Positions 1 to 64,000 of a DNA stretch of 64,000 nt are shown piece after piece; position 1 is the first letter of the stretch, and each line of letters opens with the position of its first letter. The notes beneath the pieces were generated by a model. That model saw nothing but the letters and a program-made list of their open reading frames with translations. It was not told the origin of the DNA and ran no database searches. Origin of the DNA: Candidatus Enterousia sp. Lineage in GTDB: Bacteria; Pseudomonadota; Alphaproteobacteria; Rs-D84. A program made the position numbers and the translations under genes. Where the stretch lies: contig JAZRSO010000004.1 of assembly GCA_045651525.1 (NCBI GenBank), positions 17,127 through 81,126 of the forward strand. The letters are read 5' to 3'.

Positions 1-224
1 GCGTGTGCAATTAGTCTTGCTGTGTCTATTGTTTTGTATTTATTTGCTAATGGGCGTATGTTGTGTCTAATGTTGTTTTTGTCGTAATAAAAACCATATG
101 GATTGCTGTCGATAGTTGGCATAAATCGACCTTTTTTTCGTTTGCTTTCTACTGCGCCAAATTCGCAACGTTTTGGGCATCCATTGCATTTGTTTGTGTT
201 AAAACCAAGTAGTTGTGAAAACAT
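1..224 (-). CDS. Small Cys-rich protein, sixth paralog of the CX2CX3C tandem family. Its 3' end is cut by the window edge.
   Basis: The minus-strand ATG is at 224-222. The frame stays open to position 1. The N-terminus reads MFSQLLGFNTNKCNGCPKRCEFG, matching the MFTQ..NTNKCNGCNKLC N-termini of the downstream paralogs. Confidence 0.45.
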   Translation of the reverse strand, partial: MFSQLLGFNTNKCNGCPKRCEFGAVESKRKKGRFMPTIDSNPYGFYYDKNNIRHNIRPLANKYKTIDTARLIAH

Positions 225-238
225 ATTTATATATCCGT

Positions 239-739
239 CTATCTTTGTATCAAGTAGTTGTCGCATGCTTTGGCGACTTTAAAAGCGTACATTTTTGCGT
301 GAAATTCGTCGGTAAAATTTGGTGTTTTTTGTATTTGGCCAAATGTATTTATATGGTATTTGATTAGTTTTGAACCTATTTTAGTTATAAATATTCCTTG
401 GATTTTTTGTGATGAAAATAAACAATGGTGAGAACAGCCGATGCAACGGTCAAATTGTGGTGTTTGTGTTTTGGGTGTGATTTTTCTGTTTTTATAGCTT
501 TTGCATTGTTGAACCAGGTTTTTTGCTGCTTTTATTGCGTCTTCTAGTGTTGCGTACGGTCGGCGAATTGGACGTCGATTGCCGAATTGGTCTTGCGAGT
601 ATGTAATAGGTTCATTGTTTTTTGTGGGTAAATATCTGTACTTGCCGTGTCCACGGGTTATGTAATATGCGCCTAATATGCACAGTTTGTTGCAACCGTT
701 GCATTTGTTTGTATTAAGTCCAATTTTTTGTGTGAACAT
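239..739 (-). CDS. Small cytoplasmic Cys-rich protein, paralog 1. It has two CxGCx3C motifs and ends in ACDNYLIQR.
   Basis: The ORF spans 239..877. The start was trimmed to the ATG at 739 (MFTQKIGLNTNKCNGCNKLC), 10 nt downstream of the neighbouring paralog's stop. The second motif is CIGCSHHC. There is no signal peptide. Confidence 0.6.
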   Translation of the reverse strand: MFTQKIGLNTNKCNGCNKLCILGAYYITRGHGKYRYLPTKNNEPITYSQDQFGNRRPIRRPYATLEDAIKAAKNLVQQCKSYKNRKITPKTQTPQFDRCIGCSHHCLFSSQKIQGIFITKIGSKLIKYHINTFGQIQKTPNFTDEFHAKMYAFKVAKACDNYLIQR

Positions 740-749
740 TGTTTTTGCC

Positions 750-1256
750 TTATTTTCGATTTTGATAGTTGTCGCACAGATGGGCGATTTTATTTTTTGC
801 AAACATTTTAGCGTGAAATGCATCGTAGAAAATGCGCGATGTTTGAATTTCGCCAAAAGCATTGATGTAACGCTCAATTACTTTTGATCCGATTTTTGGG
901 ACAAATATACCGCGAATAATTTCTGATGAAAATATACAGTGGTGTTTGCAACCGATACAGCAATCAATGTCAGGTGTTGTTAATTGGTCTTTTTCTATAC
1001 GGTAATCTGTGAAATCGTCGCATTGATGTGACAGTAATTTTGCTGCATTTATTGCATCGTGTGCGGTTGTGTATGCTTTTGCTAGTGGACGATTGTTTCC
1101 GTGTTGGTCTTTGGTATATATTTGTACTTCGTTATTTTTGGTTGGTAAATATTTTTGTTTGCCGTCAATAGTTGTTACTTGTAATGCCCCAAGGGTGCAC
1201 AGTTTGTTGCAACCGTTGCATTTATTTGTATTTATGCCTTTTGTTTGTGTGAACAT
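750..1256 (-). CDS. Small cytoplasmic Cys-rich protein, paralog 2 (CNGCNKLC and CIGCKHHC, ending in LCDNYQNRK).
   Basis: The ORF spans 750..1283. The start is the ATG at 1256 (MFTQTKGINTNKCNGC). It lies 5 nt from the stop of paralog 3 and is about 50% identical to paralog 1. Confidence 0.6.
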   Translation of the reverse strand: MFTQTKGINTNKCNGCNKLCTLGALQVTTIDGKQKYLPTKNNEVQIYTKDQHGNNRPLAKAYTTAHDAINAAKLLSHQCDDFTDYRIEKDQLTTPDIDCCIGCKHHCIFSSEIIRGIFVPKIGSKVIERYINAFGEIQTSRIFYDAFHAKMFAKNKIAHLCDNYQNRK

Positions 1257-1261
1257 TATGA

Positions 1262-1762
1262 TTATCTTTGATAGTTGTCGCACAGGTTGGATATGTGTTG
1301 TGCGCGTTTGATGGCCATATCTTGTGATTCATAGTATGGTACGTTTTTTGTAAGACCGCGTTTGTTTTTGTATTTTGTTATCGTTTTTGTGCCAATAACA
1401 GGTAAAAATCCATCACGATTTTGTGTTGATATATGTTGCGCAGCAAGTGTGCATTTACATTCGCAACCGTGACATTGTGTGTCTGTGAATGTTTGTGCGA
1501 CTGGTTGTGGTGGTGCAACGTAATGTTTGCAAGATTTTACAGCGGTATATGCGTGTGATAATGCGACGGTTGCAGAAACGTATGTTGTAATAAAATGCTT
1601 TTTGCCGCTTTTATCACGATAGTGCGGTATTGGCTGTCCGTTCTTTGTTGGGCGAAAGTTTATATAGTTGTCGTATAATACGACGGCCTGGACACCCAGT
1701 TTGCACCTGCGGTTGCAACCGTTACATCTGCCGATATGAATAGATTGTTCTTGGGTAAACAT
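1262..1762 (-). CDS. Small cytoplasmic Cys-rich protein, paralog 3 (RCNGCNRRC and CHGCECKC, ending in LCDNYQR).
   Basis: The ORF spans 1262..1762 and begins MFTQEQSIHIGRCNGC. It has the same architecture as paralogs 1 and 2. Confidence 0.6.
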   Translation of the reverse strand: MFTQEQSIHIGRCNGCNRRCKLGVQAVVLYDNYINFRPTKNGQPIPHYRDKSGKKHFITTYVSATVALSHAYTAVKSCKHYVAPPQPVAQTFTDTQCHGCECKCTLAAQHISTQNRDGFLPVIGTKTITKYKNKRGLTKNVPYYESQDMAIKRAQHISNLCDNYQR

Positions 1763-1766
1763 ATTT

Positions 1767-2087
1767 TTATCGATGGTTTTGATAGTGATCGCATAATGGA
1801 ATAATTTCTTCTTTTAATAATTCCAATGCTTCTTCGGCTGTGTTGCGTTTTGTGTTTGTTTGCAAGACATTGTTTGCGTCAAAGTATTCCATAACCGGCT
1901 GTCTGTCGATGGTTGGTACCCATTTTGTGCCATATTCGCCGATGACTTGGATTGTGTTGTCGGCTGCTGGTTGTTTTGGAACATCAATGGCTTTTACGCC
2001 CAGTCTGCAATGGTATTGGCAACCATGGCATATGTCGTATAAGTTGCATGCTGTGATATTGATTTTGTTTTCTTGGGTGAATTTCAT
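1767..2087 (-). CDS. Small Cys-rich protein, paralog 4. It is a shortened copy with a single CX5CX2CX3C block and ends in LCDHYQNHR.
   Basis: The ORF spans 1767..2297. It was trimmed to the ATG at 2087 (MKFTQENKINITACNLYDICHGCQYHC) so that it does not overlap paralog 5. The conserved C-terminus is retained. Confidence 0.5.
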   Translation of the reverse strand: MKFTQENKINITACNLYDICHGCQYHCRLGVKAIDVPKQPAADNTIQVIGEYGTKWVPTIDRQPVMEYFDANNVLQTNTKRNTAEEALELLKEEIIPLCDHYQNHR

Positions 2088-2101
2088 ACTTGTCACCTTT
2101 T

Positions 2102-2344
2102 TTATTTTGTGTGTTGATAGTTCGCGCAGTGCGTAACATGTATTCTTGCGCGTGCAATTGCAAGTAAACGTGTGCTTGATGCTGCGGGTTGTTCTATGTC
2201 GTCTATATCTATATAGGTTTTTAATAGTTTTTGATTGACTGTTGGGTAGTATTCGGGTGTCCAAGACAGCAAGTTTCTGTGTGTGCCAAATGCACAATGG
2301 AGTTCACAACCGTCACAATAATTTTCGTTTATTTTGATATCCAT
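2102..2344 (-). CDS. Small Cys-rich protein, paralog 5 (80 aa, one YCDGCELHC block, ending in HCANYQHTK). It is the first gene of the array.
   Basis: The ATG is at 2344. An AAAGGA Shine-Dalgarno sequence sits 8 nt upstream, and a near-consensus promoter lies immediately upstream. Confidence 0.5.
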   Translation of the reverse strand: MDIKINENYCDGCELHCAFGTHRNLLSWTPEYYPTVNQKLLKTYIDIDDIEQPAASSTRLLAIARARIHVTHCANYQHTK

Positions 2345-2372
2345 AATTTGAATCCTTTATTGTTTTGGTATA

Positions 2373-2400
2373 ATTATAGACAAATATATATAAATGTCAA
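2373..2400 (-). promoter_or_regulatory. Near-consensus sigma70 promoter driving the Cys-rich paralog array.
   Basis: On the minus strand, TTGACA (2400-2395) is followed by a 16-nt spacer and TATAAT (2378-2373), about 25 nt upstream of the paralog 5 ATG. Confidence 0.5.
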
Positions 2401-2437
2401 GTTGATTTTAAGATTTTTTTATGTTACCTTATTTTGT

Positions 2438-3145
2438 ATGAGATTAGATCAAGCGCTTGTTCTTTGTAATTTGTACCCTACCCGTGCCAAGGCCGTGGCG
2501 GCAATAAAGTCCGGTTTGGTGACTGTGAATGGTGTTGCGGCCAAAAAGCCCAGTCAGATTGTGTCTGATACAGATGTGTTGGATGGGGGTGCGTTGCCCT
2601 ATTCCGTGGGGCGCGGTTCGTTAAAGTTGGAACGTGCGTTGGAATATTTTGACGTAAATCCAATGGATTATGTTTGTTTGGATATTGGCGCCAGTACCGG
2701 CGGTTTTACATCTGTTTTGTTGGCGCGTGGCGCAGAACGCGTATATGCGGTTGATGTGGGAACAAATCAGTTGGACGAGTCATTGCGTGCAGATTCGCGT
2801 GTTGTGTCGCTGGAACAGACAGATATTCGTGAACTGTCCCCTATTTCGCCGGTTGATTTGATTGTGATTGATGTTTCGTTTATATCGTTGACGAATATTG
2901 TTGAATTCTTGCCGCGTTGGGGTGCAAAAACAGTTATTGCATTGATAAAACCACAGTTTGAGGTTCCGCGCGACGTCGCAGCCAAATTTAATGGCATTAT
3001 AAAATCGTCAGATTGGCATGATTTTTCAATAAATCGTGTTGTTGATGCGTTTTCACAGTATGGTTTTAAGAATATCGGTATTACAGAATCACCGGTCAAA
3101 GGCGGCAGTGGTAATACAGAATTCTTGGCCTGTTTTCGTGTGTAA
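2438..3145 (+). CDS. tlyA: TlyA-family rRNA 2'-O-methyltransferase / hemolysin A.
   Basis: An S4-like N-terminus (MRLDQALVLCNLYPTRAKAVAAIKSGLVTVNG) is followed by an FtsJ-like SAM motif (DIGASTGGFT). The listed ORF starts at 2231, but homology begins at the ATG at 2438. Confidence 0.85.
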   Translation: MRLDQALVLCNLYPTRAKAVAAIKSGLVTVNGVAAKKPSQIVSDTDVLDGGALPYSVGRGSLKLERALEYFDVNPMDYVCLDIGASTGGFTSVLLARGAERVYAVDVGTNQLDESLRADSRVVSLEQTDIRELSPISPVDLIVIDVSFISLTNIVEFLPRWGAKTVIALIKPQFEVPRDVAAKFNGIIKSSDWHDFSINRVVDAFSQYGFKNIGITESPVKGGSGNTEFLACFRV

Positions 3146-3376
3146 AAAATTCTTTGTACTTTTATTATGTGATGTGTTATAATTCACAGGTCAACGGGTG
3201 TTTGTTGACTGGGTTTAGCGACCCATTGGTAAGCGTCATGTAAAGACGTAAAAACTTATTCCAACCATTGGTTGGAGTGTGTGAATATATTGAATAAGCA
3301 CGCAATTCTTACTATTGTCGCTAAACTCCAACCACTCGTACAATAAAATACGGTGGTTTTTGTTTTGGGGGATGTG

Positions 3377-4174
3377 GTGAGGTATTTACTAACGATTTTT
3401 GTTATTTGTTATGCCAATGGTGCGATTGCTGCCCTACCCGATATTGTGTTGTGTGATGGGGGATTTCCAGTAATGAATGCGGTGTCAGAAACGTCTGTGT
3501 CCGAAACTGGCGAAGAAATTATTACGCCAATTGTTGAGTATTCTTGTCAACCGTATTCGCAGGGAATTTGTCCGACATCATATGTTTCGTATGATGTTTC
3601 AGGGTTGTTTCCAACAGATATGGATGGAAATTGTAATTCTGAAAAAATTCGTAAAGTCCCGTCACATGGTGGGTTTGTTGCGTCGGGATTTCCGGTAACA
3701 TTGTGCGATAATGGGTATTTTGATGGTGTCGCGTGTGTGCCTTATTCGGAGGCTTCGGAAAATTGTCCGACGGGTTATTTCAAGGCGTTTGCTAATAAAT
3801 CTGTACAACGCGTTTATGGAGAATGTCCGGATAAAACGGTATTGTTTTCCAATGAAAATATTGCAGTTTGGACATATCCGTATGATGATAATGTGGATGC
3901 AGATATCGTGTTGCGTTTATGTGATACTGGTTACGATATGAATTATTTGGGCGAGTGTGCAGCACTGTGTTCGGTTTCAAATACAGGTGTAAAAACGCAA
4001 TATTTACGTACGGATACTGGATTGAGTTTTCCTGTTTATAGCAAAAAATTAACGGTTCCGTCGTTGAATGTCAAGACAGGTAATCGTCGTTGTTATGTGA
4101 ATATGATTCCTGGTGGTGGCCTAAATGCAATAAATATCACGAGTGAAGATACGACTTATAGGGTTGTGTATTAA
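3377..4174 (+). CDS. Secreted Cys-rich hypothetical protein with CxxGY-type Cys repeats.
   Basis: The ORF spans 3353..4174 and begins with a GTG. The GTG at 3377 follows a GGGGGA Shine-Dalgarno sequence and gives a clean signal peptide (MRYLLTIFVICYANGAIAA). The protein contains motifs such as CDNGYFDGVAC and CPTGYF. Confidence 0.55.
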   Translation: MRYLLTIFVICYANGAIAALPDIVLCDGGFPVMNAVSETSVSETGEEIITPIVEYSCQPYSQGICPTSYVSYDVSGLFPTDMDGNCNSEKIRKVPSHGGFVASGFPVTLCDNGYFDGVACVPYSEASENCPTGYFKAFANKSVQRVYGECPDKTVLFSNENIAVWTYPYDDNVDADIVLRLCDTGYDMNYLGECAALCSVSNTGVKTQYLRTDTGLSFPVYSKKLTVPSLNVKTGNRRCYVNMIPGGGLNAINITSEDTTYRVVY

Positions 4175-4192
4175 ATGTATGGAGAAAGTGTA

Positions 4193-4663
4193 ATGCGTTG
4201 TATATTTTTTTCTTTGTTATTATCGTTATTTATTCTGGTGGACGCATGGTGTGCATTATGTCAGAGTAATTTTTCTGTATTAGTTACATTGGACAAAGAT
4301 TCTGGTAATACAGTAAAATATAGCACTCCTCAAATTGATGGCATGAATTGGCGTATAGATGTGGATTATGACACGATGACTTCGATAAATGGTACGTTTC
4401 GTTTTTTGCGTGGGGTTGCGTCATGTAGTGAATATGTTGGAAATTCACAATATGCGTTTGTTACGGGTTATCAAGTAACACCGGCGGATGATGTTGGGAT
4501 TTATTGTTGGTGTGCATTACGTCGGCCTGCGACCACGTATTTTATGTTTTTGCAGGCGTATAATAGTGTGGATGCGTGTGTGGCAGATTGTGCTGCGCAA
4601 TGTGCGAATGGTGTTCGTTCAAGTTATTTATTTAGAGATCATTTGTTTGAGGGGGTATGGTAA
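4193..4663 (+). CDS. Secreted Cys-rich protein of the CWC...CVxDCAxxC family.
   Basis: A GGAG Shine-Dalgarno sequence sits 8 nt before the ATG at 4193. The signal peptide is MRCIFFSLLLSLFILVDA. The core reads SCSEY...YCWCALRR...DACVADCAAQCANG and is shared with 4663..5154 and 27098..28309. Confidence 0.6.
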   Translation: MRCIFFSLLLSLFILVDAWCALCQSNFSVLVTLDKDSGNTVKYSTPQIDGMNWRIDVDYDTMTSINGTFRFLRGVASCSEYVGNSQYAFVTGYQVTPADDVGIYCWCALRRPATTYFMFLQAYNSVDACVADCAAQCANGVRSSYLFRDHLFEGVW

Positions 4664-5154
4664 TGAAATTATATTTATGTCTTTTTTTGTGTTTGTTTAC
4701 AATTGGTGCTGGTGCTGTAACATTTTGTGTAAAGCCAGATGTTATTGCGCTGGGTATAAGCTCGTTAAAAATCCCAACGGTAACATCGTATTCTGGGTTT
4801 GATTGGTCGGCATATGTACCAGAATTTGGTACGATACATGGTATTTCGTCTTGTAGTGATAAAGGTGGTGATAACTCTGTAAATTTGCATGGCTGTCGTA
4901 TCGGTAGTTATTGGGGGCATGTTGCTGCAAAGGGTGAAGATGTAAATAATAATTATTATGGTCGTGCTGATGGAAAAAGTTGTTGGTGTAAAATGACGCA
5001 TCCTGTTGAGTCGGGTTGGATTTTGGTTCATATATATACAGATGTGTGTGTATCAGATTGTGCAAAAAATTGTGGAAATTATTTAAAAAGCACTAGTCCC
5101 GATCACGCTAGTACACTTCGTTGTATGTTAGCGACTGTAGGTTTGGAGGAGTGA
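4663..5154 (+). CDS. Secreted Cys-rich protein of the CWC...CVxDCAxxC family, adjacent paralog.
   Basis: A TAATG stop/start overlap joins it to the upstream gene. The signal peptide is MKLYLCLFLCLFTIGAGA. The core reads GISSCSD...SCWCKMTHP...DVCVSDCAKNCGNY. Confidence 0.6.
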   Translation: MKLYLCLFLCLFTIGAGAVTFCVKPDVIALGISSLKIPTVTSYSGFDWSAYVPEFGTIHGISSCSDKGGDNSVNLHGCRIGSYWGHVAAKGEDVNNNYYGRADGKSCWCKMTHPVESGWILVHIYTDVCVSDCAKNCGNYLKSTSPDHASTLRCMLATVGLEE

Positions 5155-5237
5155 GTTTTTTTACAATGTTTTCCTTGAATTTTTGTGGGGTTGTCGCTAA
5201 TATCTGTGCATTGATTTGAAACAATAGGAATAAAACA

Positions 5238-7634
5238 ATGGCAGACGATATTAAAAAAATTCATGAACGCGAGGCAAAATGGCAAAAACGTTGGAATGAT
5301 GAACGTGCATTTGTGCCAAAAAACGATGGTTCAAAACCAAAATATTATAATTTGATTGAATTCCCATTCCCAAGTGGTTCTGGTTTGCACGTCGGTCATA
5401 TGTTGCCATATACAGGTATGGATGTTCTGGCACGCTTTCGTCGTATGCGTGGGTTCGATGTATTGTATCCTATTGGTTATGATTCAATGGGTATTTCGTC
5501 TGAAAATTATGCAACCAAAATTGGCAAGCACCCAAGCGAATCTGTCGCAGAACTGATTAAAATTTTTGAACGTGATATTTCAATAATGGGTTTGTCTTTT
5601 AATCCTGAATCCAAACTGTCAACATCTGATCCTGAATTTATCAAGTGGACACAATGGATGTTTATTCAATTTTACAAGGCAGGTTTGGCGTATAAATCAG
5701 AACTGCCGATGAATTGGTGTCCGAATTGCAAAACCAATCTGACCAATGAAGAACTGGAAGATGGTAAATGTGAACGCTGTCATGGGCCTGTTGAAAAGAA
5801 AATGAAGTTACAGTGGAACTTGGCAATCACAAAATATGCAGACAGATTGATTGATGATTTAGCGTTGGTTGACTATCCAGAACGCGTTAAAACAGAACAA
5901 ATAAACTGGATTGGTCGTTCGCATGGCGCAGACGTCAATTTCCAGGTTGGCGATGATGTTATGACTGTTTATACAACGCGTATTGATACAATATTTGGTG
6001 TGACGTTCTGTGTATTGGCGCCTGAACATGCGTTGGTCAAAAAATGGCTGAATGCGGGCAAGATTAAAAATACAGATGATGTGAACGAATATATCGCTGC
6101 GGCACGTGCCAAGACTGAAATTGAACGTACAGATGTTACACGTGAAAAAACAGGTGTTCGTTTAGATGGTGTTATGGCGACAAATCCGTTTAACGGGCGT
6201 GAAATTCCAATCTTTATTTCTGACTATGTTCTGGCAGATTATGGATTTGGGGCGATTATGGCGGTGCCTGCACACGATGGCCGTGACTGGGATTTTGCGA
6301 AAAAGTTTGGTCTGGATATCATCCCTGTTCTGTCGGGCGGTGAAGAAGGTAAAGTCTGGGAAGGCGATGGTGCGCATATAAACTCTGGCTTTTTGGATGG
6401 TATGGGCAAAGAAGACGCCATTGTGGCCGCGATTAAATACGGTACAGAACACGGCTTTGCGCGTGGTACAACCAAGTATAAATTGAAAGACTGGGGATTT
6501 TCGCGTCAGATGTACTGGGGCGAACCAATTCCAATGGTTTATTGCGAAAAGTGCGGTTGGGTGCCTGTGCCGGAATCTGAACTGCCATTGTTACAACCAT
6601 ATATGTCAGACTATAAACCAACAGATGATGGCGAAGGTCCATTGGCACGTGCCACAGATTGGGTAAATACAACCTGTCCACATTGTGGCGGTGCAGCAAA
6701 GCGTGAAACAGACACTATGCCCCAGTGGGCTGGGTCTTCGTGGTATTTCTTGCGCTATTTAGATTCAAAGAATAATAACGAATTCTGTGCGCGTGAAATG
6801 TTGGATAAATGGATGCCGGTTGACCACTATAACGGTGGTATGGAACATACAACACGTCATGTTCTGTATTCCAGATTCTGGTACAAGGTATTATCTGATT
6901 TGGGCTTTGTTCCAGGTGTTGAACCATATAAAAAGCGTACCAGTAATGGTCTGATTATGGCAGCAGATGGTACAAAAATGTCTAAGTCGCGTAATAACAC
7001 AGTGCCCAGTTCGGATGTTGTTGCACGCAGTGGCGCAGACGCATGTCGTATGACAATCTTGTACCTGGGGCCATGGGAACAAAGTGCAAACTGGTCCGAA
7101 GATACACTGCGTGGTGTTGAACGTTTCTTGAAACGTGTGGAAAATCTGGCGGATAATTTGACAGACGAACCAATGACTGCAGATCAAGAACGCTTGCAAC
7201 ATAAACTGATTGCAGATGCAACAAATCGTTTGGAAGATATGAAGTTCAACACGACAATATCTGCGATGATGGAATATATCAATGCGTTCGGTGGTAAAAT
7301 GCCCCGCCCTGCGTACGAAACATTGTTGCAAGTATTGAACCCATTTTCGCCACATTTAACCGAAGAAATGTGGGAAAAACTGGGGCATGCTGATATGCTG
7401 GTGTTTGAACCGTGGCCAACATTTGATGCGGCAAAACTGGTTGAAACACAGATGACAATCGTTGCGTCGGTCAATGGAAAACGCGCGACAGAATTTGTTG
7501 TCGCAGCTGATGCGGATGAAAATACCATTATCGAAGCGGCGCGTGTCGCAGCTGGCGCAAAATTGGATGGTTGTGAAATTGTTAAAACAATCGTTGTACC
7601 AAAAAAACTGGTGAACTTTGTTGTGAAAAAATAA
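5238..7634 (+). CDS. leuS: Leucyl-tRNA synthetase.
   Basis: Class I HIGH motif (HVGHMLPYTGMDVLARFRRMRGF) and KMSKS motif, with LeuS-type editing and anticodon-binding regions. Confidence 0.95.
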   Translation: MADDIKKIHEREAKWQKRWNDERAFVPKNDGSKPKYYNLIEFPFPSGSGLHVGHMLPYTGMDVLARFRRMRGFDVLYPIGYDSMGISSENYATKIGKHPSESVAELIKIFERDISIMGLSFNPESKLSTSDPEFIKWTQWMFIQFYKAGLAYKSELPMNWCPNCKTNLTNEELEDGKCERCHGPVEKKMKLQWNLAITKYADRLIDDLALVDYPERVKTEQINWIGRSHGADVNFQVGDDVMTVYTTRIDTIFGVTFCVLAPEHALVKKWLNAGKIKNTDDVNEYIAAARAKTEIERTDVTREKTGVRLDGVMATNPFNGREIPIFISDYVLADYGFGAIMAVPAHDGRDWDFAKKFGLDIIPVLSGGEEGKVWEGDGAHINSGFLDGMGKEDAIVAAIKYGTEHGFARGTTKYKLKDWGFSRQMYWGEPIPMVYCEKCGWVPVPESELPLLQPYMSDYKPTDDGEGPLARATDWVNTTCPHCGGAAKRETDTMPQWAGSSWYFLRYLDSKNNNEFCAREMLDKWMPVDHYNGGMEHTTRHVLYSRFWYKVLSDLGFVPGVEPYKKRTSNGLIMAADGTKMSKSRNNTVPSSDVVARSGADACRMTILYLGPWEQSANWSEDTLRGVERFLKRVENLADNLTDEPMTADQERLQHKLIADATNRLEDMKFNTTISAMMEYINAFGGKMPRPAYETLLQVLNPFSPHLTEEMWEKLGHADMLVFEPWPTFDAAKLVETQMTIVASVNGKRATEFVVAADADENTIIEAARVAAGAKLDGCEIVKTIVVPKKLVNFVVKK

Positions 7635-7645
7635 GGTAACCGTTT

Positions 7646-8473
7646 ATGCCGGAAGAATATATCAGCAGTTTTGGTTGTTTTGATGGTATGATTGCAAGAC
7701 GGTTGTTACGGCGTGGACCAGAAGAGATTAGCCGTATTTATGATAATCCGTCACCATTGGTGCGTGCGATTGTAGAGCACAGATGGGCGCAAGAGCCTGA
7801 TGTTAAATTGGCACTGCAATTAAATCGAATATTGCGATATGCAAAATATATCGGTCCCCAAAAATATAAACAAATAAGAACCGAAATGTTGGCGGCAATC
7901 AAGGAAGGTAGTAATGGGGATATGACGGGCTATCGTGAGTTTGTAAAATTGATAGATAATCCACAAATCGGCGAACAGTATAATAATTTTCTTTCGGAAT
8001 TGCTTGAAAAAAGCCCAAAGACAAAAGCAGTTATTTTAAAACTGGGTAAGCGTAATGAAGAATTAATAAAATTCGGTTTGGATTATCGTGTAGATTATAT
8101 CGCAAACGATTCTAAGTTTTTTGATACAGTTAATACACAGGCGATATTTTTGTGGGCGTTTTGTAGACGCGGTTTTGAATTGAAATTCAAGTGCTTTTTG
8201 ATGCGGATGCGACTAAAAAATGACGAGGCAAGACTGGCGTGTATTAAGTTTTTGTTGCCAGATTATGAAAATATTATCGAAGTGTATCAAAGGAATTTTA
8301 ACGAGCGTCAGAAAATTTGTGATGAAGCTTCTAAGGTTTATCAGGGTGCTGTTAAGGATGTTAGGGATTTGTATCAACAAACAGAAAAAGATATTGATGA
8401 AAAATACCAAGGCATTGCAAGATATAAAGAACTGATAAGAACAAAACAATTACAGCCGTTTAAAAAGAAATAA
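7646..8473 (+). CDS. Hypothetical protein of 275 aa with no signal peptide. It occupies the position after leuS where lptE/holA are often found.
   Basis: It is a clean ORF starting at an ATG 12 nt after the leuS stop and ends at a conserved terminator. No recognizable motif was found. Confidence 0.5.
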   Translation: MPEEYISSFGCFDGMIARRLLRRGPEEISRIYDNPSPLVRAIVEHRWAQEPDVKLALQLNRILRYAKYIGPQKYKQIRTEMLAAIKEGSNGDMTGYREFVKLIDNPQIGEQYNNFLSELLEKSPKTKAVILKLGKRNEELIKFGLDYRVDYIANDSKFFDTVNTQAIFLWAFCRRGFELKFKCFLMRMRLKNDEARLACIKFLLPDYENIIEVYQRNFNERQKICDEASKVYQGAVKDVRDLYQQTEKDIDEKYQGIARYKELIRTKQLQPFKKK

Positions 8474-8500
8474 AAAAATCCCCAAACGGGGATTTTTTTA
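8471..8500. terminator. Bidirectional Rho-independent terminator of the ATCCCC/GGGGAT family.
   Basis: The sequence aaaaaaATCCCCaaacGGGGATttttttt lies between the convergent stops at 8473 (+) and 8498 (-). Confidence 0.7.
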
Positions 8501-9355
8501 AATGCTGTCAGCGTTTACCCAACGGCCGTCTTTTAATAAACCAGGGGCCATGCCTTCGGTTGAACGCAATGCGTCAATTACACTGCGTGCTTTTTGCGCG
8601 TCCAGATTGATAATGCGAACTTTGAATAAATCGCCTTCGTTTACAACGGCTGTTTCGCCATAAACCTTCATACGGTTTGCCAGTGCATCTGCGCTGTCTT
8701 GGGCGTAAAATGCAGCCAACTGAATGCTGTATGGACCTGATACAGGTGCTGCAACAGTTTCAGTTGCGACAGGTGTTGGTTCTGCGACGACTGTTGTGCC
8801 CAATGTTGCGTTTTTAACAGTGTTTGATTGATCGGCCAAAACCTGGACTTGAACCTTGCCCTGACCTTTCAGACCGATTTGTGCAGCAGCCGCAGATGAC
8901 AAATCGATTAAACGTGAGTTTACATATGGGCCACGGTTGTTGATACGAACAATAACAGATTGACCGTTGTCCAGGTTTGTTACCTGTGCGATTGTTGGTA
9001 ATGGCAATGTTTTGCTGGTCGCCAGCATTTGGTTGCTGTCGAATGTTTCGCCATTGCTGGTCTTTTTGCCATCCAAGTCTGCCGGGATAACACCAGCAAC
9101 ACCTGTTTGATTAAATGTCATATCTTCGGCAGGAATATATTGTACACCTTCAACCTGATATGCGGAACCGATAAAGTATTTTGGACCCGCCGCCAGTAAG
9201 TATGCGTTGTTTAAGTTTTCTGTTGCAGGTGCAGCCATCAATGGTTCTTCGCCAAATGCGTCTGGACCGTATGTGGCGCTGCTGCTGGTTCTGCTGAGGT
9301 CTGTACAACCCGCCAATATTGCGGTCAGTGCCGCCAAAGAGATAAGTTTTTTCAT
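8498..9355 (-). CDS. rlpA: Septal ring lytic transglycosylase RlpA. It is a lipoprotein with a DPBB domain and a C-terminal SPOR domain.
   Basis: The lipobox is LAGCTD. The DPBB core reads TSNGETFDSNQMLATSKTLPLPT..VRINNRGPYV. A SPOR-like C-terminus is present. An AAGGAG Shine-Dalgarno sequence precedes the start. Confidence 0.85.
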   Translation of the reverse strand: MKKLISLAALTAILAGCTDLSRTSSSATYGPDAFGEEPLMAAPATENLNNAYLLAAGPKYFIGSAYQVEGVQYIPAEDMTFNQTGVAGVIPADLDGKKTSNGETFDSNQMLATSKTLPLPTIAQVTNLDNGQSVIVRINNRGPYVNSRLIDLSSAAAAQIGLKGQGKVQVQVLADQSNTVKNATLGTTVVAEPTPVATETVAAPVSGPYSIQLAAFYAQDSADALANRMKVYGETAVVNEGDLFKVRIINLDAQKARSVIDALRSTEGMAPGLLKDGRWVNADSI

Positions 9356-9426
9356 TGTTAAGGACTCCTTCCATTACATTTATGATTTTATTTTATCATA
9401 AAAAAGCCCTGTATTCAAATTTATTT

Positions 9427-10893
9427 TTATGCGTGAATTTTGCGGTCTATCAAGTATGCAACAGGCAGGTATATTATGCCGTATCCGCCAATTGCCAGTC
9501 CCAATACCCATATATTGGAAATCGTAATGGTTGACAGACCCATACCCAGTAATGTCGCCCATGCGCCGAATGCAATAATACTGCGTACTGTGCGTCCGTC
9601 GTGTTTGACAAGTCCGCGTTTGTGACACGCACGCCCCAGTAAATAATTTTTTAGATAACCGCTGACAACAACGCCAATTGGAATCGCCAGATAGCCTACA
9701 ATTGGGAACAATATTAAATACAATACGGCCGCAATACTAAGTGATATAATACTTGTCTTGACAGGTGTTTTAACATCTTGGGCGGCGTATAGTGTTTTGC
9801 TGTATATCTGGCTGACCAGCATCGCGGGTAATACGAAAACCTGAATCATAATTGCCAGTGCAACTGCGTGTGTTGATTCAGATGTCCATGCGCCATATTC
9901 AAACAGAAATTTAATAATTGGTTCTGCCAAGACAAATAAACCCACCACGCATGGCAATATCAGCATCATAGAACGACGCAATGAAGAGTTCTGTTGTATA
10001 TAGACGCTGCGAATATTATTATTAGCCAGCGCATTTGATATAGACGACATCAGAACTGTTCCAACAGCCAATCCAATCATTGCAAATGGTAATTGCACAA
10101 TTCTGTCTGAATAATACAGCCATGATACAGCACCGCTTTGAAAACTGGCGACCAGTGTGCCGACAATAATTGTTATTTGATAGAAACCGTTGCCAACGAT
10201 ACTGACCCCTAGTCTTTTAAACATACTTTTTATCTGTGGGGTCCAGCGTGGCTTAATCAGATACAGTCCAAAGTGATTTCTGCGTATGCGCGACCATAGA
10301 ACGCCGAACTGAATAATTCCAGATAATACAACCGTGCCAGCCATTAGGTACAAGATATGCGTGCTGCCAAACGCCATGGCGAACAGTAATGCACATATCA
10401 ACATAATGTTTAACAATACCGGCATAAATGCTGCCAACAAGAACTTTGAAAATGCGTTTAATATTGCAGACAAGAATGCTGCACCGCATATAAAGATTAC
10501 ATATACAAACATTATACGCGATATAATAACAGTCATTTCCATTTTCCCAGGTGTCGCGTCAAACCCAGGTGCCAATCCCCATACGACCAGTGGCATAAAT
10601 ATTTCAAACAGTATTGTAATGCCCAGTAATATCAGTAATAACCACGAAAAAGCATTACGGGCAAAATGTTCGTCTTTTTTGGAATCTGTGTACATGGGAA
10701 TAAAGATTGCAGACAATGCCCCTTCGCCCAGCAGGTCACGGAACATATTCGGCAACTTGAACGCCGCCAAGAATATATCAGACATGCGCCCTGCCCCCAG
10801 TACGCGCGCAATCAGCATATCGCGAATGAATCCGAATATACGGCTGATACCAGTCATGGCACCAACCCCGAAAATATGTTTGCCTAGTTTCAT
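9427..10893 (-). CDS. murJ: Lipid II flippase MurJ/MviN.
   Basis: The N-terminus matches the MurJ signature (GISRIFGFIRDMLIARVLGAG..SDIFLAAFKLPNMFRDLLGEGALSAIFIP). The protein is polytopic and 488 aa long. Confidence 0.9.
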   Translation of the reverse strand: MKLGKHIFGVGAMTGISRIFGFIRDMLIARVLGAGRMSDIFLAAFKLPNMFRDLLGEGALSAIFIPMYTDSKKDEHFARNAFSWLLLILLGITILFEIFMPLVVWGLAPGFDATPGKMEMTVIISRIMFVYVIFICGAAFLSAILNAFSKFLLAAFMPVLLNIMLICALLFAMAFGSTHILYLMAGTVVLSGIIQFGVLWSRIRRNHFGLYLIKPRWTPQIKSMFKRLGVSIVGNGFYQITIIVGTLVASFQSGAVSWLYYSDRIVQLPFAMIGLAVGTVLMSSISNALANNNIRSVYIQQNSSLRRSMMLILPCVVGLFVLAEPIIKFLFEYGAWTSESTHAVALAIMIQVFVLPAMLVSQIYSKTLYAAQDVKTPVKTSIISLSIAAVLYLILFPIVGYLAIPIGVVVSGYLKNYLLGRACHKRGLVKHDGRTVRSIIAFGAWATLLGMGLSTITISNIWVLGLAIGGYGIIYLPVAYLIDRKIHA

Positions 10894-10945
10894 AGTTTAG
10901 ATTATACTGCGTTATGTATTGGAAAATCAAGACAGGAATTAAATT

Positions 10946-11668
10946 ATGAAAAAACTGATAATGTTATGTGGTGTGTTGGCTGTATTGGCTGGGTGCGCTG
11001 GTGGCGACACAGAAATTGTTGCAGATATGCCATTGGCGGATATTTATAAATCTGCATATGATAACTTTAACGATGGTGACTATGAACAGGCGGCAATGGA
11101 TTTCTTGCGTGCAGAAACACAACATCCGGCAAGTGCGTATGCCGCAGATGCGCTGGTTATGGCGGCGTATTCGCAGTACTTAGACGATGATTTCGCAGGT
11201 GCAATATTGACCACAGACAGATTTATGCGATTTCACCCAGGGCACGCAGATGTACCATATGTAATGTATTTGCGCGGAATGTGCTATTACCGTCAGGTCA
11301 GTGACGTTCGTCGTGAACCTGGTATGTCTGCGTACGCATTGCAACAGTTCCAAACACTGGTTCAGCGTTTTCCACGCAGTCCATACGCCAAGAATGCTGA
11401 AAATAAAATAAATATCTTGAAAAACTATATCGCGGGCAAGGTTATGTATTCTGCGCGTAACGATATGCGCAAAGAAAACTGGACCAGTGCGATAAATCGC
11501 TTGCAATCAATCGTGACAGACGCCCAAGAAACCGTCATGCCGGCCGAGGCATTATATCGCCTGACAGAATGTTATACGGCGATTGGATTGCCACAACAGG
11601 CGAACGGTTATGCAGAAATGTTAAAATTAAACTTTCCAGACAACGAATGGACAAAAAAGTTGAAATAA
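10946..11668 (+). CDS. bamD: Outer membrane protein assembly factor BamD, a TPR lipoprotein.
   Basis: The lipobox is LAGCAG. TPR-like repeats follow. The size of 240 aa and the alphaproteobacterial context are typical for BamD. Confidence 0.8.
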   Translation: MKKLIMLCGVLAVLAGCAGGDTEIVADMPLADIYKSAYDNFNDGDYEQAAMDFLRAETQHPASAYAADALVMAAYSQYLDDDFAGAILTTDRFMRFHPGHADVPYVMYLRGMCYYRQVSDVRREPGMSAYALQQFQTLVQRFPRSPYAKNAENKINILKNYIAGKVMYSARNDMRKENWTSAINRLQSIVTDAQETVMPAEALYRLTECYTAIGLPQQANGYAEMLKLNFPDNEWTKKLK

Positions 11669-11695
11669 AATCCCCCATTTGGGGGCTTTTTTATT
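11669..11695 (+). terminator. Rho-independent terminator after bamD.
   Basis: TCCCCCatttGGGGGcttttttatt lies immediately after the stop at 11668. Confidence 0.7.
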
Positions 11696-11696
11696 A

Positions 11697-11728
11697 TTGA
11701 AAAAGATGTAAATTTTGATAGAATATAA
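11697..11728 (+). promoter_or_regulatory. Candidate sigma70 promoter of a structured leader or sRNA upstream of the secreted protein gene.
   Basis: TTGAAA is followed by a 16-nt spacer and TAGAAT/TATAAT. Downstream lie about 200 nt of hairpin-rich sequence ending in a terminator at 11915..11945. Confidence 0.35.
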
Positions 11729-11914
11729 TTTGAACTGACAGGGATGTCGGTTCGGGCCTTAGAAAAGCCAAACAGTTTCGGTGCAAAACGCATCGTAAAT
11801 CCGATGATGTCGGTGTTTTTGCACCGTTATTTTTACCACCCCCGATTATGGTCGGGGTGCCGTTGTAATATATTGAACGCAACGGGGTCACTAAACTGTT
11901 GATTTTTCTAACAC

Positions 11915-11945
11915 CCCGACCGTCATTTCTGTGACGGTTTTTGTT
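11915..11945 (+). terminator. Terminator or attenuator hairpin immediately upstream of the secreted protein gene start.
   Basis: GACCGTCAtttctgTGACGGTttttgtttt ends 13 nt before the ATG at 11958. Confidence 0.5.
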
Positions 11946-11957
11946 TTGGGAAAAATC

Positions 11958-12902
11958 ATGCGTAAATTATTGGTTGTTTTATTTGTCTGTATTGTGTTTT
12001 GCGCAAATGCACGTGTGTTGCATGTGGACGATAATGTAATAAAACTGTCACAAACAAAAACAACCGACCCCGCCCTGCACGTCCGTATTGGTGATGAATT
12101 ATGGTATGGGAATATGGGGCGCTGTACACTTCCTATGAACGAAAGCACAGACAAAGAATTAAAAGTAAGATACAATGATACAGATTATTGGGTGTCAGAT
12201 CATACAGGTTATATTATCCAAGATGGAAAATTAACAGATGTATTATGTAATGTGTATTTAATGGGGACAGGGACACAATTGATCGATACATTGCACGTAC
12301 CAACGCTGGTCACACGCAGTGAATTAGAATTAAAATTTTCTGATGACAATAAAAAATCAGATGGACGTGTTATTTTTTTTGGAATCTATGATTTTTATGA
12401 TACAAAATCGTCTTATGGGCTAAATTTTGGTGCGGGCGGACAATATTATGGTATCTATCCATGGATTTGTGCATTTAATGGCGAAGGTGGACCGTCTTGG
12501 TGCAGAAGTTTTGGAAGTCTTAATATTTCACAAAAATTAAAAACAACCAAACAACTGGTTGTTTTAGATGCAAAAAATAATTATGTACAATACGGGAATC
12601 AAACTAAAGTGCTACAAGGTCGTAAAACCACTGAAAAAGAATCTGTTATATTGTTTGGGGGGCGTTATACAGATAAAAATAATAATAAAAAATTGCTCGC
12701 TTATCAGCAAACAGATGCTATGTACATATATTCCACCAAGATATACGAAGATGACGTTCTTGTTCGGCATTTTGTGCCGGTGCCATGTGGGTTAAAAATT
12801 GGGGATTTTGTTGTGCCATCTAATGGCATGTGGGATATTGTAGAACAAAAATTTTATGGCAACATTGGAACTGGTGATTTTATTTATGGCGTGGATAAGT
12901 AA
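11958..12902 (+). CDS. Secreted hypothetical protein of 314 aa.
   Basis: The ATG at 11958 gives the signal peptide MRKLLVVLFVCIVFCANA. No recognizable domain was found. A conserved terminator lies downstream. Confidence 0.6.
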   Translation: MRKLLVVLFVCIVFCANARVLHVDDNVIKLSQTKTTDPALHVRIGDELWYGNMGRCTLPMNESTDKELKVRYNDTDYWVSDHTGYIIQDGKLTDVLCNVYLMGTGTQLIDTLHVPTLVTRSELELKFSDDNKKSDGRVIFFGIYDFYDTKSSYGLNFGAGGQYYGIYPWICAFNGEGGPSWCRSFGSLNISQKLKTTKQLVVLDAKNNYVQYGNQTKVLQGRKTTEKESVILFGGRYTDKNNNKKLLAYQQTDAMYIYSTKIYEDDVLVRHFVPVPCGLKIGDFVVPSNGMWDIVEQKFYGNIGTGDFIYGVDK

Positions 12903-12906
12903 ATGT

Positions 12907-12935
12907 AAAAAAATCCCCCAATCGGGGGATTTTTA
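12907..12935. terminator. Bidirectional terminator of the ATCCCCC/GGGGGAT type.
   Basis: aaaaaaATCCCCCaatcGGGGGATtttt lies between the convergent stops at 12902 (+) and 12933 (-). Confidence 0.7.
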
Positions 12936-13379
12936 AGAGATTTTTTCAACGCGTCTGACGCGGCGTTCGCAGTTGTCAAATGGACTTTCCAAAAATGCCT
13001 GAACAGTCAGGAATGCAACCTCGATATCAATGTCGTCTGCGGCCAATGCCAAAACATTTATATCGTCGTGAAATCTGTCGTCGCGTGCCTGGTTCGGTGT
13101 GTTGCAACGTGATGCACGAATGTGTTTATATCTGTTCGCGGCAATCATTACGCCCGCCCCTGTGCCACAGATAATAATACCGCGTGAATTTGGGTCGTCC
13201 AACATTGCATCTGCCAATGTCGCGGCAACATCTGGGTAATCCGCAGATGTGTTCGGATCGTCAACCCCTAAATTTACAGCGTTATATCCAGCTGCAGCCA
13301 ACATTTCGATTAAGTATAATTTCAATCCAACCCCACGATGGTCGGCCGCAACAAAAACACGTGATACATTTTTATTCAT
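12933..13379 (-). CDS. rpiB: Ribose-5-phosphate isomerase B.
   Basis: RpiB/LacAB signature (RVFVAADHRGVGLK..IIICGTGAGVMIAANR). Its start overlaps the bactofilin stop as TAATG. Confidence 0.85.
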   Translation of the reverse strand: MNKNVSRVFVAADHRGVGLKLYLIEMLAAAGYNAVNLGVDDPNTSADYPDVAATLADAMLDDPNSRGIIICGTGAGVMIAANRYKHIRASRCNTPNQARDDRFHDDINVLALAADDIDIEVAFLTVQAFLESPFDNCERRVRRVEKIS

Positions 13380-13738
13380 TATTTTTTTCCTTTCTTTTCG
13401 TCTGTGCGTTTAGACAGTTTGCAATCCAGACCTGTGTTGCCTGTGATATTCAATGTGTTATACGCCAATGTGCCGGTCATTTTTGCCGCGTTAAAGACAT
13501 TTGCAGTGTTTACCGTCGCAGAACCGTCCAATGTGCCATGTAAAAATAATACAGGTGCGTTTACGTCGCCAATAACAACGCCACCACGACCAATTACAAC
13601 TGTTTCCGCAGTAATGTTACCCACAACTTCGCCATGGATTTGAACATTGTGGTCTGTTTTTATGTCGCCTGTTAGTTTGCAACCTGCCCCAATGACTGTT
13701 GGTGATTGCTTTTCTGATGCGTTTGTAAATGCCAGCAT
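13379..13738 (-). CDS. Bactofilin (DUF583), a polymer-forming cytoskeletal protein.
   Basis: It shows a beta-helical repeat pattern with regular hydrophobic periodicity (VIGAGCKLTGDIKTDHNVQIHGEVVGNITAETVVIGRGGVVIGDV). The ATG at 13738 follows an AAGGGGA Shine-Dalgarno sequence and lies 1 nt after the M23 peptidase stop. Confidence 0.75.
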   Translation of the reverse strand: MLAFTNASEKQSPTVIGAGCKLTGDIKTDHNVQIHGEVVGNITAETVVIGRGGVVIGDVNAPVLFLHGTLDGSATVNTANVFNAAKMTGTLAYNTLNITGNTGLDCKLSKRTDEKKGKK

Positions 13739-13739
13739 T

Positions 13740-15020
13740 TTATTTTTCCCCTTGTACAAATTTTGTTGGATCAAATGGTGCGCCCTTGTATCTGATTTCA
13801 TAGTGCAGATGTGGCCCTGTTGAACGACCAGATGAACCCGCCAATCCAATTACTGTTCCTGGTCTGACCCAGTCGCCACGTGATACGTTTATCTGGGACA
13901 AGTGGGCATATAATGTTGTAAAGCCCAAACCGTGGTCAATTTCAACCGTTGTGCCATAACCCACGCGTTCGCCTGCTGATACAACACGACCAGGTGCAAC
14001 CGCCATCAATTCTGTGCCAATTTTGCCCGCAAAGTCAATACCACGATGTTTCTTTGGCTTGCCAGTAAATGGGTCTTTGCGTGTGCCGTAATTTGATGTA
14101 ACACGTGAATTTACAGGTTTGCCCAATGGTAATACTTCGTTCAGGCGACGCAGACCATTCCAACGTTCCAGACCGTCGGCCAGTTTTTGATATTTTTCAT
14201 CTAAATCCTTGTTGAATTCAATAGGTGTAAATGCAGACCCAACCAATGGATTTGAATATTTGTTCACATTTCTGATAAGTGTTTTTTCGTTCAATCCCAG
14301 TGTCGCCAATGTGCCATGAATCTGTTTGATGTTTTTGTTTAATTCGTCTGTCTTTTCTTTGGTTAATGTGTTTACTGTATCAACGATTATGTTGTCAGCC
14401 TCGGCAATTTGTAGCATTGATTCCAACATCTGGGTATTGCGTTTCTTTAATTCGTCGTTTTCTGCGCGTGTCAGTTCGTATTCTGTCGCCAATTCTGACA
14501 TTTTGATATATTCTGGGGCATAATCTTCGTCTTTTAGCATTTCAACAATGCGTGTGCGTAAAAATTCCAGTTCGCCCCATGTTTTACTGCGACTGTTCAT
14601 CAGGGTTTCTTTGTCTTTGTCGGATTTATCCTTGGCGTTCAGGATTTTGTCGTCAATGATATTCAAATCACGTGCCAATGTTGTATATTTCGCCAGATAA
14701 GCTTGTAAATCTGTCATATGACGTGCGTGTGTATCGCGTACCTGTTCCAGTTGCTGGGTGCGCATTTGTAATAACGGACGATGATATACGAAAACGTATG
14801 TTGACCATGTCGCCCACAAGAACAGTCCAACCTTGCCACAAAAGCGTGTAAAACGCCAAAAACTGCTTTGTTCATACGAATATACATTGCCATTAGGCGT
14901 GTCCATAACAGTAAACTGGCGCGGTGGGAACAGACGGCTTATCAATCGCCAAATCGCACGAAATGGTGATGTTATAAATGCCCACAGGGACGTAAAATAT
15001 CTTGTTATAAAGTTTAACAT
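13740..15020 (-). CDS. M23/LytM-family metallopeptidase with an N-terminal TM segment and a coiled coil.
   Basis: The C-terminal M23 domain reads HRGIDFAGKIGTELMAVAPGRV...GYGTTVEIDHGLGFTTLYAHLSQ...GSSGRSTGPHLHYEIR. A long coiled-coil region lies upstream of it. Confidence 0.85.
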   Translation of the reverse strand: MLNFITRYFTSLWAFITSPFRAIWRLISRLFPPRQFTVMDTPNGNVYSYEQSSFWRFTRFCGKVGLFLWATWSTYVFVYHRPLLQMRTQQLEQVRDTHARHMTDLQAYLAKYTTLARDLNIIDDKILNAKDKSDKDKETLMNSRSKTWGELEFLRTRIVEMLKDEDYAPEYIKMSELATEYELTRAENDELKKRNTQMLESMLQIAEADNIIVDTVNTLTKEKTDELNKNIKQIHGTLATLGLNEKTLIRNVNKYSNPLVGSAFTPIEFNKDLDEKYQKLADGLERWNGLRRLNEVLPLGKPVNSRVTSNYGTRKDPFTGKPKKHRGIDFAGKIGTELMAVAPGRVVSAGERVGYGTTVEIDHGLGFTTLYAHLSQINVSRGDWVRPGTVIGLAGSSGRSTGPHLHYEIRYKGAPFDPTKFVQGEK

Positions 15021-15700
15021 GTCTGGTATATTCTAGACAACGTATCGGCAATAGTCAAGCCATCACGCAAAATCATATCACAGTTCATAGATATTCCGCG
15101 GTGTAAAACGCTGATTCCGCGTGTGCCAAGTCTGCCCGAAATTAAAACGCGTTCTGCGGTGTTTTTTGCACCAAAAAGTGGTAAAATATTTATATCGCCC
15201 AACTTTTTTGACATTTCTGAAACTGCGCGTGCTGTGGTGGCTGCGTCTGTGATAATACAGAAAGTGCCCATTGGGCGCACACGTGCAACGCAACGCGAAA
15301 TCCATAACGATAAATCTGCGTTATGATGCGCGTTATGCTGTGCCGGCGTACCATTAAAATAAGGTGGGTTTGTTATAACCAAATCAAATGTGCGGTCTGA
15401 TTTCCATGTGGTAATATCTGCATTTATCAATTCAATGTTTGCATTGTTTAATTCTGCATTTGATTTACACTCGTTTAACATTTGTTCTGATATATCAAGG
15501 CCTGTAATCTGGGCGTCTGGATTGTTTGCCAGCAGACACAAAGATGCACCACCGGTGCCAATGCCGACATCCAATACAGTCTTGGCATCCGTTGGTGCAA
15601 ATGCAGCCAGCCACACCGCATCAGATGTTGGATTATAAAAACCACGGTGCATTTTAACGCGCCCGCCCATCAGGGTAAAAATGTCTTGTTTTGTAGTCAT
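15014..15700 (-). CDS. SAM-dependent N6-adenine methyltransferase with an NPPY motif, similar to tRNA m6A37 YfiC/TrmN6.
   Basis: It contains VLDVGIGTGGASL and DLVITNPPY. Its stop overlaps the M23 peptidase start. Confidence 0.6.
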   Translation of the reverse strand: MTTKQDIFTLMGGRVKMHRGFYNPTSDAVWLAAFAPTDAKTVLDVGIGTGGASLCLLANNPDAQITGLDISEQMLNECKSNAELNNANIELINADITTWKSDRTFDLVITNPPYFNGTPAQHNAHHNADLSLWISRCVARVRPMGTFCIITDAATTARAVSEMSKKLGDINILPLFGAKNTAERVLISGRLGTRGISVLHRGISMNCDMILRDGLTIADTLSRIYQTC

Positions 15701-15740
15701 ATCTATTTATAATAAAGTATTCAAATCAAAAGGCAAGTTT

Positions 15741-16727
15741 ATGTTAAATGATATGGCGATTGTACAAAGTGCGGCAAGTGCGTTCAATAATGCAGCGTTG
15801 GTGGCCCCTGCGTTTTTATGGTGGGCGATTTTAATGTTACCGTTATATGTGGCTGTGTATTGGTACGGATGTGATTTTATGATGCGCATTGGTTGGAATC
15901 GTGGCAATTTATTGGCCAAGGTTTCTTTTTGGACTGTGGTGTTTGGGGGCGCATGGACTGTGTTATTTAGTGGTAACTATGCGGTGTTGCGTGATGATTT
16001 GTCTGTTTTGCCAATGTTGACTGCGGTTATTGTCTTTTTATCGTCTTTGTTTGTATCTTCGCATTTACGGGGTGTTGCCCTGCCCCATATGCGCTGGAAA
16101 CAGTGGTTGTTTGTGCTGGCTGTATTGGTAATGGTTGGGTTGTCCGACACGCATGCATGGTGGGGGCCGTTGTTACAGATTTTTGCGTTGTTTGGTGGTG
16201 TGCTGGTTGGGCGTTTCGCAGGCGGTGCAATGCGACCAATGGGCGGAACTGTATTGATTATGATGACGATTATTATTGCAGTCTTAATGCAACCAGAATT
16301 TTTCAGATTTGGTCAGTTGGGTAATTTAACAGTCTTTCATTTATTGGCGATATTGCTGTTTGGAATTGTGTCTGTTGCGACTGTTGTTGTGTCTAATGTT
16401 CGGTCTAAGAATAAAATCCAAGATAGCTTATTCATAAAATTAAAGTGGCTGTGGCGTGTGGCGTGTTTGTTGGGGTGTGCATTATTTATGCTGACCGAGG
16501 CTGTACCAGTTCTGCTGGGGACATTGATTGCGTTTGCGATTATGTTTATAATGTCTGTATGGCATGCAAAAAATATAAACAATGCCCTTGGGGACAAGTT
16601 GTTCGCAGTCAGCTTATTCTTGTTTGGTGTAATCTGTGTTATGCCAGTGGTCAGTGCCATGGGAATTTTGTATTGGTTAAATACTTCTGATTGCAAATTG
16701 TGGCAGGAATCCAAGGTCTTGTTATAA
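15741..16727 (+). CDS. Polytopic inner-membrane hypothetical protein with about 10 predicted TM segments.
   Basis: The ORF spans 15681..16727 and was trimmed to the ATG at 15741. The protein is highly hydrophobic with no recognizable motif. Confidence 0.55.
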   Translation: MLNDMAIVQSAASAFNNAALVAPAFLWWAILMLPLYVAVYWYGCDFMMRIGWNRGNLLAKVSFWTVVFGGAWTVLFSGNYAVLRDDLSVLPMLTAVIVFLSSLFVSSHLRGVALPHMRWKQWLFVLAVLVMVGLSDTHAWWGPLLQIFALFGGVLVGRFAGGAMRPMGGTVLIMMTIIIAVLMQPEFFRFGQLGNLTVFHLLAILLFGIVSVATVVVSNVRSKNKIQDSLFIKLKWLWRVACLLGCALFMLTEAVPVLLGTLIAFAIMFIMSVWHAKNINNALGDKLFAVSLFLFGVICVMPVVSAMGILYWLNTSDCKLWQESKVLL

Positions 16728-16811
16728 TTTGTTATATTTATTTAATACCATTTATTGTCGCAATAATGTATTATTTTAGCAAAATAAACATAAAACCTAA
16801 GGTAATATATT

Positions 16812-17609
16812 ATGACAATACATCCAACTGCTATTATTCACGAAGGCGCTAAAATCGGTGCAGATTGTAAGATTGGGGCATACTGCATTATTGGGCCAAA
16901 TGTTGTGCTGGGTGATCGTGTGGAATTGGTTTCTCATGTCGTTATTGACGGAAAAACATCGATTGGTGATGATTCTATTGTGTACCCTTTTGCAGTACTG
17001 GGCGTAATGAGTCAGGACTTAAAATGGCAAGACGAAGCCGCAATGACAGGTCTGCGTGTTGGTAAGCGTTGCAGAATTCGTGAATATGTAACAATTCATT
17101 CTGGAACACCTGCATCAGATGGTACGGTTATTGGCGATGACTGTCAGATTATGGTTAATGCGCACGTTGGTCATGACTGCAAGATTGGTAACAGTGTTGT
17201 TATGTCTAACCTGGTTCAGGTCGCCGGACATGTAGAGGTTGAAGATTTTGCAATTTTATCTGGTGGTGTAATGGTCTTGCAGTTTGCACGTATTGGACGT
17301 AATGCGTTTGTTGGGGGAATGTCCGGGGTCAGCAATGATGTCTTGCCGTATGCGATTTATGATGGTGCGCGTGCTGTATATCGTACAATCAATCGCGTTG
17401 GCCTGATGCGTCACGGATTTACAAACGAAGATATGCATGCGATTCATTCGGTGTATTCTGCGGTATTCCGCACAGACGAAGGTACTGTTGCAGAACGCTT
17501 GGCCAAGGTTCGTAAAGAAGTAAAAAATAACAAATATGCGATGGACGCGATTGACTTTATTGAAAACCGTTCAAAGCGTGGAATTGGTACATCAAAAAAT
17601 GCAGAATAA
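16812..17609 (+). CDS. lpxA: UDP-N-acetylglucosamine O-acyltransferase.
   Basis: Left-handed beta-helix hexapeptide repeats begin with MTIHPTAIIHEGAKIGADCKIGAYCIIGPNVVLG. The protein is 265 aa and overlaps lpxB. Confidence 0.9.
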   Translation: MTIHPTAIIHEGAKIGADCKIGAYCIIGPNVVLGDRVELVSHVVIDGKTSIGDDSIVYPFAVLGVMSQDLKWQDEAAMTGLRVGKRCRIREYVTIHSGTPASDGTVIGDDCQIMVNAHVGHDCKIGNSVVMSNLVQVAGHVEVEDFAILSGGVMVLQFARIGRNAFVGGMSGVSNDVLPYAIYDGARAVYRTINRVGLMRHGFTNEDMHAIHSVYSAVFRTDEGTVAERLAKVRKEVKNNKYAMDAIDFIENRSKRGIGTSKNAE

Positions 17610-18726
17610 GAAAAAGCGCATTTTTATAATCGCTGGCGAAGTTTCCGGCGATGTCTTGGGTGGACGTATCATGTCCGAAATGCCAAATGCAGAATTCGTT
17701 GGTGTTGGTGGCGAAAATATGCAACGGGCGGGTTTAAAATCCTTGTTCCCGATGTCTGATTTGGCGGTAATGGGAATAATAGAGGTGGTTGCCCACGCAA
17801 AAACGCTGACCAGACGTATTAAACAGACGGTTGATGCAATATTAGAATATAAGCCTGATTTGGTTTTGACAATCGATTCGCCTGGCTTTGCAAAAAGTGT
17901 TATTAAACAGATTCGTAAAAGTGATGATGGACAAAAACTGATTGATTCTGGGTTGCGGTTTCATCATGTTGTTGCGCCCCAGGTTTGGGCATGGCGTTCT
18001 GGGCGTGCAAAAAAGTATGCCAAGATATTTGATAAACTGTATGCATTTTTTGATTTCGAATTGCCTTATTTCACAAAATATGGATTGGAAACAGTTGCTG
18101 TTGGACACCCGATTGCAGATGGGTTAATTGGTAAATATAAATCACAACAGTCTGAAAAGATTATAACTCTTATCCCAGGCAGCAGAATGAGCGAGGTAAA
18201 ACGCCTGATGCCACTGATGCGCGATATTGTAGATAGACTGGTTCGCAATGGGTATCGTGATTATCGGTTTGTAATACCAACTGTGGAAACAACAGAACAA
18301 TATATCAAGGACACAGTTAAAAATTGGGCGGTTACACCAACGTTGGTGCCGTCATCTGAACGATATGATGTTTATGCCAAGACATACATTGCGATTGCGG
18401 CCAGTGGTACTGTATCTGCGGAACTGGCGATGTTGCATGTGCCGACGGTTGTTGTATATAAAATGAATCCGATAACAATGTGGATTGGTCGCAGACTGAT
18501 TCATGTAAAGTGGGTGTCGCTGGTAAATATTTTGCTGAATCGTGGGGTTTATCCAGAATGTTTGGGTGGCGATGCAAATGTTGATTGTGTGTTAGATTCT
18601 GTGCAGAATTTAACAATACCATCCCAGCGTGAAAAAATGATTTCTGATTTAAAAAGTGCGGACAAACTGTGGAAAAAGGCACATGGTGGCACGTGCGCAT
18701 TGATTGCAGAACATTTGTCAAAATAA
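17599..18726 (+). CDS. lpxB: Lipid-A-disaccharide synthase.
   Basis: The N-terminus (KRIFIIAGEVSGDVLGGRIM) and the rest of the protein match LpxB throughout. The start overlaps the lpxA stop. Confidence 0.9.
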   Translation: MQNKKKRIFIIAGEVSGDVLGGRIMSEMPNAEFVGVGGENMQRAGLKSLFPMSDLAVMGIIEVVAHAKTLTRRIKQTVDAILEYKPDLVLTIDSPGFAKSVIKQIRKSDDGQKLIDSGLRFHHVVAPQVWAWRSGRAKKYAKIFDKLYAFFDFELPYFTKYGLETVAVGHPIADGLIGKYKSQQSEKIITLIPGSRMSEVKRLMPLMRDIVDRLVRNGYRDYRFVIPTVETTEQYIKDTVKNWAVTPTLVPSSERYDVYAKTYIAIAASGTVSAELAMLHVPTVVVYKMNPITMWIGRRLIHVKWVSLVNILLNRGVYPECLGGDANVDCVLDSVQNLTIPSQREKMISDLKSADKLWKKAHGGTCALIAEHLSK

Positions 18727-18791
18727 TTTGAATTTTTTATTGGCAGTGTGGTTGTTTTTATGATACAATACACTTAACAAAGGAGAAAAGA

Positions 18792-19016
18792 ATGCGTTTA
18801 TTACTTGTTGGGATTATTTGCTTGTTTTGTGGCGCTGCATTTGCAGAAGAAGCACCAGTAACTGGTGGTACAGGCACCGCTGACACAACTGTGTCTAATG
18901 TTGCACAACAGGTTCCGAATCGTAAGTACGTAGATTTAATGGCTAATTCTGTTCCTATCGAACGACCATCAGATAATGCACCTGAAGGTCGTGCATTGGT
19001 TTGGATTGAAGAATAA
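18792..19016 (+). CDS. Small secreted hypothetical protein of 74 aa.
   Basis: A strong AAAGGAGAAAAG Shine-Dalgarno sequence precedes the start. The signal peptide is MRLLLVGIICLFCGAAFA. A terminator follows. Confidence 0.5.
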   Translation: MRLLLVGIICLFCGAAFAEEAPVTGGTGTADTTVSNVAQQVPNRKYVDLMANSVPIERPSDNAPEGRALVWIEE

Positions 19017-19034
19017 GAAATTTTTTTCAGATTT

Positions 19035-19065
19035 AAAAATCCCGCGATTGCGGGATTTTTTTACT
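19035..19065. terminator. Bidirectional terminator.
   Basis: aaaaATCCCGCGattGCGGGATttttttt lies between convergent genes. Confidence 0.7.
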
Positions 19066-19075
19066 GAACCTTGGT

Positions 19076-19393
19076 TTATCGCAGACCTTTGGCGCGACAG
19101 CATGCAGATGCAGCGGCCTGCCAGCTGGGGTATTCTGTTGATGGACTGCGTAGGTCACGCCATGGTTGCCAGCCACTGCAACGTTTGTTTGAACCGTTGC
19201 CAGTGCATTTTGCATAGCGACGCAATGAACATGTTTGATTTGAAACACGACCCATATCTGTTGTGCATTTTACAACAATGTTTTGGTTTTTTGCATCATT
19301 TTTACCCAGTTCTTTGGATGACATAACCTGATACGCATTTGCGGTGCAAATGGCCGTAATTATCATAACAGATGCGATAAGTATTTTTTTCAT
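19076..19393 (-). CDS. Small secreted Cys-rich hypothetical protein of 105 aa.
   Basis: An AAGGGGGC Shine-Dalgarno sequence precedes the start. The signal peptide is MKKILIASVMIITAICTANA. The mature protein contains 8 Cys. Confidence 0.55.
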   Translation of the reverse strand: MKKILIASVMIITAICTANAYQVMSSKELGKNDAKNQNIVVKCTTDMGRVSNQTCSLRRYAKCTGNGSNKRCSGWQPWRDLRSPSTEYPSWQAAASACCRAKGLR

Positions 19394-19466
19394 TATTGCC
19401 CCCTTGCCTGTTGTATATGTGTATTATAGGGAATTGTTTTATTAAATACAATGGGAATCTGTGCGT

Positions 19467-21206
19467 TTATTGGTTGGTTGTCCATGGTACGTCGTTCATA
19501 ATCAGATAATACAGTTCTGGGGTATCTGTATCAATTCCGCGCAGAACAGGTCTGACGACATAAATGTCAACATTGCATGGGCTGTTAGTATCATTTTGCA
19601 CTTCCATTAAATCTTCGTGGAATTTAGCGGCAAAATCCATTGCTTGCAGATATGCGGCATCATCATCAGCGGCAGATACAGAATCCCCCGCCCACATCAG
19701 CCACATACCATAATTCACAACGTTTTCTTGACCTTTGATATCATCGGCAGATAACAACAGTAATGGCTTGAATTCGACATCGTTGGTGAATTCACCGGTG
19801 CTGGTTTCTGTGAAATCGTACATATTACCAACAAATTTAATGGCGCCGTACAACAGGCCTGTATTTGCGGTCATCTTGGCCAATGTACTGGCGTTTTTAA
19901 GTGTAGAATGAAACAGCCAATCTTTTACGCGTGTGGATAATTTACTGGCGCGTGCGGCCTTGGCGCCCTTGGCCAGAATTTTGTTGCCGTTAAATGCGGC
20001 GCGTGTTGCCTTGGTAACCTTGACGGCGCGGGCAAAGACGTTGCCACGATGTGCCTGTTTGGTTATTGCCTTGGCACCCTGTAATGTTTTGCGATATTTT
20101 TGCAGGTCGCTGTATGCGTCGGCCTGTTCGATATATTTTTTTACATCGTCGCTGTTTTCAATTGTTTTTAATGCGTCTTTGATTTTGTCCAGTTCGGCCG
20201 TTTTATCGGCGATTTTTGCGGCGTCTTTGACCTTGTCCAGTGCTGCGATTTCCTTGGTCAGTTTGGTTACCTGTCCCGATGTTTTGATGTAATCACGTAC
20301 AGAATCCAGTTTTCGTAATGCGCCCAATGATTTAGACAGGTCTCGCATAGTTTTTGTTGCGCGTATTCCTTTGAGTCCCCCAGAAACAAACGCACTGCCC
20401 CCCAGTGTCGCGACGGTCAGAATAACGTCCGCAGCGATTTCTGCATATCCAATCCATTCAAGGTTTATATCGCCTGCAACATAATATTCGTTTGAATCAT
20501 CGCCCGTTGCCAATGCGCCGGCGCGATTCAGTGCCAGTTTGTTGCCAGTAATTGCACTGCGTGATGTGCACGCGCCACCATTTAGTGATGCATTTGGATA
20601 GAATTTATCAATGTTATCGTTTATGTATTTTAATGACAGTGTGTTATTTTTTTGGGGACCAACAAATTCGTTTAATGCGCCCGATTGAACAACCATAATT
20701 CCATACCATGCTGGTTCTGTATTTGTCCAAACGGTTGGGTCGCCATTTTCACCAATACGCGGATTTGGGTCAGATGTTGGCAACGTGCGTTTATTTGCCG
20801 TCAATATACGTTGTTTTATAATCTTTGGCTGTGTTTCATAGTTTATTGCAATCAAGCGCCCATTTGGAAAAGTGTATTGAATTGGTGTAAAACGAATTGT
20901 GTCTTCGTTACCCAAATTTGCCAGTTCTGGACATTCCAATACGCGTGTCAGTGTTTGTCCATCGTAGAATATATCGTAAATCCATTGTTGTATAACTTCT
21001 TCGGGGGCAGATTCATCAACGTTTTGTGCGGTTTGTGCCAATTGGTCTGCCCAAATTTTGGATGCGCACGGTGTGTCTGCATTTTGAATGGCGGCTTGTT
21101 CCAATTCTGCCAACGACACTGCATCATCTGGCACAATAACATCATTTGCATTGGCAGAATTATGATACTGTATTATAATCAATGATAATAGTAATGTTTT
21201 AATCAT
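19467..21206 (-). CDS. Exported membrane protein of 579 aa. It has an N-terminal domain, a hydrophobic segment, a Lys/Ala-rich amphipathic region, a second hydrophobic segment and a C-terminal domain. It is a paralog of 21199..22581.
   Basis: The signal peptide is MIKTLLLSLIIIQ. The hydrophobic segments are IAADVILTVATLGGSAFVSGGL and TGLLYGAIKFVGNMY. The central KxxK-rich stretch runs from KTMRDLSKSLGALRKL to AKGAKAARASK. Confidence 0.55.
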   Translation of the reverse strand: MIKTLLLSLIIIQYHNSANANDVIVPDDAVSLAELEQAAIQNADTPCASKIWADQLAQTAQNVDESAPEEVIQQWIYDIFYDGQTLTRVLECPELANLGNEDTIRFTPIQYTFPNGRLIAINYETQPKIIKQRILTANKRTLPTSDPNPRIGENGDPTVWTNTEPAWYGIMVVQSGALNEFVGPQKNNTLSLKYINDNIDKFYPNASLNGGACTSRSAITGNKLALNRAGALATGDDSNEYYVAGDINLEWIGYAEIAADVILTVATLGGSAFVSGGLKGIRATKTMRDLSKSLGALRKLDSVRDYIKTSGQVTKLTKEIAALDKVKDAAKIADKTAELDKIKDALKTIENSDDVKKYIEQADAYSDLQKYRKTLQGAKAITKQAHRGNVFARAVKVTKATRAAFNGNKILAKGAKAARASKLSTRVKDWLFHSTLKNASTLAKMTANTGLLYGAIKFVGNMYDFTETSTGEFTNDVEFKPLLLLSADDIKGQENVVNYGMWLMWAGDSVSAADDDAAYLQAMDFAAKFHEDLMEVQNDTNSPCNVDIYVVRPVLRGIDTDTPELYYLIMNDVPWTTNQ

Positions 21207-22581
21207 CTATTCTTATACCATCAATAAGCAATCCGACATCTCCATTTCCTTGGGGCAATAATGTGCTTTGATCGTATAATGGTACGCCGATATACATATC
21301 TATGTCATCTTCATTCCAATCGCAATTTCCTGAATTTTGAATGGTGCTACTAATTGCTGATTTTATTTTTTCCCATTGTTCTTGTGTTGTCATAAGCACG
21401 TCTCCGGCAGATGGGACTCCTTTGTTGTTTATTTCACGCAATACATAATTGCTATTTTCGTCAATACATAGCCGTTTACCTAATATTGGCTTGAATACCT
21501 TTTCATTTAAATCGTCTGTTGGACTGTTCAAATTGTCTTTTGTGCAAGAAGTGTAGCAACCTTCTCTTTTATCTGTGTCGGTACAATTCATTATTTGCGT
21601 GTCTAAGCCGGATTCTAGAAAACTATAAACAATACCCAAGCCACCTGCTGCTGCGATTGGAGTAGAAATTGCAAATGTTGTCATTGCACGCTTTAATGCT
21701 GCTGTTGCTAATGCTTCTGTTGTTGTTGCTTTAACCGTTTTTTTTGCGGCATCTTTGGCAATTGCATCGTTTAATAGCGTTAATGCTTGTTTGCCGGTGC
21801 TGGATTGTACAGTACCATTTGCTATGTTTCGTTCAATTTCTTTTTTTATGGCTTGTTTAGAGATTCGTTTGCCACCTTTTTTCTTTAAGGCCTCTTTTGT
21901 TTGAGCAACAAGGGTGTTTGCCATGGCTTTTTTTGTAGCGTCTGTAGCCGCTTTTTGTGCTGCTTTTACAGCTGCTTCTTTCCCTGCTTCGACCCCTAAT
22001 TTTTTTGCGGTTTGTGTTGCTGCTGCCTTTTTTATTGCTGCTTTTGTTGCAGCTCTACCGCCCTTTTTTACACCAAACTTTATTAATCCTTTTGCGCCTT
22101 CTTTTACAACGACTTTTGCGCCTTGTATTGCTACACCACCTGTGCCACCAGAAAATACGGCAGCGACTATTGTTGTTGCCCACAACGCAGCGTCTATTCC
22201 AGCTTGATATGATCTATTGTTTTCGCATACAAACAATTGTCTTTTATTAGATGTGGTAGTGAGAGCTGCGGCAACCTCCTCAACAATATAATCCCAAGTA
22301 ATATCTATTAGCAATCCGTCTTCTTCGATATATATATCCTCGTCTGGGCTGGTGCGGTTTAATAAGTAATCGCGACACGTATCTATATTCTTTGTAAAAA
22401 ATTCGATTAAACCATCAGAAGTAATTTCAATAGAATCGTTCTCTGTGTCAAAATTATCAAGACTGTTTACAATATCGGTTGCTAATGCGTGTATACATTT
22501 ATCTGAATCGGCGTGTGCAGAAAGTGTTGTTACAAGAACAACAGAAAGAATCGCTAAAAAACGTAATGAGTGTTTAATCAT
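21199..22581 (-). CDS. Exported membrane protein of 460 aa with a Lys/Ala-rich segment between two hydrophobic segments. It is a paralog of 19467..21206.
   Basis: The signal peptide is MIKHSLRFLAILSVVLV. The hydrophobic segments are ALWATTIVAAVFSGGTGGVAI and ISTPIAAAGGLGIVYSFL. The central region reads AATKAAIKKAAATQTAKKLGVEAGKEAAVKAAQKA and continues in the same style. Its start and stop overlap those of the neighbouring genes as ATGA. Confidence 0.55.
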   Translation of the reverse strand: MIKHSLRFLAILSVVLVTTLSAHADSDKCIHALATDIVNSLDNFDTENDSIEITSDGLIEFFTKNIDTCRDYLLNRTSPDEDIYIEEDGLLIDITWDYIVEEVAAALTTTSNKRQLFVCENNRSYQAGIDAALWATTIVAAVFSGGTGGVAIQGAKVVVKEGAKGLIKFGVKKGGRAATKAAIKKAAATQTAKKLGVEAGKEAAVKAAQKAATDATKKAMANTLVAQTKEALKKKGGKRISKQAIKKEIERNIANGTVQSSTGKQALTLLNDAIAKDAAKKTVKATTTEALATAALKRAMTTFAISTPIAAAGGLGIVYSFLESGLDTQIMNCTDTDKREGCYTSCTKDNLNSPTDDLNEKVFKPILGKRLCIDENSNYVLREINNKGVPSAGDVLMTTQEQWEKIKSAISSTIQNSGNCDWNEDDIDMYIGVPLYDQSTLLPQGNGDVGLLIDGIRIDD

Positions 22582-23516
22582 TTTGGAAATGCAGATATTA
22601 TTTTGTTTATGAGTTGTTGTTTTGCCTCGTTGGTTGTTTGACCGCCGTTATTATTGCCGCCGTTATTGTTGCCGCCGTTATTATTTTGGGTGCAATCTGT
22701 ATCGGATGGGTATTTTTTACAAAAATCTGTGTGAGATAAATTCTTTTTGTCTTGTATTTTTTGGAATTCTAATTCTTCCTGGGCAAGTTCTTTTTGCCGG
22801 GTTAGATATTCTTCCTTACTCTCAATATTTAACCTGTCAAATGCGGATACGTCTTTGTATGGTTCGTAACCAATCTTTTCGTTTTCCATGCGTTCGGTAA
22901 ATGATAAATCAGCATATGTTGTTGGAAATGCCGCCGCCTTTATACCGTACTGATTTGTGCCGTTTTGGGATTGCAGGTTTTGTAATTCTTGTTTTTTGTC
23001 CTGTACTTCAACTGCCCAGTCGGGTGCCTGGGGGGCAAATGGATTTTTTATTTGAATTGGTTGAATGCTGTTGTTGTTTGGTGTTGGAAATGCAACAACG
23101 TTCATTTGTGGTGTTGCGCGACCATATTTTGCAACATAATCATTAAATGCACCGTCAATATATCCGCCACAAGATGTCGCGTAATTCCCAGTCGTTATAC
23201 GTGATAGTTGAACCATAACGCTTGGGCGAACGTCTGATAATTCTGCGTTTGCACAATTGTTCATCCCTGCACACGTTATGGCAATTAAATCAGCAACAAC
23301 TTGTTGGCAATCATCTGTGCCAACCTGGGGCCCCATTGCATATACAGGTGATGGTAACCGATTGTTATATGGTGAATCTGGGTTATATGCAGGGTTTGTG
23401 GAATAGTTTTGAACGTTCTGAATCACACCGTATTTTGAGAATATAGACGCAGAATATGCCGGCAAAATCAATGCCATAGTGCCAATAAATGTATAAAAAA
23501 GGTGTGCGCATTTCAT
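22578..23516 (-). CDS. Secreted hypothetical protein with NNNGG repeats near the C-terminus.
   Basis: The ORF begins with TTG at 23522. The first ATG, at 23516, gives the signal peptide MKCAHLFYTFIGTMALILPAYSA. The C-terminus reads NNNGGNNNGGNNNGG. It lies 22 nt downstream of the prepilin peptidase gene. Confidence 0.5.
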   Translation of the reverse strand: MKCAHLFYTFIGTMALILPAYSASIFSKYGVIQNVQNYSTNPAYNPDSPYNNRLPSPVYAMGPQVGTDDCQQVVADLIAITCAGMNNCANAELSDVRPSVMVQLSRITTGNYATSCGGYIDGAFNDYVAKYGRATPQMNVVAFPTPNNNSIQPIQIKNPFAPQAPDWAVEVQDKKQELQNLQSQNGTNQYGIKAAAFPTTYADLSFTERMENEKIGYEPYKDVSAFDRLNIESKEEYLTRQKELAQEELEFQKIQDKKNLSHTDFCKKYPSDTDCTQNNNGGNNNGGNNNGGQTTNEAKQQLINKIISAFPK

Positions 23517-23543
23517 TCTCAATTCATATCCCTGCTTGATTGA

Positions 23544-24014
23544 TTATAACAAAAACAGATTTGTAATGAAAGATAAAAATCCACCAATAAAGAAAAATGG
23601 TGCAAATGGTATATATTTTTGATTTTTATTCTTGGCCCATAATGTCCCCAGTATGCACGCGATAATCAGTGCGATTGCCAACCCATTTGTGCCCAGCCAC
23701 ATGCCACCTACCCCCAGTAACTTTATGTCGCCCATCCCAATCGGTGCGCATGCGTCTGGGTTCTGTTTGGTAAGTTTATAATCAAATACAGCGCCAATAA
23801 TTGCAGACATTAAATAACCAAACGCCCCGCCAATAACCGCAGATTGCAGCGTTATCGGAAAAGAATAAAACGCAATCAATGTCAGCCCAATCAACATCAA
23901 TGGAAACAAGTATGCGTCTGGAATAATACGACGACGAAAATCTGTGACGGAAATTAAAATTGATAAAATTGCGGCGATAACCAGTAAAATAATGAAAAAG
24001 ATGTAAGAAATCAT
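23544..24014 (-). CDS. Type IV prepilin peptidase, A24 family, of the short TadV/CpaA-like form.
   Basis: The protein is polytopic and 156 aa long, with Asp-containing motifs (TDFRRRIIPD...GMGDIKLLGVGGMWLG). An AAGGGAGA Shine-Dalgarno sequence precedes the start. It is the first gene of a four-gene minus-strand operon. Confidence 0.7.
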   Translation of the reverse strand: MISYIFFIILLVIAAILSILISVTDFRRRIIPDAYLFPLMLIGLTLIAFYSFPITLQSAVIGGAFGYLMSAIIGAVFDYKLTKQNPDACAPIGMGDIKLLGVGGMWLGTNGLAIALIIACILGTLWAKNKNQKYIPFAPFFFIGGFLSFITNLFLL

Positions 24015-24087
24015 ATTTTTCTCCCTTGCGTTTCGAATCGGAAATATGCTACACTTATATTATAATGTAATACAAGGGTTTTGTAAA

Positions 24088-24678
24088 ATGAGTACAGGTT
24101 GGGATAACGCAACATTAAAAAAACTGAAAGCATTGACAGGCAAAGGGCTGTCAACGTCTGAAATTGGTAAACGTTTGGGGATGTCAAAAAATGCCATCGT
24201 GGGTAAGTTAAATCGCTTGGGCTGGAATGCCAAGGCTGGCGGTGCGACGGCTGCAACTGTGGCAACGGCCAAAAAAACAGAAAAAAAGCCGGCTGCGAAG
24301 AAAACAGCGGAGGTATCTGCAAAAAAAGCAACGGTGGCGAAAAAGGCACCTGTAAAAAAGGAAACGGCGGTCAAGGCGCCTGTAAAAAAAGCAGAAAAAA
24401 AGCCAGTCGATAAACAAGAAGTCGCTGTGGCCAAGGTTAAACCTGTCAAGGAATCAACCAGCACCAAGGTTAGTGATAAAAATTTGGCTGTACATCAGCG
24501 TATCATTCAACATTCGCTGGAAATGGCAAATCTGAAACCAAATCAGTGCCGTTGGCCGATCGGCGATCCCGATTCGGAACATTTTCATTTCTGTGGTGAA
24601 ACAGTGTTTGTCGGTAAACCTTATTGTTATGAACACTGCAAGCAGGCGTATCAATTCGCAGCACCAAAGAAAAAATAA
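24088..24678 (+). CDS. gcrA: Cell-cycle regulator GcrA.
   Basis: The N-terminal HTH reads MSTGWDNATLKKLKALTGKGLSTSEIGKRLGMSKNAIVGKLNRLGW. A Lys/Ala-rich linker follows, and the conserved C-terminus reads CRWPIGDPDSEHFHFCGETVFVGKPYCYEHCKQAY. Confidence 0.85.
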   Translation: MSTGWDNATLKKLKALTGKGLSTSEIGKRLGMSKNAIVGKLNRLGWNAKAGGATAATVATAKKTEKKPAAKKTAEVSAKKATVAKKAPVKKETAVKAPVKKAEKKPVDKQEVAVAKVKPVKESTSTKVSDKNLAVHQRIIQHSLEMANLKPNQCRWPIGDPDSEHFHFCGETVFVGKPYCYEHCKQAYQFAAPKKK

Positions 24679-24701
24679 ATATATCTTGGGGGAATACGTA
24701 A

Positions 24702-26858
24702 ATGGTAAACGAGAGAGAGAATTTAAATCAATCATTGAAAGCAACTGATTTTAATATCGGTGGCGATGTTTTTCGTGCCTATTACGACCCAAATGGTCAA
24801 TTGTTGTTTGTTGTTGATTATCTGATAACAGATATTAAACCAAATGTTTTGCTGGTTATAAATCCAGATGGTGAACGTAAATGGGATGATATCTTGGAAA
24901 ATGACTATGGCGTTGATTTGGAAACTGTTCGGCCTAAAAAAGATAACAAATATCAAAAACTGGATATCGAATATTCTGGGCTGGATTTGTATGACGATTT
25001 AATCCGCGCTTATCTTGATGGTTCAGATACGGCCGCACAGGCACATAAATTAAACGAATTTAGAAAGATTTCTGTGGCGCGTTCTGCACAAGAAAGACTG
25101 AACGATGCGATGAAGACAACAGAAAATGCCAGCGATACAATCGATAAAACAAATGAAAAAATCTATCAATTACAACAAACGATTCGTGACTTGAAAAATA
25201 AACTGACTGTGGCACGTCGCGCAATCGGCAAAGAACCAACAAAACAATCAGCGTCAAAGATATTGCGTCTGGAATCTTTGATTGATATGAACGAAGAAAA
25301 ATTAAAACGTGCAAAAAAACGTCTGGTAAACGCACAGCGTCGCTTGGAAAATGCTGGCGATGATGTTGTTGCTGCACAGGGTTTGTTGGCAAGGCTGAAT
25401 AAAAATCTGCCCGCACGCCCATTAAATACAGGTGTTGCAACGGTGGCGGATGTTCCTGTGCCGGCAATCGTTGATGATGACGAAGACGATGACGATGATT
25501 TTGAAACTGAATTTGAAAATGAAACAAAGGCAGAAGATATGGCTGATGAAGATGTAAAACCGTTGTTTGATACTGATCCAAATATTTTGGACGAAGAAAT
25601 CGCGTTTAAACCAATCGAATTTAATAACGATGTACCACAAAATGTACCTGCTGTGGCGCCTGAAAATAATTTGATTGTCAGTGATGTTGCAGAACCTGCG
25701 CCTGTTGTAGATAATTCTTTTGTGCCAAGTTTTGCAGAAGAAACAGTAACAGAAGAAACTGTACCGGCGCCATTGTCTTTTGCGCCACCGTCATCGTTTG
25801 AAACGGTTGAAACGCCAGTCTTGTCATCAGAAGACGATACAATTAAACCGATGTTTGATGGTTTTACATCGTTTCCAGAAATGGAAGAACAGGAAACAGA
25901 AACAACAACTTGGACGCCAACACCGATTGTTCAAGAAGAAAGACCTGTCCAAGATGTTTTGGCGCCTGTGACACCATCTGTGACTGCGGATTCAATGCCA
26001 GATGTTGCCCCTGCTCCAATTTCATCGGATTTTCGCCCTGTGTCACCAATTCATAACGAAAATATGGATCTAAAGCCTGTGGTAACACCTGTGTCTGATG
26101 CTGGTTCCGCACAGGGCAAGCCAACATTGTTGTATTATGTGTTGCTGATTGTGCTGATTGCGATGTCAATATTTACACTGTGGTTTTATCAAAAGTCTTC
26201 TAATGAAAATATGCCAGAATTAGCGGCATCAACAGAACCTGCGCCGGCGGTTGTCGAAGAAGAACCTGTGGTCGCAGAACCAGAAACCGAAGTTGTTGTT
26301 GAAGATGTAATTCCAGAACCGGTGATGGTAACAGAACCTGAGCCAGAACCTGTGACAGAACCAGACCCTGAAATTACTCCAGAACCAGTACCTGTGACAG
26401 AACCAGAATCTGAAATTATCCCAGAACCTGAAATAATTCCAGAGCCTGTACCTGTTACAACAGAACCTGTGGTTGAAAATCCATTTGTTGATTTGCCTGC
26501 TGGTGCGATTGTTGGGCCTGTGGCGGATGTGATTCCAGAACCAGAACCTGTTATCGTTCCAACCGAAGAAGAAGTGCTTGCGACTAAACCCGCGTATGGT
26601 GTGTCACAACAGGAAAAAATGTTCGTTGCAGATGATAATTATGAAACAGAAACGGTTGTTGAATCTGTTGAACCAACAATTATTCGTGCGCCACAAGATA
26701 CAGAACAAGTTGTCGTAGAAGAATCGGTTGATGTATGTTCTGATGGCAATGCACCAGACAGTTATGGTTGCTGTAACGGCGAAGAATTTGTTTTGTTACC
26801 CGATGGCGAACAGGCCTGTTGCGCAGAGAGTACGGGTGAATGTTTCCCACCCATGTAA
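24702..26858 (+). CDS. Large acidic membrane-anchored protein of 718 aa. It has an N-terminal coiled coil, a D/E-rich region, a mid-protein TM segment, PEPxP repeats and a Cys-rich C-terminus.
   Basis: A GGGGGA Shine-Dalgarno sequence precedes the start. The D/E-rich stretch reads DDDEDDDDDFETEFENE. The TM segment is LLYYVLLIVLIAMSIFTLWFY. The repeats read PEPVPVTEPESEIIPEPEIIPEPVPVT. The C-terminus reads CSDGNAPDSYGCCNGEE...CCAESTGEC. Confidence 0.6.
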   Translation: MVNERENLNQSLKATDFNIGGDVFRAYYDPNGQLLFVVDYLITDIKPNVLLVINPDGERKWDDILENDYGVDLETVRPKKDNKYQKLDIEYSGLDLYDDLIRAYLDGSDTAAQAHKLNEFRKISVARSAQERLNDAMKTTENASDTIDKTNEKIYQLQQTIRDLKNKLTVARRAIGKEPTKQSASKILRLESLIDMNEEKLKRAKKRLVNAQRRLENAGDDVVAAQGLLARLNKNLPARPLNTGVATVADVPVPAIVDDDEDDDDDFETEFENETKAEDMADEDVKPLFDTDPNILDEEIAFKPIEFNNDVPQNVPAVAPENNLIVSDVAEPAPVVDNSFVPSFAEETVTEETVPAPLSFAPPSSFETVETPVLSSEDDTIKPMFDGFTSFPEMEEQETETTTWTPTPIVQEERPVQDVLAPVTPSVTADSMPDVAPAPISSDFRPVSPIHNENMDLKPVVTPVSDAGSAQGKPTLLYYVLLIVLIAMSIFTLWFYQKSSNENMPELAASTEPAPAVVEEEPVVAEPETEVVVEDVIPEPVMVTEPEPEPVTEPDPEITPEPVPVTEPESEIIPEPEIIPEPVPVTTEPVVENPFVDLPAGAIVGPVADVIPEPEPVIVPTEEEVLATKPAYGVSQQEKMFVADDNYETETVVESVEPTIIRAPQDTEQVVVEESVDVCSDGNAPDSYGCCNGEEFVLLPDGEQACCAESTGECFPPM

Positions 26859-26900
26859 ATAAATTAAATATAATGGCATATCTATAAACAAACCCACAAC

Positions 26901-27074
26901 CTCATGTAACTTCTGTACACTACGGTTGTGGGTTTGTTCATATCTATACCATTCTATTTAATTTCTTCGCTAAGTGTGGGTGGTGGTGGCGCCCCTCATG
27001 TAACTTCTGTACACTATGGTTGTGGGTTTGTTCATATCTATACCATTATATTTAATTTCTTCGCAAAGTGTGGG
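26901..27074. repeat. Tandem direct repeat of two copies, each 94 bp and about 93% identical, with a flanking 13-bp stem hairpin.
   Basis: Copy 1 is 26901..26994 and copy 2 is 26995..27074. Both read ctcatgtaacttctgtacactayggttgtgggtttgttcatatctataccattmtatttaatttcttcgcwaagtgtggg. The stem CAAACCCACAACC (26889-26901) pairs with GGTTGTGGGTTTG (26924-26936). Confidence 0.8.
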
Positions 27075-27097
27075 CGATGTGGTATAATAAAGATAAT

Positions 27098-28309
27098 ATG
27101 TTTAAAATAAATCGAGTGTTTTTATTCGTATTTGTTTGCACAAAGGCAATTGCAGTTTGCCCAAATGGTTATCATAGTAATACGATTGATATTTCAAAAC
27201 TTAGTTCGGAAGAAAAAGGCATTTGGCAAGCCTCGGTCGCTACTTATACGCACTATTCATATACATCACAAGGATTAAAAACACGATGCGAGGGGTATGA
27301 TAACAGAATTGCAGGTGGTTGGTTTGGAACAGATGAAGGCGGTACATGCATTGATTGTCGATTTGATAATATGAAACATGGTGATTGGTATATAGAATTT
27401 GATTCTGAGAAAAGCGGTTTTTCAACTTTGCGTGGAACTAGTGCATGTATATCAACTTCCTATGCGTCTGGTGTTGGGGTTGGGCAGCCGTCAGATAGCG
27501 TTAATCCATCGCCAGGTGAACGTTCTGGCAGCAGTTGTTGGTGTAAGTTGTTGTCAATTGATGAAATTGCGGTTGATTCAAGATGGTTATATGATGGTTC
27601 TAATGGTCATTGGCCTTCGAGTACTTGTGTGCAAGAATGTGCGCAGACATGTGCGTCAGAAATAAGAAATTTATCAAATAAAATGTTAAAATCGATGTTT
27701 GCTTATACAAAAAAATCAGTTGTTAGTGGGTGTACTGCTAATAATCAAGAGATATATAATATTACATATGATTTAGCAGGTGGGCAGAATTACAAAGATG
27801 CACCTTTTTGTTATAAAATAACGTCTGGTGACATTGTTTTTGGACAGCCTGTTAAATCTGGTGAAGTTTTTGCATATTGGAAAAATGATAAAAACAAGGT
27901 GATTGATTCTATTGTACAGGGACAGACAGGAGATATTCATTTAATCGCTCAGTGGAGGTCAAATTTATTATGTCCTGCGGGACAATATTTATTTGATGGT
28001 TTGTGTGTGAATGTTGGTGCTGGTTTTTATTCGCCGGCAGATGATAATCTACGCTATCAATGTCCAAATAATTTGACGACACGTGGATATGGTTTTGCGT
28101 CAGATGAACTTGGCGACTGTGGCTATAAACTGCATGTCGGAAAGCAACAAATATTTTTACGCAGTCAGAAAAATACAAGCCCATCATTTTGTGCAAAAAT
28201 AAATAACAAGGTATTTTATGGTTCTATGACTAGTAACGATAAATGTGCGTTGTGTACGAAATATAAAGGTGTTAATTACTCTATACATGATGATTCTATG
28301 TACGATTAA
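27098..28309 (+). CDS. Secreted Cys-rich multidomain protein. It combines a CWC...CVxECAxxC core, a segment resembling the Listeria-Bacteroides (InlB B-repeat / Flg_new) repeat, and CxxGY-type Cys repeats.
   Basis: The signal peptide is MFKINRVFLFVFVCTKAIAVC. The core reads GTSACIS...SSCWCKLLS...STCVQECAQTCASE. The Flg_new-like stretch reads YNITYDLAGGQNYKDAPFCYKITSGDIVFGQPVKSGEVFAYWKND...IHLIAQW. The Cys repeats read LCPAGQYLFDGLCVNVGAGFY..CPNNLTTRGYGF. Confidence 0.65.
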   Translation: MFKINRVFLFVFVCTKAIAVCPNGYHSNTIDISKLSSEEKGIWQASVATYTHYSYTSQGLKTRCEGYDNRIAGGWFGTDEGGTCIDCRFDNMKHGDWYIEFDSEKSGFSTLRGTSACISTSYASGVGVGQPSDSVNPSPGERSGSSCWCKLLSIDEIAVDSRWLYDGSNGHWPSSTCVQECAQTCASEIRNLSNKMLKSMFAYTKKSVVSGCTANNQEIYNITYDLAGGQNYKDAPFCYKITSGDIVFGQPVKSGEVFAYWKNDKNKVIDSIVQGQTGDIHLIAQWRSNLLCPAGQYLFDGLCVNVGAGFYSPADDNLRYQCPNNLTTRGYGFASDELGDCGYKLHVGKQQIFLRSQKNTSPSFCAKINNKVFYGSMTSNDKCALCTKYKGVNYSIHDDSMYD

Positions 28310-28340
28310 TAAAAAATCCCCCGTTTGGGGGATTTTTTAT
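28310..28340. terminator. Bidirectional terminator of the ATCCCCC-gtttg-GGGGGAT type.
   Basis: aaaaaATCCCCCgtttGGGGGATtttttat is nearly identical to the hairpin at 63969..64000. The thyA stop lies in its T-run. Confidence 0.75.
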
Positions 28341-29278
28341 CGGGCGACATCGCCACGCAGGCGTTCGTGACAGACGTAATCTTTTAATTTAAATCCGTTG
28401 TTTGCATGCCAGTTTAGCATACCGTTCCAGTTTTCATTTGGTATTTCAACAGATGGCAGTTTATATGGTGTGCGTGTGATTTGTTCACGTGCTTGATTTA
28501 TATGGTTTTCATAAATATGCACGTCGTGCAGTTCGCCGCGCAGTACGCCCGGTTGCAGCCCTGCTTCTTTGGCGTATAACATCAATAACAGTGCATATGA
28601 TGCGATATTATACGGAATGCCCAAGAACATATCGCATGAACGCTGGGTCCATATTAAATTCAGTTTGTTATTGTGTACCAAAACCTGATGCATAATATGA
28701 CATGGTGGCAGTGCCATTTGATATTGGTCAACAGGATTCCATGCGTTTACAATTATACGACGATTGTTCGGGTCTGTTTTTATCGTATTTATTGCATTTG
28801 TCAGCTGGTCAACACCAGGATATTCTGGTTCAAAGTTTTTTTGTGGGTTGACCGGATTCCAAAAATATTTACCGCCAAAGTGACGCCATTGCCAGCCATA
28901 GATTGGCCCCAGGTCGCGTTCGTCAGACATTGTTTTGTTTTTCAATTCTGTTTTTTCGGCGTCTGACATATTTGGGTTGGCTTTGACTGCTTGTTCGTAT
29001 TTTGGTTGCCATTTTGTTGGGTTTGACCATTCGTCCCAAATGTGGCACTTTCTGTCGGCCAGCCACTTTTTATCTGTTATTCCATGAATAAAGAATTCTA
29101 GTTCTGTTGCGATATTTTTCAGCCCCATTTTCTTGGTTGTGACCAATGGAAATCCGTTTGACATATCGTGTTCAAAGGTTGCGCCCCATGGAATACGCAG
29201 TGTTTTAATGCCTGTGCGATTGTCGGACATTGTGCCGTTGTTAAGACAGTTGTTTAATATATCAAGATATGCTTTCAT
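28337..29278 (-). CDS. thyA: Thymidylate synthase ThyA, a form with an insertion.
   Basis: Conserved ThyA blocks are present (RTGIKTLRIPWGATFEHDMSNGFPLVTTKK and LPPCHIMHQVLVHNNKLNLIWTQRSCDMFLGIPYNIASYALL). The ATG at 29278 follows an AAGGGA Shine-Dalgarno sequence. Confidence 0.85.
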   Translation of the reverse strand: MKAYLDILNNCLNNGTMSDNRTGIKTLRIPWGATFEHDMSNGFPLVTTKKMGLKNIATELEFFIHGITDKKWLADRKCHIWDEWSNPTKWQPKYEQAVKANPNMSDAEKTELKNKTMSDERDLGPIYGWQWRHFGGKYFWNPVNPQKNFEPEYPGVDQLTNAINTIKTDPNNRRIIVNAWNPVDQYQMALPPCHIMHQVLVHNNKLNLIWTQRSCDMFLGIPYNIASYALLLMLYAKEAGLQPGVLRGELHDVHIYENHINQAREQITRTPYKLPSVEIPNENWNGMLNWHANNGFKLKDYVCHERLRGDVAR

Positions 29279-29293
29279 TTTTATAAATCCCTT

Positions 29294-29322
29294 GGATAAA
29301 AAACGCACCAAATGGTGCGTCT
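29294..29322 (-). terminator. Rho-independent terminator after tig.
   Basis: On the minus strand the sequence reads GACGCACCAtttGGTGCGTtttttatcc, immediately after the tig stop. Confidence 0.65.
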
Positions 29323-29325
29323 TTA

Positions 29326-30633
29326 TTATTTTACAGATGCCTGTTTGAACAAGTCGTCTGCATTAACTTTCTTTTCTTTGGTTTTGACGTGTGTCAACAT
29401 TGCGTCCAAAGCCTTGCGTTCGAACAGCATGCCACGTAACATTGCCAATGCATTTTGATTCTTGTTATAGAATTCAAAAACTTGTTTTGGATCTGGATAG
29501 CGTGAAGCTTCGGCCCAGATAGCTTGTTGCAGGTCATCACGTGTAACCTCAACCTTGTTTTGTGTGCCCCATTCTGCCAAAATCAGACCCAGTTTTACAC
29601 GGCGTTCTGCTTCTTTGCGTTCTGCCTTGTCATCCCACTTGTGTTCACATTTTGCGTCGTGACAATGTGCGTGTGAACGTTCAAATTCAGATTTTGCCAT
29701 ATTTAATTCTTGTTCAACCAATGTTTCTGGCAGTTCCAATTTAACCTTGTCTGCCAAAATGTCCAACAGTTCGTTGCGCATGTCACGTTGTGCAGCCTCA
29801 ACATATTGTTCGTTGATGATTTTGCGGATGTGTTCTTTTAATGCGTCAACAGTTTCTTGGCCAACCTGTTTTGCCAATTCGTCGTTCAATTCTGGCAAGA
29901 TGTGTTTGCGGATTTCATGAATTTCAACCGCAAAGCGTGCATCTTTGCCTGCCAAATTTTCCGCATGATAGTTTTCTGGGAATTTAACATTTACGTCAAA
30001 TTTATCGCCAACTTTGTGACCGATGATTTGGTCTTCGAAACCTGGGATAAATGAACCAGAACCCAAAATCAAGTGATGTTTGGTTGCCGCACCGCCTTCG
30101 AATGCGTCGTCACCGATAAAGCCTGTAAAGTCAATTACAGCAACGTCACCGTTTGCAGCCTTGTACTTTTCGTCTTGTTTTTCTGCAACACTGCGGCTTT
30201 TGCGGATGTTTTCCAATGCGATATCAACTTCTTTTTCATCCAGTTCTGCAACCTTTTTTGTTACAGTGATTTTTTCCAAATCAATTTCTGGTAATGTTGG
30301 CAAAATATCAAATTCCAATGAATATTCTGCGTCTTTGCCGATTTCCCAACCGGCCAAGTCTGCCTTTGGTGCGCCGGCCAGACGGATTTTTTTGTCTGCG
30401 ATATAGTTGTTCAAATCTGCGTTCATTAATTTATCAATTGCTTCGCCGTATGCAGATACGTTGTATTTCTGACGTAAAATAGACAATGGAATCTTACCAG
30501 CGCGGAAACCAGGCATTTTTGCCTTTTTGCCATATTCCAACAGGATTTCGTCAGCAGCTGCCTGTAAATCAGATGCAGAAATTGTACCATTTACAGAATA
30601 ATGTAAATCTTTGATTTTTTCTTTTGTAAACAT
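29326..30633 (-). CDS. tig: Trigger factor.
   Basis: The N-terminal ribosome-binding region (MPGFRAGKIPLSILRQKY) and the overall 436-aa architecture match trigger factor. An AGGGGAAAA Shine-Dalgarno sequence precedes the start. Confidence 0.85.
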   Translation of the reverse strand: MFTKEKIKDLHYSVNGTISASDLQAAADEILLEYGKKAKMPGFRAGKIPLSILRQKYNVSAYGEAIDKLMNADLNNYIADKKIRLAGAPKADLAGWEIGKDAEYSLEFDILPTLPEIDLEKITVTKKVAELDEKEVDIALENIRKSRSVAEKQDEKYKAANGDVAVIDFTGFIGDDAFEGGAATKHHLILGSGSFIPGFEDQIIGHKVGDKFDVNVKFPENYHAENLAGKDARFAVEIHEIRKHILPELNDELAKQVGQETVDALKEHIRKIINEQYVEAAQRDMRNELLDILADKVKLELPETLVEQELNMAKSEFERSHAHCHDAKCEHKWDDKAERKEAERRVKLGLILAEWGTQNKVEVTRDDLQQAIWAEASRYPDPKQVFEFYNKNQNALAMLRGMLFERKALDAMLTHVKTKEKKVNADDLFKQASVK

Positions 30634-30700
30634 ATGTTTTCCCCTAAATTTAATTAGAATTGCCCCGTGATTATACAATGTTTTTTAATGAAAGCAATAA

Positions 30701-30731
30701 TAAAAAAATCCCCATGACGGGGATTTTTTTC
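30701..30731 (-). terminator. Rho-independent terminator after rpsI, of the ATCCCC/GGGGAT type.
   Basis: aaaaaaATCCCCatgacGGGGATttttttc. The terminator lies between the rpsI stop (30746) and the tig start (30633), both on the minus strand. Confidence 0.7.
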
Positions 30732-30745
30732 TTGTTCCAAACAAA

Positions 30746-31219
30746 TTAACGTTTTGAGAACTGAGTTGAACGACGTGCCTTGCGATAACCATAGTGTTTA
30801 CGTTCAACAACACGGCTGTCGCGTGTCAAGAAGCCAGCAGACTTTAACGCTGCACGCAATTCTGGTTCGATTTTTTCCAATGCCTTGGAGATACCGTGTT
30901 TAACGGCACCAGCCTGACCAGATAAACCGCCACCTTCAACCATTGCGACGATGTCGTATGCAGATTCACGTTTTGTGACCTGGAATGGTTGTGCGATAAT
31001 CATCTGTAATACAGCACGACGGAAATATTCGTTGGATGCCTTGCCGTTTACTGTGATGTTGCCCTTGCCTGGCATCAAGTATACGCGTGCAACAGAATCT
31101 TTACGTTTACCTGTTGCGTATGTTGCGTCGTTTAATTTTGGTGTTGCAACAGCTGCTGTTTTCTTTGCAGGGGCAGCTTTTTTAACTGTCTTTGTTGTTG
31201 CTTTCTTTGTTTCTGCCAT
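30746..31219 (-). CDS. rpsI: 30S ribosomal protein S9 with a Lys/Ala-rich N-terminal extension.
   Basis: The C-terminal S9 signature reads [19 protein letters not shown]...[25 protein letters not shown]. Its start overlaps the rplM stop as TAATG. Confidence 0.9.
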
Positions 31220-31692
31220 TATTCGCCCCTTTTGTTTTTACGGTTCAAACCTGCGAAATCGATAACCTGTGGGTTTTGTGCAGCGTGTTTGTGTTCACTG
31301 CCAGCATATACATGCAGTTTTGTCAAACGTTGGTTTGCCAATGCAACTGCTGTACGACGACCCATCATACGTTTAACTGCGTTGAAAACCAATTTTTCTG
31401 GTTTTTCAGAACGCATCTGACCCAATGTACGTGATTTCAAAGAACCAGTCCACAAAGAGTGCCAGAAGAAACGATCTTTATCAGCCTTGTGACCAGATAA
31501 TGCAACCTTGTCAGCATTGATGATAACAACATGATCGCCGCAATCCATGTTTGGTGTCCATGTTGGTTTGTGTTTGCCACGCAGGATGTTTGCGGTATAT
31601 GCCGCCAAACGACCCAATGTGCAATCTGTTGCGTCAATCAGATACCATTTGGCATCTAATTCGCACTTTTTTAACGATTTTGTCGCTGCCAT
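31219..31692 (-). CDS. rplM: 50S ribosomal protein L13.
   Basis: The sequence [48 protein letters not shown] matches L13. Confidence 0.9.
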
Positions 31693-31800
31693 TTTATATT
31701 TTCCTTATGGTTTATAAATTAAAGCGGATGTATTATGACGCAAACCCGCAGAAATGTCAAGAAAAATCAATACGGTATTATAGTACCGGGCAATAGACTG

Positions 31801-31830
31801 ATAAAAACGCCCGTTTGGGCGTTTTTTTTA
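31801..31830 (-). terminator. Rho-independent terminator after the histidine kinase gene.
   Basis: ACGCCCgtttGGGCGT is flanked by A and T runs. The kinase stop codon lies inside the run. Confidence 0.65.
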
Positions 31831-33108
31831 TATTGGTAATACCACCCTGACCTTTAATCCGCCAAGGGTGCTGTCTTCCAGGAATAATTGACCGCCATGG
31901 TTTTCAATTGCTGTTTGCGCAATTGACAGACCCAGTCCCGTACCCCCAGTATCTGTGCCGCGCGCATCGTCCAGTCGTACAAATGGGCGTAATGCGTCTT
32001 TCTTGCGGTCGTCTGGAATTCCAATGCCATCATCTTCGATAATGATTTCAACGTTGTCCGCAGAGTCAATTTCGGTGATTTTGATTTGCTTTTTCGCATA
32101 TCTGGCGGCGTTTTCAATAATATTTCCAAATGCGTGTGCCAGTGCCATTGGGCGCGCATAGAACTGTGCCGGTGTTTCAGGGAAATTTGTAACGATTTTC
32201 TTGTCCGGTGCCGCGTCACGTGCAATACGGGTCAGTATTGGTGGCAGTTCGGTTGTTTGTTCTATTTCTGGGGTTTCGCCGCGCGCAAATGCCAGATAGC
32301 CGTTTATCATTTCTGTCATACGGTCGATATCGCGAATTAAATCGTCATTTGATGCAGTATCTGTTTCAACAGCCAAGCGCATACGGGTCAATGGGGCCTT
32401 TAAGTCGTGACTGACAGCGTTTAACATATCTGTACGTGTGCGGTTGTATCTGTCCAGACGTTCTTTCATTGTAATCATGGATGCGGCCGCTTCGCGGATT
32501 TCTTTGGACCCAGTTGGTTCAAAACCTGGGGCGTCCAGACCACGACCAAATCGATTGGCGGCACGTGCGATGCGTCTGATACTGCGTGTGTGCAATATTA
32601 TAAATGGTGAAATCAGAATAGATACAATCAATATCGATCCAATCAGCCATATAATAAATACTTCGGTACTGGTGGAATATATTCTGTGTAACGATGTTCC
32701 AAACGTTGCAATTTGGTTGTCTTTTGTTGGGACATCAATGAACAGTAAACGCTTGCCACGGTCAATGTATATGTCCGCAGGTCTTTTTAACCGTTTTGAT
32801 AGTTCAGATGCCAGTTGACCCGCTTCGTGTGCGTCATTGTCGTTGTGACGCGGACGATTAAGCGTTTGATTTATGCTGAAATTTATACCGATATTATTGG
32901 CGAATTGTTCGGCCTCGGCTGATTTGTCTTGGTCAATGAAATTCATCATAGTTGTAACTTCGCCCGCCATTGTGCGCGCCAATGTATTGTGTACGCGCGA
33001 CCAGTGATTGCCAAAGAATGCGTTGGCAACAATAACCTGGGCAATGACCAAGGGAATTAAAATCATCAATATTGTGCGCCATAAAAAACTGCGTGGTGTT
33101 AGTCTCAT
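31828..33108 (-). CDS. Sensor histidine kinase with TM, HAMP, HisKA and HATPase_c regions.
   Basis: The H-box reads AVSHDLKAPLTRMRL. G1/G2 boxes are present (DDGIGIP...GGTGLGLSI). The start overlaps the response regulator stop as ATGA. Confidence 0.8.
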   Translation of the reverse strand: MRLTPRSFLWRTILMILIPLVIAQVIVANAFFGNHWSRVHNTLARTMAGEVTTMMNFIDQDKSAEAEQFANNIGINFSINQTLNRPRHNDNDAHEAGQLASELSKRLKRPADIYIDRGKRLLFIDVPTKDNQIATFGTSLHRIYSTSTEVFIIWLIGSILIVSILISPFIILHTRSIRRIARAANRFGRGLDAPGFEPTGSKEIREAAASMITMKERLDRYNRTRTDMLNAVSHDLKAPLTRMRLAVETDTASNDDLIRDIDRMTEMINGYLAFARGETPEIEQTTELPPILTRIARDAAPDKKIVTNFPETPAQFYARPMALAHAFGNIIENAARYAKKQIKITEIDSADNVEIIIEDDGIGIPDDRKKDALRPFVRLDDARGTDTGGTGLGLSIAQTAIENHGGQLFLEDSTLGGLKVRVVLPI

Positions 33109-33764
33109 TTGTTGGCTCCGTCTGTGTTATCAGGTTGTGTATTCAGGTTTATTAATTTGTAGCCCTGCCCCCTGATGGTTATTATATCTAAATCAGATAA
33201 TACAATATTTAATTTACTTCGCAAGCGTTTTGCAACCATTGGTGACGCAGGTGCAATATTACCCATTGGACAAGTTAAATTTTGTAACAGTCTTTTTTCT
33301 TCGCCAGACAGTGCCAATAAGGTCGGCGTGCCGTTTTGTGTTATGAAAAATTCATTGTCAACCAGTGTAAGCCCAAATGGCAACTGTGATGATGTTGTTG
33401 GGTTTTGTGGAATAATGTTGTTTAATCGCAGTACCAGTTCTCGCATTTGGAAGGGTTTGGCCAGATAATCATTTGCACCACCTGCCAGTCCGTCAATTGT
33501 GTTTTCTGGGCCTGTCATCGCAGTCAGCATAATCACAGGTGTTTTATTTCCTTGTGCGCGTAATTTTTGCAAGAACCTCAGACCGTCCATGCCAGTCATC
33601 ATTCTGTCTAGAATAATTGCATCAACAGAAATACGTGATAAAATTTCGTTCCCATCTTCGGCAGATTGTGCCGTCAGAACGTTAAAGCCATCTGAACGCA
33701 GTCCCTTGGACAGCGTATTGCGTAAAATATCGTCGTCATCAATAATTAAAACGGTTTTATTCAT
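33105..33764 (-). CDS. OmpR-family response regulator.
   Basis: The receiver domain reads VLIIDDDDILRN...DAIILDRMMTGMDGL...KPF. The C-terminal winged helix contains RGQGYKL. Confidence 0.85.
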   Translation of the reverse strand: MNKTVLIIDDDDILRNTLSKGLRSDGFNVLTAQSAEDGNEILSRISVDAIILDRMMTGMDGLRFLQKLRAQGNKTPVIMLTAMTGPENTIDGLAGGANDYLAKPFQMRELVLRLNNIIPQNPTTSSQLPFGLTLVDNEFFITQNGTPTLLALSGEEKRLLQNLTCPMGNIAPASPMVAKRLRSKLNIVLSDLDIITIRGQGYKLINLNTQPDNTDGANK

Positions 33765-34678
33765 CTTTTTACTGGTTCAACGGCATATTCCCCAGGTTGA
33801 ATCATGCGTGCGTCGTTTGCAGACATGTTGTCCAGGTCATATGTTGCGGCACGGAATTGCATGCCACCGGTTGTAAATTCTGTTTTAAACAGTGCGTATC
33901 CTGTACCGCCACCTGTTGTTGGTCCCTGCATTCCCAGCGAATAATATCCGCCCATAATACCATAATCCAAGTCAATGTAATCCAAGCTTACGATCAAAGA
34001 TACACTGCTGATGCCATCGCTGGTCATATTACATGCAAATTCACGGTTGGATAATACCGCCTCGGAATTTACGGGTACCATAATATCCATAACGGTTGGT
34101 TCACACTTGCGGTCAATTCCGTTTACCAAGAATTCATATGTCATACCAACAGTTGCCTTGGACAGACCTGTTGAAACGCTGACCTGTGAAATGGTTGCTT
34201 TGGGTATTTTAACCATGGCGTTTGCAATACCGCTGCGTACAGGGAATGAAATACCAGATTGCAGACAATCGCGTGAGAATGGGTCAGCTTCGCATATATA
34301 AACGCGTGAGTGTGCGTTCATCATAAACATATTTGCCAAGCTGTTAAACAAGAAAGAACGTGTGATACGGTCGTTCAGGCGTGTGCAACCAAAATTACGG
34401 CAAATAACCATTGGACGGTCTGCGAACATAACGCCTGGGTGGGCGGCAGATTCAATTTTGCGTGCCTCGATAATATTCTGGTCATAGTCTAAACTGTCTG
34501 CGCGTTCCATAAATTCTGTTTCTGGAATAAAATTTGGGTCGTCTGGATATGCATAATAAGACTGAACAGGTGTTTCAGTGTATATTGTCTGAAAATCCTG
34601 ATAAATAAATTCGTCTTGTGCATAGGCGGAAAATCCGCAGAATACTGCAAAAATTGATGTTAAAAATGTTTTCAACAT
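33761..34678 (-). CDS. Secreted hypothetical protein of 305 aa, translationally coupled upstream of the two-component genes.
   Basis: The signal peptide is MLKTFLTSIFAVFCGFSAYAQD. Its stop overlaps the regulator start as ATGA. No recognizable domain was found. Confidence 0.55.
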   Translation of the reverse strand: MLKTFLTSIFAVFCGFSAYAQDEFIYQDFQTIYTETPVQSYYAYPDDPNFIPETEFMERADSLDYDQNIIEARKIESAAHPGVMFADRPMVICRNFGCTRLNDRITRSFLFNSLANMFMMNAHSRVYICEADPFSRDCLQSGISFPVRSGIANAMVKIPKATISQVSVSTGLSKATVGMTYEFLVNGIDRKCEPTVMDIMVPVNSEAVLSNREFACNMTSDGISSVSLIVSLDYIDLDYGIMGGYYSLGMQGPTTGGGTGYALFKTEFTTGGMQFRAATYDLDNMSANDARMIQPGEYAVEPVKR

Positions 34679-34816
34679 GGTACGACCTTTTGTTCTCTCA
34701 GGTCAATAATAGAACATTTTAGACAATTGTGTCAAAACAAAAATATTTTTATTGAAATTTGTGTTCGCTTTGTTCTAAGTTAAATATAGATTAAATGTAA
34801 AGAAAGGTAAGAAAAT

Positions 34817-35476
34817 ATGGTTGATATCATAATTTCAGGTGATGCAGGCAAGTTGCATGCCGTATATCACAAATCTGCAAACGAGGCTGCCCCACTGGCG
34901 GTTATACTGTCTGGGAATCCACGACAAAAATATCATATGAACGACCGTGTGTCTTATGCGATGTTCCGTGCGTTTATGGATATTGGCTTTTCTGTGGTGC
35001 GGTTTAATTATCGCGGTGTTGGTGATTCTGATGGTGTGATTGGTACAACGTCTGATAATATGCTGGATATTGCGACTGTTATTGACTGGATTCAAAATCA
35101 TAACGAAGATAGCGATAAAATTTGGCTGGCTGGACATCAGTTGGGCGCATGGTATGTATTACAGGCCATGATGCGTCGTCCAGAAATTTCTGGTTTTGCG
35201 TTGGTGTCACCGGATGCGTCTGTTTCTGACTTTGCATTCTTGTCGCCACGTCCAAATCGTGGTCTGTTGTTACAGGGAACTGCGGAACCTGATGATGCAC
35301 GTGCGTTTGGCGTACATTTAACACAGGTTTTGAAAAAACAGGCACAAATTGACTTGGAAACAATCCGCGTCAAGGGTGCAGATGCAATGTACAGTCAGCC
35401 GGCTGACCTGCGTCAGATGTATAATGATTTAAAGGCCTATGTTGGTCGTGAAAACGAAGAAGACAAGTTGTTGTAA
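34817..35476 (+). CDS. Alpha/beta-hydrolase-fold protein with a Ser to Gln substitution in the nucleophile elbow (GHQLG).
   Basis: The fold signature is ...VVRFNYRGVGDSDG...KIWLAGHQLGAWY. The motif is G-H-Q-L-G where G-x-S-x-G is expected. Confidence 0.55.
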   Translation: MVDIIISGDAGKLHAVYHKSANEAAPLAVILSGNPRQKYHMNDRVSYAMFRAFMDIGFSVVRFNYRGVGDSDGVIGTTSDNMLDIATVIDWIQNHNEDSDKIWLAGHQLGAWYVLQAMMRRPEISGFALVSPDASVSDFAFLSPRPNRGLLLQGTAEPDDARAFGVHLTQVLKKQAQIDLETIRVKGADAMYSQPADLRQMYNDLKAYVGRENEEDKLL

Positions 35477-35479
35477 ATT

Positions 35480-36469
35480 ATGCAAAACAAAGAAAGATTT
35501 TTAGACGCAAATATTCCTGATGAAATGGCTGCGACCATCCGTCCGCGTACGTTATCGGATTTTATCGGTCATGACAGCTTGAAGCAAAATCTGTCTGTGT
35601 TTGTGTCCGGTGCACGCAGCCGTGGCGAAGCGATGGATCATGTGTTGTTGTATGGTCCCCCAGGGCTGGGTAAGACAACATTGGCACATATTGTGGCAAA
35701 TGAATTGGGTACTAATTTCAGGGCAACATCTGCCCCAATGTTGACCAAGCAAGGTGACTTGGCGGCAATATTGACCGCATTGGAACCGATGGATGTTCTG
35801 TTTATTGATGAAATTCACCGTCTGCCAACAGCGATTGAAGAAGTCTTGTATTCTGCGATGGAAGATTTCAAGCTGGACATTATGTTGGGCGAAGGCCCCA
35901 GCGCAAAAAGCGTACGTATCGACCTGCCCCCGTTTACGTTGGTTGGTGCAACAACGCGTACAGGGTTGTTGTCAAATCCGTTGCGTGACCGATTTGGTAT
36001 TGATTTGCGTTTGTCTTTCTATTCGCCAGAAGATTTGGCAAAAATTATTCAGCGCAGTGCGAATATTCTGGGAACGCCAATTGATGCAGATGGTGCGTTG
36101 ATGTTGGCAAAGTCTGCCCGTGGAACACCACGTATTGCGAACCGTTTATTAAAGCGTGCGCGTGACTTTGCGGCTGCGTTATCAAAAAGTCAGATAACAG
36201 CAGATATTATCAAAACCACCCTATTCCAATTGCATATTGATGAATGCGGATTGGATGAAATTGATCGTGAGTATATGAATATGATTATAAAGTTCTATGC
36301 AGGCGGTCCGGTTGGAATTGAAAATCTGGCGGCGGCATTGTCGGAACCCAGTGACACAATTGAAGATGTTATTGAACCATACTTGATGCAACTTGGGTTT
36401 GTTCAGCGTACACCACGCGGTCGTGTTATTACAGATTTAGGGTATGCGCATCTGGGACTGGAAAAATGA
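35480..36469 (+). CDS. ruvB: Holliday junction branch migration helicase RuvB.
   Basis: Walker A ([20 protein letters not shown]), sensor motifs and a C-terminal winged helix match RuvB. Confidence 0.9.
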
Positions 36470-37074
36470 AAAAAATCATAGATTTTTTTGCCATCGCAGA
36501 AAAATTAGAGTGCGAATATCGTCTGACCCGTATGTCGGATGGTATGCCCCAGGCAGTCGCATCACATTCGTGGAATATGGCGATGATGGCGATAGTATTA
36601 CAACCCTATTTCCAAAATGATTATGATATGCAACGCGTTATGGAATTGTGTTTAATTCACGATTTACCCGAAGCGATTTCACACGATGTACCGTTGCATA
36701 AACAAACATCCCAGGTGCGTCTGGAAAAGCATGCCGCAGAAACAGCAGCAATAAAACAAATTCTGGATATTGTGCAGAACGAACGTGTTGCGGGGTTGTT
36801 TGCGGAATACGATGCGCGACAATCCCCAGAATCACAACTGGTCAAGGCGTGGGATGTTATGGATACAGGTGTTCAACATATGTGCGCCAAAGATTTGACG
36901 TATATTGGCGAATATGCAGATAATTTCTATTGGAAAATGTTTTTTAGTAATGACTTTGCCACAATGTTTGATTTTGAGCCTGTGTTGCGGCGTGTTCTGG
37001 ATGAAATTAGGACCCGTGTTGCAAAGCGATTGAAAGAAGAATTAAATATTGATGCGGGGGATTTTGTAAAATGA
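36466..37074 (+). CDS. HD-domain phosphohydrolase, similar to the YfbR 5'-nucleotidase.
   Basis: The HD motif reads [13 protein letters not shown]...[17 protein letters not shown]. Its start overlaps the ruvB stop as ATGA. Confidence 0.65.
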
Positions 37075-37445
37075 AAGTGCATAAATTTCCGTTCACAATT
37101 GCATATGCAGATACCGATGCCGAAGGTATTGTTTATCACGCGCGATACCTGGAAATCGCAGAACGCGCACGTATGAATTGGCTGCGTGGTCGTGTTGTTC
37201 CAAATGGTGATATTGGATTTGTTGTGCGTGAATTAAATATTAAATATTTGCACTCCCTGCGTGTGGCAGATGAATTTGTTGTTGAAACGCAAATGGTGGA
37301 TGTTGGGGCGGCGATTGTGCGTGTTGAACAAAAGTTCGTGAAAGATGGTGCAGAATATGCTATAATAAACATTAAGGTTGCGTACTTGGGTGGTGATATG
37401 CGCCCTAAACGTATACCAGATGAATTTATAAACGGTTTGGTTTGA
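37071..37445 (+). CDS. ybgC: Tol-Pal-associated acyl-CoA thioesterase YbgC.
   Basis: The 4HBT hotdog fold reads FPFTIAYADTDAEGIVYHARYLEIAERARMNWL. It sits immediately upstream of tolQRA. Confidence 0.8.
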   Translation: MKVHKFPFTIAYADTDAEGIVYHARYLEIAERARMNWLRGRVVPNGDIGFVVRELNIKYLHSLRVADEFVVETQMVDVGAAIVRVEQKFVKDGAEYAIINIKVAYLGGDMRPKRIPDEFINGLV

Positions 37446-37469
37446 TAAATAATAGAAAGGAAGGGAAAA

Positions 37470-37961
37470 ATGGAAAATAACTTTTCAATGTTAAATTTGT
37501 TCACAAGTGACCTGATGACGGTTTTTGTGTCGTTGGTATTGGTCGCGTTCAGTGTTATGTCATGGGCGATTATTATTGAAAAAATCCGTCTGTGGAAATA
37601 TGCAAAACAAAATCCTGTCACTGTCAAGGCAGGCGATAATTTGGATGTTATTGCAGATAAATTAATTGCGCCTTTTGACAAGAATTTGTGGTTCTTGTCC
37701 ATGGTTGCATATATCTCTCCGTTTATTGGTTTGTTTGGTACTGTATGGGGTGTTATGGATTCTTTTGCATCAATCGGTATAAATCAGTCTGTCAGTATCG
37801 GTGTTATTGCCCCAGGTTTGGCAGTTGCATTGGGTACAACAGCGTTGGGTTTGATTGCGGCTGTGCCTGCGGCAATTGCGCATCAGTTCTTTGCAAAAAA
37901 GTCAGATGATTTATATGACAAGCTGACTCAAGATGCTCGTGAATTAAAATGTAAAAAATAA
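37470..37961 (+). CDS. tolQ: TolQ (MotA/TolQ/ExbB family), a compact 163-aa form.
   Basis: The conserved C-terminal TM2/TM3 region reads ISPFIGLFGTVWGVM...IAPGLAVALGTTALGLIAAVPA. It follows ybgC. Confidence 0.75.
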   Translation: MENNFSMLNLFTSDLMTVFVSLVLVAFSVMSWAIIIEKIRLWKYAKQNPVTVKAGDNLDVIADKLIAPFDKNLWFLSMVAYISPFIGLFGTVWGVMDSFASIGINQSVSIGVIAPGLAVALGTTALGLIAAVPAAIAHQFFAKKSDDLYDKLTQDARELKCKK

Positions 37962-37971
37962 GGCCGATAAA

Positions 37972-38373
37972 ATGTCAAGAATTCGTCGCAGACAAACAGA
38001 TGGTGGTATTCAACTGACACCAATGATTGATGTTATGACTGTGTTGCTGGCTGTCTTTATGGTAACAACACCAATGATGACTACTGGAATTGACTTGGAA
38101 TTACCGCGTGCAGGTGCCTCCGCAATGACAGGCGCAGATCATGCGATTCAAATCAGTGTTGATTCAAATGGTCGCTATTACCTGTCTGAAACACAGATGT
38201 CGCGTGATGATATTGTAAAGCGTGCTGTGGCAATGCGTGGTGAAAACCCAGATTTGACCATTATGATAAGTGGTGATGGGCGTGCAGACTATGGCGCGGT
38301 TATGTCTGTTATGGGTAAATTAAAAGATGCGGGTTTTCAAAAAGTTGGATTGCGTACACAACCAGAAAAATAA
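37972..38373 (+). CDS. tolR: TolR (ExbD/TolR family).
   Basis: The sequence LTPMIDVMTVLLAVFMVTTPMM matches the family. The protein is 133 aa. Confidence 0.8.
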   Translation: MSRIRRRQTDGGIQLTPMIDVMTVLLAVFMVTTPMMTTGIDLELPRAGASAMTGADHAIQISVDSNGRYYLSETQMSRDDIVKRAVAMRGENPDLTIMISGDGRADYGAVMSVMGKLKDAGFQKVGLRTQPEK

Positions 38374-38374
38374 A

Positions 38375-39121
38375 ATGGCAAAATTTAATCAATTTTCATC
38401 AGAAAATATTTTGATGTCCGTTTGTGGGCATTTGCTGTTGATTGCTGTATTGGTTACTGCGGCCAAGGTGGTGATTGAACGTGCGAAATTGGTAACACCT
38501 GACAGAATCGAAATTATTGAAATTGATTTAGATAACGTTCGTGTTTCTGGTGATGAAACCAAACTGTATAATGTTGGAACGCCTGAAAAAGAACAAAAAC
38601 AAGAAGCCAAACCTGTGAAAAAAAAGAAACAAGAACAGGCGGTGGAAAAAGTAGAAATTAAATCTACGACGATGGTTGAAGAAGAAGTCAAAGAAGATAA
38701 AAAAGAAGAAGACACAACAGATAAAAAAACACCAGAACAACCAAAAGATGCGCCAAAGAAAAAACGTGTAATCAAAGTAAATCGCGAGGTTTTATCGCTG
38801 GATCGTACAATGACGGTTTCTGTGGTTGATGCGCTGCGTGTTGCGATGACGCGTTGTTGGGTTATTGATAATGCGCGTCCTGATATTGCAGATATTCGTG
38901 CTGTGGCACATTTGAAATTGCGTAAAAATGGTACGGTTTATGATTTGTGGTTTGAATCTGCTGCGCGCGCAGAAACAGACCCTGCATTTGCGTATGTGTT
39001 GGAAACAATCAAAGATGCAATTGATACATGTCAGCCGTTTCGTATGTTGCCAGCCAATGAATACAGCGAATGGCAAGATGTTGAGTTGACTTTCTATCCA
39101 TCGCAAGGCAAAATTTTATAA
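38375..39121 (+). CDS. tolA: TolA-like protein with a TM anchor, a Lys/Glu-rich helical region and a C-terminal domain.
   Basis: The ATG at 38375 lies 1 nt after the tolR stop. The TM segment is ILMSVCGHLLLIAVLV. A KEQKQEAKPVKKKKQEQAVEK low-complexity region follows. Confidence 0.65.
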   Translation: MAKFNQFSSENILMSVCGHLLLIAVLVTAAKVVIERAKLVTPDRIEIIEIDLDNVRVSGDETKLYNVGTPEKEQKQEAKPVKKKKQEQAVEKVEIKSTTMVEEEVKEDKKEEDTTDKKTPEQPKDAPKKKRVIKVNREVLSLDRTMTVSVVDALRVAMTRCWVIDNARPDIADIRAVAHLKLRKNGTVYDLWFESAARAETDPAFAYVLETIKDAIDTCQPFRMLPANEYSEWQDVELTFYPSQGKIL

Positions 39122-39150
39122 AAAAAGCGCACCGTTTGGTGCGTTTTTTT
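39121..39150. terminator. Bidirectional terminator shared by tolA (+) and rnpB (-).
   Basis: aaaaaaGCGCACCgtttGGTGCGCttttttt. The rnpB 3' end abuts it at 39151. Confidence 0.7.
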
Positions 39151-39457
39151 ACAAGACAGACATATAAGCCGGGTTCTGTTCTGCCATAAATAGTTTGCAC
39201 TTTTTATGGTAGCGAGCATGATTAATCTGCATTTTGCATTACTGCAAATGTCAAGCCTTCTACCCGCCCCCAATGTGGGACACATATACGGGGGCCTATT
39301 TGAAGTTGCTGTACGTAGAGATTGCCCGTTTCACCCGAATTTAATCGTATCGTCACTGTTGCTCTAATCGTCAGGTCACCCTGCCCGGTATATTAGCCGG
39401 TACGTTGTCCCATACAGCCCGGACTTTCCTCTGATATAAAAATATCAGCCATGCTCA
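39151..39457 (-). ncRNA. rnpB: RNase P RNA, bacterial type A, reduced to about 307 nt.
   Basis: The reverse complement contains the P4 halves AGGAAAGUCCGGGCU and ACAGAACCCGGCUUAU. It also contains GGGUGAAA, GCAACAG and CAAAUAGG...GGGUAG blocks. P1 pairs ACAAGA with UCUUGU. Confidence 0.85.
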
Positions 39458-39460
39458 GTC

Positions 39461-39493
39461 CATCTTGTGGATGTTATGTTATCAATTTTTTAT
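39461..39493 (-). promoter_or_regulatory. Candidate rnpB promoter.
   Basis: On the minus strand, TTGAAA (39493-39488) is followed by a 21-nt spacer and TAACAT (39466-39461), about 5 nt upstream of the inferred 5' end. Confidence 0.4.
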
Positions 39494-39509
39494 GGTTTTT
39501 CAATGTTTT

Positions 39510-39725
39510 TTATTTCTTTTCGCCCATGTGGCGCGCAGATTGTAATGCGTGACGCAATGCCTGCTCTGCTATTTGGCGGATTTTTGGTGCAAATGTACGC
39601 ATATTCATTGTGTCTGCAACAGTATTACCAAAAATGTGTGCGATATATTCAATTTGTGTTGGGGCGACGATATAAACATCGCTGGTAATGGATTCTGGAT
39701 TTAGTTTTTGAACTGGTTCTTGCAT
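39510..39725 (-). CDS. Small hypothetical ORF of 71 aa upstream of rnpB.
   Basis: Its composition is balanced and it lies antisense to a Phe-rich alternative ORF. There is no homology evidence. Confidence 0.25.
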   Translation of the reverse strand: MQEPVQKLNPESITSDVYIVAPTQIEYIAHIFGNTVADTMNMRTFAPKIRQIAEQALRHALQSARHMGEKK

Positions 39726-39804
39726 GATTTTATACCCCTACATTAAATTTTTTTGTCTTTTACACTTGTTTAATTACTTTATTGATATTATATCATAAAG
39801 TATC

Positions 39805-39833
39805 TTGACCGCAAGGGGCAAAATTGCTATATA
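39805..39833 (+). promoter_or_regulatory. Candidate secA promoter.
   Basis: TTGACC is followed by a 17-nt spacer and TATATA, about 25 nt upstream of a GGAAG Shine-Dalgarno sequence and the ATG at 39860. Confidence 0.4.
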
Positions 39834-39859
39834 TCTGTTGATAAATATAAGGAAGAAAG

Positions 39860-42475
39860 ATGGTAAAAAACATTATTGGTAAAATATTAGGGTCTGCCAA
39901 TGACAGATTGATTAAAAATTATGATAAAACAGTGTCTTTGATAAACGACTTGGAACCAAAGTATCACGCAATGAGTGATGAAGAATTGCGTGAACAGACG
40001 AATGTTCTGCGTGCAAAACTGGCTGCGGGTGACAAAGAAAAAGACATTTTGCCAGATGCGTTCGCCCTGGTACGCGAGGCGTCAATTCGTACAATTGGTT
40101 TGCGTCATTTTAACGTTCAAATGATTGGTGGTATGGTTCTGACTAATGGTCAAATTGCAGAAATGAAAACTGGCGAAGGTAAAACACTGGTCGCAACATT
40201 GGCAATGTATTTAAAGGCATTGCATGGCAAGGGCGCTCACTTGATTACAGTAAATGATTACTTGGCATCGCGTGACGCAGAATGGATGGGTGCGATATAT
40301 AAATTCTTGGGGCTGACAATCGGTATTATTCAGCACGATATGACAGATGATGAAAGACGCGCCGCATACGCATGTGATATTACATATGTAACAAATTCAG
40401 AACTGGGCTTTGATTATCTGCGTGATAATATGAAGTTTTCAAAGAAACAACAGGTGTTACGTCCGTTCTTTTACGCAATTGTTGACGAAGTTGACAGTAT
40501 TTTAATTGACGAAGCGCGTACACCGCTGATTATTTCTGGGCCTGCCGAAGATACCAGTGAGTTATATGCCAAGGTTGATGCGGTTGTTGCAAAACTGACA
40601 GAATCTGACTTTAAAAAAGATGAAAAAGACAGACATGTTACACTGACGGAAAGTGGTGTTGATTCTGCGACAAATCTGTTAAAAGAAGCGGGATTGTTGG
40701 TGGGCGATAATTTGTATGCGGCTGAAAATGCGGCGTTGGTTATGCATATTCAACAGTCTTTGTTGGCACATCACTTGTTCCAGAAAAATGTGAACTATGT
40801 TGTGCGTAATGGTGAAATTCTGATTGTTGATGAATTTACTGGTCGTGTTATGACTGGTCGTCGCTTTGGCAAGGGGTTGCATCAGGCGATAGAAGCAAAA
40901 GAACATGTTGCGGTTCAACCTGAAAATCAGACTGTGTCCAGTATTTCGTATCAGAACTTGTTCCGCTTGTATCCGACATTATCTGGTATGACTGGTACCG
41001 CCATGACCGAAGCGGCAGAATTTGAAGAAATTTATAAATTGCGTGTTGTTTCAATTCCAACAAATCGCCCTGTGGCGCGTAACGACCATCATGATGAAAT
41101 CTATCGTAACAAAGAAGAAAAATACGCTGCTATTTTAAAACAGATTTCAGATTGTGTTGCCAGAAAACAGCCTGTTTTAGTTGGCACTGTTTCAATTGAA
41201 AAGTCCGAAGAATTGGCTGCAATTGTACGCAAAGAATTAAAGTTAAATCCTGCGGTTTTGAATGCGAAACATCACGAATCTGAAGCAAAAATTGTTGCCC
41301 AGGCTGGCGCACCGGGTGCTGTTACAATCGCAACAAATATGGCTGGTCGTGGTACTGATATTAAGCTGGGTGGTAATGCCGAAGAATTGATTGCAGCGCT
41401 GGATTGTAACGCTTCTGATTATGAAGACAAAAAGAAAGAAATTTATGCAACAATCGAAGCAAATAAAAAACAAGTCTTAGACGCTGGTGGATTGTATGTT
41501 ATAGGTACTGAACGTCATGAATCACGCCGTATTGATAATCAGTTGCGTGGTCGTTCTGGTCGTCAAGGTGACCCAGGTGATTCAAAGTTCTTTTTATCTT
41601 TGGATGACGATTTGATGCGTATTTTTGGGGCGTCTCGTTTGCAGGGAATGTTGACAACGTTGGGCTTGAAAACTGGCGAAGCAATTACACATCCGTGGAT
41701 TACCAAGGCGTTGGAAAAAGCCCAGAAACGCGTTGAAGCCAGATATTTCGAAGCGCGTAAAGAATTGTTGAAGTATGACGATGTTATGAATGAACAGCGT
41801 ACAGTTATTTATAAACAGCGTGATGATTTGATGGTGTCCGAAGACTTATCGCCTTTGGCACGTGAAATGATTGGCGATGTTGTTGAAATTATCTGTGAAA
41901 ACAGTATTCCAGAAAAGGCAATGCCTGCAGATTGGAACTTGGACGCAATTCATAATGCGATGATGCGCGCGTTTGCGTTGGATATTACAGATATTCAAAA
42001 ATGGAAAACCGATGAAGAAATCACAGAACGCAAGGCGTATGAATCTTTGGTCGGTTTGGCAAATCGCAGATATGACAGTCAGGCTGCAAAATATGGTCCA
42101 GAAATGATGCAGATGGCATCTCGTCAAATGATGTTGGGTGCATTGGATGCAGTATGGAAAAAACATTTGCAACAGATGGATTATCTGCAAAGCGCAATTG
42201 GATTGCGTGGTTATGCCCAGAAAAATCCGTTGTATGAATACAAGCGCGAAGCATTGGAATTGTTTAAAAATACTGTAAATAATTTCAAAATTATGTCTGT
42301 GTCTTATATTTGTCGTATGGAATTGACACGTGAAGATGTTGCGGCAACCGAAGCTGAACGTGCCAAACACGATGAAAAATTAAATCAAGCCACAGGTGGC
42401 GATGCGCGCCGTAATGCACCCTGCCCGTGTGGTTCTGGGTTAAAATACAAACATTGCTGTGGTAAATTAAACTAA
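39860..42475 (+). CDS. secA: Preprotein translocase ATPase SecA.
   Basis: DEAD-like motor motifs (MKTGEGKTLVATL, DEVDSILIDEARTPLIISG) are present. The C-terminal zinc-binding tail reads CPCGSGLKYKHCCG. Confidence 0.95.
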   Translation: MVKNIIGKILGSANDRLIKNYDKTVSLINDLEPKYHAMSDEELREQTNVLRAKLAAGDKEKDILPDAFALVREASIRTIGLRHFNVQMIGGMVLTNGQIAEMKTGEGKTLVATLAMYLKALHGKGAHLITVNDYLASRDAEWMGAIYKFLGLTIGIIQHDMTDDERRAAYACDITYVTNSELGFDYLRDNMKFSKKQQVLRPFFYAIVDEVDSILIDEARTPLIISGPAEDTSELYAKVDAVVAKLTESDFKKDEKDRHVTLTESGVDSATNLLKEAGLLVGDNLYAAENAALVMHIQQSLLAHHLFQKNVNYVVRNGEILIVDEFTGRVMTGRRFGKGLHQAIEAKEHVAVQPENQTVSSISYQNLFRLYPTLSGMTGTAMTEAAEFEEIYKLRVVSIPTNRPVARNDHHDEIYRNKEEKYAAILKQISDCVARKQPVLVGTVSIEKSEELAAIVRKELKLNPAVLNAKHHESEAKIVAQAGAPGAVTIATNMAGRGTDIKLGGNAEELIAALDCNASDYEDKKKEIYATIEANKKQVLDAGGLYVIGTERHESRRIDNQLRGRSGRQGDPGDSKFFLSLDDDLMRIFGASRLQGMLTTLGLKTGEAITHPWITKALEKAQKRVEARYFEARKELLKYDDVMNEQRTVIYKQRDDLMVSEDLSPLAREMIGDVVEIICENSIPEKAMPADWNLDAIHNAMMRAFALDITDIQKWKTDEEITERKAYESLVGLANRRYDSQAAKYGPEMMQMASRQMMLGALDAVWKKHLQQMDYLQSAIGLRGYAQKNPLYEYKREALELFKNTVNNFKIMSVSYICRMELTREDVAATEAERAKHDEKLNQATGGDARRNAPCPCGSGLKYKHCCGKLN

Positions 42476-42486
42476 AAAAAGAAATT

Positions 42487-42518
42487 GCCGACATTGTCGG
42501 TAATTTTTTTGTCTTTTT
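42487..42518 (+). terminator. Terminator or attenuator hairpin between secA and dnaE.
   Basis: GCCGACAttGTCGGtaattttttt lies immediately after the secA stop. Confidence 0.5.
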
Positions 42519-42562
42519 TGGGAATTATTGGGTTGATTGCGATGGTGGAATTTGCTAATGTG

Positions 42563-45500
42563 ATGGGCATGGAAAAGCAATTCATTCATCTTCGTACACA
42601 TTCAAGGTTTTCTGTGGGGGCCAGTACCCTGACAATTAAAAAAATTCCGGCGTTGTGCTTGGGGGCTGGGATGGGTGCGTGTGCCTTGACAGACACAAAT
42701 TTAATGTCTGGGTGTGCGGAATTTTCTGATGTTATGCCAAAAAACAAGGTTCAGCCAATTATCGGTATTGAAATATCATTAAATCAGCATAATGCAGACC
42801 CAAAAATATTGCGTTCTGAATCGTTGTCAAAAATCGTTCTGTTGGCACAAAATCATGATGGGTATTTGAATCTGTGTGATTTGAATAAAATAATGTATAT
42901 GCGTACAGAAAATCATCACTTGGGGCCATATATTACATTTGACGAATTGTCACAGCACAGCGTTGGTTTAATCTGTTTGTCTGGGGCGCATACAGGACCG
43001 ATTGGTATGGCGATATTAAATGGTCAGGATGCACAGGCAACCATATACGCCAAGGAATTGTTGAATATATTTGGAAATCGCTTTTATATTGAAATTCAGC
43101 GTCATGGGTTGGATGCAGAAATTAAAACTGAGCCAATGTTCTTGAAAATCGCCCAAGAATTGAACATTCCAATTGTTGCGACAAATGATGTTTGTTTTGC
43201 GTCTGATTCTGATTATGAATCTGCGGATGCGTTGGGGTGCGTCTTGGGACAGACCAAGGTTATTGACCCAGAACGACCACGCAAATCATCGGAACAATAT
43301 TTTAAATCATATGATGAAATGGCGGAAATTTTTTCAGACCTGCCCGAGGCAATAGAGAATACTGTTCGTATCGCACAACGTTGTGGATTTATGGTAAATG
43401 TTCATGAAAAACCACTGTTGCCGCGTTTTGGTGACGACTTGGAAACAGAATGTCAAATGCTGCGTGATAATACGATGGCGGGTCTTAAACGCAGATTGGA
43501 ACAGCATAATATCACAGATACAAAACCATACTATGAACAGGCAGAATTTGAACTGGGCGTTATTATTGGTATGGGATTCCCTGGGTATTTCTTGATTGTT
43601 GCGGACTATATTGATTGGTGCAGAAATAATGATGTTTTGACAGGGCCTGGTCGTGGGTCTGGTGCGGGGTCTATTGTTGCGTGGGCATTGGGTATTACAA
43701 ATGTTGATCCGTTAAAGTATGGATTGTTGTTTGAAAGATTTTTGAACCCTGATCGTATATCTATGCCGGACTTTGACGTTGACTTTGAACCAACAGGAAT
43801 CGAACGCGTGTTGGCGTATGTTTGCGATAAATATGGGCATGATTCTGTGTGTCGTATCATTACATTTGGCAGTTTGCAGGCCCGTGGCGCAATTCGTGAT
43901 ATTGGGCGTGTGTATGGTATGCCCTATTCCAAGTCTGACAGATTGTCAAAACTGATTCCCCAGGACGCCAAGACGTTAAAAGATGCGGTTGATATGTCTG
44001 GGGAAATTCAAGATGTTTTGAATAATGACCAAGACTTAAACAAGGTTGTTATGGTTGCCGAAGAATTAGAAGGTTCCTTGCGTAATTTGGGACAGCACGC
44101 GTGTGGTGTTGTTATTGGCGACAGACCAACGACCAAGATTGCGCCTGTATATCGCGACCCTGCCAACCCGTTGCCATCGTGCCAGTATGACGGTAAGTAT
44201 TTGGAAAAATCTGGTTTAATTAAATTTGACTTTTTGGGCTTGGAAACATTGGTTGTGTTAAAGTATGCAACGCGCCTTATTCAGCAGACACGTGGTATAA
44301 ATATTGACTTGGATCAAATCCCAACGGATGACGACAAAACGATGAAATTATGGCAGGCTGGTTTGACCGAAGGTATATTCCAGTTTGATGCCCCGTTTGT
44401 AAAGCAGACACTGCGTAAAATGCACCCGACCAGTTTCTTGGAAATATCTGCGTTAAATGCGTTAAATCGTCCCGGCCCAATTGCATTTATCCCCCAGTTT
44501 ATTGCACGTATGCATGGCGAAGAATCAATTGAATACGTTCACCCAAAGGCAGAACCAATATTAAAAGAAACATACGGCATTATCGTTTATCAAGAACAGG
44601 TTATGCAGTTGACGCGTGCGTTGGCGGGCTTTACACGTGGTCAGTCTGACAACGTGCGCAAGGCGATGGGTAAGAAACTGATTGAAATGTTGAACGAACT
44701 GGAAGGTAAGTTCTATGAGGGGTGCGAAAAAGAACAAACCTTGGACAGGGCAACTGCCAAAGACCTGTGGGAAAAGTTCAAGGAATTTGCAAAGTACGCA
44801 TTTAACAAATCACACGCAATTGCATATTCAATTGTTGCAAATCAGTGCGCGTATTTAAAGGCAAATTATACGCCGGAATTCTTGGCCGCATCTATGTCCA
44901 GTAACTTGAATGATACAGACCAGCTGGCGTTATTCGTAGAAGATGCCAAGGCTAATTTTGGAATTCAAATTGTTGCGCCTGATATAAATGAAAGTGAATC
45001 GTTGTTTACTGTACGCGATGGCAAGATTGTTTATGGTTTGGCTGCATTAAAGGGTGTTGGAACGGTCGCAACAGACGCAATTGTTGCAGAAAGAAATGCA
45101 AATGGAAAGTTTAAAAACCTGACTGATTTTGCAAAACGTTGCGCGCCAATTATGAACAAGCGTATTTTAGAGGCCTTTGCAAAAACAGGTGTGTTGGATT
45201 CGTTAGAGCCAAATCGTGCCGCGATTTATCTGAATGCTGATATGATATTGTCTTATGCGGCCAAGTCGCGCGATGGCGCGAATATGCTGTCGCTGTTTGC
45301 AAATACTGTCGAAGACGATGTTGACGAAGACAGGTTGCACAAAAATCTGCCCAAGACTGCGCCATGGACATTTGGTCAGCGTCTGGAAAACGAACTGTCA
45401 GCGTTGGGATTTTATATTTCTGCGCATCCGTTGGATCAGTACAAGCATTTGATAAAATCTGCAAATCTGACGACCAGCGCAACATTGGCGAATCTTGGCG

Positions 45501-45979
45501 ACAGAAAGTCTGTTCAGATTGCGGTCAATGTAAATTCTTTTTCACGTCGTCGCACCAAGACCGGCAAAGAAATGATTACAATCAATGCGTCGGACAGTTT
45601 TGGTAACATTGATGCGGTTGCGTTTGGTGATTCTGCGATTGAATTTTCTCAGATTTTATCCGGTGAAACAGTTGTATTGTTATCTGGCAAGACGTCTAAT
45701 CGTGATGACAGGGTGTCTGTATTTGTTGATTCTATTACACCGTTGACACATTGGGTTGCGAAAATTGCCAAGAAAATCACAATGGATATTTGGGACAGGA
45801 TGGTTTTACAAGATGTTAAAAAGGCGATTATTGCTTTGCCACGTGGATATACCCAGGTTGTATTAAATCTGCATGGCGCGGACAAGGTTGCGACGCTTGC
45901 GTTACCTGGTGGCGTTGAACTGGGCAATACGACAATTGCGGACTTAACGGCCTTGGGATTAAAGATAGAAGTGGAGTAA
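42563..45979 (+). CDS. dnaE: DNA polymerase III alpha subunit.
   Basis: The PHP N-terminus reads QFIHLRTHSRFS. Polymerase, OB-fold and tau-binding regions are present and the protein is about 1140 aa. In-frame ATGs at 42542, 42563 and 42569 are all possible starts. Confidence 0.9.
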   Translation: MGMEKQFIHLRTHSRFSVGASTLTIKKIPALCLGAGMGACALTDTNLMSGCAEFSDVMPKNKVQPIIGIEISLNQHNADPKILRSESLSKIVLLAQNHDGYLNLCDLNKIMYMRTENHHLGPYITFDELSQHSVGLICLSGAHTGPIGMAILNGQDAQATIYAKELLNIFGNRFYIEIQRHGLDAEIKTEPMFLKIAQELNIPIVATNDVCFASDSDYESADALGCVLGQTKVIDPERPRKSSEQYFKSYDEMAEIFSDLPEAIENTVRIAQRCGFMVNVHEKPLLPRFGDDLETECQMLRDNTMAGLKRRLEQHNITDTKPYYEQAEFELGVIIGMGFPGYFLIVADYIDWCRNNDVLTGPGRGSGAGSIVAWALGITNVDPLKYGLLFERFLNPDRISMPDFDVDFEPTGIERVLAYVCDKYGHDSVCRIITFGSLQARGAIRDIGRVYGMPYSKSDRLSKLIPQDAKTLKDAVDMSGEIQDVLNNDQDLNKVVMVAEELEGSLRNLGQHACGVVIGDRPTTKIAPVYRDPANPLPSCQYDGKYLEKSGLIKFDFLGLETLVVLKYATRLIQQTRGINIDLDQIPTDDDKTMKLWQAGLTEGIFQFDAPFVKQTLRKMHPTSFLEISALNALNRPGPIAFIPQFIARMHGEESIEYVHPKAEPILKETYGIIVYQEQVMQLTRALAGFTRGQSDNVRKAMGKKLIEMLNELEGKFYEGCEKEQTLDRATAKDLWEKFKEFAKYAFNKSHAIAYSIVANQCAYLKANYTPEFLAASMSSNLNDTDQLALFVEDAKANFGIQIVAPDINESESLFTVRDGKIVYGLAALKGVGTVATDAIVAERNANGKFKNLTDFAKRCAPIMNKRILEAFAKTGVLDSLEPNRAAIYLNADMILSYAAKSRDGANMLSLFANTVEDDVDEDRLHKNLPKTAPWTFGQRLENELSALGFYISAHPLDQYKHLIKSANLTTSATLANLGDRKSVQIAVNVNSFSRRRTKTGKEMITINASDSFGNIDAVAFGDSAIEFSQILSGETVVLLSGKTSNRDDRVSVFVDSITPLTHWVAKIAKKITMDIWDRMVLQDVKKAIIALPRGYTQVVLNLHGADKVATLALPGGVELGNTTIADLTALGLKIEVE

Positions 45980-45987
45980 TTAAACAT

Positions 45988-46830
45988 ATGAAACACATAC
46001 CTGTATTACTTGACAGTGTTTTAAATGCCTTGGGCAATATTGCCGGCAAGACGGTCGTAGATTGTACTTTTGGTGCAGGTGGTTATTCGCGTGCGTTTTT
46101 AAATGCTGGTGCGAATGTTATTGCGTTTGATAGGGATCCAAACGTTATTTCGGATGCAAATGCGATGATTGCAGAATTTGGCGAACGGTTTCAATTTATT
46201 CCACAAACTTTTTCGCATATATCTGAATTGGAATGTCGTATTGATGCGATTGTATTTGATTTGGGGATTTCTTCTATGCAGATTGATATTGCGTCGCGTG
46301 GTTTTTCGTTTCGTATGGATGCGCCACTTGATATGCGTATGTCTGAAACTGGGATGACAGCATCAAATTTAATTGAAAATACAAGTGTTTCTGATTTGGC
46401 TGAAATACTGCGCACATATGGCGATGTTAAAAAGGCGGGTCTGTTGGCGCGTGTGATAAAGGATGCCAGACCAAAAACAACATTTGCCCTGCGTGATTTG
46501 ATACACAATCCGCGTGATGTTGCACCTGTGTTCCAAGCGTTACGTATCGCTGTAAATGATGAGATGGGCGAACTGGAACGCGCGTTGGACGCGGTGCCGG
46601 GTTTGTTAAAATCTGGTGGCAAGTGTATTTGTGTTACCTTTCATTCATTAGAGGACAGAATTGTTAAGAATACTTTCCGAAAATGGACAACTGCATTGGG
46701 CGACCCACGTATGCCGGTGTTGGCCCCTGCCCCGTTTGAATTGATAAAGGCGGCAACCCCATCGGATGTGGAGCTGGAAAATAATTCACGGGCGCGTTCT
46801 GCGCATATGCGTGGCGTTATAAAGGTTTGA
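45988..46830 (+). CDS. rsmH: 16S rRNA m4C1402 methyltransferase RsmH (MraW).
   Basis: The N-terminus reads HIPVLLDSVLNAL...VDCTFGAGGYSRAFL. The C-terminus reads ICVTFHSLEDRIVKNTF. Confidence 0.9.
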   Translation: MKHIPVLLDSVLNALGNIAGKTVVDCTFGAGGYSRAFLNAGANVIAFDRDPNVISDANAMIAEFGERFQFIPQTFSHISELECRIDAIVFDLGISSMQIDIASRGFSFRMDAPLDMRMSETGMTASNLIENTSVSDLAEILRTYGDVKKAGLLARVIKDARPKTTFALRDLIHNPRDVAPVFQALRIAVNDEMGELERALDAVPGLLKSGGKCICVTFHSLEDRIVKNTFRKWTTALGDPRMPVLAPAPFELIKAATPSDVELENNSRARSAHMRGVIKV

Positions 46831-46834
46831 TAAT

Positions 46835-47221
46835 ATGAACAAAGAATACTTAAAACAACAAGTTGAATCTGCAGATAATACCAAAAAGGTAAACGCGTTG
46901 GATTTATCGTCTGACCAGGATTTGACGATTGGTCTGATGAACTTGCTGTTTATCGAAGATTATACTGGTGCGGGCGATTTGCACGATATGGTGGGTGAAA
47001 TACGCGGACGACTGATGGACAAGATTATAAAAAAATCAGATAAAAACAGATTGTTATCAGAAAAATTATTACTGGAATCAATGCGTTTGATTGAAATGGG
47101 TAACCAAGAAAGCGGTACGACCGCCTATGAATTATATAATCAGGCGTATGGGTATTATTCTATGTTTTGGGGATTAAATATGGGGTTGATTGATGCAGGG
47201 GATGTGAATTTAAAAAATTAG
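46835..47221 (+). CDS. Hypothetical cytoplasmic protein of 128 aa following rsmH.
   Basis: It is a clean ORF 5 nt after the rsmH stop. No recognizable motif was found. Confidence 0.45.
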   Translation: MNKEYLKQQVESADNTKKVNALDLSSDQDLTIGLMNLLFIEDYTGAGDLHDMVGEIRGRLMDKIIKKSDKNRLLSEKLLLESMRLIEMGNQESGTTAYELYNQAYGYYSMFWGLNMGLIDAGDVNLKN

Positions 47222-47280
47222 CTGTTGCGTCAAATGTGGAAAAAATGATAAAATGCAAAAAAGAGAGAAAGAAATTGAAG

Positions 47281-49761
47281 ATGAAGTTATCTAATTTTTG
47301 TCGGTTTTCTGTGGGTTTGATGGCGTTTTTATGTGTGTCATCTGTGATGGCAGATCAGGCGCCAAATCCACGCAGTGCGGTGGCTGTTAATTCTGCGCCA
47401 CGCACAAATACCAAGGTTGTAACACGTGGCAACGGTGATAATGGTGTGGTTGTAAACCGTACTGGTGCTGGGGTTGCGCGTACTGGGCGTGCTGATACAG
47501 TGGTGCGTTCTGGTCATAAAAATACAGTTGCACGTTCTGCTGCGCCGGTCGTGACAACGAATCGTTCTGCGGATACAACGGCACGCAGTGCATCCAGGGC
47601 CAAGGTTTCACGCAGTGCAACAATACCGGGCAAGGTCAATGCCCGTGCGGCGACAAACGTACCGACAAAATCTGGAATGGCGCGTGCGGCCAGTTTGGCA
47701 CGTGCGACGGCTGTATTTAATGATGTTTCCAAGATTGGCGGTGGTTACGCCCAATGTCGTGATTCTTATGCAACATGTATGGATCAGTTTTGTGCAAATG
47801 CGAATGATACATATCGCCGCTGTTTTTGCAGTCAACGTTTTTCCGACTTCCGCGATACAGAGGCTGCATTAGAAGAAGTAAAGGTATTATTGCAACGATT
47901 CGAAGATAATAATTTGAACGCTGTTGATAAAACCGCGGCCGAGGTTAATGCCATGTACACCGCCACTGTGGGCGAAGCGGCAATTAAAAACGACGTCAGT
48001 GGCGCACAAAATACATTGAATGAGATTAGCGATTTGTTAAGTGGCAAGAAAAAACCAGGGCAACAGGAAAAAGAAAATCCAATGGATATGTCCTTTGGGT
48101 TTGATATCAATATGGATGACCTGTGGGGCAGTACTAATTCCATGTTTGACAGTGGAAATCAGCGCACTAACGTCGCAGATTTAGAGGGGCAATCCCTGTA
48201 TAACGAAGTAAACAAACAATGCTTGGAATTTGTTACAGACACATGTACAACAGATGCTGTTTTAAATATGGCGACCAGTTCTTACAACGTTATGATTGCC
48301 CAGGATTGTAATTTGTATGAAAAGAAAATCGACGCCCAACGCGAAACAGTAATGAATACTGTGCGTCAGGCAGAAAAGATTCTGCGTCAGGCCAGACTAG
48401 AAGAATATCGTGCGCATAATTCTGCAGATGTTAACGAATGTTTGGCCAAGGTTCGTGATGCGATGTTGCAAGATACAGCGTGTGGCGAAAATTATAAACG
48501 TTGCTTGGATTATACCGGTAATTATATCAATTCAACAACAGGCGAACCGATTTACAGTGCAAAATTATTTAAATTGACAGAATTGATTAATCTGTTTGGT
48601 AGCACTGGTACATCATCTGACATTGTTGGTATGAATCCACAATACAGCAAATGGTTGGACGACAGACGTATGTTTGCAACAACGGCGCTGGATTCGTGCC
48701 GCGATATTGCAGATACGGTATGGAATGAATTTAAACGTGCCGCCATTATTGAAATTAACCAAGCGCAAGAGGCAAAAATAGAAGAAGTAAAGGCGTCTTG
48801 TGTAGCGACAATGGGTGAATGTTATGATACACAATCTGGCGCATTGAAAAGTTTTGATAAAACAACGGCGCAAATGTCTGGGGCGTTGGCGGCACAAACA
48901 GCACGTGCAATGTGTGCGGAAAAGGTATCTGCCTGTGCCGCATTGTATGGCAACAATGGCGCCAATGAATGTAAGTTTGATGCTTATGGCAAATTGACCA
49001 CGCCGGAAAAATGTGGTTTGGAAAAATTGTTGGACTTTGTTGGTTTGGTTGATTCTGTCAAAATTGCCGAGGGGTGTGCAGATGCCATGACCAAATATAC
49101 CAAGGAATTATGTGCACCGGCATCTGGTGATGAAAATCATGAATATCCATGGGGTTGCCGTGCATTAACTCATCAGGATTTAGCGGATAATTTGGCACGT
49201 CAGGCGGGTATTTATTGCGTTAATATTGAAGAAGGTGCACAGGGGTTGGATTCAAAATTAAAGACAGACTTGTTGAATAATTTGAAAACTGTTGAAAATT
49301 TATCTAATACGATTTCAAACGAAATTAGTGTAATGTTGGACAATGAATGTACAGAAAAGGGTGGTATTTGGATGTCTGCATCAGCAAGTAGTTGTAAATA
49401 TGCAGATAGTGGCGATAAGGCAAATCCGGTTAAGGCAGAGTGTACAATAAATATCGAACAGGCAGCGTTGGCATATGATGGTGATGTCCTGCAGCAGTTT
49501 TATACGGAACTTACAGGTAAAAGTAATACCGAAACAAATGGTAAATATTCGTCAAACATAGAAGAATATGGACGTTGCTATGAAAATTCTGTAAAAACAC
49601 AATGCGAATGGCAGGATGAATCCACCGGTGGTAATGGTTATGCCAAATATGAGAACGGTAAATGTATATTTGCAACAGGATGGTATGAATATCAGTGTAA
49701 GCAAATTGGCGGTTATTATGTTGATAGTCAGTGTTATATTGATCCATCTAACTATAACTAG
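47281..49761 (+). CDS. Large secreted protein of about 826 aa with an Arg/Ala/Thr/Ser-rich low-complexity region followed by a Cys-rich domain.
   Basis: The ATG at 47281 gives the signal peptide MKLSNFCRFSVGLMAFLCVSSVMA. Upstream in-frame starts at 47236 and 47245 are possible. The low-complexity region reads NRTGAGVARTGRADTVVRSGHKNTVARSAAPVVTTNRSADTTARSASRAKVSRSA. More than 30 Cys follow. Confidence 0.6.
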   Translation: MKLSNFCRFSVGLMAFLCVSSVMADQAPNPRSAVAVNSAPRTNTKVVTRGNGDNGVVVNRTGAGVARTGRADTVVRSGHKNTVARSAAPVVTTNRSADTTARSASRAKVSRSATIPGKVNARAATNVPTKSGMARAASLARATAVFNDVSKIGGGYAQCRDSYATCMDQFCANANDTYRRCFCSQRFSDFRDTEAALEEVKVLLQRFEDNNLNAVDKTAAEVNAMYTATVGEAAIKNDVSGAQNTLNEISDLLSGKKKPGQQEKENPMDMSFGFDINMDDLWGSTNSMFDSGNQRTNVADLEGQSLYNEVNKQCLEFVTDTCTTDAVLNMATSSYNVMIAQDCNLYEKKIDAQRETVMNTVRQAEKILRQARLEEYRAHNSADVNECLAKVRDAMLQDTACGENYKRCLDYTGNYINSTTGEPIYSAKLFKLTELINLFGSTGTSSDIVGMNPQYSKWLDDRRMFATTALDSCRDIADTVWNEFKRAAIIEINQAQEAKIEEVKASCVATMGECYDTQSGALKSFDKTTAQMSGALAAQTARAMCAEKVSACAALYGNNGANECKFDAYGKLTTPEKCGLEKLLDFVGLVDSVKIAEGCADAMTKYTKELCAPASGDENHEYPWGCRALTHQDLADNLARQAGIYCVNIEEGAQGLDSKLKTDLLNNLKTVENLSNTISNEISVMLDNECTEKGGIWMSASASSCKYADSGDKANPVKAECTINIEQAALAYDGDVLQQFYTELTGKSNTETNGKYSSNIEEYGRCYENSVKTQCEWQDESTGGNGYAKYENGKCIFATGWYEYQCKQIGGYYVDSQCYIDPSNYN

Positions 49762-49812
49762 ACATAGGAAACATTTATAAAACATAAAACTTAAATAAAA
49801 GAGAACATAATT

Positions 49813-51111
49813 ATGAGAAAAAGTGTTTGTTTTGCGGTATTAATGACTTTGTTGGGAACAAATAATTTGTTCGCTGCTCAGCGTTCCGATGGTGCAATTT
49901 TTCGTGATAAATGGAAAGTTGAAAGCTTTAATAATGAATGGACCTGTAAAGGTTGTATTACAGATACTGGAATTAATGTTAGAACAAGTAGTTATACGTA
50001 TTTTAATACCGATATGGGTAGTTATGGAAATTATGGTGCTGTTTACTATGTTGCACATGAAATGGTTGAAGGTGGTGCAAAGTTTTGTAAAACAATAATT
50101 GCGGCAGATCGTGGCAATTGCCATGGTAACCCATATACTACATATTATAAATCTGGTGACGATTGTTTTTGGTTATGTGAATCTGGTTATCATGGTGCGG
50201 GGTGTGCCAAGGTTAATGATGGCGCGGCTGATACATGTCAATCGTTTGAGCGGTTTGTAGAACATACACCCAAAACACATTTGAGTTCTTATACCCCTAG
50301 CACAGATATTGATACAACGATACCAATGTTTTATTATGGGGTATATAAATCCTGTTCGGGAAACAACATGTCATGTTTAAATTCAAGTAAGGGACAAGAG
50401 CATGATGTTGTGCTGGCAATTAGCGAAATAAAAAAGGACACATCAGATTCTTCTTTAGAAATTTATGCTCAACCTTTGGTGGTACGTGCTGGTGGGACTA
50501 GCCAATGTTTGTATGGTGGACAGTACCATGCGTGGCCGTTTTTTTTATGGGTATCAGACTCAGAATTATTATGTCCAGAGGGTTGGGTGCATAAAAATGG
50601 AAAATGTGTGGTAGATGACGCGTCTGAGGCATGTCATTTGGCGAATTTATGTGGTGGTTTTCCAAAGGAAAAATTCGACCCTAAAATATATTATACAAAA
50701 AAGTCTATTATCGATAACTGCTATGAATATCGTTGTAATAGTGGTACGGCATTTACATCCAAGGATGATTTGACGTGTACGCCATGTGCACCGGCCGATG
50801 CCGAAATTCCAGAATTGTATTATGTGCCTAATGATGGGCTATGCCATTCTTGTAACAAGGGAAAATGGCCTGTTGCACTAACACAAACTGTGGAAAATAA
50901 AGAAGTTCCTAGTGGTGAGTACGATTGTAAGGACGCAAAACCATTTACACATAATGAATTGCAATATGGACAAAAAACTGTTCCAGATACGGTTACAGTT
51001 AATCAATGTTGGACCAAGCAAAATCCTGATGATTTCTTTGGTTGTGTGACAGGCAAGTGTTCAAATGGTAAATCGTGGACAAAAGATGGCGATTGTGAGG
51101 GGGGGGAATAA
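49813..51111 (+). CDS. Secreted Cys-rich protein of 432 aa with CxxGY/CxxGW-type repeats.
   Basis: The signal peptide is MRKSVCFAVLMTLLGTNNLFA. Motifs include DDCFWLCESGYHGAGC and CPEGWVHKNGKC. The protein contains about 38 Cys. Confidence 0.6.
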   Translation: MRKSVCFAVLMTLLGTNNLFAAQRSDGAIFRDKWKVESFNNEWTCKGCITDTGINVRTSSYTYFNTDMGSYGNYGAVYYVAHEMVEGGAKFCKTIIAADRGNCHGNPYTTYYKSGDDCFWLCESGYHGAGCAKVNDGAADTCQSFERFVEHTPKTHLSSYTPSTDIDTTIPMFYYGVYKSCSGNNMSCLNSSKGQEHDVVLAISEIKKDTSDSSLEIYAQPLVVRAGGTSQCLYGGQYHAWPFFLWVSDSELLCPEGWVHKNGKCVVDDASEACHLANLCGGFPKEKFDPKIYYTKKSIIDNCYEYRCNSGTAFTSKDDLTCTPCAPADAEIPELYYVPNDGLCHSCNKGKWPVALTQTVENKEVPSGEYDCKDAKPFTHNELQYGQKTVPDTVTVNQCWTKQNPDDFFGCVTGKCSNGKSWTKDGDCEGGE

Positions 51112-51204
51112 TACCTAAATACCAATATTTGGGCAATGCTCAGGTTGCTACAAAATAATACTCTGATTGCCACTTTAAACAGTATGTATGTGGAACAAAA
51201 ATAA

Positions 51205-51232
51205 AAATCCCCGTTTTGGGGATTTTTTTACG
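51205..51232 (+). terminator. Terminator of the ATCCCC/GGGGAT type preceding the GC-rich repeat.
   Basis: aaaaATCCCCgttttGGGGATttttttacg. Confidence 0.6.
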
Positions 51233-51250
51233 CCCCCTTTATCACTCTTA

Positions 51251-51999
51251 CCGTCATACCTGCCTTTACCGTCATACCGGCGCAGGCCGGTATCCATTGC
51301 GTTCGTATTTCTTTGGCTTTGGTGGAATGCAGTGGACCCCGACCTGCGTCGGGGTGACGCCAGAATAAACCCTTTGTCACGCCTGCGCGGGAATGACAAA
51401 AGAGAACAAACCCACCCCGTCCGCTTCGCGGGCACCCCCCCCCGCAGGGGGCGGAACGCCCCGGCGACGGAGGGGAACTTACCACCGGTTTTAAGTTCTC
51501 CTCCCTGGGAGGAGTACGGCGCAGCCGGGAGGTGGGTTGCCCCTGCCCCCGTGTGGGGCGAGGAATAAATACCCCCCCCGTGGTGCCTGATGCACACCAC
51601 CCCTCCGTAGGAGGGGAATTTTACTCCCTGCCCCTTTTTTGTCACGCCTATCGTAGGCAGGAGTGGGACTATACAGTGTGAAAAAAAATTCGTCATACCG
51701 GCGTAGGCCGGTATCCATTGCGTTCGTATTTCTTTGGTTTTGGTGGAATACAGTGGGGACCGACCTGCGGGGGGGTGGCGGGGTAGTTGGATTTTTGTCA
51801 CGCCTGCGGGGGAATGACAAAAGAGAACAAACCCACCCCGTCCGCTTCGCGGCCACCCCTCCCCGCAGGGGGCGGAACGCCCCGGCGACGGAGGGGAACT
51901 TACCACCGGTTTTAAGTTCTCCTCCCTGGGAGGAGTACGGCGCAGCCGGGAGGTGGGTTGCCCCTGCCCCCTTTTTTTGTCATGCCTATCGTAGGCAGG
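51251..51999. repeat. GC-rich, hairpin-dense composite element duplicated in tandem. Copy A (about 51271-51691) carries an 86-bp insertion relative to copy B (about 51692-51999). It is a REP/RIME-like or structured-RNA candidate.
   Basis: The two copies are about 90% identical with a 421-bp period. Both start gtcataccggcGYAGgccggtatccattgcg. Internal palindromes include ATACCGGCgcagGCCGGTAT, CCCCGACctgcGTCGGGG, GGGGAACTTAccACCGGTttTAAGTTCTCC and CTCCTCCCtggGAGGAG. A long-range pair joins AAACCCACC and GGTGGGTT. Local GC is much higher than in the flanking sequence. Confidence 0.8.
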
Positions 52000-52074
52000 G
52001 GTGGGGAAAAGGTGCAAAGAAAGAATAAAAAAATATATTGGAATTGTGTTTGTTTGCTGTTATTATGCCAATGC

Positions 52075-53247
52075 ATGAAAAAGAATTTAATCGCAATATT
52101 ACTGAGTGTTATTACAACTGTGGCAAATGCAGGGTTTCAAACACGTGCAAAATCAGCCTTTTTAATAGATTATGATTCCGGTGTGGAAATCGTCGCAAAA
52201 AATGCCGATGTGTTAATGCCACCCTCTTCTATGATAAAACTGATGACGTTGGCAGTATTGTTCGATGAAATTAAAAATGGTAATTTGACGTTGGATTCTG
52301 TGCTGACTGTCGGGAAAAATGCAGACTATAACCGCCCAGAATGGTATCCGGCCAGTAAAATCTGTCTGGTCGCCGGTCAGACAATTACTGTGCGTGATTT
52401 AATACTGGGAATTATTGTGCTGTCTGGTGGTGATGCGTCTGTTGTCGTTGCAGAACATATTGCGGGGTCTGAAAATGCATTTACCGGTAAAATGACAGAA
52501 TTGGCGCGCGATATCGGTATGAATCAGTCAACATTCGGTAATGCCAGTGGTCTGCCCGATCCAAACAATCTGATGACCAGTCGTGAACTGGCAATGTTGG
52601 CAAATCATCTGATTTCTGAACATTCTGAATTATATTCAATGTTTGGTACAAAACGTTTTGAATATGATGGTCATCAATCAGACTGGTGCCGTGAATGGGG
52701 GCGTACACATACACTGAATTACAACAAACTGTTGTTCAATATGCGTGGCGCAGATGGTTTGAAAACTGGACATACGGCCGACGGTGGTTATGGTATGGTT
52801 GCCAGCGCCAAGGTTGGTGGTCGTCGCCTGGTTGGTGTTATAAATGGCTTTAACGGCAAGGGGCATGATGCCTTGGCGACCGAAATGAAAAAATTGATGG
52901 AATATGGGTATCAAAATACAGTTGGCAAAGTGTTCTTTGACGCAAATGAAAAAATTACAGAAATTCCTGTTTGGTATGGTGTAAAGCCGACTGTTGTTGC
53001 AACTGTGGCAAAGCCTTTTGCTGTAACAGTTGATAAAAAAGATGGTTTAAAAAATATTCGCGTGTTGGCACGCTATGACGAACCGATTGCGGCACCTGTG
53101 CGTGTGGGCGATGTTGTTGGCGAACTGATTGTAGAACAAAATGGTCGTGTTATTGCGCGCGCACCAATGATTGCGCAAAACAAGGTTCGTAAAACAATAC
53201 TGTTCGGACGCGTGTTTAAAAATATCAAAGTATTATTGGGATTGTAA
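52075..53247 (+). CDS. Serine-type D-Ala-D-Ala carboxypeptidase (PBP5/DacA-like, S11).
   Basis: The listed ORF start lies inside the repeat, so it was trimmed to the ATG at 52075 (MKKNLIAILLSVITTVANA). The active-site motifs SMIK, SGD (LSGGDAS) and the NASGLPD box are present. Confidence 0.8.
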   Translation: MKKNLIAILLSVITTVANAGFQTRAKSAFLIDYDSGVEIVAKNADVLMPPSSMIKLMTLAVLFDEIKNGNLTLDSVLTVGKNADYNRPEWYPASKICLVAGQTITVRDLILGIIVLSGGDASVVVAEHIAGSENAFTGKMTELARDIGMNQSTFGNASGLPDPNNLMTSRELAMLANHLISEHSELYSMFGTKRFEYDGHQSDWCREWGRTHTLNYNKLLFNMRGADGLKTGHTADGGYGMVASAKVGGRRLVGVINGFNGKGHDALATEMKKLMEYGYQNTVGKVFFDANEKITEIPVWYGVKPTVVATVAKPFAVTVDKKDGLKNIRVLARYDEPIAAPVRVGDVVGELIVEQNGRVIARAPMIAQNKVRKTILFGRVFKNIKVLLGL

Positions 53248-53249
53248 AT

Positions 53250-54155
53250 ATGGCACCACGTAAAAAAGCGACTTCTTCGTATAACTTTCCGCATCCGATG
53301 GATAATGATTATCTGGTCGGACATACGGAAACATTAAACAACTTTTTAAATGCGTGGAATAACAGGGATAATCATCCAATACACCCTGTGTGGATGCTGA
53401 CTGGGCCAAATGGTATCGGCAAGGCAACGTTGGCATATAAAATCGCCAAGATGGTTTATGGAAATGTCGGGGACTTTTTCATAATTGACCAAGATAGAAA
53501 TCTTGATAAAGACGGCAAACTAAAACCAGATGGCAAGGTTATATCGGTCTATACCGTGCGTGCGATGATTGAAAAAATGCAGATGTCGTCTATGTCCGGC
53601 GATTGGCGTGTGGTGTTGATTGATTCTGTGGATCAATTAAACACCGCTGCATCAAACGCAATCCTGAAATTGTTGGAAGAGCCACCTGCAAAAACATTGT
53701 TCTTGTTGGTTGTACATCAATTGGCAAATGTTTTGCCAACTGTGCGTTCGCGTGCACGCGTTGAAAAAATGCGTCCGCTGACCATATCGCAACTGCGTGA
53801 GTTGTGTGTAAAGTTCTTGCCCGAAGAAGACGTAAGTACAGAAACATTAAAACTGGCAAACGGCAGTTTTGGTAAAATCGCAAGTCTGAAACAAACTGGT
53901 GGCGATGAAATATATGCCGATTTAATTGGTGTCTTGGAAAATCCGCGCGCAAACAGTGGCGATATTATGGCTATCGCAAAGAAAATAGCCGCAGACGCCG
54001 CACTGCATGGAATCTTGCTGGATGCAATCGCGCGATTTGGTTTGGCTGAATTGTATCCACTGGCGACAAAGACGATAAATGATATGAAAACTGTCTATTT
54101 GGAACCTGAAACAGGTATATTCAAAATCATTATGGAAATTAAAAAATGTTTATAG
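53250..54155 (+). CDS. holB: DNA polymerase III delta-prime subunit.
   Basis: An AAA+ clamp-loader fold is present (LTGPNGIGKATLAY, VLIDSVDQLN, SRA motif). The protein is 301 aa and lies upstream of tatD, as in many alphaproteobacteria. Confidence 0.75.
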   Translation: MAPRKKATSSYNFPHPMDNDYLVGHTETLNNFLNAWNNRDNHPIHPVWMLTGPNGIGKATLAYKIAKMVYGNVGDFFIIDQDRNLDKDGKLKPDGKVISVYTVRAMIEKMQMSSMSGDWRVVLIDSVDQLNTAASNAILKLLEEPPAKTLFLLVVHQLANVLPTVRSRARVEKMRPLTISQLRELCVKFLPEEDVSTETLKLANGSFGKIASLKQTGGDEIYADLIGVLENPRANSGDIMAIAKKIAADAALHGILLDAIARFGLAELYPLATKTINDMKTVYLEPETGIFKIIMEIKKCL

Positions 54156-54898
54156 ATACACATTGTCATTTGACTGATAAATATACAGATGGTTTAGATG
54201 CTGTAATTCAAAATGCACATGATGCAAATGTCGGTCTTATGATTTGCCCAACTGCAGACCCAAATGATATAGACAGTGCGCTTAGAATCGCAAATACATA
54301 TAATAATATTTTTTGCACGATTGGAATTCATCCTGAATACTGTAATGCAAATGCCGTTGATTTTCTGACAGATGATGTGTTGCGCAATCCGCGCGTTGTT
54401 GGTATTGGTGAAATCGGGTTAGACTATCATTACAGCCCAGAAACCAGAAATGCGCAAATCAAACTGTTTGAACAACAGTTGGAAATTGCAAAAAAATATG
54501 ACTTGCCCGTGGCGATTCATACGCGTGACGCCGAAGAAGATACTGCTGCGATTTTAAATGGTGATGTGCGTGGTGTTATGCACTGTTATACCAGTTCATG
54601 GGATTTGGCAAAAAAAATGCTGGATCGTGGATTTTTCTTTTCTGCCAGTGGGATTTTAACCTTCAAAAATTCTGATGAAGTGCGTGAAACTTTTGCAAAA
54701 ATTCCACTGGATAAAATTGTTATTGAAACAGATGCGCCATATTGTGCGCCTGTGCCACATCGGGGTAAAATTTGCGAACCGTGTATGGTTGTTGAAACAG
54801 CACGTGTATTGGCACAGATAAAAAATGTAGATTTAAATGACTTGGAAAAAGTCTTGATGGAAAATGTGAAAAGACTGTATCCGAAAATTCAATTTTAA
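54146..54898 (+). CDS. tatD: TatD-family metal-dependent DNase.
   Basis: The N-terminus (MFIDTHCHL) and the central/C-terminal segments (GEIGLDYHY, AIHTRDAEED, IETDAPY) match TatD. It overlaps the holB stop. Confidence 0.85.
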   Translation: MFIDTHCHLTDKYTDGLDAVIQNAHDANVGLMICPTADPNDIDSALRIANTYNNIFCTIGIHPEYCNANAVDFLTDDVLRNPRVVGIGEIGLDYHYSPETRNAQIKLFEQQLEIAKKYDLPVAIHTRDAEEDTAAILNGDVRGVMHCYTSSWDLAKKMLDRGFFFSASGILTFKNSDEVRETFAKIPLDKIVIETDAPYCAPVPHRGKICEPCMVVETARVLAQIKNVDLNDLEKVLMENVKRLYPKIQF

Positions 54899-54925
54899 AA
54901 CCCGCATTTCGCGGGTTTTGTTATT
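54897..54925. terminator. Bidirectional terminator.
   Basis: AAAACCCGCAtttcGCGGGTTTTgtta lies between the tatD stop and the convergent orphan gene stop. Confidence 0.65.
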
Positions 54926-55376
54926 TATGATTTTCCATTAAAGAATCCAATATTGTTTGTGTTAATACGGGTGTGTCGTAATCAAATTTAAACACATTAC
55001 CCAATTGTTGGATTCTTGTTTTATTCTTTGTATTGCGTAACGAAACATATACACTGTCGCAATAATTTTTATCGTGATATGTGTATGTGTCAAAACCCAA
55101 ATCAATCAACAGTTTTTTTACATAATTGCGTACATATGTTATTTTTGAATATGATTTATCGCGTAAAATATTTCTGCGAATTTTTGGTTTAAATGTTATT
55201 GTGTCTTTTGTAAAAACAATGTGACATATTGCATTAAGTTCGTCGATTATCTTTTTGTTTTTCCCGAATTTATTTGCAATTGCATAAATAAAACAAGGGT
55301 TGTTTAGTTTGCTTTTTGTGTGCAAATAATTGAATAATGAGTAATATACCATCTCATCAATATTATACTTTGACAT
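54921..55376 (-). CDS. Hypothetical protein of 151 aa, very AT-rich and Lys/Asn/Tyr-rich. It may be foreign.
   Basis: It is a clean ORF with an AAGGA Shine-Dalgarno sequence. Its composition is strongly skewed relative to its neighbours. No motif was found. Confidence 0.45.
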   Translation of the reverse strand: MSKYNIDEMVYYSLFNYLHTKSKLNNPCFIYAIANKFGKNKKIIDELNAICHIVFTKDTITFKPKIRRNILRDKSYSKITYVRNYVKKLLIDLGFDTYTYHDKNYCDSVYVSLRNTKNKTRIQQLGNVFKFDYDTPVLTQTILDSLMENHK

Positions 55377-55462
55377 TTAAATCCTTTTTTATACCTGTTG
55401 GCACAATAGCATATTCTATAATATTTGCAATTTATTTTTAAGTGTGTAAAATAGAACCCGTT

Positions 55463-55930
55463 ATGGCAAGAAGTATTATAAAATTTGGTCAGGTGTCCGA
55501 AAACCGCAAGGCACGATTTAATTACTCTATTGAAGATACAATAGAGGCTGGTATATCATTGACTGGTGCAGAAATTAAATCTATACGTTATGGTTTGGTT
55601 ACGATTGTTGATGGTTTTGTTCAGCGTCGTGGTGATAACCTGTTCTTGGCCGGTGTTGAAATTCAGAAATTACCAACTGCGGCACGTATCGTGAACTTTG
55701 ATGAACGTCGCAGTCGCCAGCTGTTGTTGCATCGCAGTCAGATAAACAGACTGATTGGAAAACTGCAAGAAAAAGGCGCAACAATTGTGCCGTTGAAAAT
55801 GTATTTTAACAATCGTGGTAAGTTAAAGGTTTTGTTGGGGGTCGGTTATGGTAAAAACAAAATCGATAAACGCGAAACAATAAAACAACGCGAATGGAAC
55901 AAGAACAAGGCTCGTATTTTAAAGGGCTGA
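55463..55930 (+). CDS. smpB: SsrA-binding protein SmpB.
   Basis: The sequence KARFNYSIEDTIEAGISLTGAEIKSIR...LLLHRSQINRL matches SmpB. The ORF begins with a GTG at 55442 and was trimmed to the ATG at 55463. Confidence 0.9.
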   Translation: MARSIIKFGQVSENRKARFNYSIEDTIEAGISLTGAEIKSIRYGLVTIVDGFVQRRGDNLFLAGVEIQKLPTAARIVNFDERRSRQLLLHRSQINRLIGKLQEKGATIVPLKMYFNNRGKLKVLLGVGYGKNKIDKRETIKQREWNKNKARILKG

Positions 55931-56135
55931 TAATCTAAAACCCTTGATTTTAGGGAATTTAATACTATATTGTCATTACAGAACAAATTTCCCTCTTTGT
56001 ATTTTAATGATTTTTTGATACTATGGGAATATCGGGTGCATGGTCACAGATTCACTACGGATAAAGAAATTGTTTTCTTTATTGGCAATGAATTTGGTGA
56101 CTGTGCGAAATACTAACTTAAACAAAGGATTATAA

Positions 56136-57935
56136 ATGGTAAAAGTAAAAGAAAAAAAGACAGAACCAAAGAAAAAAGGCCCTGCCCCAAAAATGCCAAA
56201 GGCAATCAAGGGACAAAATAAACACGAAACAGATGCAAATGATGACAAAGTCTATTTTATGGCTTTGGGTGGATTGGAACATATCGGTCAGAATATGTAC
56301 CTGTACAAATACAAGGGTAAATATCTGGTCGTTGATTGCGGTATGGGATTCTTGGATGAAGAAATTGGTGCTGGCGATGTTCAATACTGTGATACAACAT
56401 GGTTGGAAAAGCGCAAAAAAGATGTTGTTGGATTTATCGTAACACACGGTCACGAAGATCATATCGGCGCGTTGAAATACATCTGGCCAAAGTTTAGAAA
56501 GCCAATTTATTGTACACGTTTTCCTGCGGAAATATTGCGTCAGACATTTGCTGGTATTGAAATGGACTTTGACCCAAAGAAAGATATTGTTGAATTTGAC
56601 CACAATGGCGCAACATTAGATTTAAACCCATTCGAAGTTGAAACTTTCCACGTCACACACAGTATTCCAGAGGCACAAATGCTGATTATTAAAACGGGTG
56701 CTGGGAAAATACTGCATACTGGTGACTGGACATTTAACGATGATATTCCAATTGAGGCACCGACAGATTTTGCCAGATTGGCAGAAATTGGTTCGGACCC
56801 AAAATTGTTGGCTTGTATGTGCGATTCTACAAATTCGTCACGTCAGACCAAACAGGTTACAGAAACGCAGGTGCGCGATACCCTGACGGAAATTATGAAA
56901 AATGCACCTGGTCGTGTAATCGTAACTGGTTATTCACGCAGCTTGGCACGTATTAAAATGTTTGCCGAGGCTGCACGTGCCGCAGGTCGAATTGCTGCAA
57001 TCAAAGAACGCAGTAATCCAAATCCTGTGCCATATGTTGGATTGCCAGAATTTCGTGAAATGGGAATTAAATTGGTGTACCTGAACAAGGATGATGTTTA
57101 TACTCATTCTGAAATCAAGGATTTGCCAGCAGAAAAGCAAGCAATCTTTTTGACTGGTTCCCAAGGGGAAAAATTCGCAATGTTGACACGCCTGTGTCAT
57201 GGTCAGGTAAAGGAAATGAAACTGATGCCAACTGATACGGTGGTGTTTAGTGCGATTATTATCCCAGGACGTGAACAAGATGTTTCTTATTTGTATAATA
57301 AACTGGCACGTATGGGTGTAAAAACACATACTATATTTGATACAGATAACTTGCACGCCAGTGGACATGCCGGTCGTCCAGAACTGGAAAGATTTTATGA
57401 CTTGGTTCATCCACAGGTATCTGTTCCAATGCACGGCGATTATATCAATGAAATGTTGAATGGTAAAATGGCGATGGAACGCGGTGGTGCCAAACATATG
57501 ATGGTTGTGCATAATGGCGAAATGATTGCGCTGTCAGATGGTAATGAGCCATATGTTGCCGAAACAATCGATACAAGTTATGTCGTTATGGAAGGTGAAA
57601 CAGAACGCAGTGCAAACGATCAGGTTTATAAAAATCGTAAAAAGATTGCATCCAATGGTGCTGTGTTTGTAACATTGCCAATTGATAAACGCGGTTTCTT
57701 GAAAGGTGTTCCAGAAGTTTCCAGCGCAGGTATCTTTGAAACAGACGAAACAGGATTTATGAAACGTCAAATTCAGATTGAAATCGCCAAGGCAATTGAT
57801 GGTTTGACCAAGGCAGAACGCAAAGATAAAAACAATCTGCATCGTGCGGTTCAGGTTGCGTCTAACAAGGTTGTGCGTGCGGCATTGGGTAATGACAAAA
57901 AACCTCAATACAATGTACACTTTATCTTGAAATAA
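56136..57935 (+). CDS. rnj: Ribonuclease J (metallo-beta-lactamase / beta-CASP).
   Basis: The MBL motif VTHGHEDHIGAL and the beta-CASP and C-terminal domains are present. A Lys-rich N-terminal tail precedes them. An AAAGGA Shine-Dalgarno sequence precedes the start. Confidence 0.85.
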   Translation: MVKVKEKKTEPKKKGPAPKMPKAIKGQNKHETDANDDKVYFMALGGLEHIGQNMYLYKYKGKYLVVDCGMGFLDEEIGAGDVQYCDTTWLEKRKKDVVGFIVTHGHEDHIGALKYIWPKFRKPIYCTRFPAEILRQTFAGIEMDFDPKKDIVEFDHNGATLDLNPFEVETFHVTHSIPEAQMLIIKTGAGKILHTGDWTFNDDIPIEAPTDFARLAEIGSDPKLLACMCDSTNSSRQTKQVTETQVRDTLTEIMKNAPGRVIVTGYSRSLARIKMFAEAARAAGRIAAIKERSNPNPVPYVGLPEFREMGIKLVYLNKDDVYTHSEIKDLPAEKQAIFLTGSQGEKFAMLTRLCHGQVKEMKLMPTDTVVFSAIIIPGREQDVSYLYNKLARMGVKTHTIFDTDNLHASGHAGRPELERFYDLVHPQVSVPMHGDYINEMLNGKMAMERGGAKHMMVVHNGEMIALSDGNEPYVAETIDTSYVVMEGETERSANDQVYKNRKKIASNGAVFVTLPIDKRGFLKGVPEVSSAGIFETDETGFMKRQIQIEIAKAIDGLTKAERKDKNNLHRAVQVASNKVVRAALGNDKKPQYNVHFILK

Positions 57936-57936
57936 A

Positions 57937-57962
57937 AAGTCCCCCGTCTGGGGGATTTTTTA
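57937..57962 (+). terminator. Terminator after rnj of the CCCCC/GGGGG type.
   Basis: aaaagTCCCCCgtctGGGGGAttttttag. Confidence 0.7.
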
Positions 57963-58040
57963 GTGATAGTATTTTTGTGTTTTGTAAATTTTTAGCTTGA
58001 AACTGATAAAATAAAAATATAAACTGTATCTGCACACGTC

Positions 58041-58127
58041 GGGGATATGGCGGAATGGTAGACGCTGAGGACTTAAAATCCTTTGATCATTGCGATCGTG
58101 TGGGTTCAAGTCCCACTATCCCCACCA
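58041..58127 (+). tRNA. tRNA-Leu (anticodon UAA), class II with a long variable arm. The 3' CCA is encoded.
   Basis: The acceptor stem pairs GGGGATA with TATCCCC. The anticodon loop is CTTAAAA. The T-arm is GTGGGTTCAAGTCCCAC. A long variable arm is present. The gene is 87 nt. Confidence 0.85.
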
Positions 58128-58131
58128 CAAA

Positions 58132-58162
58132 TAAAAAAACCGCCGTTTGGCGGTTGTTTTAT
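58132..58162. terminator. Bidirectional terminator after the tRNA-Leu gene and the convergent regulator gene.
   Basis: aaaaaaACCGCCgtttGGCGGTtgtttt. Confidence 0.65.
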
Positions 58163-58599
58163 TGTTTGTTTTCTGGTGCGTCTTTTGAATTTAGCAGTTG
58201 TTTTAACAGTTTTATTACTTTTGCACGATCTTTGTCTGTTGGCAAATCCCAATACATATTTATTAGGCGTAACGATTCGTTCTTGCCCAATGGGTCGTCT
58301 GATGCCTGGTCGCTGACATAATGTTTTGGCAGGCGACCATTGCGTTGTTCGTGGTCAATATAGCCCGGTAATCCTGTAAAGAAAAATGAAATTGGGGTTT
58401 GTAATGCAACGCTAAGTTCGAATAATCTTGATGCAGATATACGATTTGTTGCGTATTCGTATTTTTGCAATTGTTGAAAAGTTACATTACACAGTTCCGC
58501 AACGTCTTTTTGAGACATACTTAGCATAATGCGACGCAGTTGCAATCGTTGTCCGATATGTTCATCAATTGGACCAGTTAGATTTGGTTTCCCGCTCAT
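58159..58599 (-). CDS. XRE-family helix-turn-helix transcriptional regulator.
   Basis: The HTH reads IGQRLQLRRIMLSMSQKDVAELCNVTFQQLQKYEYATNRISASRLFELSVAL. The protein is 146 aa. Confidence 0.75.
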   Translation of the reverse strand: MSGKPNLTGPIDEHIGQRLQLRRIMLSMSQKDVAELCNVTFQQLQKYEYATNRISASRLFELSVALQTPISFFFTGLPGYIDHEQRNGRLPKHYVSDQASDDPLGKNESLRLINMYWDLPTDKDRAKVIKLLKQLLNSKDAPENKQ

Positions 58600-58710
58600 A
58601 TTTTATACTCTTGTTCGGTTGTTTTATATATACAATATTTTCTTTTGTTTTTGCAATTAAAAAACACTTATGATACCCTTGATACAGAATTAAAAACAAA
58701 GGAAGAAAGT

Positions 58711-60183
58711 ATGAATAAACCATTGGTATTGTGTATTATGGATGGGGTTGGTATAAGCGCAGATAAAAAGTATAATGCTGTGACACTGGCAAATATGCCG
58801 TATTTTAATGAATTGTTGAAAAAATACCCACATTCTAAACTGGATGCCAGTGGTGTGGCAGTCGGCCTGCCCGATGGCGTTATGGGTAATTCAGAGGTGG
58901 GACACATCACAATCGGTGCTGGACGTGTTGTTAATCAGTTCTTGCGTCGGTTTCAGTTGGAAAACTGGGATGAAAATTCGCAACTGCAACATTTTGTTGA
59001 ATCTGTGCGTAATAATAATGGTGTTGTGCATTTCGCAGGTTTAATGTCTGATGGACGTGTGCATTCTGATATCAATGATATGCTGGTTATTGTGCGGTAT
59101 GTTGTTGGGTGTGGTCTGCGTGTGTGTTTGCACTTTATTGCAGATGGTCGTGATACGCCACCACAATCTGCACAGGATTATATCAATTTAATTCAGAAAA
59201 AATTACAGCATGAATTCGCAGATGAACGTGTGTTCTGGGGTACAATTTCTGGGCGATATTATGCCATGGACAGAAATAATAACACAGAACGAACACAGGT
59301 GGCGTTTGATGCAATCGCATGCGCAAAATCAGAATTTGTTGCAGATGATATAAACACTGCATTGGCAAACGCGTATGCGCGTGGTGAAACAGATGAATTT
59401 ATTAAACCAACTGTTGTTCGTGGTGACGTGCCAATCACAGATAAAGACGGATTTGTGTTCGGAAACTATCGCAGTGACCGCGCCAGACAAATTATGCGTG
59501 AAATTGTAAAAACAGGGGCGGAAATTTTGTGCTTTTCGCAATATGGCGAAGGTTTGAACGATGTCTGCCCTGCGTTGTTGCCGGATGTGGTGGTTGAAAA
59601 TACGCTGGGTGATGTTTTGGCAGAAAATGGACTGCGCCAATTGCGTATTGCAGAAACGGAAAAATATAATCATGTAACATACTTTTTTGATGCGGAAAGA
59701 AACGTTGATTTTAATGGCGGAAAAAAGATTCTGATTTCATCGCCAGATGTCGCGACATTTGATTTGAAACCAGAAATGTCTGCGGTAGAAATCACAGATG
59801 CATTGTTGCCGGTTCTAAAAGACTTTGACGTTGTTATTTTGAATTATGCTAATGGTGATATGGTTGGACATACTGGGAATATGGATGCTGCAATTACTGC
59901 GATGGAAACCTTGGATGTGCAGTTGTCGCGCTTGGTGCCAGCCGTATTGGATTTGGGCGGTGTTGTTTTAATAACTGCAGACCACGGTAACGCAGAACAA
60001 ATGCGTGATGCGTCTGGCACAACACCATGGACAGCGCATACGACAAATCCAGTAAATTTGATTGTTGTAGGTGGTGGTATTAAATCTGTTCGTAATGGCG
60101 GTTTGGCAGACATCGCCCCAACAATGTTAAAGATATTGGGGATTGTACAGCCAAAAGATATGACGGGACAAAGTTTGGTATAA
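58711..60183 (+). CDS. gpmI: 2,3-bisphosphoglycerate-independent phosphoglycerate mutase.
   Basis: The N-terminus (LCIMDGVGIS...GNSEVGHITIGAGR) and the C-terminal metal-binding region (ITADHGN) match iPGM. The ATG at 58711 follows an AAGGAAG Shine-Dalgarno sequence. Confidence 0.85.
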   Translation: MNKPLVLCIMDGVGISADKKYNAVTLANMPYFNELLKKYPHSKLDASGVAVGLPDGVMGNSEVGHITIGAGRVVNQFLRRFQLENWDENSQLQHFVESVRNNNGVVHFAGLMSDGRVHSDINDMLVIVRYVVGCGLRVCLHFIADGRDTPPQSAQDYINLIQKKLQHEFADERVFWGTISGRYYAMDRNNNTERTQVAFDAIACAKSEFVADDINTALANAYARGETDEFIKPTVVRGDVPITDKDGFVFGNYRSDRARQIMREIVKTGAEILCFSQYGEGLNDVCPALLPDVVVENTLGDVLAENGLRQLRIAETEKYNHVTYFFDAERNVDFNGGKKILISSPDVATFDLKPEMSAVEITDALLPVLKDFDVVILNYANGDMVGHTGNMDAAITAMETLDVQLSRLVPAVLDLGGVVLITADHGNAEQMRDASGTTPWTAHTTNPVNLIVVGGGIKSVRNGGLADIAPTMLKILGIVQPKDMTGQSLV

Positions 60184-60186
60184 TAA

Positions 60187-60217
60187 AATAAACCGGCAGT
60201 TGCCGGTTTATTTTTTT
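60187..60217. terminator. Bidirectional terminator between gpmI and tadA.
   Basis: AAACCGGCagtTGCCGGTTTattttttt. The tadA stop codon lies within the 3' arm. Confidence 0.65.
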
Positions 60218-60654
60218 CTGCGAATAGAAAAAAAATCTTTTAATAACTTGGCGGATTCGTTGGCGTATTCTGGCATATGATGAACTGCCGGTTTCCACAG
60301 GTGTTTGTCTGTTTCATAAACGCGGGCGTTTGATGTTATGCCCCCACCCTTTTCATCTGTTGCGGCGAAATAAACATTATTTATGCGTGCCAATGATATT
60401 GCTGTTGCGCACATCGCGCATGGCTCCAATGATACATAAATATCGCAGTCGTCTAAAAACTTTGTTCTCAGTTTTTTGCAAGCGCGATTTATTGCGACTA
60501 TTTCTGCGTGCAGGGTTGGGTTTTTTCGCATTTGCACCTGATTTTCACCGCGTGCAATAATTTTTCCGTCATGAACAATTACCGCGCCAATTGGCACGTC
60601 ATCGTGTGAAAATGCGCGTTTCGCTAAAACAATCGCTTGATTCATAAATTTCAT
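60208..60654 (-). CDS. tadA: tRNA-specific adenosine deaminase.
   Basis: The CDA zinc motifs HAEIVAINRA and SLEPCAMCATAI are present. Confidence 0.85.
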   Translation of the reverse strand: MKFMNQAIVLAKRAFSHDDVPIGAVIVHDGKIIARGENQVQMRKNPTLHAEIVAINRACKKLRTKFLDDCDIYVSLEPCAMCATAISLARINNVYFAATDEKGGGITSNARVYETDKHLWKPAVHHMPEYANESAKLLKDFFSIRRKK

Positions 60655-60671
60655 GCTTTATACTTTATAAC

Positions 60672-61232
60672 ATGGATTCTAAATTGCAAATTATTTCTGG
60701 GATTTATCGTGGCAGAAAGTTAAATCTGCCGGTGGATGCACGCCCAACACAAAATTTGGCACGAATTGCGTTGTTTAATATGCTGGAAGGTATAATTGTT
60801 GACCCATATGCGCCAATAGTTGTTTGGGATGCGTTTGCAGGTAGTGGATCTTTGGGGATAGAGTGCCTGTCACGATACCCACAGTCACAGGTTTTGTTTA
60901 CAGATGTTGCATACAAATCTATACAGACAGTGCGCAGTAACTTGGCTGCATTAACTGTTGGCAGTCGTGCAAAGACGTTCCAAGCTGATGCGATTGCTTC
61001 TATTCAACAATGGGGTGTGATGTCGGATCTTATTTTTGTTGATCCTCCATATCCCAGGGCTAATTTAGGCGTGGCATTTGTAAAGCGTTTACAAAAAGTT
61101 GCACGCAAAGGAACGATTGTTGTTTGGGAACAAGAGGCAATAAATTTTACAGCCCCAAATACGGACAAGTGGCGTATTTTGCGTGATAAACAGTATGGAC
61201 GCGCCAGATTTTTGATTTTACAAAAGATTTAA
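60672..61232 (+). CDS. rsmD: 16S rRNA m2G966 methyltransferase RsmD.
   Basis: The sequences ISGIYRGRKL, DAFAGSGSLGIE and the DPPY motif match RsmD. Confidence 0.8.
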   Translation: MDSKLQIISGIYRGRKLNLPVDARPTQNLARIALFNMLEGIIVDPYAPIVVWDAFAGSGSLGIECLSRYPQSQVLFTDVAYKSIQTVRSNLAALTVGSRAKTFQADAIASIQQWGVMSDLIFVDPPYPRANLGVAFVKRLQKVARKGTIVVWEQEAINFTAPNTDKWRILRDKQYGRARFLILQKI

Positions 61233-61337
61233 TCAATAAACTTCTTGATTTTTCAAAGTTTTTAAGTAATAATATGCCCCGCACAGCACCCTTGGAGGCT
61301 GTGAAACAATAACCAAAATGCTATAAAAGGATAAAAA

Positions 61338-61952
61338 ATGGCAATAAATGTAAACGCAGAAATTCGCAACGTTGCTGGCAAGGGGGCCGCACGTAGCATC
61401 CGCAATAATAAAAACATCCCTGCAGTTATCTATGGGGAAAAGAAGGCCCCTGTCGCAATTGAACTGAATGGTCATGAATTCGGGATGTTGCTGAATACAC
61501 CAAGCTTGCGGACTAAATTGTTCCAAATCAAAACAGCCGAAGGTACAGAAGACGCAATGTTGATGGATATCCAATATCATCCAGTATCTGACGCACCAAT
61601 TCACGTTGACTTTAAACGTATTGATGTTAAAAAACCTGTGAACGTTGTTGTTCCTGTTGAAGTTATCAATGTTGAAACATCCAAAGGTTTGAAATTGGGT
61701 GGCACATTGAACTTTGCAGTACGTAAAGTTGCATTGCGTGGTTTGGTTGATGTTATGCCAGAAAAAATCGTTATTGACTTGGCGAACTTGACAATCGGTG
61801 ACGTGGTTCACGGTTCTGACTTGGTATTGCCAGCTGGTATCGAATTGGGCTTGCATCAGGCTGAATTGGCGTTCGCTATTATCGGCGGTAAAATGCCAAT
61901 GGAAGAAGATGAAAAAGCCAAGGCTGCTGCAATGGCTGCATCAAAGAAATAA
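61338..61952 (+). CDS. rplY: 50S ribosomal protein L25 / general stress protein Ctc.
   Basis: The N-terminus (AEIRNVAGKGAARSIRNNKNIPAVIYG) and the Ctc-type C-terminal extension match L25. Confidence 0.85.
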   Translation: MAINVNAEIRNVAGKGAARSIRNNKNIPAVIYGEKKAPVAIELNGHEFGMLLNTPSLRTKLFQIKTAEGTEDAMLMDIQYHPVSDAPIHVDFKRIDVKKPVNVVVPVEVINVETSKGLKLGGTLNFAVRKVALRGLVDVMPEKIVIDLANLTIGDVVHGSDLVLPAGIELGLHQAELAFAIIGGKMPMEEDEKAKAAAMAASKK

Positions 61953-61974
61953 TCTCTTTGATTTGAAAAAGATT

Positions 61975-62004
61975 ATCCACCCAAACGGGTGGATTTTTTT
62001 TAAG
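61975..62004 (+). terminator. Terminator after rplY.
   Basis: ATCCACCCaaacGGGTGGATtttttttt. Confidence 0.65.
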
Positions 62005-62083
62005 AAAATATGTCTGTTGCCCCTTGAAAAGATTTTTTGCATAACTATATGGTGGGTAAAGCAAAAATTTTAAGGAGTAAAAT

Positions 62084-63970
62084 ATGGGAAAAGTAATTGG
62101 TATTGACTTGGGTACAACAAATTCCGCCATGGCATTTATGGATGGAACAGACCCAAAAATTATTGAAAATTCCGAAGGACAACGTACAACACCATCTGTG
62201 GTCGCACTGACAAACAATGGTGAACAGTTGGTCGGTATTACTGCCAAGAATCAGGCTGTGACAAATCCTGAAAATACAATCTATGAAATTAAACGTTTAA
62301 TGGGCTTGCGTTTTGATAGCCCTGCGGTCAAAGAAATTGCAGCACGCGTGCCTTATAAAATCGTTGCTGGCGAAAACGGTGATGCGTGGGTTGAAATGGA
62401 CGGCAAGAAATATGCGCCATCTCAAATCTCTGCAATGATTTTGGCAAAGTTAAAGAAAGACGCAGAAAGTTATTTGGGCGAACCTGTAACAGACGCTGTT
62501 ATTACTGTTCCTGCGTATTTTAACGATTCACAACGTCAGGCAACCAAAGACGCAGGTCGTATTGCAGGATTAAATGTTTTGCGTATCGTCAATGAACCAA
62601 CAGCCGCTGCGTTGGCGTATGGTTTGGACAAGGGTAAAGATGGTATTATCGCTGTTTATGACTTGGGTGGTGGTACATTTGACGTGTCTATCTTGGAAAT
62701 TGTTGACGGTGTGTTCGAAGTAAAATCAACAAACGGCGATACTGCATTGGGTGGTTCTGACTTTGACGCACGTATTTTGGAACACTTGATTGCCGAATTC
62801 AAGGCACAATCTGGCATTGACTTGACAGGCGATAAATTGGCGTTGCAACGTTTGAAAGAAGCCGCAGAAAAGGCAAAAATTGAATTGTCGTCCAAGACAT
62901 CAACAGATATCAACCTGCCTTATTTGACAGCTGATGCATCTGGCCCAAAACACTTTAACACAACATTGACACGTGCAAAGTTGGAATCACTGGTTGCAGA
63001 TTTGATTGAACGTACAATTGAACCTTGCAAAAAAGCATTAAAAGACGCAGGTTTGGAAAAATCACAAATCAATGAAGTTATCTTGGTTGGTGGTCAAACG
63101 CGTATGCCAAAGGTTGCAGAAACAGTAAAAGAATTCTTTGGTCGTGAACCACACAAGGGTGTAAATCCAGACGAAGTTGTTGGTATGGGTGCCGCAATCC
63201 AAGGTGGTGTATTAAAAGGCGATGTCAAAGATGTTTTGTTGCTGGACGTTACACCATTATCATTGGGTATTGAAACATTGGGCGGTGTATTTACACGCTT
63301 GATTGATCGCAATACAACAATTCCTACGAAAAAATCTCAGGTGTTTAGTACTGCCGAAGATAATCAATCTGCTGTAACAATTCGCGTATTCCAAGGCGAA
63401 CGTGATATGGCAGCTGATAATAAACTGTTGGGTCAGTTTAATCTGGAAGGTATTGCCCCTGCCCCACGTGGTATGCCACAGATTGAAGTGTCTTTTGATA
63501 TTGACGCAAACGGTATTGTTCATGTGTCTGCCAAGGATAAAGGCACTGGCAAAGAACAGGCGATTTCAATTAAATCAGACGGTGGTTTGTCCGAAGATGA
63601 AATCAAGCGTATGGTTGATGAAGCAGCTGCAAATGCCGAAGCCGATAAACTGAAACGAGAATTGGCAGAAGCTAAAAATACAGCTGAAACAGCAATCTTT
63701 AGCATTGAAAAGTCTTTGAAAGAACATGGCGATAAAATCAGCGAAGATGAAAAGAAGTCAATTGAAGAAGCCAAGAAAGAATTGGCAGACGAATTGGCCA
63801 AGGCCGATGCAACTGCGGCTTCTTTGAAAGAAAAAACTGATGCGTTGGCAGAAAAAGCCATGAAATTGGGCGAAGCTGTCTATAAAGCATCGCAGGCAGA
63901 ACAAGCCGGTGAAGAACAGAAAAAGAACGACGACGGAACCGTTGACGCAGACTTTTCTGAAAAGAAATAA
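62084..63970 (+). CDS. dnaK: Chaperone DnaK (Hsp70).
   Basis: The N-terminus ([10 protein letters not shown]), the ATPase motif [12 protein letters not shown], the substrate-binding domain and an acidic DnaK-type C-terminus are present. A TAAGGAG Shine-Dalgarno sequence precedes the start. Confidence 0.85.
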
Positions 63971-64000
63971 AAAAATCCCCCGTTTGGGGGATTTTTTTAT
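63969..64000 (+). terminator. Terminator after dnaK, of the ATCCCCC-gtttg-GGGGGAT type.
   Basis: aaaaaaATCCCCCgtttGGGGGATtttttttat is nearly identical to the hairpin at 28310. Confidence 0.75.

Follow-up and report, generated by a model that had tools for sequence, protein, structure and literature searches.

Ten copies of an undescribed four-cysteine domain in a conserved gene array of Candidatus Enterousia

What is the role of six adjacent genes for small cysteine-rich proteins in a bacterium that has given up most of its metabolism? Candidatus Enterousia belongs to the order Rs-D84 (Alphaproteobacteria), a group of uncultured gut bacteria with genomes below 1 Mb (PMC12306168). Rs-D84 bacteria are fermentative, with neither respiration nor a TCA cycle and hardly any redox metabolism; they have shed most of their metabolism and probably rely on other cells (PMC12306168). 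The genes lie at the start of the window, the whole 64,000-nt stretch of DNA that was analyzed. The initial annotation described them as six head-to-tail genes on the minus strand, 4 to 14 nt apart, whose small protein products have no signal peptides. Both the ORF list and the nucleotide sequence bear this out: six intact genes (A to F) run on the minus strand from position 2344 to beyond position 1, separated by 14, 4, 5, 10, and 14 nt, and no internal stop or frameshift was found in any of them. The proteins have negative GRAVY values and their N-termini are not hydrophobic. An Rfam scan of the array and related loci gave no match.

Gene A (2102 to 2344; 80 aa; pI 6.5; orthology class 1) encodes a single domain with cysteines at residues 10, 13, 17, and 73. 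Gene B (1767 to 2087; 106 aa; pI 5.7; class 2) also encodes one domain, in which about 20 aa are inserted past the first strand and one more Cys lies upstream. These two promoter-proximal copies had been regarded as shortened; each is instead a single-domain protein with a conserved orthology class of its own. Gene C (1262 to 1762; 166 aa; pI 9.5; class 3) consists of domains d1 (1762 to 1511, aa 1 to 84) and d2 (1510 to 1265, aa 85 to 166), and gene D (750 to 1256; 168 aa; pI 8.9; class 4) is built likewise from d1 (1256 to 999, aa 1 to 86) and d2 (995 to 753, aa 88 to 168). Gene E (239 to 739; 166 aa; two domains; pI 9.8; class 4) shows 56% identity to D and is a more recent duplicate of it. 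Only the 5' part of gene F (1 to 224; first 74 aa with the first domain; class 5) lies within the window. No contig matched gene E exactly; to view the array past the window edge we used contig L031, which is 98% identical to window positions 3 to 1199. There the full-length F has 170 aa and two domains (C-terminus ...RCDFYK), a terminator-like hairpin CCGCAGATTTCTGCGG and a T-run lie 3' of it, and no further family gene follows. More copies had been expected beyond the edge; the array probably does not extend far. Thus A and B have one domain each and C, D, and E two each, and the six genes carry ten domains in total with F counted as a two-domain gene according to L031 (nine in the window itself, F entering with its first domain only). 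A search of the 64-kb window with the domain profile matched only the six array ORFs, with E values of 1e-19 to 1e-54 (1e-24 for A and 2e-22 for B).

The repeated unit is a domain of about 80 aa rather than the whole gene. Its signature reads F-x-Q..N...C-x-G-C-x3-C-x-L-G ... [YF]-x-P-T-I ... A...A..I...C-D-x-Y. The initial annotation reported an MFTQ block in all six proteins, but gene A starts with MDIKINENYCDGCELHC and lacks it, gene B reads MKFTQ..ACNLYDICHGCQYHC, and the C-x-G-C-x3-C core alone is common to the six. Across the family alignment the extreme N-terminus M-x-F-T-Q is strongly conserved. A second C-[IH]-G-C block noted earlier is indeed present; it is actually the Cys loop of the second copy of the same domain. 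C-x2-C-x3-C is found nine times in the window proteins, once per domain. In the alignment of these nine domains the C, G, C, and C of the loop are invariant, the last Cys is found in every complete domain, and all complete domains end in C-x-x-[YF]. Among 188 domains from 179 proteins, the four cysteines are 98 to 100% conserved, the Gly 98%, and the Pro 95%. The fourth Cys is located 52 to 71 residues downstream of C-x2-C-x3-C and is not followed by Pro. Cysteines number 4 to 9 per 80 to 168 residues (about 4 to 5%). Two independent AlphaFold2 runs, a two-domain model of gene D (pLDDT 79, linker residues 87 to 95 disordered) and a single-domain model (pLDDT 73), predicted the same topology, in which a Cys loop is followed by four beta strands and then a C-terminal helix; the pLDDT of the Cys loop is modest (56 to 72) in both. 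Metal binding would be the natural reading of the four invariant cysteines.

A sigma-70-type promoter is located upstream of gene A at 2373 to 2400 on the minus strand (-35 TTGACA at 2400 to 2395, 16-nt spacer, -10 TATAAT at 2378 to 2373). It scores 12/12 and is the sole such site within positions 1 to 3400. The Shine-Dalgarno sequence AAAGGA, read from the sequence at 2358 to 2353 on the same strand, ends 8 nt before the ATG of gene A, so that both elements named by the initial annotation are in place. In seven other Enterousia-type arrays compared (L001, L007-L010, L012, and L013) the block aaaatcaaCTTGACAttt...tttGTCTATAtT, scoring 11/12 with an identical 16-nt spacer, precedes the first array gene. 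The promoter is weaker (9-10/12) in the more distant loci L015, L016, and L019. AAGGA is kept at the matching position in orthologous loci. Judged from its promoter sequence, the operon is probably strongly expressed.

The array had been proposed to be a rapidly diversifying set. We found that the array genes represent six orthology classes whose order is fixed across Enterousia species, and that d1 and d2 of the two-domain genes form separate clades. The order tlyA <-> array -> <- mscL is seen at every Enterousia locus examined that spans both flanks; it recurs in L001, L006, L010, and L019-L021, and the flanks are housekeeping genes, tlyA/leuS on one side and mscL/aroK on the other. In more distant relatives the site holds no more than one or two single-domain genes; L019-L021, for example, have just two between tlyA and mscL. 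The dN/dS values between orthologues are 0.14 to 0.41. For gene A, whose class-1 orthologues are the first array gene in L001, L007-L010, L012, and L013, dN/dS is 0.14 to 0.24. Gene B has orthologues in L006-L010 and L013 (dN/dS of 0.23 against L006), gene C is 98% identical to its L006 orthologue (dN/dS of 0.19), and gene D has a dN/dS of 0.20 against L006. Gene E is missing in L006, the closest GTDB relative, and has a copy of about 97% identity in L031. L031 lacks the class-6 gene, L001 has its own class-4 duplicate, and dS along the array against L006 is uneven (0.07 to 0.63). Since the classes are syntenic across species and under purifying selection, the array is an old, selected operon and not a rapidly diversifying one.

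A word-indexed search of 5.8e9 proteins returned only 10 clusters of this family, and an exhaustive HMM search of 1.84e9 proteins returned 206 representatives. All source-named members are from Alphaproteobacteria MAGs, and the genome scan matched Ca. Enterousia or Alphaproteobacteria MAGs only. No homologue was found in phages and plasmids (tblastn) or in viral contigs (scan). The distant members are found in heterogeneous neighborhoods (L017, L022, L025, L027, and L029) with no recurrent partner gene. In L017, what looked like a run of small genes proved to be false gene calls inside a single 957-aa Cys-rich ORF. Some distant members are fused to other uncharacterized domains, and an ACP-like domain is fused or adjacent to distant members at sub-threshold scores (PP-binding, E = 0.02-0.03). 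In two relatives Microvirus prophages adjoin the array locus, and at one of those loci there is also an ART-PolyVal gene.

None of the six proteins scored above threshold in Pfam, NCBIfam, or PADLOC, and PHROGs returned weak matches only (E of 0.017 to 0.033), to families without known function. The domain profile matched no PDB sequence at E<=10, and a Foldseek comparison with viral structures was likewise empty at E<=0.001. A literature search on the CX2CX3C spacing brought up mainly papers on the ferredoxin CX2CX2CX3C motif and none on this family. The earlier statement that these proteins cannot be placed in a family is upheld by these scans. The domain is previously undescribed: neither curated families nor solved structures contain a recognizable relative, so that it represents a family of its own, and its metal-binding fold may be new as well.

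On balance we favor the reading that the array is a conserved operon of metal-stapled binding modules (Zn or [4Fe-4S]) made of ten copies of the undescribed domain. The family would have started from a single-domain gene, or two, in the tlyA-mscL interval, and domain fusion and gene duplication in Enterousia would have produced the six distinct fixed-order classes. In each domain, the C-x-G-C-x3-C loop and the Cys just past the C-terminal helix (C-D-x-Y) would provide four thiolates, presumably for one metal centre. At such a Cys4 site a structural Zn2+ seems somewhat likelier than a [4Fe-4S] cluster; this preference is weak because the 3+1 Cys spacing is more typical of Fe-S than of two-knuckle zinc sites. 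The metal would staple the N-terminal F-T-Q and the C-terminal C-D-x-Y-basic ends into one surface. Abundant metal-stabilized modules of this kind would most likely bind a macromolecular partner, speculatively a nucleic acid or a protein. The two-domain proteins C, D, and E are basic (pI 8.9 to 9.8); A and B, at pI 6.5 and 5.7, lie in the acidic to neutral range, which fits poorly with a uniform nucleic-acid-binding role. The six classes would be non-redundant and probably act together. An operon with a conserved consensus-type promoter and ten copies of a lineage-specific domain is unlikely to be dispensable in a genome of less than 1 Mb, and that so small a genome has kept about 2.8 kb of paralogues speaks for an important role. 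The operon may reflect biology peculiar to the clade. The proteins are small (80-170 aa) and soluble, which makes their metal content and structure readily testable; if the function is never established, this will be one more conserved family of uncultured bacteria without known function.

A possible but rather unlikely alternative is that the proteins are novel [4Fe-4S] electron carriers which substitute for ferredoxins, with one cubane per domain and ten clusters serving or wiring the few redox enzymes of a strictly fermentative anaerobe. Three close cysteines and a remote one form a typical Fe-S ligand pattern, the gut habitat of the host is anoxic, and a strong conserved promoter would suit an abundant carrier. 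Molybdopterin oxidoreductases use the same CX2CX3C spacing to bind the [4Fe-4S] cluster of their N-terminal domain. The initial annotation had found this spacing unlike ferredoxin, radical SAM, and zinc ribbon motifs, and tests for these three did fail, but it overlooked the molybdopterin oxidoreductases. Weak sub-threshold Pfam scores point in the same direction (Molybdop_Fe4S4 E = 0.076; Fer4_2 E = 0.096). Yet all Fe-S matches in Pfam and NCBIfam are far under threshold and limited to one domain each. Molybdop_Fe4S4 (PF04879) reaches 13.4 bits against a cut-off of 22.7 on gene C residues 91 to 109 only and does not match the other eight window domains; with one sub-threshold match among nine domains, the array proteins are not members. 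Fer4 (11.3 bits, cut-off 21.1) and Fer4_2 (13.2 bits, cut-off 24.5) match in one protein only. The ferredoxin motif C-x2-C-x2-C-x3-C-P is absent from all six proteins, including the Pro after the last Cys. Ferredoxins are typically acidic, whereas the two-domain members are basic. Ten clusters also seem excessive for the scant redox metabolism of Rs-D84 (PMC12306168).

We give little credence to a more far-reaching proposal, drawn by analogy, in which the domain is a new metal-cluster fold and the six non-redundant classes form, or act as, a lineage-specific, WhiB-analogous regulatory or sensing system behind the partner-dependent lifestyle of Rs-D84. The site could then be, for example, a [4Fe-4S] cluster or a redox-sensing Cys4 centre stapling both termini.

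It is improbable that the proteins are lineage-specific effectors, exported by a non-classical route and acting on a partner or host cell. Rs-D84 bacteria have been proposed to be obligate symbionts or parasites (PMC12306168), and the family is both confined to and expanded in this lineage. The fusions of some distant members to other domains and the conserved M-x-F-T-Q N-terminus, which could serve as a recognition tag, would also suit effectors. Cys4 metal sites, on the other hand, are typically found in proteins that stay inside the cell. The array proteins have no signal peptide, no gene of a secretion system adjoins the array, and fixed classes with a dN/dS of about 0.2 are unlike fast-evolving effector repertoires. 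The N-terminus abuts the Cys loop in sequence and may be part of the domain, although pLDDT is low there.

Very unlikely is a diversifying immunity, antitoxin, or anti-phage set derived from recent tandem duplication, as the initial annotation had considered. The tandem arrangement, the variable copy number (gene E, the class-6 gene, and the L001 class-4 duplicate), the uneven dS, and the prophage and ART-PolyVal genes beside the locus in relatives would be expected of such a set. Against it stand the old syntenic classes in fixed order under purifying selection, the housekeeping flanks, the absence of a toxin-like partner gene, and the lack of homologues in phage, plasmid, viral, and defence libraries (PADLOC empty, PHROGs weak). 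Finally, RiPP precursors, metallothionein-like buffers, and unreal genes are refuted for practical purposes: the likeness to leader and core peptides or to metallothioneins, which comes from the conserved block at the N-terminus and the recurring cysteines, is superficial, no modification enzyme is nearby, defined folds are predicted with low Cys content, and an assembly artefact of a single gene or a set of pseudogenes is excluded by protein identities of only 31 to 56% among paralogues (60 to 90% over short DNA stretches), intact frames, dN/dS well below 1, and recovery of the array in independent MAG assemblies.

How would metal-stapled modules of the preferred kind compare with known systems? 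Molybdopterin (Mo-bisPGD) oxidoreductases and NuoG share with the array domain a C-x2-C-x3-C loop, a beta hairpin after it, and a single fourth Cys at a distance. In Molybdop_Fe4S4 the fourth Cys follows about 25 to 30 residues after C-x2-C-x3-C at the N-terminus of a molybdoenzyme; in the array it is 52 to 71 residues away, in proteins of 80 to 168 aa without a catalytic domain. Radical SAM enzymes, defined here by C-x3-C-x2-C in a TIM-barrel-type domain of more than 200 aa, were rejected: the array spacing is reversed, the domains have about 80 aa, and Pfam gave no Radical_SAM match. Metallothioneins have roughly 15 to 30% Cys in C-x-C and C-C clusters and were also rejected, with only about 5% Cys in the array and a domain predicted to be ordered. 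Zinc ribbons, zinc knuckles, and MYM-type zf-FCS domains are likewise small, four Cys act as their ligands, and their C-x2-C knuckle contains Gly; zf-FCS scored on the Cys loop of gene D (E = 0.01, 16.1 bits) and a second time at 13.3 bits, both under the 22.4-bit cut-off. Unlike these, the array domain has one knuckle plus two single Cys and no second C-x2-C (or C-x3-C) knuckle, and its ligands are arranged 3+1; it is also much larger (about 80 aa), a four-stranded sheet and one helix being predicted. A beta-sheet-plus-helix architecture is also found in dsRBD-like and AP2/ERF-like nucleic-acid-binding domains. The WhiB-like (Wbl) proteins of Actinobacteria are lineage-restricted four-Cys proteins of 80 to 120 residues, with several non-redundant paralogues per genome and a short basic C-terminal tail. 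The array proteins resemble them in restriction, size, cysteine number, paralogy, and basic tail, a likeness by analogy only, and Pfam Whib (PF02467) gave no match at E<=1. Wbl proteins have a C-xn-C-x2-C-x5-C spacing and a helical fold, whereas the array domain has a different spacing and a predicted fold of four strands and one helix, and its genes are gathered in a single operon in a different phylum.

Six consecutive intact ORFs are found head to tail on the minus strand within window positions 1-2400: gene A (2344-2102, 80 aa), gene B (2087-1767, 106 aa), gene C (1762-1262, 166 aa), gene D (1256-750, 168 aa), gene E (739-239, 166 aa) and gene F (224 to <1, with only the first 74 aa inside the window). 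The intergenic gaps from A through F are 14, 4, 5, 10 and 14 nt. The promoter upstream of gene A (minus strand; TTGACA at 2400-2395, 16-nt spacer, TATAAT at 2378-2373) is the sole 12/12 match within 1-3400, and AAAGGA (2358-2353, minus strand) lies 8 nt ahead of the gene A ATG. Direct-repeat analysis showed a DNA periodicity of ~506-517 nt across the array. The copies are at most 60-90% identical, over short stretches only, so they are diverged paralogs and not an assembly artefact. The tandem paralogous Cys-rich genes described in the initial annotation are real and clearly non-random.

What repeats along the array is a domain rather than a whole gene. The array proteins split into nine alignable segments of 74-106 aa (one each in A and B, two each in C, D and E, at least one in F). 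C-x-G-C-x3-C is found near the start of all nine and C-x-x-[YF] at the end of every complete one. Genes A and B, previously taken as shortened copies, encode single-domain proteins, and the supposed second C-[IH]-G-C block corresponds to the second domain's own Cys loop. The profile of 188 domains from 179 proteins has the signature F-x-Q-x4-N-x3-C-x-G-C-x3-C-x-L-G, continuing with [YF]-x-P-[TK]-I-x-G-x2-I-x2-Y-x-D-x2-G and A-x3-A-x2-I-x3-C-D-x-Y; over these domains the four Cys are conserved at 98-100%, Gly at 98% and Pro at 95%. Three Cys are located in an N-terminal loop and the fourth immediately follows the C-terminal helix. The other most conserved segments are the extreme N-terminus (M-x-F-T-Q) and the C-terminus, where C-D-x-Y is accompanied by a basic residue close to the end. 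AlphaFold2 models of the gene D protein, made with family alignments, reached pLDDT 79 (two-domain) and 73 (domain 1 alone). Both place a Cys loop at 13-20 ahead of four beta strands and a helix at the C-terminus (65-77), with the last Cys following at 79; the linker between the two domains is predicted to be disordered. A domain profile search found no further copy in the 64-kb window beyond A-F.

A near-identical contig (L031, 98% identity to window 3-1199) reaches past the window edge. Gene F continues there and encodes a 170-aa two-domain protein. Further copies past the edge had been considered possible; in L031, F is followed by a hairpin and T-run (CCGCAGATTTCTGCGGTTTTT) and then AT-rich non-coding DNA. 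The hairpin directly 3' of F is terminator-like (CCGCAGATTTCTGCGG plus T-run). A single-domain gene of class 6 (see below), present at 1943-2194 in the closest GTDB relative (L006), is deleted in L031. Comparison of L031 1490-2220 with L006 1943-2652 indicated that L006, L001 and L010 keep this gene and that it has been deleted from the lineage nearest the window. Given the two-domain F, the hairpin and this deletion, the window operon most likely consists of six genes and ten domains.

The array is flanked in L001, L006 and L010 by a divergent tlyA (beside leuS) on one side and a convergent mscL-aroK pair on the other, and an array of the same kind is found in other Enterousia loci (L007-L009 and L011-L013). 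The promoter block aaaatcaaCTTGACAttt...tttGTCTATAtT with its 16-nt spacer is kept upstream of the first gene in other Enterousia loci. A neighbor-joining tree of all domains resolved six orthology classes in identical order in every species: class 1 (A type), class 2 (B type, with insertion), class 3 (C type), class 4 (D/E type), class 5 (F type, ending RCDFYK) and class 6 (terminal protein, 83-94 aa). This fixed order and the dN/dS between orthologs (0.14-0.41, purifying selection) contradict the suggestion that the family is rapidly diversifying. In the two-domain genes, first domains cluster apart from second domains, in clades of their own; the domain fusion is therefore earlier than the gene duplications, and both are earlier than Enterousia speciation. 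Within class 4, D and E arose by a more recent duplication, and L001 carries an independent class-4 duplicate of its own. At the tlyA-mscL site, the more distant L019-L021 carry two single-domain genes only and L015 and L016 one gene each, which suggests one or two ancestral single-domain genes followed by expansion in Enterousia. Class-2 proteins of the window (gene B, 1767-2087), L006, L008 and L013 carry one more Cys, located 5-6 residues ahead of C-x2-C-x3-C (ACNLYDICHGCQYHC), and those of L007, L009 and L010 have the plain loop. Between window 1-2344 and L006 101-1958, dS is very uneven (C 0.07, B 0.14, F 0.45, D 0.63) and gene E is missing from L006, a pattern that suggests intra-operon recombination or replacement of alleles. 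Two different Rs-D84 MAGs (L015 10852-16600; L016 8414-13933) each have a Microviridae-type prophage, with a Phage_F capsid and a REP_ORF2-G2P replication protein, in an identical location that separates the Cys-domain gene from mscL, which suggests that the non-coding stretch after the array is a recurrent integration site. An ART-PolyVal ADP-ribosyltransferase gene (8940-10019) adjoins the L015 prophage.

The Cys4 domain family is new and lineage-restricted. When one genome was scanned for each GTDB species, only eight MAGs contained relatives; all eight were gut-derived and assigned either to Candidatus Enterousia or to unclassified Alphaproteobacteria. Among 5.8e9 proteins, word-indexed searching gave just 10 clusters, without Pfam domains or names; among 1.84e9 representatives, exhaustive HMM searching gave 206 matches at E<=1e-3, mostly single-domain proteins of 75-115 aa. 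Every source-named member comes from an 'Alphaproteobacteria bacterium' MAG, and searches of plasmids, viral contigs and phage genomes yielded no homologs. The assignment to an alphaproteobacterial chromosome fits the encoded GcrA (24046-24678, plus strand, an alphaproteobacterial marker), BamD, LpxA/B and MurJ, and is also supported by the housekeeping class A bacterial RNase P RNA (39148-39467, minus strand) and a tRNA (58041-58124, plus strand). Enterousia belongs to the order Rs-D84; its genomes are below 1 Mb and fermentative, lacking respiration and the TCA cycle, and a partner-dependent lifestyle has been proposed for these bacteria (PMC12306168). The operon is old and conserved in a gut alphaproteobacterium with a reduced genome.

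The divergent neighbor of gene A encodes TlyA (2438-3145, plus strand; S4 and FtsJ domains). A 273-aa Cys-rich protein (3353-4174, plus strand) and the ORFs downstream of it (4175-4663 and 4657-5154) have no Pfam match. The 273-aa protein has a clear homolog at the syntenic position in L010 (6138-7091), is homologous to the C-terminus of a 957-aa Cys-rich ORF (L017 9978-12851), and probably represents a lineage-specific surface or secreted family. Three consecutive ORFs (19467-23522, minus strand; 579, 460 and 314 aa; no Pfam match at E<=1e-5) adjoin a type IV prepilin peptidase gene (Peptidase_A24, 23544-24014) and may form an unrecognized pilus or secretion module.

The conserved promoter of consensus type, the tight spacing, the six ordered classes under purifying selection and retention in a <1-Mb genome argue that the six products are abundant and non-redundant, and they probably act together; the operon is probably highly expressed. 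The four thiolates of each domain would bind one metal, tying both termini together and creating a conserved composite surface beside it. Probable metal binding, as first suggested, stands. Most uncharacterized small Cys4 domains bind Zn, although the 3+1 Cys arrangement resembles Fe-S sites more. Zn2+ and [4Fe-4S] are not distinguishable in this analysis; Zn is slightly ahead because Rs-D84 bacteria have very little redox metabolism and the proteins with two domains, unlike typical ferredoxins, are basic (pI 8.9-9.8). A novel ferredoxin-like electron carrier would fit the Cys pattern and the anoxic niche, but it is unlikely given the protein charge, the metabolically poor host and the lack of an Fe-S profile or fold match. 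More speculatively, the array proteins may be metal-stabilized modules that bind nucleic acid or protein. No common partner gene was found around distant members, whose neighborhoods vary. Two distant members, P0097 and P0087, carry an N-terminal ACP-like (phosphopantetheine-attachment-like) domain fused to the Cys domain, and such a domain is encoded directly upstream of a third (L017 6230-6982). This only recurring partner hint, in three distant members, is sub-threshold throughout (PP-binding E = 0.02-0.03; Ribosomal_L50 E = 0.05).

A set of non-classically secreted effectors would suit the host lifestyle and the lineage restriction; purifying selection, fixed orthology classes and the lack of export signals make it improbable. 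A diversifying immunity or anti-phage set is very improbable: copy number varies and the array has uneven dS (0.07-0.63 vs L006), but orthology and selection contradict it and no mobile-element link was found. RiPP precursors, metallothioneins, pseudogenes and assembly artefacts are effectively excluded.

The paralogs were rightly called unplaceable in a known family. Pfam, NCBIfam and PADLOC gave sub-threshold noise only (from Pfam: zf-FCS 16.1 bits, Molybdop_Fe4S4 13.4 bits, Fer4 11-13 bits), no PDB sequence matched the profile at E<=10, PHROGs gave weak matches only (E 0.017-0.033) to families of unknown function, and Foldseek found no significant match among viral models. The list of motifs against which CX2CX3C had been set apart was incomplete, since C-x2-C-x3-C is the ligand spacing of the [4Fe-4S] cluster in molybdopterin oxidoreductases. 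Profile score, fourth-Cys position and architecture rule out membership in that domain.

Follow-up and report, generated by a model that had tools for sequence, protein, structure and literature searches.

Hypervariable genes for surface antigens or adhesins set in a conserved backbone are found at the msp2/p44 expression site of Anaplasma and at the neisserial opa and pil loci. The three-gene cassette described here, A-B-C, lies in a 64,000-nt stretch of a Candidatus Enterousia genome (the window, the whole stretch of DNA that was analyzed). It resembles those loci in the sharp drop of identity within genes for putatively exported proteins, in its near-identical housekeeping flanks and in the discordance between gene and backbone; unlike in those loci, the variation seen so far in the cassette is variation between genomes. 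A second likeness is to chlamydial OmcA/OmcB, with which the cassette shares adjoining genes for apparently exported Cys-rich proteins, a reduced genome and possible intermolecular disulfides (an odd Cys count). In contrast to OmcA/OmcB, however, the cassette is hypervariable, has neither sequence similarity to them nor a lipoprotein signal, and occurs in a genome with peptidoglycan genes.

The giant surface proteins built of Listeria-Bacteroides repeats (Flg_new, PF09479 / TIGR02543) are related in another way, since the domain that characterizes the cassette, named CWC after its central motif, shares polypeptides with 5-11 of these repeats, and both are extracellular repeat modules in very large, apparently exported polypeptides. 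CWC nevertheless matches no Flg_new or other Pfam model; it is an alpha/beta domain, probably stapled by Cys, that is also found as a stand-alone protein of about 150 aa. Finally, the RNA that precedes the cassette recalls attenuating riboswitches and leaders: it is promoter-proximal and structured, carries an intrinsic terminator immediately 5' of the first gene together with a competing helix that uses some of the same bases, and shows covariation. It differs from them in having no Rfam family and no leader peptide, and in that another copy in the window has the same architecture and P5 loop but helices of different sequence.

The Enterousia/Rs-D84 lineage comprises uncultured bacteria that are widespread in the gut, have no more than about 1 Mb of genome, do without the usual transporters and central metabolism, and presumably depend on partner cells (PMC12306168). 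The window genome is placed in Candidatus Enterousia, of the alphaproteobacterial order Rs-D84, and is probably partner-dependent. In line with this placement, its LeuRS is 98% identical to that of the Enterousia MAG locus L004, GcrA is encoded in the window, and housekeeping genes of loci L007 and L011 show 61-83% identity with their window counterparts.

The CWC domain family

The genes and domains concerned are the following.

3377..4174, + strand: gene A, open reading frame with translation, 265 aa, predicted exported, Cys-rich
4193..4663, + strand: gene B, 156 aa, predicted exported, single CWC domain
4325..4651, + strand: core CWC domain of B, approximately residues 45-153
4663..5154, + strand: gene C, 163 aa, predicted exported paralogue of B, one CWC domain
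27098..28309, + strand: gene D, 403 aa, predicted exported, multi-domain
27368..27712, + strand: CWC domain of D, third copy in the window (domain E = 2.5e-15, profile excludes D)

The gene coordinates of the original prediction are correct, and the TAATG overlap that it reported, in which the last letter of the B stop TAA (4661-4663) is also the first of the C start ATG (4663-4665), is confirmed in the sequence. Candidate GTG starts for A are present at 3374 and 3377, and an alternative ATG for B at 4175, right behind the A stop. The similarity claimed for the products of B, C and D also survives statistics: BLASTP gives E = 3e-10 for the paralogues B and C, 3e-6 for C and D and 2e-4 for B and D, while residues ~95-209 of D reach the E-value listed above against an independent family profile of 113 sequences. 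Among all six-frame ORFs of the window, an HMM made from the three cores recovers exactly B, C and D, with the next ORF at E = 0.05. The motif proposed earlier, G-[VIT]-S-[SA]-C followed by CWC, is right overall except at its third position, which is A in B (G-V-A-S-C); likewise, the gap from CWC to CV, put at 20-28 aa, actually ranges from 19 residues (C) through 21 (B) to 27 (D).

The domain comprises about 110 aa with the ordered elements G-x-[SA]-x-C, C-W-C and C-x3-C-x3-C, and each of its six core Cys is kept in 96-99% of 284 domain instances. Its extent in B was set from the repeats of multi-domain proteins (HMM positions ~40-152). The conserved Cys of B are C23, C78, C105, C107, C129, C133 and C137; the CWC domain of C contains a 17-aa insertion within a variable loop. 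An even Cys count had been claimed, which does not hold for the full-length proteins (13, 9, 11 and 20 Cys in A, B, C and D): stand-alone members usually have 7 Cys past the signal peptide, and it is the six-Cys core alone that is even. The description of the proteins as eukaryote-like modules has no support either: no similarity to any eukaryotic module was found.

Regarding known families, the core proved not to be an already named Pfam domain. No match to CWC was obtained in Pfam-A 2025 or NCBIfam 2026 with the window proteins A-C, the D domain region or the multi-copy proteins, and the 113 family members gave no family hit in Pfam/NCBIfam, the single unrelated matches involving 1 of 113 members each. 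PHROGs and PADLOC profiles (known phage and anti-phage defence families) do not match A, B, C or D, and a PDB sequence search with CWC returned no match. CWC is thus a genuine domain family that is named in no curated library searched. An exhaustive profile search finds at least 714 clusters (50% identity) at E <= 1e-3, 89 of them at E <= 1e-10, so the original prediction of a lineage-specific family has to be widened from three proteins of one genome; those clusters whose source can be assigned, a minority of the 714, always come from a reduced-genome gut alphaproteobacterium (Enterousia / Rs-D84). The domain occurs as stand-alone, predicted secreted proteins of ~150 aa and as tandem arrays in proteins of 784-6218 aa, in some of which (P0031, P0069) the tandem copies accompany the Flg_new repeats.

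In D, an N-terminal Cys-rich part (CPNGY...) is followed by the CWC domain, a segment with a weak likeness to Listeria-Bacteroides repeats and a C-terminal Cys-rich part; its orthologue P0038 has 402 aa. Residues 220-285 match Flg_new at E = 3.5e-4 with 21 bits, under the Pfam gathering threshold of 27 bits, and TIGR02543 at E = 0.049. The C-terminus of D compares with the C-terminal module of A at E = 0.013 by BLASTP and, by hhalign, at 10% probability and E = 0.003.

A shallow alignment of 12 sequences gave an AlphaFold pLDDT of 42, whereas the deep alignment of 113 sequences yielded a usable AlphaFold2 model of B (pLDDT 91.3, pTM 0.80). The modelled fold is a beta-sheet with a C-terminal helical hairpin: an antiparallel sheet is followed by helix 126-143, which bears C129, C133 and C137, and by helix 145-153 with the F-R-x-x-x-F motif. 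Foldseek with this model finds no match in the PDB or among viral predicted structures. Taking into account the secondary structure of the model together with rare double Cys losses, which pair C78 with C129, C105 with C133 and C107 with C137 (three single-sequence cases), three disulfides probably staple the beta-sheet (C78, C105, C107) to the helix face (C129, C133, C137). A family of this size, with a confident model and no structural match, deserves a Pfam entry. It also dominates the predicted exported proteome of Enterousia / Rs-D84.

A hypervariable operon of Cys-rich genes

The N-termini of A, B, C and D, inspected by eye, run from basic residues (n-region) through a hydrophobic segment to a site of the A-x-A type (A, CYANGAIA|ALP; B, FILVDA|WC; C, TIGAGA|VTF; D, CTKAIA|VCP), and about 130 stand-alone family members have the same Sec (SPase I) signal layout. 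The earlier assignment of the proteins as secreted is therefore upheld at this level, and all four look Sec-exported. In a diderm, a Sec signal means export to the periplasm and nothing further; no anchor, secretion system, autotransporter or beta-barrel signal was identified for A, B or C. The conserved N-terminal Cys sits 2-4 residues past the A-x-A site and is preceded by M, K, S, I or L in most members. A lipoprotein reading of this Cys was rejected, as there is no lipobox [LVI][ASTVI][GAS]C.

Gene A was predicted to be Cys-rich with CxxGY-type repeats, and this is borne out by 12 Cys downstream of the signal peptide and by four C-[DP]-x-G-[YF] repeats, which are kept across 8 orthologues. 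The C-terminal module of A (...T-x-P-S-L-N...C-Y-V-N...I-N...) is conserved too, and A has no match in Pfam, NCBIfam, PHROG or PADLOC. The three genes are adjacent in all seven Enterousia loci, with an A orthologue directly 5' of B in 6 of 6; three further loci (L008, L009, L013) likewise have an A-like gene 5' of a distant CWC gene. No terminator above chance level lies inside the unit. A-B-C is a conserved operon, in which C is, judging from the TAATG overlap, translationally coupled to B.

Comparison with the orthologous locus L004 shows how strongly this operon varies. A, B and C are 38, 48 and 43% identical between the two genomes, against 98, 97 and 93% for LeuRS, MurJ and RlpA. Along the DNA, identity stays at 33-66% as far as position 5112, rises to 83% over 5113-5231 and reaches 91-97% from 5232 onward, which places the right breakpoint at the end of C in this single genome pair; the L004 contig ends inside A, so the left boundary falls outside the comparison. 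Furthermore, the identity ranking of B is discordant with that of LeuRS. The cassette is hence hypervariable between near-identical genomes and is among their fastest-diverging parts, a pattern expected of molecules that face a partner, the host or phages. Its wholesale swapping between such genomes suggests diversification by recombination and selection; the window shows neither donor pseudogene cassettes nor repeats nor an invertase. The hypervariability could alternatively stem from an arms race of the toxin/immunity type or one driven by phages.

The favoured explanation of A-B-C and its leader, to which we would give an even chance, is a regulated, variable surface-binding module. Three tightly coupled genes would yield Sec-exported, disulfide-rich proteins, which possibly form one complex and may act as a variable, envelope-exposed binding or adhesion module touching a partner cell, the host or mucus, the cassette being diversified by recombination and selection.

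Instead, the products might be structural envelope proteins that remain in the periplasm or outer membrane, where a lattice cross-linked by intermolecular disulfides would stiffen the envelope of a reduced-genome bacterium as OmcA/OmcB do in Chlamydia. Adjoining genes for exported Cys-rich proteins in such a genome are in line with this proposal, as is the presence of the operon in every Enterousia locus examined, and the odd number of conserved Cys in the stand-alone members (7) would leave one thiol free for an intermolecular bond. However, a structural role does not predict 38-48% identity beside a LeuRS at 98%, no homology to the chlamydial OMC proteins is detected (no Pfam match), and the lipobox is missing. 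Peptidoglycan is present, given that MurJ and RlpA are encoded in the window and PBPs at other loci. Tandem copies of the domain also occur within giant proteins with Flg_new repeats, typically fibres exposed on the cell surface. Such a lattice is regarded as unlikely.

The leader RNA

Upstream of A, and at a second site in the window, the following elements were located.

3146..5154, + strand: predicted transcription unit A-B-C with promoter and leader
3154..3183, + strand: predicted sigma-70-like promoter, -35 TTGTAC at 3154-3159, 18-nt spacer, -10 TATAAT at 3178-3183
3190..3366, + strand: structured leader RNA of ~175 nt, with 5' hairpin, multibranch domain, P4, P5 and terminator
11738..11948, + strand: divergent second leader copy (covariance model 23 bits, E = 0.018)

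The promoter, predicted from its match to the consensus, lies directly behind the tlyA stop, and TTGACA/TATAAT boxes occupy the same place in aligned orthologous loci. In the leader, P4 is formed by TCCAACC (3260-3266) and GGTTGGA (3270-3276), and P5 carries the invariant 15-nt loop GAAUAUAUUGAAUAA (3283-3297). Region 3, ACTCCAACC (3325-3333), either pairs with 3270-3278 as an antiterminator or joins the terminator, in which 3330-3336 pairs with 3352-3358 ahead of a U-run at 3357-3366. The MFE is -63.7 kcal/mol (z = -6.8). An alignment of 13 sequences supports 26 pairs, with 92.5% of cells paired and 9 compensatory pairs; none of 500 shuffles reaches its covariation score, and slid controls are 35-45% paired. 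The alternative 9-bp helix 3270-3278/3325-3333 is paired in all 13 sequences with 3 compensatory pairs, and it is mutually exclusive with the terminator and with P4, since nucleotides 3330-3333 also belong to the terminator's 5' arm and 3270-3276 to P4. A search of Rfam (4227 families) gave nothing at E <= 0.1 in 3000-5400, the best sub-threshold scores being 11-19 bits against gathering thresholds of 36-47, and the leader contains no conserved leader peptide. A pseudoknot in which the 3' part of the P5 loop would pair with the segment CUUAUUC, located 5' of P4, was considered and rejected, as this segment lacks conservation outside Enterousia.

The second copy, upstream of a gene for a 314-aa predicted exported protein (11958..12902), has the same architecture and an MFE of -81.5 kcal/mol (z = -6.5). 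Its helices 1-2-3 differ in sequence (CCCCGA / UCGGGG / CCCCGACC), and its P5 loop core is AAUAUAUUGAA (11867-11877), an exact 11-mer found within the window in the two leaders only. The covariance model also matches the orthologous position in L004. Strong independent copies lie directly 5' of CWC genes in L010 (two) and L011, and in L019 a CWC gene is directly 3' of the leader.

These features suggest a cis-regulatory attenuator with a terminator/antiterminator switch. Transcription of A-B-C (3146..5154) would start at the sigma-70-like promoter, and the exclusive terminator and antiterminator helices of the ~175-nt leader would decide whether it continues. A conserved leader of this switch architecture, with no match in Rfam, would tie several such operons into one regulon.

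The element might otherwise be an independent small RNA gene, with A-B-C expressed by leakage through the terminator or from a weak promoter of its own. It does possess promoter-like boxes and a terminator, its invariant 15-nt loop would suit a seed region, and it occurs 5' of unrelated genes without a CWC domain (L017, L020, L021); moreover, the L015 copy, which has neither the U-run nor a same-strand downstream gene, could be such an independent RNA. Yet a simple small RNA would not need the 9-bp competing helix that is kept in 13 of 13 sequences with compensatory changes. The start of A is within ~10 nt of the U-run, too close for a further promoter to fit in between. At loci where tlyA lies elsewhere, the element is still found with A-B-C, and 10 of the 16 strong copies directly precede a CWC-containing operon. 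The small-RNA reading is judged quite improbable.

Function of the cassette

The original prediction cast these proteins as secreted effectors, a proposal that finds no backing in any toxin or enzyme domain; what the architecture and the hypervariability suggest is surface or binding proteins. In its specific form, B and/or C would be an active secreted toxin, bacteriocin-like or host-directed, with arms-race polymorphism. Small, exported, disulfide-rich proteins would fit, a hypervariable cassette in a conserved backbone is reminiscent of polymorphic toxin loci, and in one giant tandem-CWC protein the domain is fused to an extracellular endonuclease (C-terminal Endonuclease_1 domain). On the other hand, no toxin, enzyme or immunity domain is detectable in A-D, and signal peptides on all three cassette products leave no candidate for a cytoplasmic immunity protein. 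Most occurrences of the domain are repeats within very large repeat proteins, a setting that fits a binding or spacer module, and the B orthologues keep long invariant blocks that are surface-independent. A toxin is thus considered very unlikely. A last reading would have the similarity arise artificially from the composition of Cys-rich ORFs, of which the genome has many hypothetical examples, or would deny that the ORFs are real genes. It has a negligible probability and is refuted by E-values as low as 2.5e-15 against an independent profile, the same ordered motifs in 714 clusters, an operon syntenic across 7 loci and a confident AlphaFold model.

A bolder form of the surface-binding module can be put forward as a speculation that is probably wrong in full: CWC would be a new fold, its beta-sheet and helix zipped together by three disulfides, and would serve obligately partner-dependent gut alphaproteobacteria as a partner-recognition module, A-B-C a strain-specific docking determinant swapped by recombination, and the leader a new class of riboswitch or attenuator that senses contact or nutrient state. 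If true, it would open a first molecular route to the question of how Rs-D84 / Enterousia cells select partners and stay attached to them.

Regarding the source of variation, a DGR-target reading of the cassette was rejected, as there is no adenine-specific TR/VR pair in 20 kb and no RT at the window cassette. This reading had been prompted by an RT that adjoins the A-like/CWC gene pair in L008, L013 and L014.

Genes A-D and the CWC domain

The analysis concerns three adjacent genes, A, B and C, together with a more distant fourth gene, D:

3377..4174, + strand: gene A, open reading frame with possible GTG starts at 3374 or 3377
4193..4663, + strand: gene B, open reading frame with an alternative ATG at 4175, immediately past the A stop
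4663..5154, + strand: gene C, open reading frame
27098..28309, + strand: gene D, open reading frame

B and C are joined by the TAATG overlap originally described, the B stop TAA (4661-4663) sharing a base with the C start ATG (4663-4665), and GAGGGGG is found 8 nt 5' of the C start. A-B-C is a conserved three-gene operon, its order and adjacency being kept in 7 of 7 Enterousia loci (the window and L001-L006); the position of tlyA is not fixed, lying either upstream or downstream. By eye, each of the four N-termini has a basic n-region followed by hydrophobic residues and a site resembling A-x-A, a pattern that would suit Sec export. The original statement of an even cysteine count is wrong, since the full-length proteins contain 13 (A), 9 (B), 11 (C) and 20 (D) cysteines.

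The similarity proposed for B, C and D is real: BLASTP gives E=3e-10 for B-C, 3e-6 for C-D and 2e-4 for B-D, and a profile built from 113 family members, with D left out, matches residues ~95-209 of D (domain E=2.5e-15), thereby confirming a third copy of the core. The window has 826 ORFs in six frames, and an HMM of the three cores picks out only B, C and D from them (runner-up E=0.05). The proposed core motif is essentially right, except that B has G-V-A-S-C at its start; the CWC-to-CV spacing is 19-27 residues. The view that this domain, here termed the CWC domain, lacks an existing name also stands, because the library searches are empty: there is no match in Pfam-A (2025 copy), NCBIfam (2026), PHROGs or PADLOC to A, B, C, the CWC-bearing region of D or the multi-copy relatives, no systematic fraction of the 113 members is matched by these libraries, and the profile, run against every sequence in the PDB, has a best hit of only E=1.5. 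The labels "eukaryote-like" and "effector" find no support.

Six cysteine columns (C78, C105, C107, C129, C133 and C137, B numbering) are 96-99% conserved across 284 domain instances. Stand-alone forms carry in addition an N-terminal C23, 2-4 residues past the predicted signal-peptidase site, and therefore typically have seven cysteines. C23 does not sit in a lipobox, since the -1 position is usually filled by M, K, S, I or L. AlphaFold2 yields a pLDDT of 42 on a 12-sequence alignment and of 91.3 (pTM 0.80) on 113 sequences. The model comprises strands 47-49, 52-57, 62-64, 67-69, 71-79, 104-111 and 117-122, a helix (126-143) with the C-x3-C-x3-C motif all on one face, and a helix (145-153) bearing an F-R-x-x-x-F motif. 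C105 and C107 lie on the same side of one strand, and three rare sequences display double losses of C78-C129, C105-C133 and C107-C137. Taken with the cysteine face of the helix, these features tentatively suggest three sheet-to-helix intradomain disulfides. Segment 85-102, from the S-C-S motif to the CWC strand, varies most in sequence and length.

Extent of the family and its gene partners

CWC is an unnamed, widespread six-cysteine domain, a new family that would belong to a well-known class, exported surface modules stabilised by disulfides. A word-indexed search returns only 14 clusters; exhaustive searching with HMMER, across 1.84 billion representatives, raises this to 714 (E<=1e-3), of which 89 reach E<=1e-10 and 5 reach E<=1e-30. 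The majority of matches are ~140-175 aa long, with a signal peptide and a single domain. Multi-copy proteins contain 2-7 domain copies each:

P0032: 784 aa, multi-copy
P0031: 4750 aa (L012 8536..22788), five CWC and five Flg_new domains with a C-terminal Endonuclease_1 (PF04231)
P0069: 2382 aa, multi-copy, with 11 Flg_new repeats
P0030: 6218 aa, seven CWC copies

One possibility is that P0031 acts as a nuclease tethered to the surface of a bacterium unable to make nucleotides. Where the source can be judged, which is the case for a minority of the 714 clusters, it is always the bacterial group of the window, under the names Candidatus Enterousia scatequi and Alphaproteobacteria bacterium. The housekeeping genes of L007 and L011 are 61-83% identical to those of the window, and L012 encodes TrcR. 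B-type relatives are present in five genomes named Candidatus Enterousia sp. or Alphaproteobacteria bacterium; the window itself has a gene for GcrA, a regulator of Alphaproteobacteria. Enterousia, a member of the order Rs-D84, consists of uncultured gut bacteria with genomes of ~1 Mb or less that lack a respiratory chain and standard transporters, and dependence on partner organisms has been proposed (PMC12306168).

Pairing of a CWC gene with a C-P-x-G-Y-type Cys-rich protein is recurrent, given that in L008, L009, L013 and L014 an A-like gene lies 5' of a CWC gene only distantly related to B (29% identity), and that the CWC gene of L010 and L011, from another genus, has on its 3' side a gene for a 92-aa protein in which CPAGY and CPSGY motifs occur. 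In L010 the unit of leader RNA (see below), 153-aa CWC gene and 92-aa gene occurs twice, inverted (9796..10714 and 18156..19076), on either side of genes whose products, 996 and 699 aa long, are large, rich in cysteine and predicted to be exported; the 996-aa protein is 25% identical to window ORF 47236..49761. In L013 (9112..13250), and likewise L008, L009 and L014, downstream of the A-like and CWC genes lie, in this order, a 114-aa ORF, a reverse transcriptase (phrog_1423, E=3e-96) and an array of GC-rich hairpin repeats of 47-141 nt. A DGR reading is not evident; an adenine-specific TR/VR pair was looked for in 20 kb and none was found.

A structured leader RNA upstream of A

The 230-bp tlyA-A spacer, which lies 5' of the stretch originally described, is conserved far above the level of the coding genes that follow it. 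Within 3146..3370 it contains a promoter-like site and a ~175-nt leader, which folds at -63.7 kcal/mol (z=-6.8):

3154-3183, + strand: promoter-like site, TTGTAC-18-TATAAT
3270-3278 with 3325-3333, + strand: competing 9-bp helix, GGUUGGAGU with ACUCCAACC, from the alignment
3330-3366, + strand: hairpin and U-run, ~10 nt before the A start
11738-11948, + strand: divergent second leader copy found by the covariance model, of the same architecture with different helix sequences

An exact 23-mer of the invariant core retrieves seven further metagenomic copies. The leader is supported by covariation: in a 13-sequence alignment, the consensus structure has 26 pairs, 92.5% paired, with compensatory changes in nine; none of 500 shuffles is as good, and slid controls reach 35-45% paired. 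The competing helix pairs in every one of the 13 sequences, and three of its pairs are compensatory. It uses bases of both hairpin P4 and the terminator 5' arm, and the predicted helices have the arrangement typical of a terminator and antiterminator. Rfam has no family that matches the leader, and no conserved leader peptide is found within it.

Copies outside the training set score 134 and 95 bits (L010) and 81 bits (L011) directly 5' of CWC genes, and in L019 a leader is likewise followed directly by a CWC gene. Other copies precede different genes, with a signal peptide in L016, L018 and L020 and none in L017 and L021. The L015 copy apparently stands alone, as would a free small RNA, the rival reading of the leader. 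We favor transcription attenuation control of A-B-C, which the helix layout and the position of the U-run hairpin suggest; the leader is a candidate new RNA motif inside the familiar class of terminator/antiterminator regulators.

The second copy retains the loop core AAUAUAUUGAA at 11867-11877. The gene 3' of it (11958..12902) encodes a 314-aa protein, predicted to be exported and without Pfam match, whose N-terminal part weakly resembles the D C-terminus (phmmer E=0.037). In L005, a tandem pair of 181-aa paralogous genes (7467..8843) lies between tlyA and the leader/A-B-C unit, with a weak leader-model match (33.7 bits, 8028-8219) between them on their strand.

Strain variability and other Cys-rich genes

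Between strains, A-B-C is extremely divergent, and the divergent stretch has a sharp edge. Against L004, the locus of a near-identical Enterousia MAG (LeuRS 98%, MurJ 97%, RlpA 93%), protein identity is 38% for A, 48% for B and 43% for C. By global alignment, DNA identity is 33-66% at 3399-5112, 83% at 5113-5231 and 91-97% from 5232. The L004 contig (1..1565) stops within A, exactly where likeness to the window vanishes, consistent with an assembly break at a strain-variable locus. B and LeuRS identity rankings are discordant: the nearest relatives of B are in L001 (71%), L003 (69%) and L002 (63%), with LeuRS of L002 and L003 merely 77-78% identical, while B of L004 and L005 is 48-49% identical despite LeuRS values of 98% and 93%. 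This is the pattern of a recombination-exchanged cassette or of retained ancient alleles, and molecules that face a partner, the host or phages typically show it.

A, B and C may be exposed at the envelope, and the occurrence of the domain in tandem within giant Flg_new proteins suggests a binding or adhesion role. The conserved cysteines would also suit a structural, disulfide-linked envelope lattice, and predicted export a secreted toxin; we prefer binding or adhesion over the lattice in view of the strain variation, and over both in view of the tandem use of the domain.

Further Cys-rich genes occur in the window. At 239..2344 (- strand) lie four paralogous genes in tandem. Their products are small and Cys-rich, lack signal peptides and Pfam matches, begin with sequences such as MFTQ...C-N-G-C-N-x-x-C-x-L-G, and have conserved counterparts in L005 and L006. 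Two adjoining genes at 47236..51111 encode Cys-rich proteins, predicted to be exported, of 841 aa (3.9% Cys) and 432 aa (6.2% Cys), neither matched in Pfam; the genome mean is 1.9%. Finally, the gene at 24702..26858 has gcrA, gene D and a gene for a prepilin peptidase (23544..24014) as neighbours. Its 718-aa product starts with a coiled-coil, is of PEP-type low complexity, acidic and Pro-rich, in its middle part, has one TM segment, and ends in a short Cys-rich tail.

Follow-up and report, generated by a model that had tools for sequence, protein, structure and literature searches.

Candidatus Enterousia and its relatives keep, back-to-back with gcrA, a tightly packed operon of five genes, where a short A24 peptidase leads p314, a middle gene (p460 here), p579 and p105. 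Our best reading, to which we would give a probability of about 0.35, is that the operon encodes a lineage-restricted envelope module in which one membrane-inserting subunit can be swapped and a muramidase is optional. The literature places these bacteria, gut Alphaproteobacteria with reduced genomes, in the GTDB order Rs-D84, where genomes span 0.75-1.0 Mb (PMC12306168). The locus was analysed in a stretch of 64,000 nucleotides (the window) and compared with its counterparts in Candidatus Enterousia and relatives (80 species-level genomes, one with a circular chromosome of 958,618 bp); only adequately covered loci were judged. The features that matter here are the following.

19035..19060, minus strand: intrinsic terminator, AAAAATCCCGC-AATC-GCGGGATTTTT, palindromic (sequence inspection)
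19076..19393, minus strand: p105, last gene, 105 aa, small, basic, Cys-rich, Sec-exported; outside the coordinates of an earlier note on this DNA
19467..21206, minus strand: p579, conserved core protein; signal peptide, N-domain, helix, basic region, C-domain
21199..22581, minus strand: p460, middle-slot occupant of type A; signal peptide, N-domain, Lys/Ala helices, C-domain
22578..23522, minus strand: p314, Sec-exported modular protein; 286 homologs, all unnamed
22642..22685, minus strand: tandem repeat of p314, 15 nt x 2.9 (TRF); NNNGG x3, low-complexity linker
23544..24014, minus strand: A24 aspartic peptidase (PF01478), 156 aa, first gene
24015..24087, no strand: gcrA/A24 intergenic region, 73 nt (promoter scan and sequence inspection)
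24088..24678, plus strand: gcrA (PF07750, E 5.5e-29), conserved divergent neighbour
24702..26858, plus strand: p718, 3' of gcrA, conserved context gene

Organization and transcription of the operon

The earlier note had described four minus-strand genes headed by the peptidase. An ORF check recovered all four where they had been placed, in the order described and with a genuine A24 peptidase at their head. The unit is one gene longer than had been thought, as p105 precedes the terminator. That these genes make up an operon follows from a promoter-like site (11 matches out of 12) located 5' of the A24 gene, from one clean terminator past p105, from genes that overlap by 4 or 8 nt, and from the short gap between A24 and p314. 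The transcription unit spans the interval from the promoter-like site (24059-24087) to the terminator (19035-19060). The gap, previously put at 22 nt, is 21 nt when counted from the A24 stop to the TTG start of p314 and 27 nt to its ATG (the median over 72 loci is 22 nt). Of the ATGA overlaps first reported, that of p314 with p460 stands, whereas p460 and p579 share the 8-nt overlap ATGATTAA. The terminator is the only clean intrinsic one of the unit, and its hairpin is the only Rfam match in the operon region; being palindromic, it could also terminate a convergent 74-aa ORF at 18792-19016. Upstream of p105, TTGTAT-17-TATAAT is possibly a promoter of its own.

The promoter-like site upstream of A24 consists, on the minus strand, of a -35 element TTTACA (24082-24087), a 17-nt spacer and a -10 element TATAAT (24059-24064), the latter set within the palindromic ATTATAAT. 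The same intergenic region holds an SD-like AAGGGAG (minus strand) and a GANTC site (GATTC, 24035-24039, minus-strand reading). Both promoter elements recur in nearly all of the 40 loci inspected (out of 70). In 68 of 70 loci a GANTC site lies no more than 60 nt 5' of the A24 start (66 at about -25), and its density reaches 9.4 per kb in the intergenic region, against a background of 2.4 per kb. The operon is predicted to be transcribed from this highly conserved region, back-to-back with gcrA. The earlier note mentioned neither this ultra-conserved promoter common to gcrA nor p105, nor that the middle slot is polymorphic and that GH108 is linked to the block.

On the other side, the divergent gene is indeed gcrA, as its PF07750 match attests. 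Its true start is likely the ATGAGT (MSTGWD) at 24088 and not 24046, since other gene callers give a protein of 196 aa and this start is conserved in the loci inspected. The next gene, p718, was found in every locus with a contig reaching that side. Its product is laid out as a cytoplasmic coiled coil, an acidic tract, one TM segment (aa 475-493), a Pro/Glu-rich spacer and a Cys-rich C-terminus; profile searches returned weak coiled-coil-type matches only. It is possibly linked to the operon in function.

The A24 peptidase and its surroundings

The leading product is a short A24 peptidase, as had been proposed. PF01478 covers residues 13-127 at 63.3 bits (cutoff 26.5; E 3.1e-17) and is its sole domain, with neither an N-terminal methyltransferase nor a Cys-rich domain; the protein has five hydrophobic segments. 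The motifs TD25FRRRIIPD and GMGD95IKL (D95 is the GxGD Asp) are intact, and 76 orthologs keep the catalytic D25 and D95 without exception: the enzyme is not the remnant deprived of its aspartates that the earlier note had envisaged. A tblastn search of annotated plasmids with this peptidase gave no match at E 1e-3.

The statement that neither pilin nor Tad machinery comes with the peptidase is borne out across the window and, in relatives, over 10 kb on each side of the block. A Pfam scan of the approximately 50 ORFs of the window identified no pilin, Tad, T2SS or T4SS gene, be it a TadA/CpaF ATPase, a TadB/C platform or an RcpA/CpaC secretin. No PilB/CpaF-type Walker A motif is present in the 9301 ORFs of all loci (local neighbourhoods), and a six-frame regex search of the window and related loci for the Flp pilin motif G/XXXXEY produced no plausible candidate. 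Neither the small prepilin-like ORFs that it had seemed worth looking for nor any substrate with a class III signal turned up, whether in the 64 kb of the window or in related loci totalling 1.57 Mb. Within the block itself, no protein has a conserved Gly/hydrophobic class III junction of the kind that A24 peptidases are known to cut, which leaves conserved co-transcription as what links the peptidase to its neighbours in function. A secretion apparatus, or cargo for the peptidase, as suggested in the earlier note, would have no ATPase, secretin or pilin at the locus and no such junction in the co-encoded proteins.

Comparison with Tad/Flp (type IVc) pilus loci is instructive. There too a short A24 enzyme of ~150-170 aa, with both Asp and no methyltransferase domain, belongs to an alphaproteobacterial envelope operon, which TadV/CpaA leads or sits within. 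Yet Flp pilin, TadE/F, CpaF/TadA, TadB/C and RcpA/CpaC are all missing from the window and the related loci, and the neighbours of the enzyme carry Sec, not class III, signal peptides. A precedent for exported substrates that are not pilins comes from Archaea, where PibD matures sugar-binding proteins of the 'bindosome' encoded nearby; those substrates, however, have canonical class III signal peptides, of which none is detectable in the block.

The exported proteins

Sec-type signal peptides are predicted on all three large proteins, in line with the export first ascribed to them. No exported family had a match in the Pfam, NCBIfam, PDB and Foldseek libraries: this holds for p314 against Pfam, NCBIfam and PDB, for p105 against PDB, for p579 by fold and profile, and for the predicted structure of p460 by fold. 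The two larger proteins were thus assigned to no known family, an outcome that the earlier note had left open.

p314 comprises two modules, the first N-terminal and containing Cys (about aa 27-145), the other (aa 192-272, FPTTYADLSFTERM...GYEPYK...FCKKYP..C) met again at the N-terminal end of GH108 proteins (BLASTP E 1e-17). The NNNGG repeats in which the protein was said to end are present three times, near its C-terminus and not at the end. In p579, an N-domain with three invariant Cys is followed by a conserved hydrophobic helix (YYVAGD-NL-W-...E..A.DV..TV.T.GG, aa ~245-275), a basic helical, Lys/Ala-rich region of variable length (aa 276-440) and a conserved C-domain (aa 465-579). This protein has at least 866 homologs, with a relative in 218 species genomes, and its profile matches just 137 of 1.84 billion (1.84e9) representatives. 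p105, with six invariant Cys, follows p579 or GH108 in 75 loci; its median identity is 73%, against 66% for GcrA.

p460 has a marginal hydrophobic helix with GG (aa 127-149), Lys/Ala-rich helices (aa 151-300), a second marginal segment (aa 300-322) and a C-domain with five invariant Cys. The earlier note had made p460 and p579 paralogs. In this window no such relationship is detectable (BLASTP E 0.40; hhalign 1.6% for A1 versus A2 and 4% for A1 versus A3), and the two have their architecture alone in common. Even there, the Lys/Ala stretches flanked by hydrophobic segments are as described, except that the second hydrophobic segment of p579 falls below threshold. The AF2 model of p460 (pLDDT 68.9, pTM 0.65) is confident for the N-domain, the helices and the C-domain and not for the hydrophobic segments; that of p579 (pLDDT 58) has the same low confidence at its putative membrane segments. 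The long Lys/Ala-rich helices of both proteins, and the Pro/Glu-rich spacer of p718, recall TolA domain II and TonB spacers, where rods adjoin membrane anchors and globular end domains, as in the topology predicted here. By contrast with those systems, no similarity of sequence or fold was detected and the block has no TolQR or ExbBD partners.

A polymorphic slot and an optional muramidase

Essentially every adequately covered locus of the 80 genomes has gcrA then p718 on one side, and A24 - p314 - X - p579 - (GH108) - p105 on the other. The block, the conservation of which had been proposed as a check, stays together in about 70 species-level genomes. Its middle slot, X, holds 460-like genes, true paralogs of p579 (type B; hhalign 99.9%) or unrelated glycine-zipper proteins. 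At least four unrelated families occupy it, patchily distributed on the p579 tree: the slot is swapped between species.

Every one of these families has Gly-rich hydrophobic segments, with sub-threshold matches to the AS-48, Bacteriocin_IIc and glycine-zipper models. With PF10439 these proteins of 300-620 aa reach 17-21 bits (cutoff 27.1), and residues ~130-175 of p460 match residues 19-65 of AS-48 at a borderline E of 0.004-0.02 over 45 residues. Enterocin AS-48 and the class II bacteriocins do resemble p460 in associating a hydrophobic helix, a Gly-Gly turn and a cationic amphipathic helix, but in p460 they form part of a 460-aa protein that has globular domains, and neither leader nor cyclisation genes are present. 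Identity with circular or class II bacteriocins was rejected on account of the sub-threshold scores and of the 300-620 aa size, and the similarities may be purely compositional. The payloads of the middle slot contain no recognised toxin domain, and the C2 cassettes are accompanied by no consistent small ORF that could be an immunity-like partner, the next gene being always the conserved p579.

A GH108 gene is part of the block in about 30 of the 80 related loci (~40% of species). The operon of the window has no GH108 (PF05838) gene, and phmmer with GH108 queries matches only the common p314 module there. Amidase_3 and a lysozyme gene are likewise in or adjoining the block in relatives. Rosetta-stone fusions tie these components together: in other species the whole of p314 is fused to 460-like proteins, to p579 paralogs or to GH108, p314 modules are fused to GH108, and p579 is fused in frame to GH108, without internal signal peptide, in P0355. 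An in-block muramidase, fused to block-specific modules, brings to mind VirB1, EtgA, FlgJ and PleA, the dedicated peptidoglycan-lytic enzymes of machines that cross the envelope; unlike them, it belongs to the GH108 family, has no recognisable machine components around it and is absent from the present operon.

A proposed module of the envelope and its alternatives

Sec signal peptides, N- and C-domains with sets of invariant Cys and fusion to a peptidoglycan hydrolase point to a periplasmic location; the Rosetta-stone fusions suggest physical linkage. We propose as most likely that p314, the middle-slot protein (p460 here), p579 and p105 come together in a single complex, anchored in the membrane and facing the periplasm. 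In p579 and the middle protein, a basic helical hairpin that varies in length would be bordered by Gly-rich, marginally hydrophobic helices, and these would keep both proteins in a membrane; p314 would act as an adaptor with modules docking partners, among them the GH108 muramidase in many species. The middle subunit would be a swappable membrane-inserting cassette, as suggested by the unrelated families that fill its slot and their patchy distribution. A24 would be an active, dedicated maturation protease, acting on a component of the module or on a substrate encoded elsewhere. Against this reading stand the weakness of AF2 at the putative membrane segments and of the second hydrophobic segment of p579, the lack of GH108 in this operon and in ~60% of loci, and the fact that a housekeeping role fits the coupling with gcrA equally well.

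It is possible, if doubtful, that we deal with an ordinary TadV/CpaA-type peptidase, with pilin or pseudopilin substrates and pilus machinery encoded elsewhere, co-transcription reflecting genome compaction and inherited order, and downstream genes coding for unrelated envelope proteins. Prepilin peptidases are often encoded apart from their substrates (PilD, TadV), the present one is an ordinary A24 enzyme of the short form, its neighbours have no class III signal, and the window is only ~7% of a ~0.9-Mb genome, so that Tad genes may lie elsewhere. This sits uneasily with the A24-p314 linkage (~22 nt, no terminator), kept in 72 of 72 covered loci despite ~50% protein divergence, with the lack of pilin-like ORFs and PilB/CpaF-type ATPase signatures in the related loci, and with a divergent peptidase that has no tblastn match to plasmid-borne cpaA/tadV. 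A survey of Rs-D84 genomes speaks against it indirectly, having reported type IV pili in a different lineage alone (PMC12306168). Rather doubtful as well is a lineage-specific housekeeping complex for wall growth or division, under GcrA/CcrM-type control, where membrane scaffolds with basic cytoplasmic coiled coils, on the model of FtsEX-EnvC or RodZ/PodJ, would position or regulate periplasmic hydrolases. The fixed GANTC in the promoter region common with gcrA, universal retention of the block in genomes below 1 Mb, the hydrolase genes of relatives, the extreme conservation of p105 and a putative 2-TM topology with a basic loop fitting the positive-inside rule would all suit it. It is nevertheless unusual for a core morphogenetic machine to have its middle subunit exchanged for unrelated families over a short phylogenetic distance; Pfam and profile searches detected no similarity to divisome or elongasome components, the role of A24 is left unexplained, and GANTC may control gcrA and not the operon.

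A polymorphic locus of antibacterial or partner-attacking effectors, with a membrane-permeabilising toxin in the middle, GH108 as wall-degrading effector and p314 as shared trafficking domain, seems to us unlikely. The locus does have in common with known toxin loci of this kind conserved flanks around a hypervariable slot, a conserved N-terminal carrier (here p314, with a muramidase among its partners) fused to alternative C-terminal payloads, and payloads with glycine-zipper-like segments. Its hydrophobic segments give weak AS-48, class II bacteriocin and glycine-zipper signals; a partner-dependent lifestyle has been proposed for these bacteria. Known toxin loci differ in their immunity partners, known toxin domains and dedicated secretion systems. 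Here no immunity-like gene co-varies with the cassette (the conserved p579 cannot be the cognate immunity protein of unrelated cassettes), no export route is known beyond Sec, the bacteriocin similarities are sub-threshold and the proteins look anchored in the membrane of their producer. As for a remnant prophage or the lysis cassette of a gene-transfer agent (endolysin and membrane proteins), which the GH108 and phage-lysozyme domains near the block in some relatives and the hydrophobic, Gly-rich segments of the cassette proteins might evoke, it is close to refuted: 50,697 phage genomes and IMG/VR contigs contain no relative, no PHROG match is significant, the window has no integrase or structural genes, and the block keeps its place next to gcrA in about 70 species.

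Returning to the envelope module with its swappable subunit, its likeliest job would be to remodel or breach the cell wall and membrane locally, at the surface of the cell, and this may serve contact with the partner cells that these bacteria presumably need. A bolder version, and in our opinion an improbable one, is that A24 was recruited away from pili to mature the co-encoded non-pilin membrane proteins. It would cut at the cytoplasmic face, beside the Gly-rich helices for example, and so release or activate periplasmic or membrane-inserting fragments which, together with GH108, would form a contact or feeding apparatus. If true, this would be a previously unknown apparatus by which bacteria with genomes of ~0.9 Mb breach the wall and membrane of a partner cell.

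Operon layout and control region

The minus-strand operon that diverges from gcrA had been taken in the earlier note for a unit of four genes. It is one gene longer: p105 (exported proteins are named here after their length in amino acids) is its fifth member, and a clean terminator is found only beyond it. The coordinates and strand of the four ORFs first described stand, as does the divergent gcrA at their side.

Features of the operon (coordinates in the window)
24059-24087, promoter-like TTTACA-17-TATAAT, 11/12 match, upstream of A24 (promoter scan)
23544-24014, minus strand, A24, peptidase of 156 aa (ORF; Pfam Peptidase_A24)
22578-23522, minus strand, p314, 314 aa from TTG or 312 aa from ATG (ORF)
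21199-22581, minus strand, p460, 460 aa (ORF)
19467-21206, minus strand, p579, 579 aa (ORF)
19076-19393, minus strand, p105, 105 aa, exported, Cys-rich, after p579 (ORF)
19035-19060, intrinsic terminator AAAAATCCCGC-AATC-GCGGGATTTTT, after p105 (sequence read)

The gap of 22 nt reported between A24 and p314 depends on the start codon of the latter (21 nt with TTG, 27 nt with ATG); its median over 72 loci is 22 nt. ATGA overlaps had been described for the following junctions: this holds for p314/p460, whereas p460 and p579 are joined by an 8-nt ATGATTAA overlap. As proposed, p314, p460 and p579 each start with an ordinary Sec-type signal peptide, the large exported proteins display Lys/Ala-rich stretches and hydrophobic segments, and the threefold NNNGG tract of p314 is present, encoded by a 15-nt tandem repeat (22642-22685). 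An Rfam scan of the operon matched the terminator hairpin and nothing else. Converging on this palindromic terminator is an ORF of 74 aa (18792-19016) that begins with a signal peptide and matches no family, and p105 may have a promoter of its own (candidate TTGTAT-17-TATAAT, ~19419-19447).

The 73-nt region between gcrA and A24 is conserved far above the flanking proteins, which are about 50-65% identical (70 species-level genomes). Its -35 and -10 elements are present in nearly all of 40 loci whose intergenic sequence was inspected, and the -10 element lies within the palindromic ATTATAAT, which could be used by either strand, that is, by both divergent genes. Of 70 loci, 68 have a GANTC site in the 60 nt that precede the A24 start, and in 66 its position is about -25 (24035-24039 in the window). 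The longest gcrA ORF (210 aa, from 24046) is probably over-extended; the conserved start ATGAGT (MSTGWD) at 24088 yields 196 aa, as with other gene callers. In this GcrA, the N- and C-terminal domains are separated by a long linker rich in Lys, Ala and Pro. Directly downstream of gcrA there is always the gene of p718 (24702-26858), a protein matching no family, made of a cytoplasmic coiled coil, a poly-Asp/Glu tract, a single transmembrane segment, a TonB-like Pro/Glu-rich spacer and a Cys-rich C-terminal knob containing CC; it may span the envelope and work together with the operon products.

A block conserved in one lineage

Bacteria of the Rs-D84/Enterousia group are common in animal and human guts, have genomes below ~1 Mb and presumably live at the expense of other cells. 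According to PMC12306168, genomes of this order span 0.75-1.0 Mb, most biosynthesis is missing and dependence on partner cells is probable.

Homologs of the block proteins were found in uncultured gut and rumen Alphaproteobacteria only. With each species represented by a single genome, p579 relatives were retrieved in 218 species, the best 80 of which are Candidatus Enterousia and its relatives; one of these 80 genomes has a circular chromosome (958,618 bp). When the ORFs of all loci were searched with the window proteins, the order p718 <- gcrA | A24 - p314 - X - p579 - (GH108) - p105, where X is a variable middle gene and GH108 a muramidase, was recovered in essentially every locus with a long enough contig: the block is conserved as a unit. 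Compared with their counterparts in the window, the proteins have a median identity of 60% (A24), 47% (p314), 54% (p579), 66% (GcrA) and 73% (p105), which makes p105, with its six invariant Cys and C-terminal CCRAKGLR, the most conserved member. In a roe-deer gut relative (L001), a Cas9 gene (20670-21671, 973 aa; HNH, RuvC_III and Cas9_RuvC domains) lies ~9 kb downstream of the block, which is notable for so small a genome.

Exported proteins outside described families

Among the block proteins and their neighbour, only A24 and GcrA were recognised by the Pfam, NCBIfam, PHROGs and PADLOC profile libraries; p314, p460, p579 and p105 belong to no family recognised there. Sequence and profile searches of these four and of A24 against PDB chains gave nothing significant, apart from one borderline match of the 460 family to the circular bacteriocin AS-48 (E 0.004-0.02, 45 residues), a resemblance that spans a hydrophobic helix, a GG turn and a cationic helix. 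AlphaFold2 modelled p579 with a pLDDT of 58 and p460 with a pLDDT of 68.9 (pTM 0.65), the N-domain, Lys-rich helices and C-domain of p460 being confident and its hydrophobic segments not; Foldseek matched neither model in PDB or BFVD. Profile, PDB and Foldseek searches assign the exported proteins nowhere. With the p579 profile, an exhaustive search through 1.84 billion cluster representatives returned 137 proteins only, and public copies of the block proteins are mostly nameless, the named ones being 'hypothetical protein'.

The earlier note had considered p460 and p579 to be paralogs. The best BLASTP E-value between them is 0.40, which is not significant, and profile-profile comparison of the family alignments led us to reject the idea (probability 1.6% and 4%): the two have an architecture in common, with no ancestry detectable in their sequences. 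Their Lys/Ala-rich hairpins could form a cytoplasmic loop between two marginal transmembrane helices, or a periplasm-spanning rod in the manner of TolA domain II.

The position between p314 and p579 is polymorphic. Its occupant is 460-like in type A, as in the window; in type B, seen in some other species, it is a genuine paralog of p579 (hhalign 99.9%); the remaining types are a singleton (C3) and no fewer than two other, unrelated families (C1, C2). These types are interspersed on the p579 tree, which points to repeated replacement of the middle gene. All have Gly/Ala-rich hydrophobic segments, and several give sub-threshold matches to Bacteriocin_IIc and glycine-zipper models. The heterogeneity of the occupants is exemplified by locus L013 (8562-9941), where seven PNPQPG repeats precede a glycine-zipper segment and a Cys-rich domain that contains CC and CxC motifs.

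Gene fusions tell which products go together. p314 has two modules, an N-terminal one that contains Cys and another (aa 192-272) that recurs at the N-terminus of GH108 muramidases, whose gene follows p579 in about 30 of 80 loci. In relatives, whole p314 is fused to 460-like proteins, to p579 paralogs and to GH108, and one p579 family member ends in GH108; this latter fusion is genuine, since the linker is polar and has no internal signal peptide. These Rosetta-stone fusions connect p314 and the middle protein with p579 and the muramidase; they also indicate that p579 has its C-terminus on that side of the membrane where the peptidoglycan is. Enzymes degrading peptidoglycan cluster locally beside the block in two relatives: in L005 (11716-13415) it is followed by a gene for Amidase_3 and by one for Phage_lysozyme in convergent orientation, in L001 (11661-12749) by GH108.

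A prepilin-type peptidase and its possible role

A24 is an intact member of PF01478 (E 3.1e-17; 63.3 bits, cutoff 26.5). Both catalytic motifs are there (TD25FRRRIIPD, GMGD95IKL) and all 76 orthologs retain the two catalytic Asp, hence it is no degraded remnant. A tblastn search of annotated plasmids, meant to place it among cpaA/tadV genes, found no match. The claim that no pilin or Tad machinery accompanies it is borne out by Pfam annotation of ~50 ORFs of the window, which are housekeeping and envelope genes (LeuRS, MurJ, BamD, an M23 peptidase, an RlpA-like protein, LpxA/B, SecA, DnaE, PBP5 and DnaK among them). Many sizeable ORFs lacking a Pfam match, of up to 841 aa, are located at 3353-5154, 7646-8473, 11931-12902, 15681-16727, 27068-28309, 33761-34678 and 47236-51111, a high share of orphans for a ~0.9 Mb genome.

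We tentatively favour, with a probability of about 0.35, a lineage-specific, co-transcribed envelope module as the best-supported reading. The exported products would come together at a membrane, on its periplasmic side, with p314 as an adaptor which, with p579 and p105, would make the conserved core; the middle-slot protein would be a swappable membrane-inserting subunit and the muramidase an optional component. A24 would be the dedicated maturation protease. No class III-type Gly/hydrophobic junction is conserved in any block protein, nor before the N-in/C-out hydrophobic segments of p718, p579 and p314. The module might serve to remodel or breach wall and membrane locally, possibly where the cell touches a partner cell.

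Alternatively, A24 could be an ordinary TadV, with pilins encoded elsewhere in the genome. Within the window and 1.57 Mb of related loci, strict and loose prepilin patterns gave spurious matches only and the PilB/CpaF-type Walker A motif was absent; PMC12306168 mentions type IV pili for a different lineage only. We regard this reading as possible but less likely. Placement of the GANTC sites hints at CcrM/GcrA-type control (methylation, cell cycle) of the operon, of gcrA or of both, and a cell-cycle-controlled housekeeping scaffold for wall or division, to be set against the repeated replacement of the middle gene, seems unlikely. That replacement would be at home in a polymorphic effector locus; next to the cassettes, however, no immunity-like ORF is consistent or co-varying, and we deem this quite improbable. 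As for a remnant of phage or GTA lysis genes, no viral relatives were found, and hardly any weight can be given to it.

Significance

In uncultured lineages, orphan envelope operons are nothing unusual. What raises this one above that background is an intact prepilin-type peptidase in stable association with exported proteins other than pilins, together with the fusion network, the cassette polymorphism and the highly conserved promoter region common with gcrA. Known families are represented by the peptidase only, plus GH108 in relatives; neither the four remaining families nor the arrangement of the operon corresponds to any described system. Should pilins be absent genome-wide, this would be the first case known from bacteria in which such a peptidase is stably tied to exported proteins that are not pilins. 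Should A24 serve a pilus encoded elsewhere, the locus would still stand as a clearly bounded group of new families of envelope proteins, and the fusions are clear on which of these work together. Retained in all genomes examined with five to six genes, linked to the gcrA promoter region, made of lineage-only families and endowed with a rapidly swapped membrane subunit, the operon is therefore a prime candidate for the defining surface biology of this lineage.
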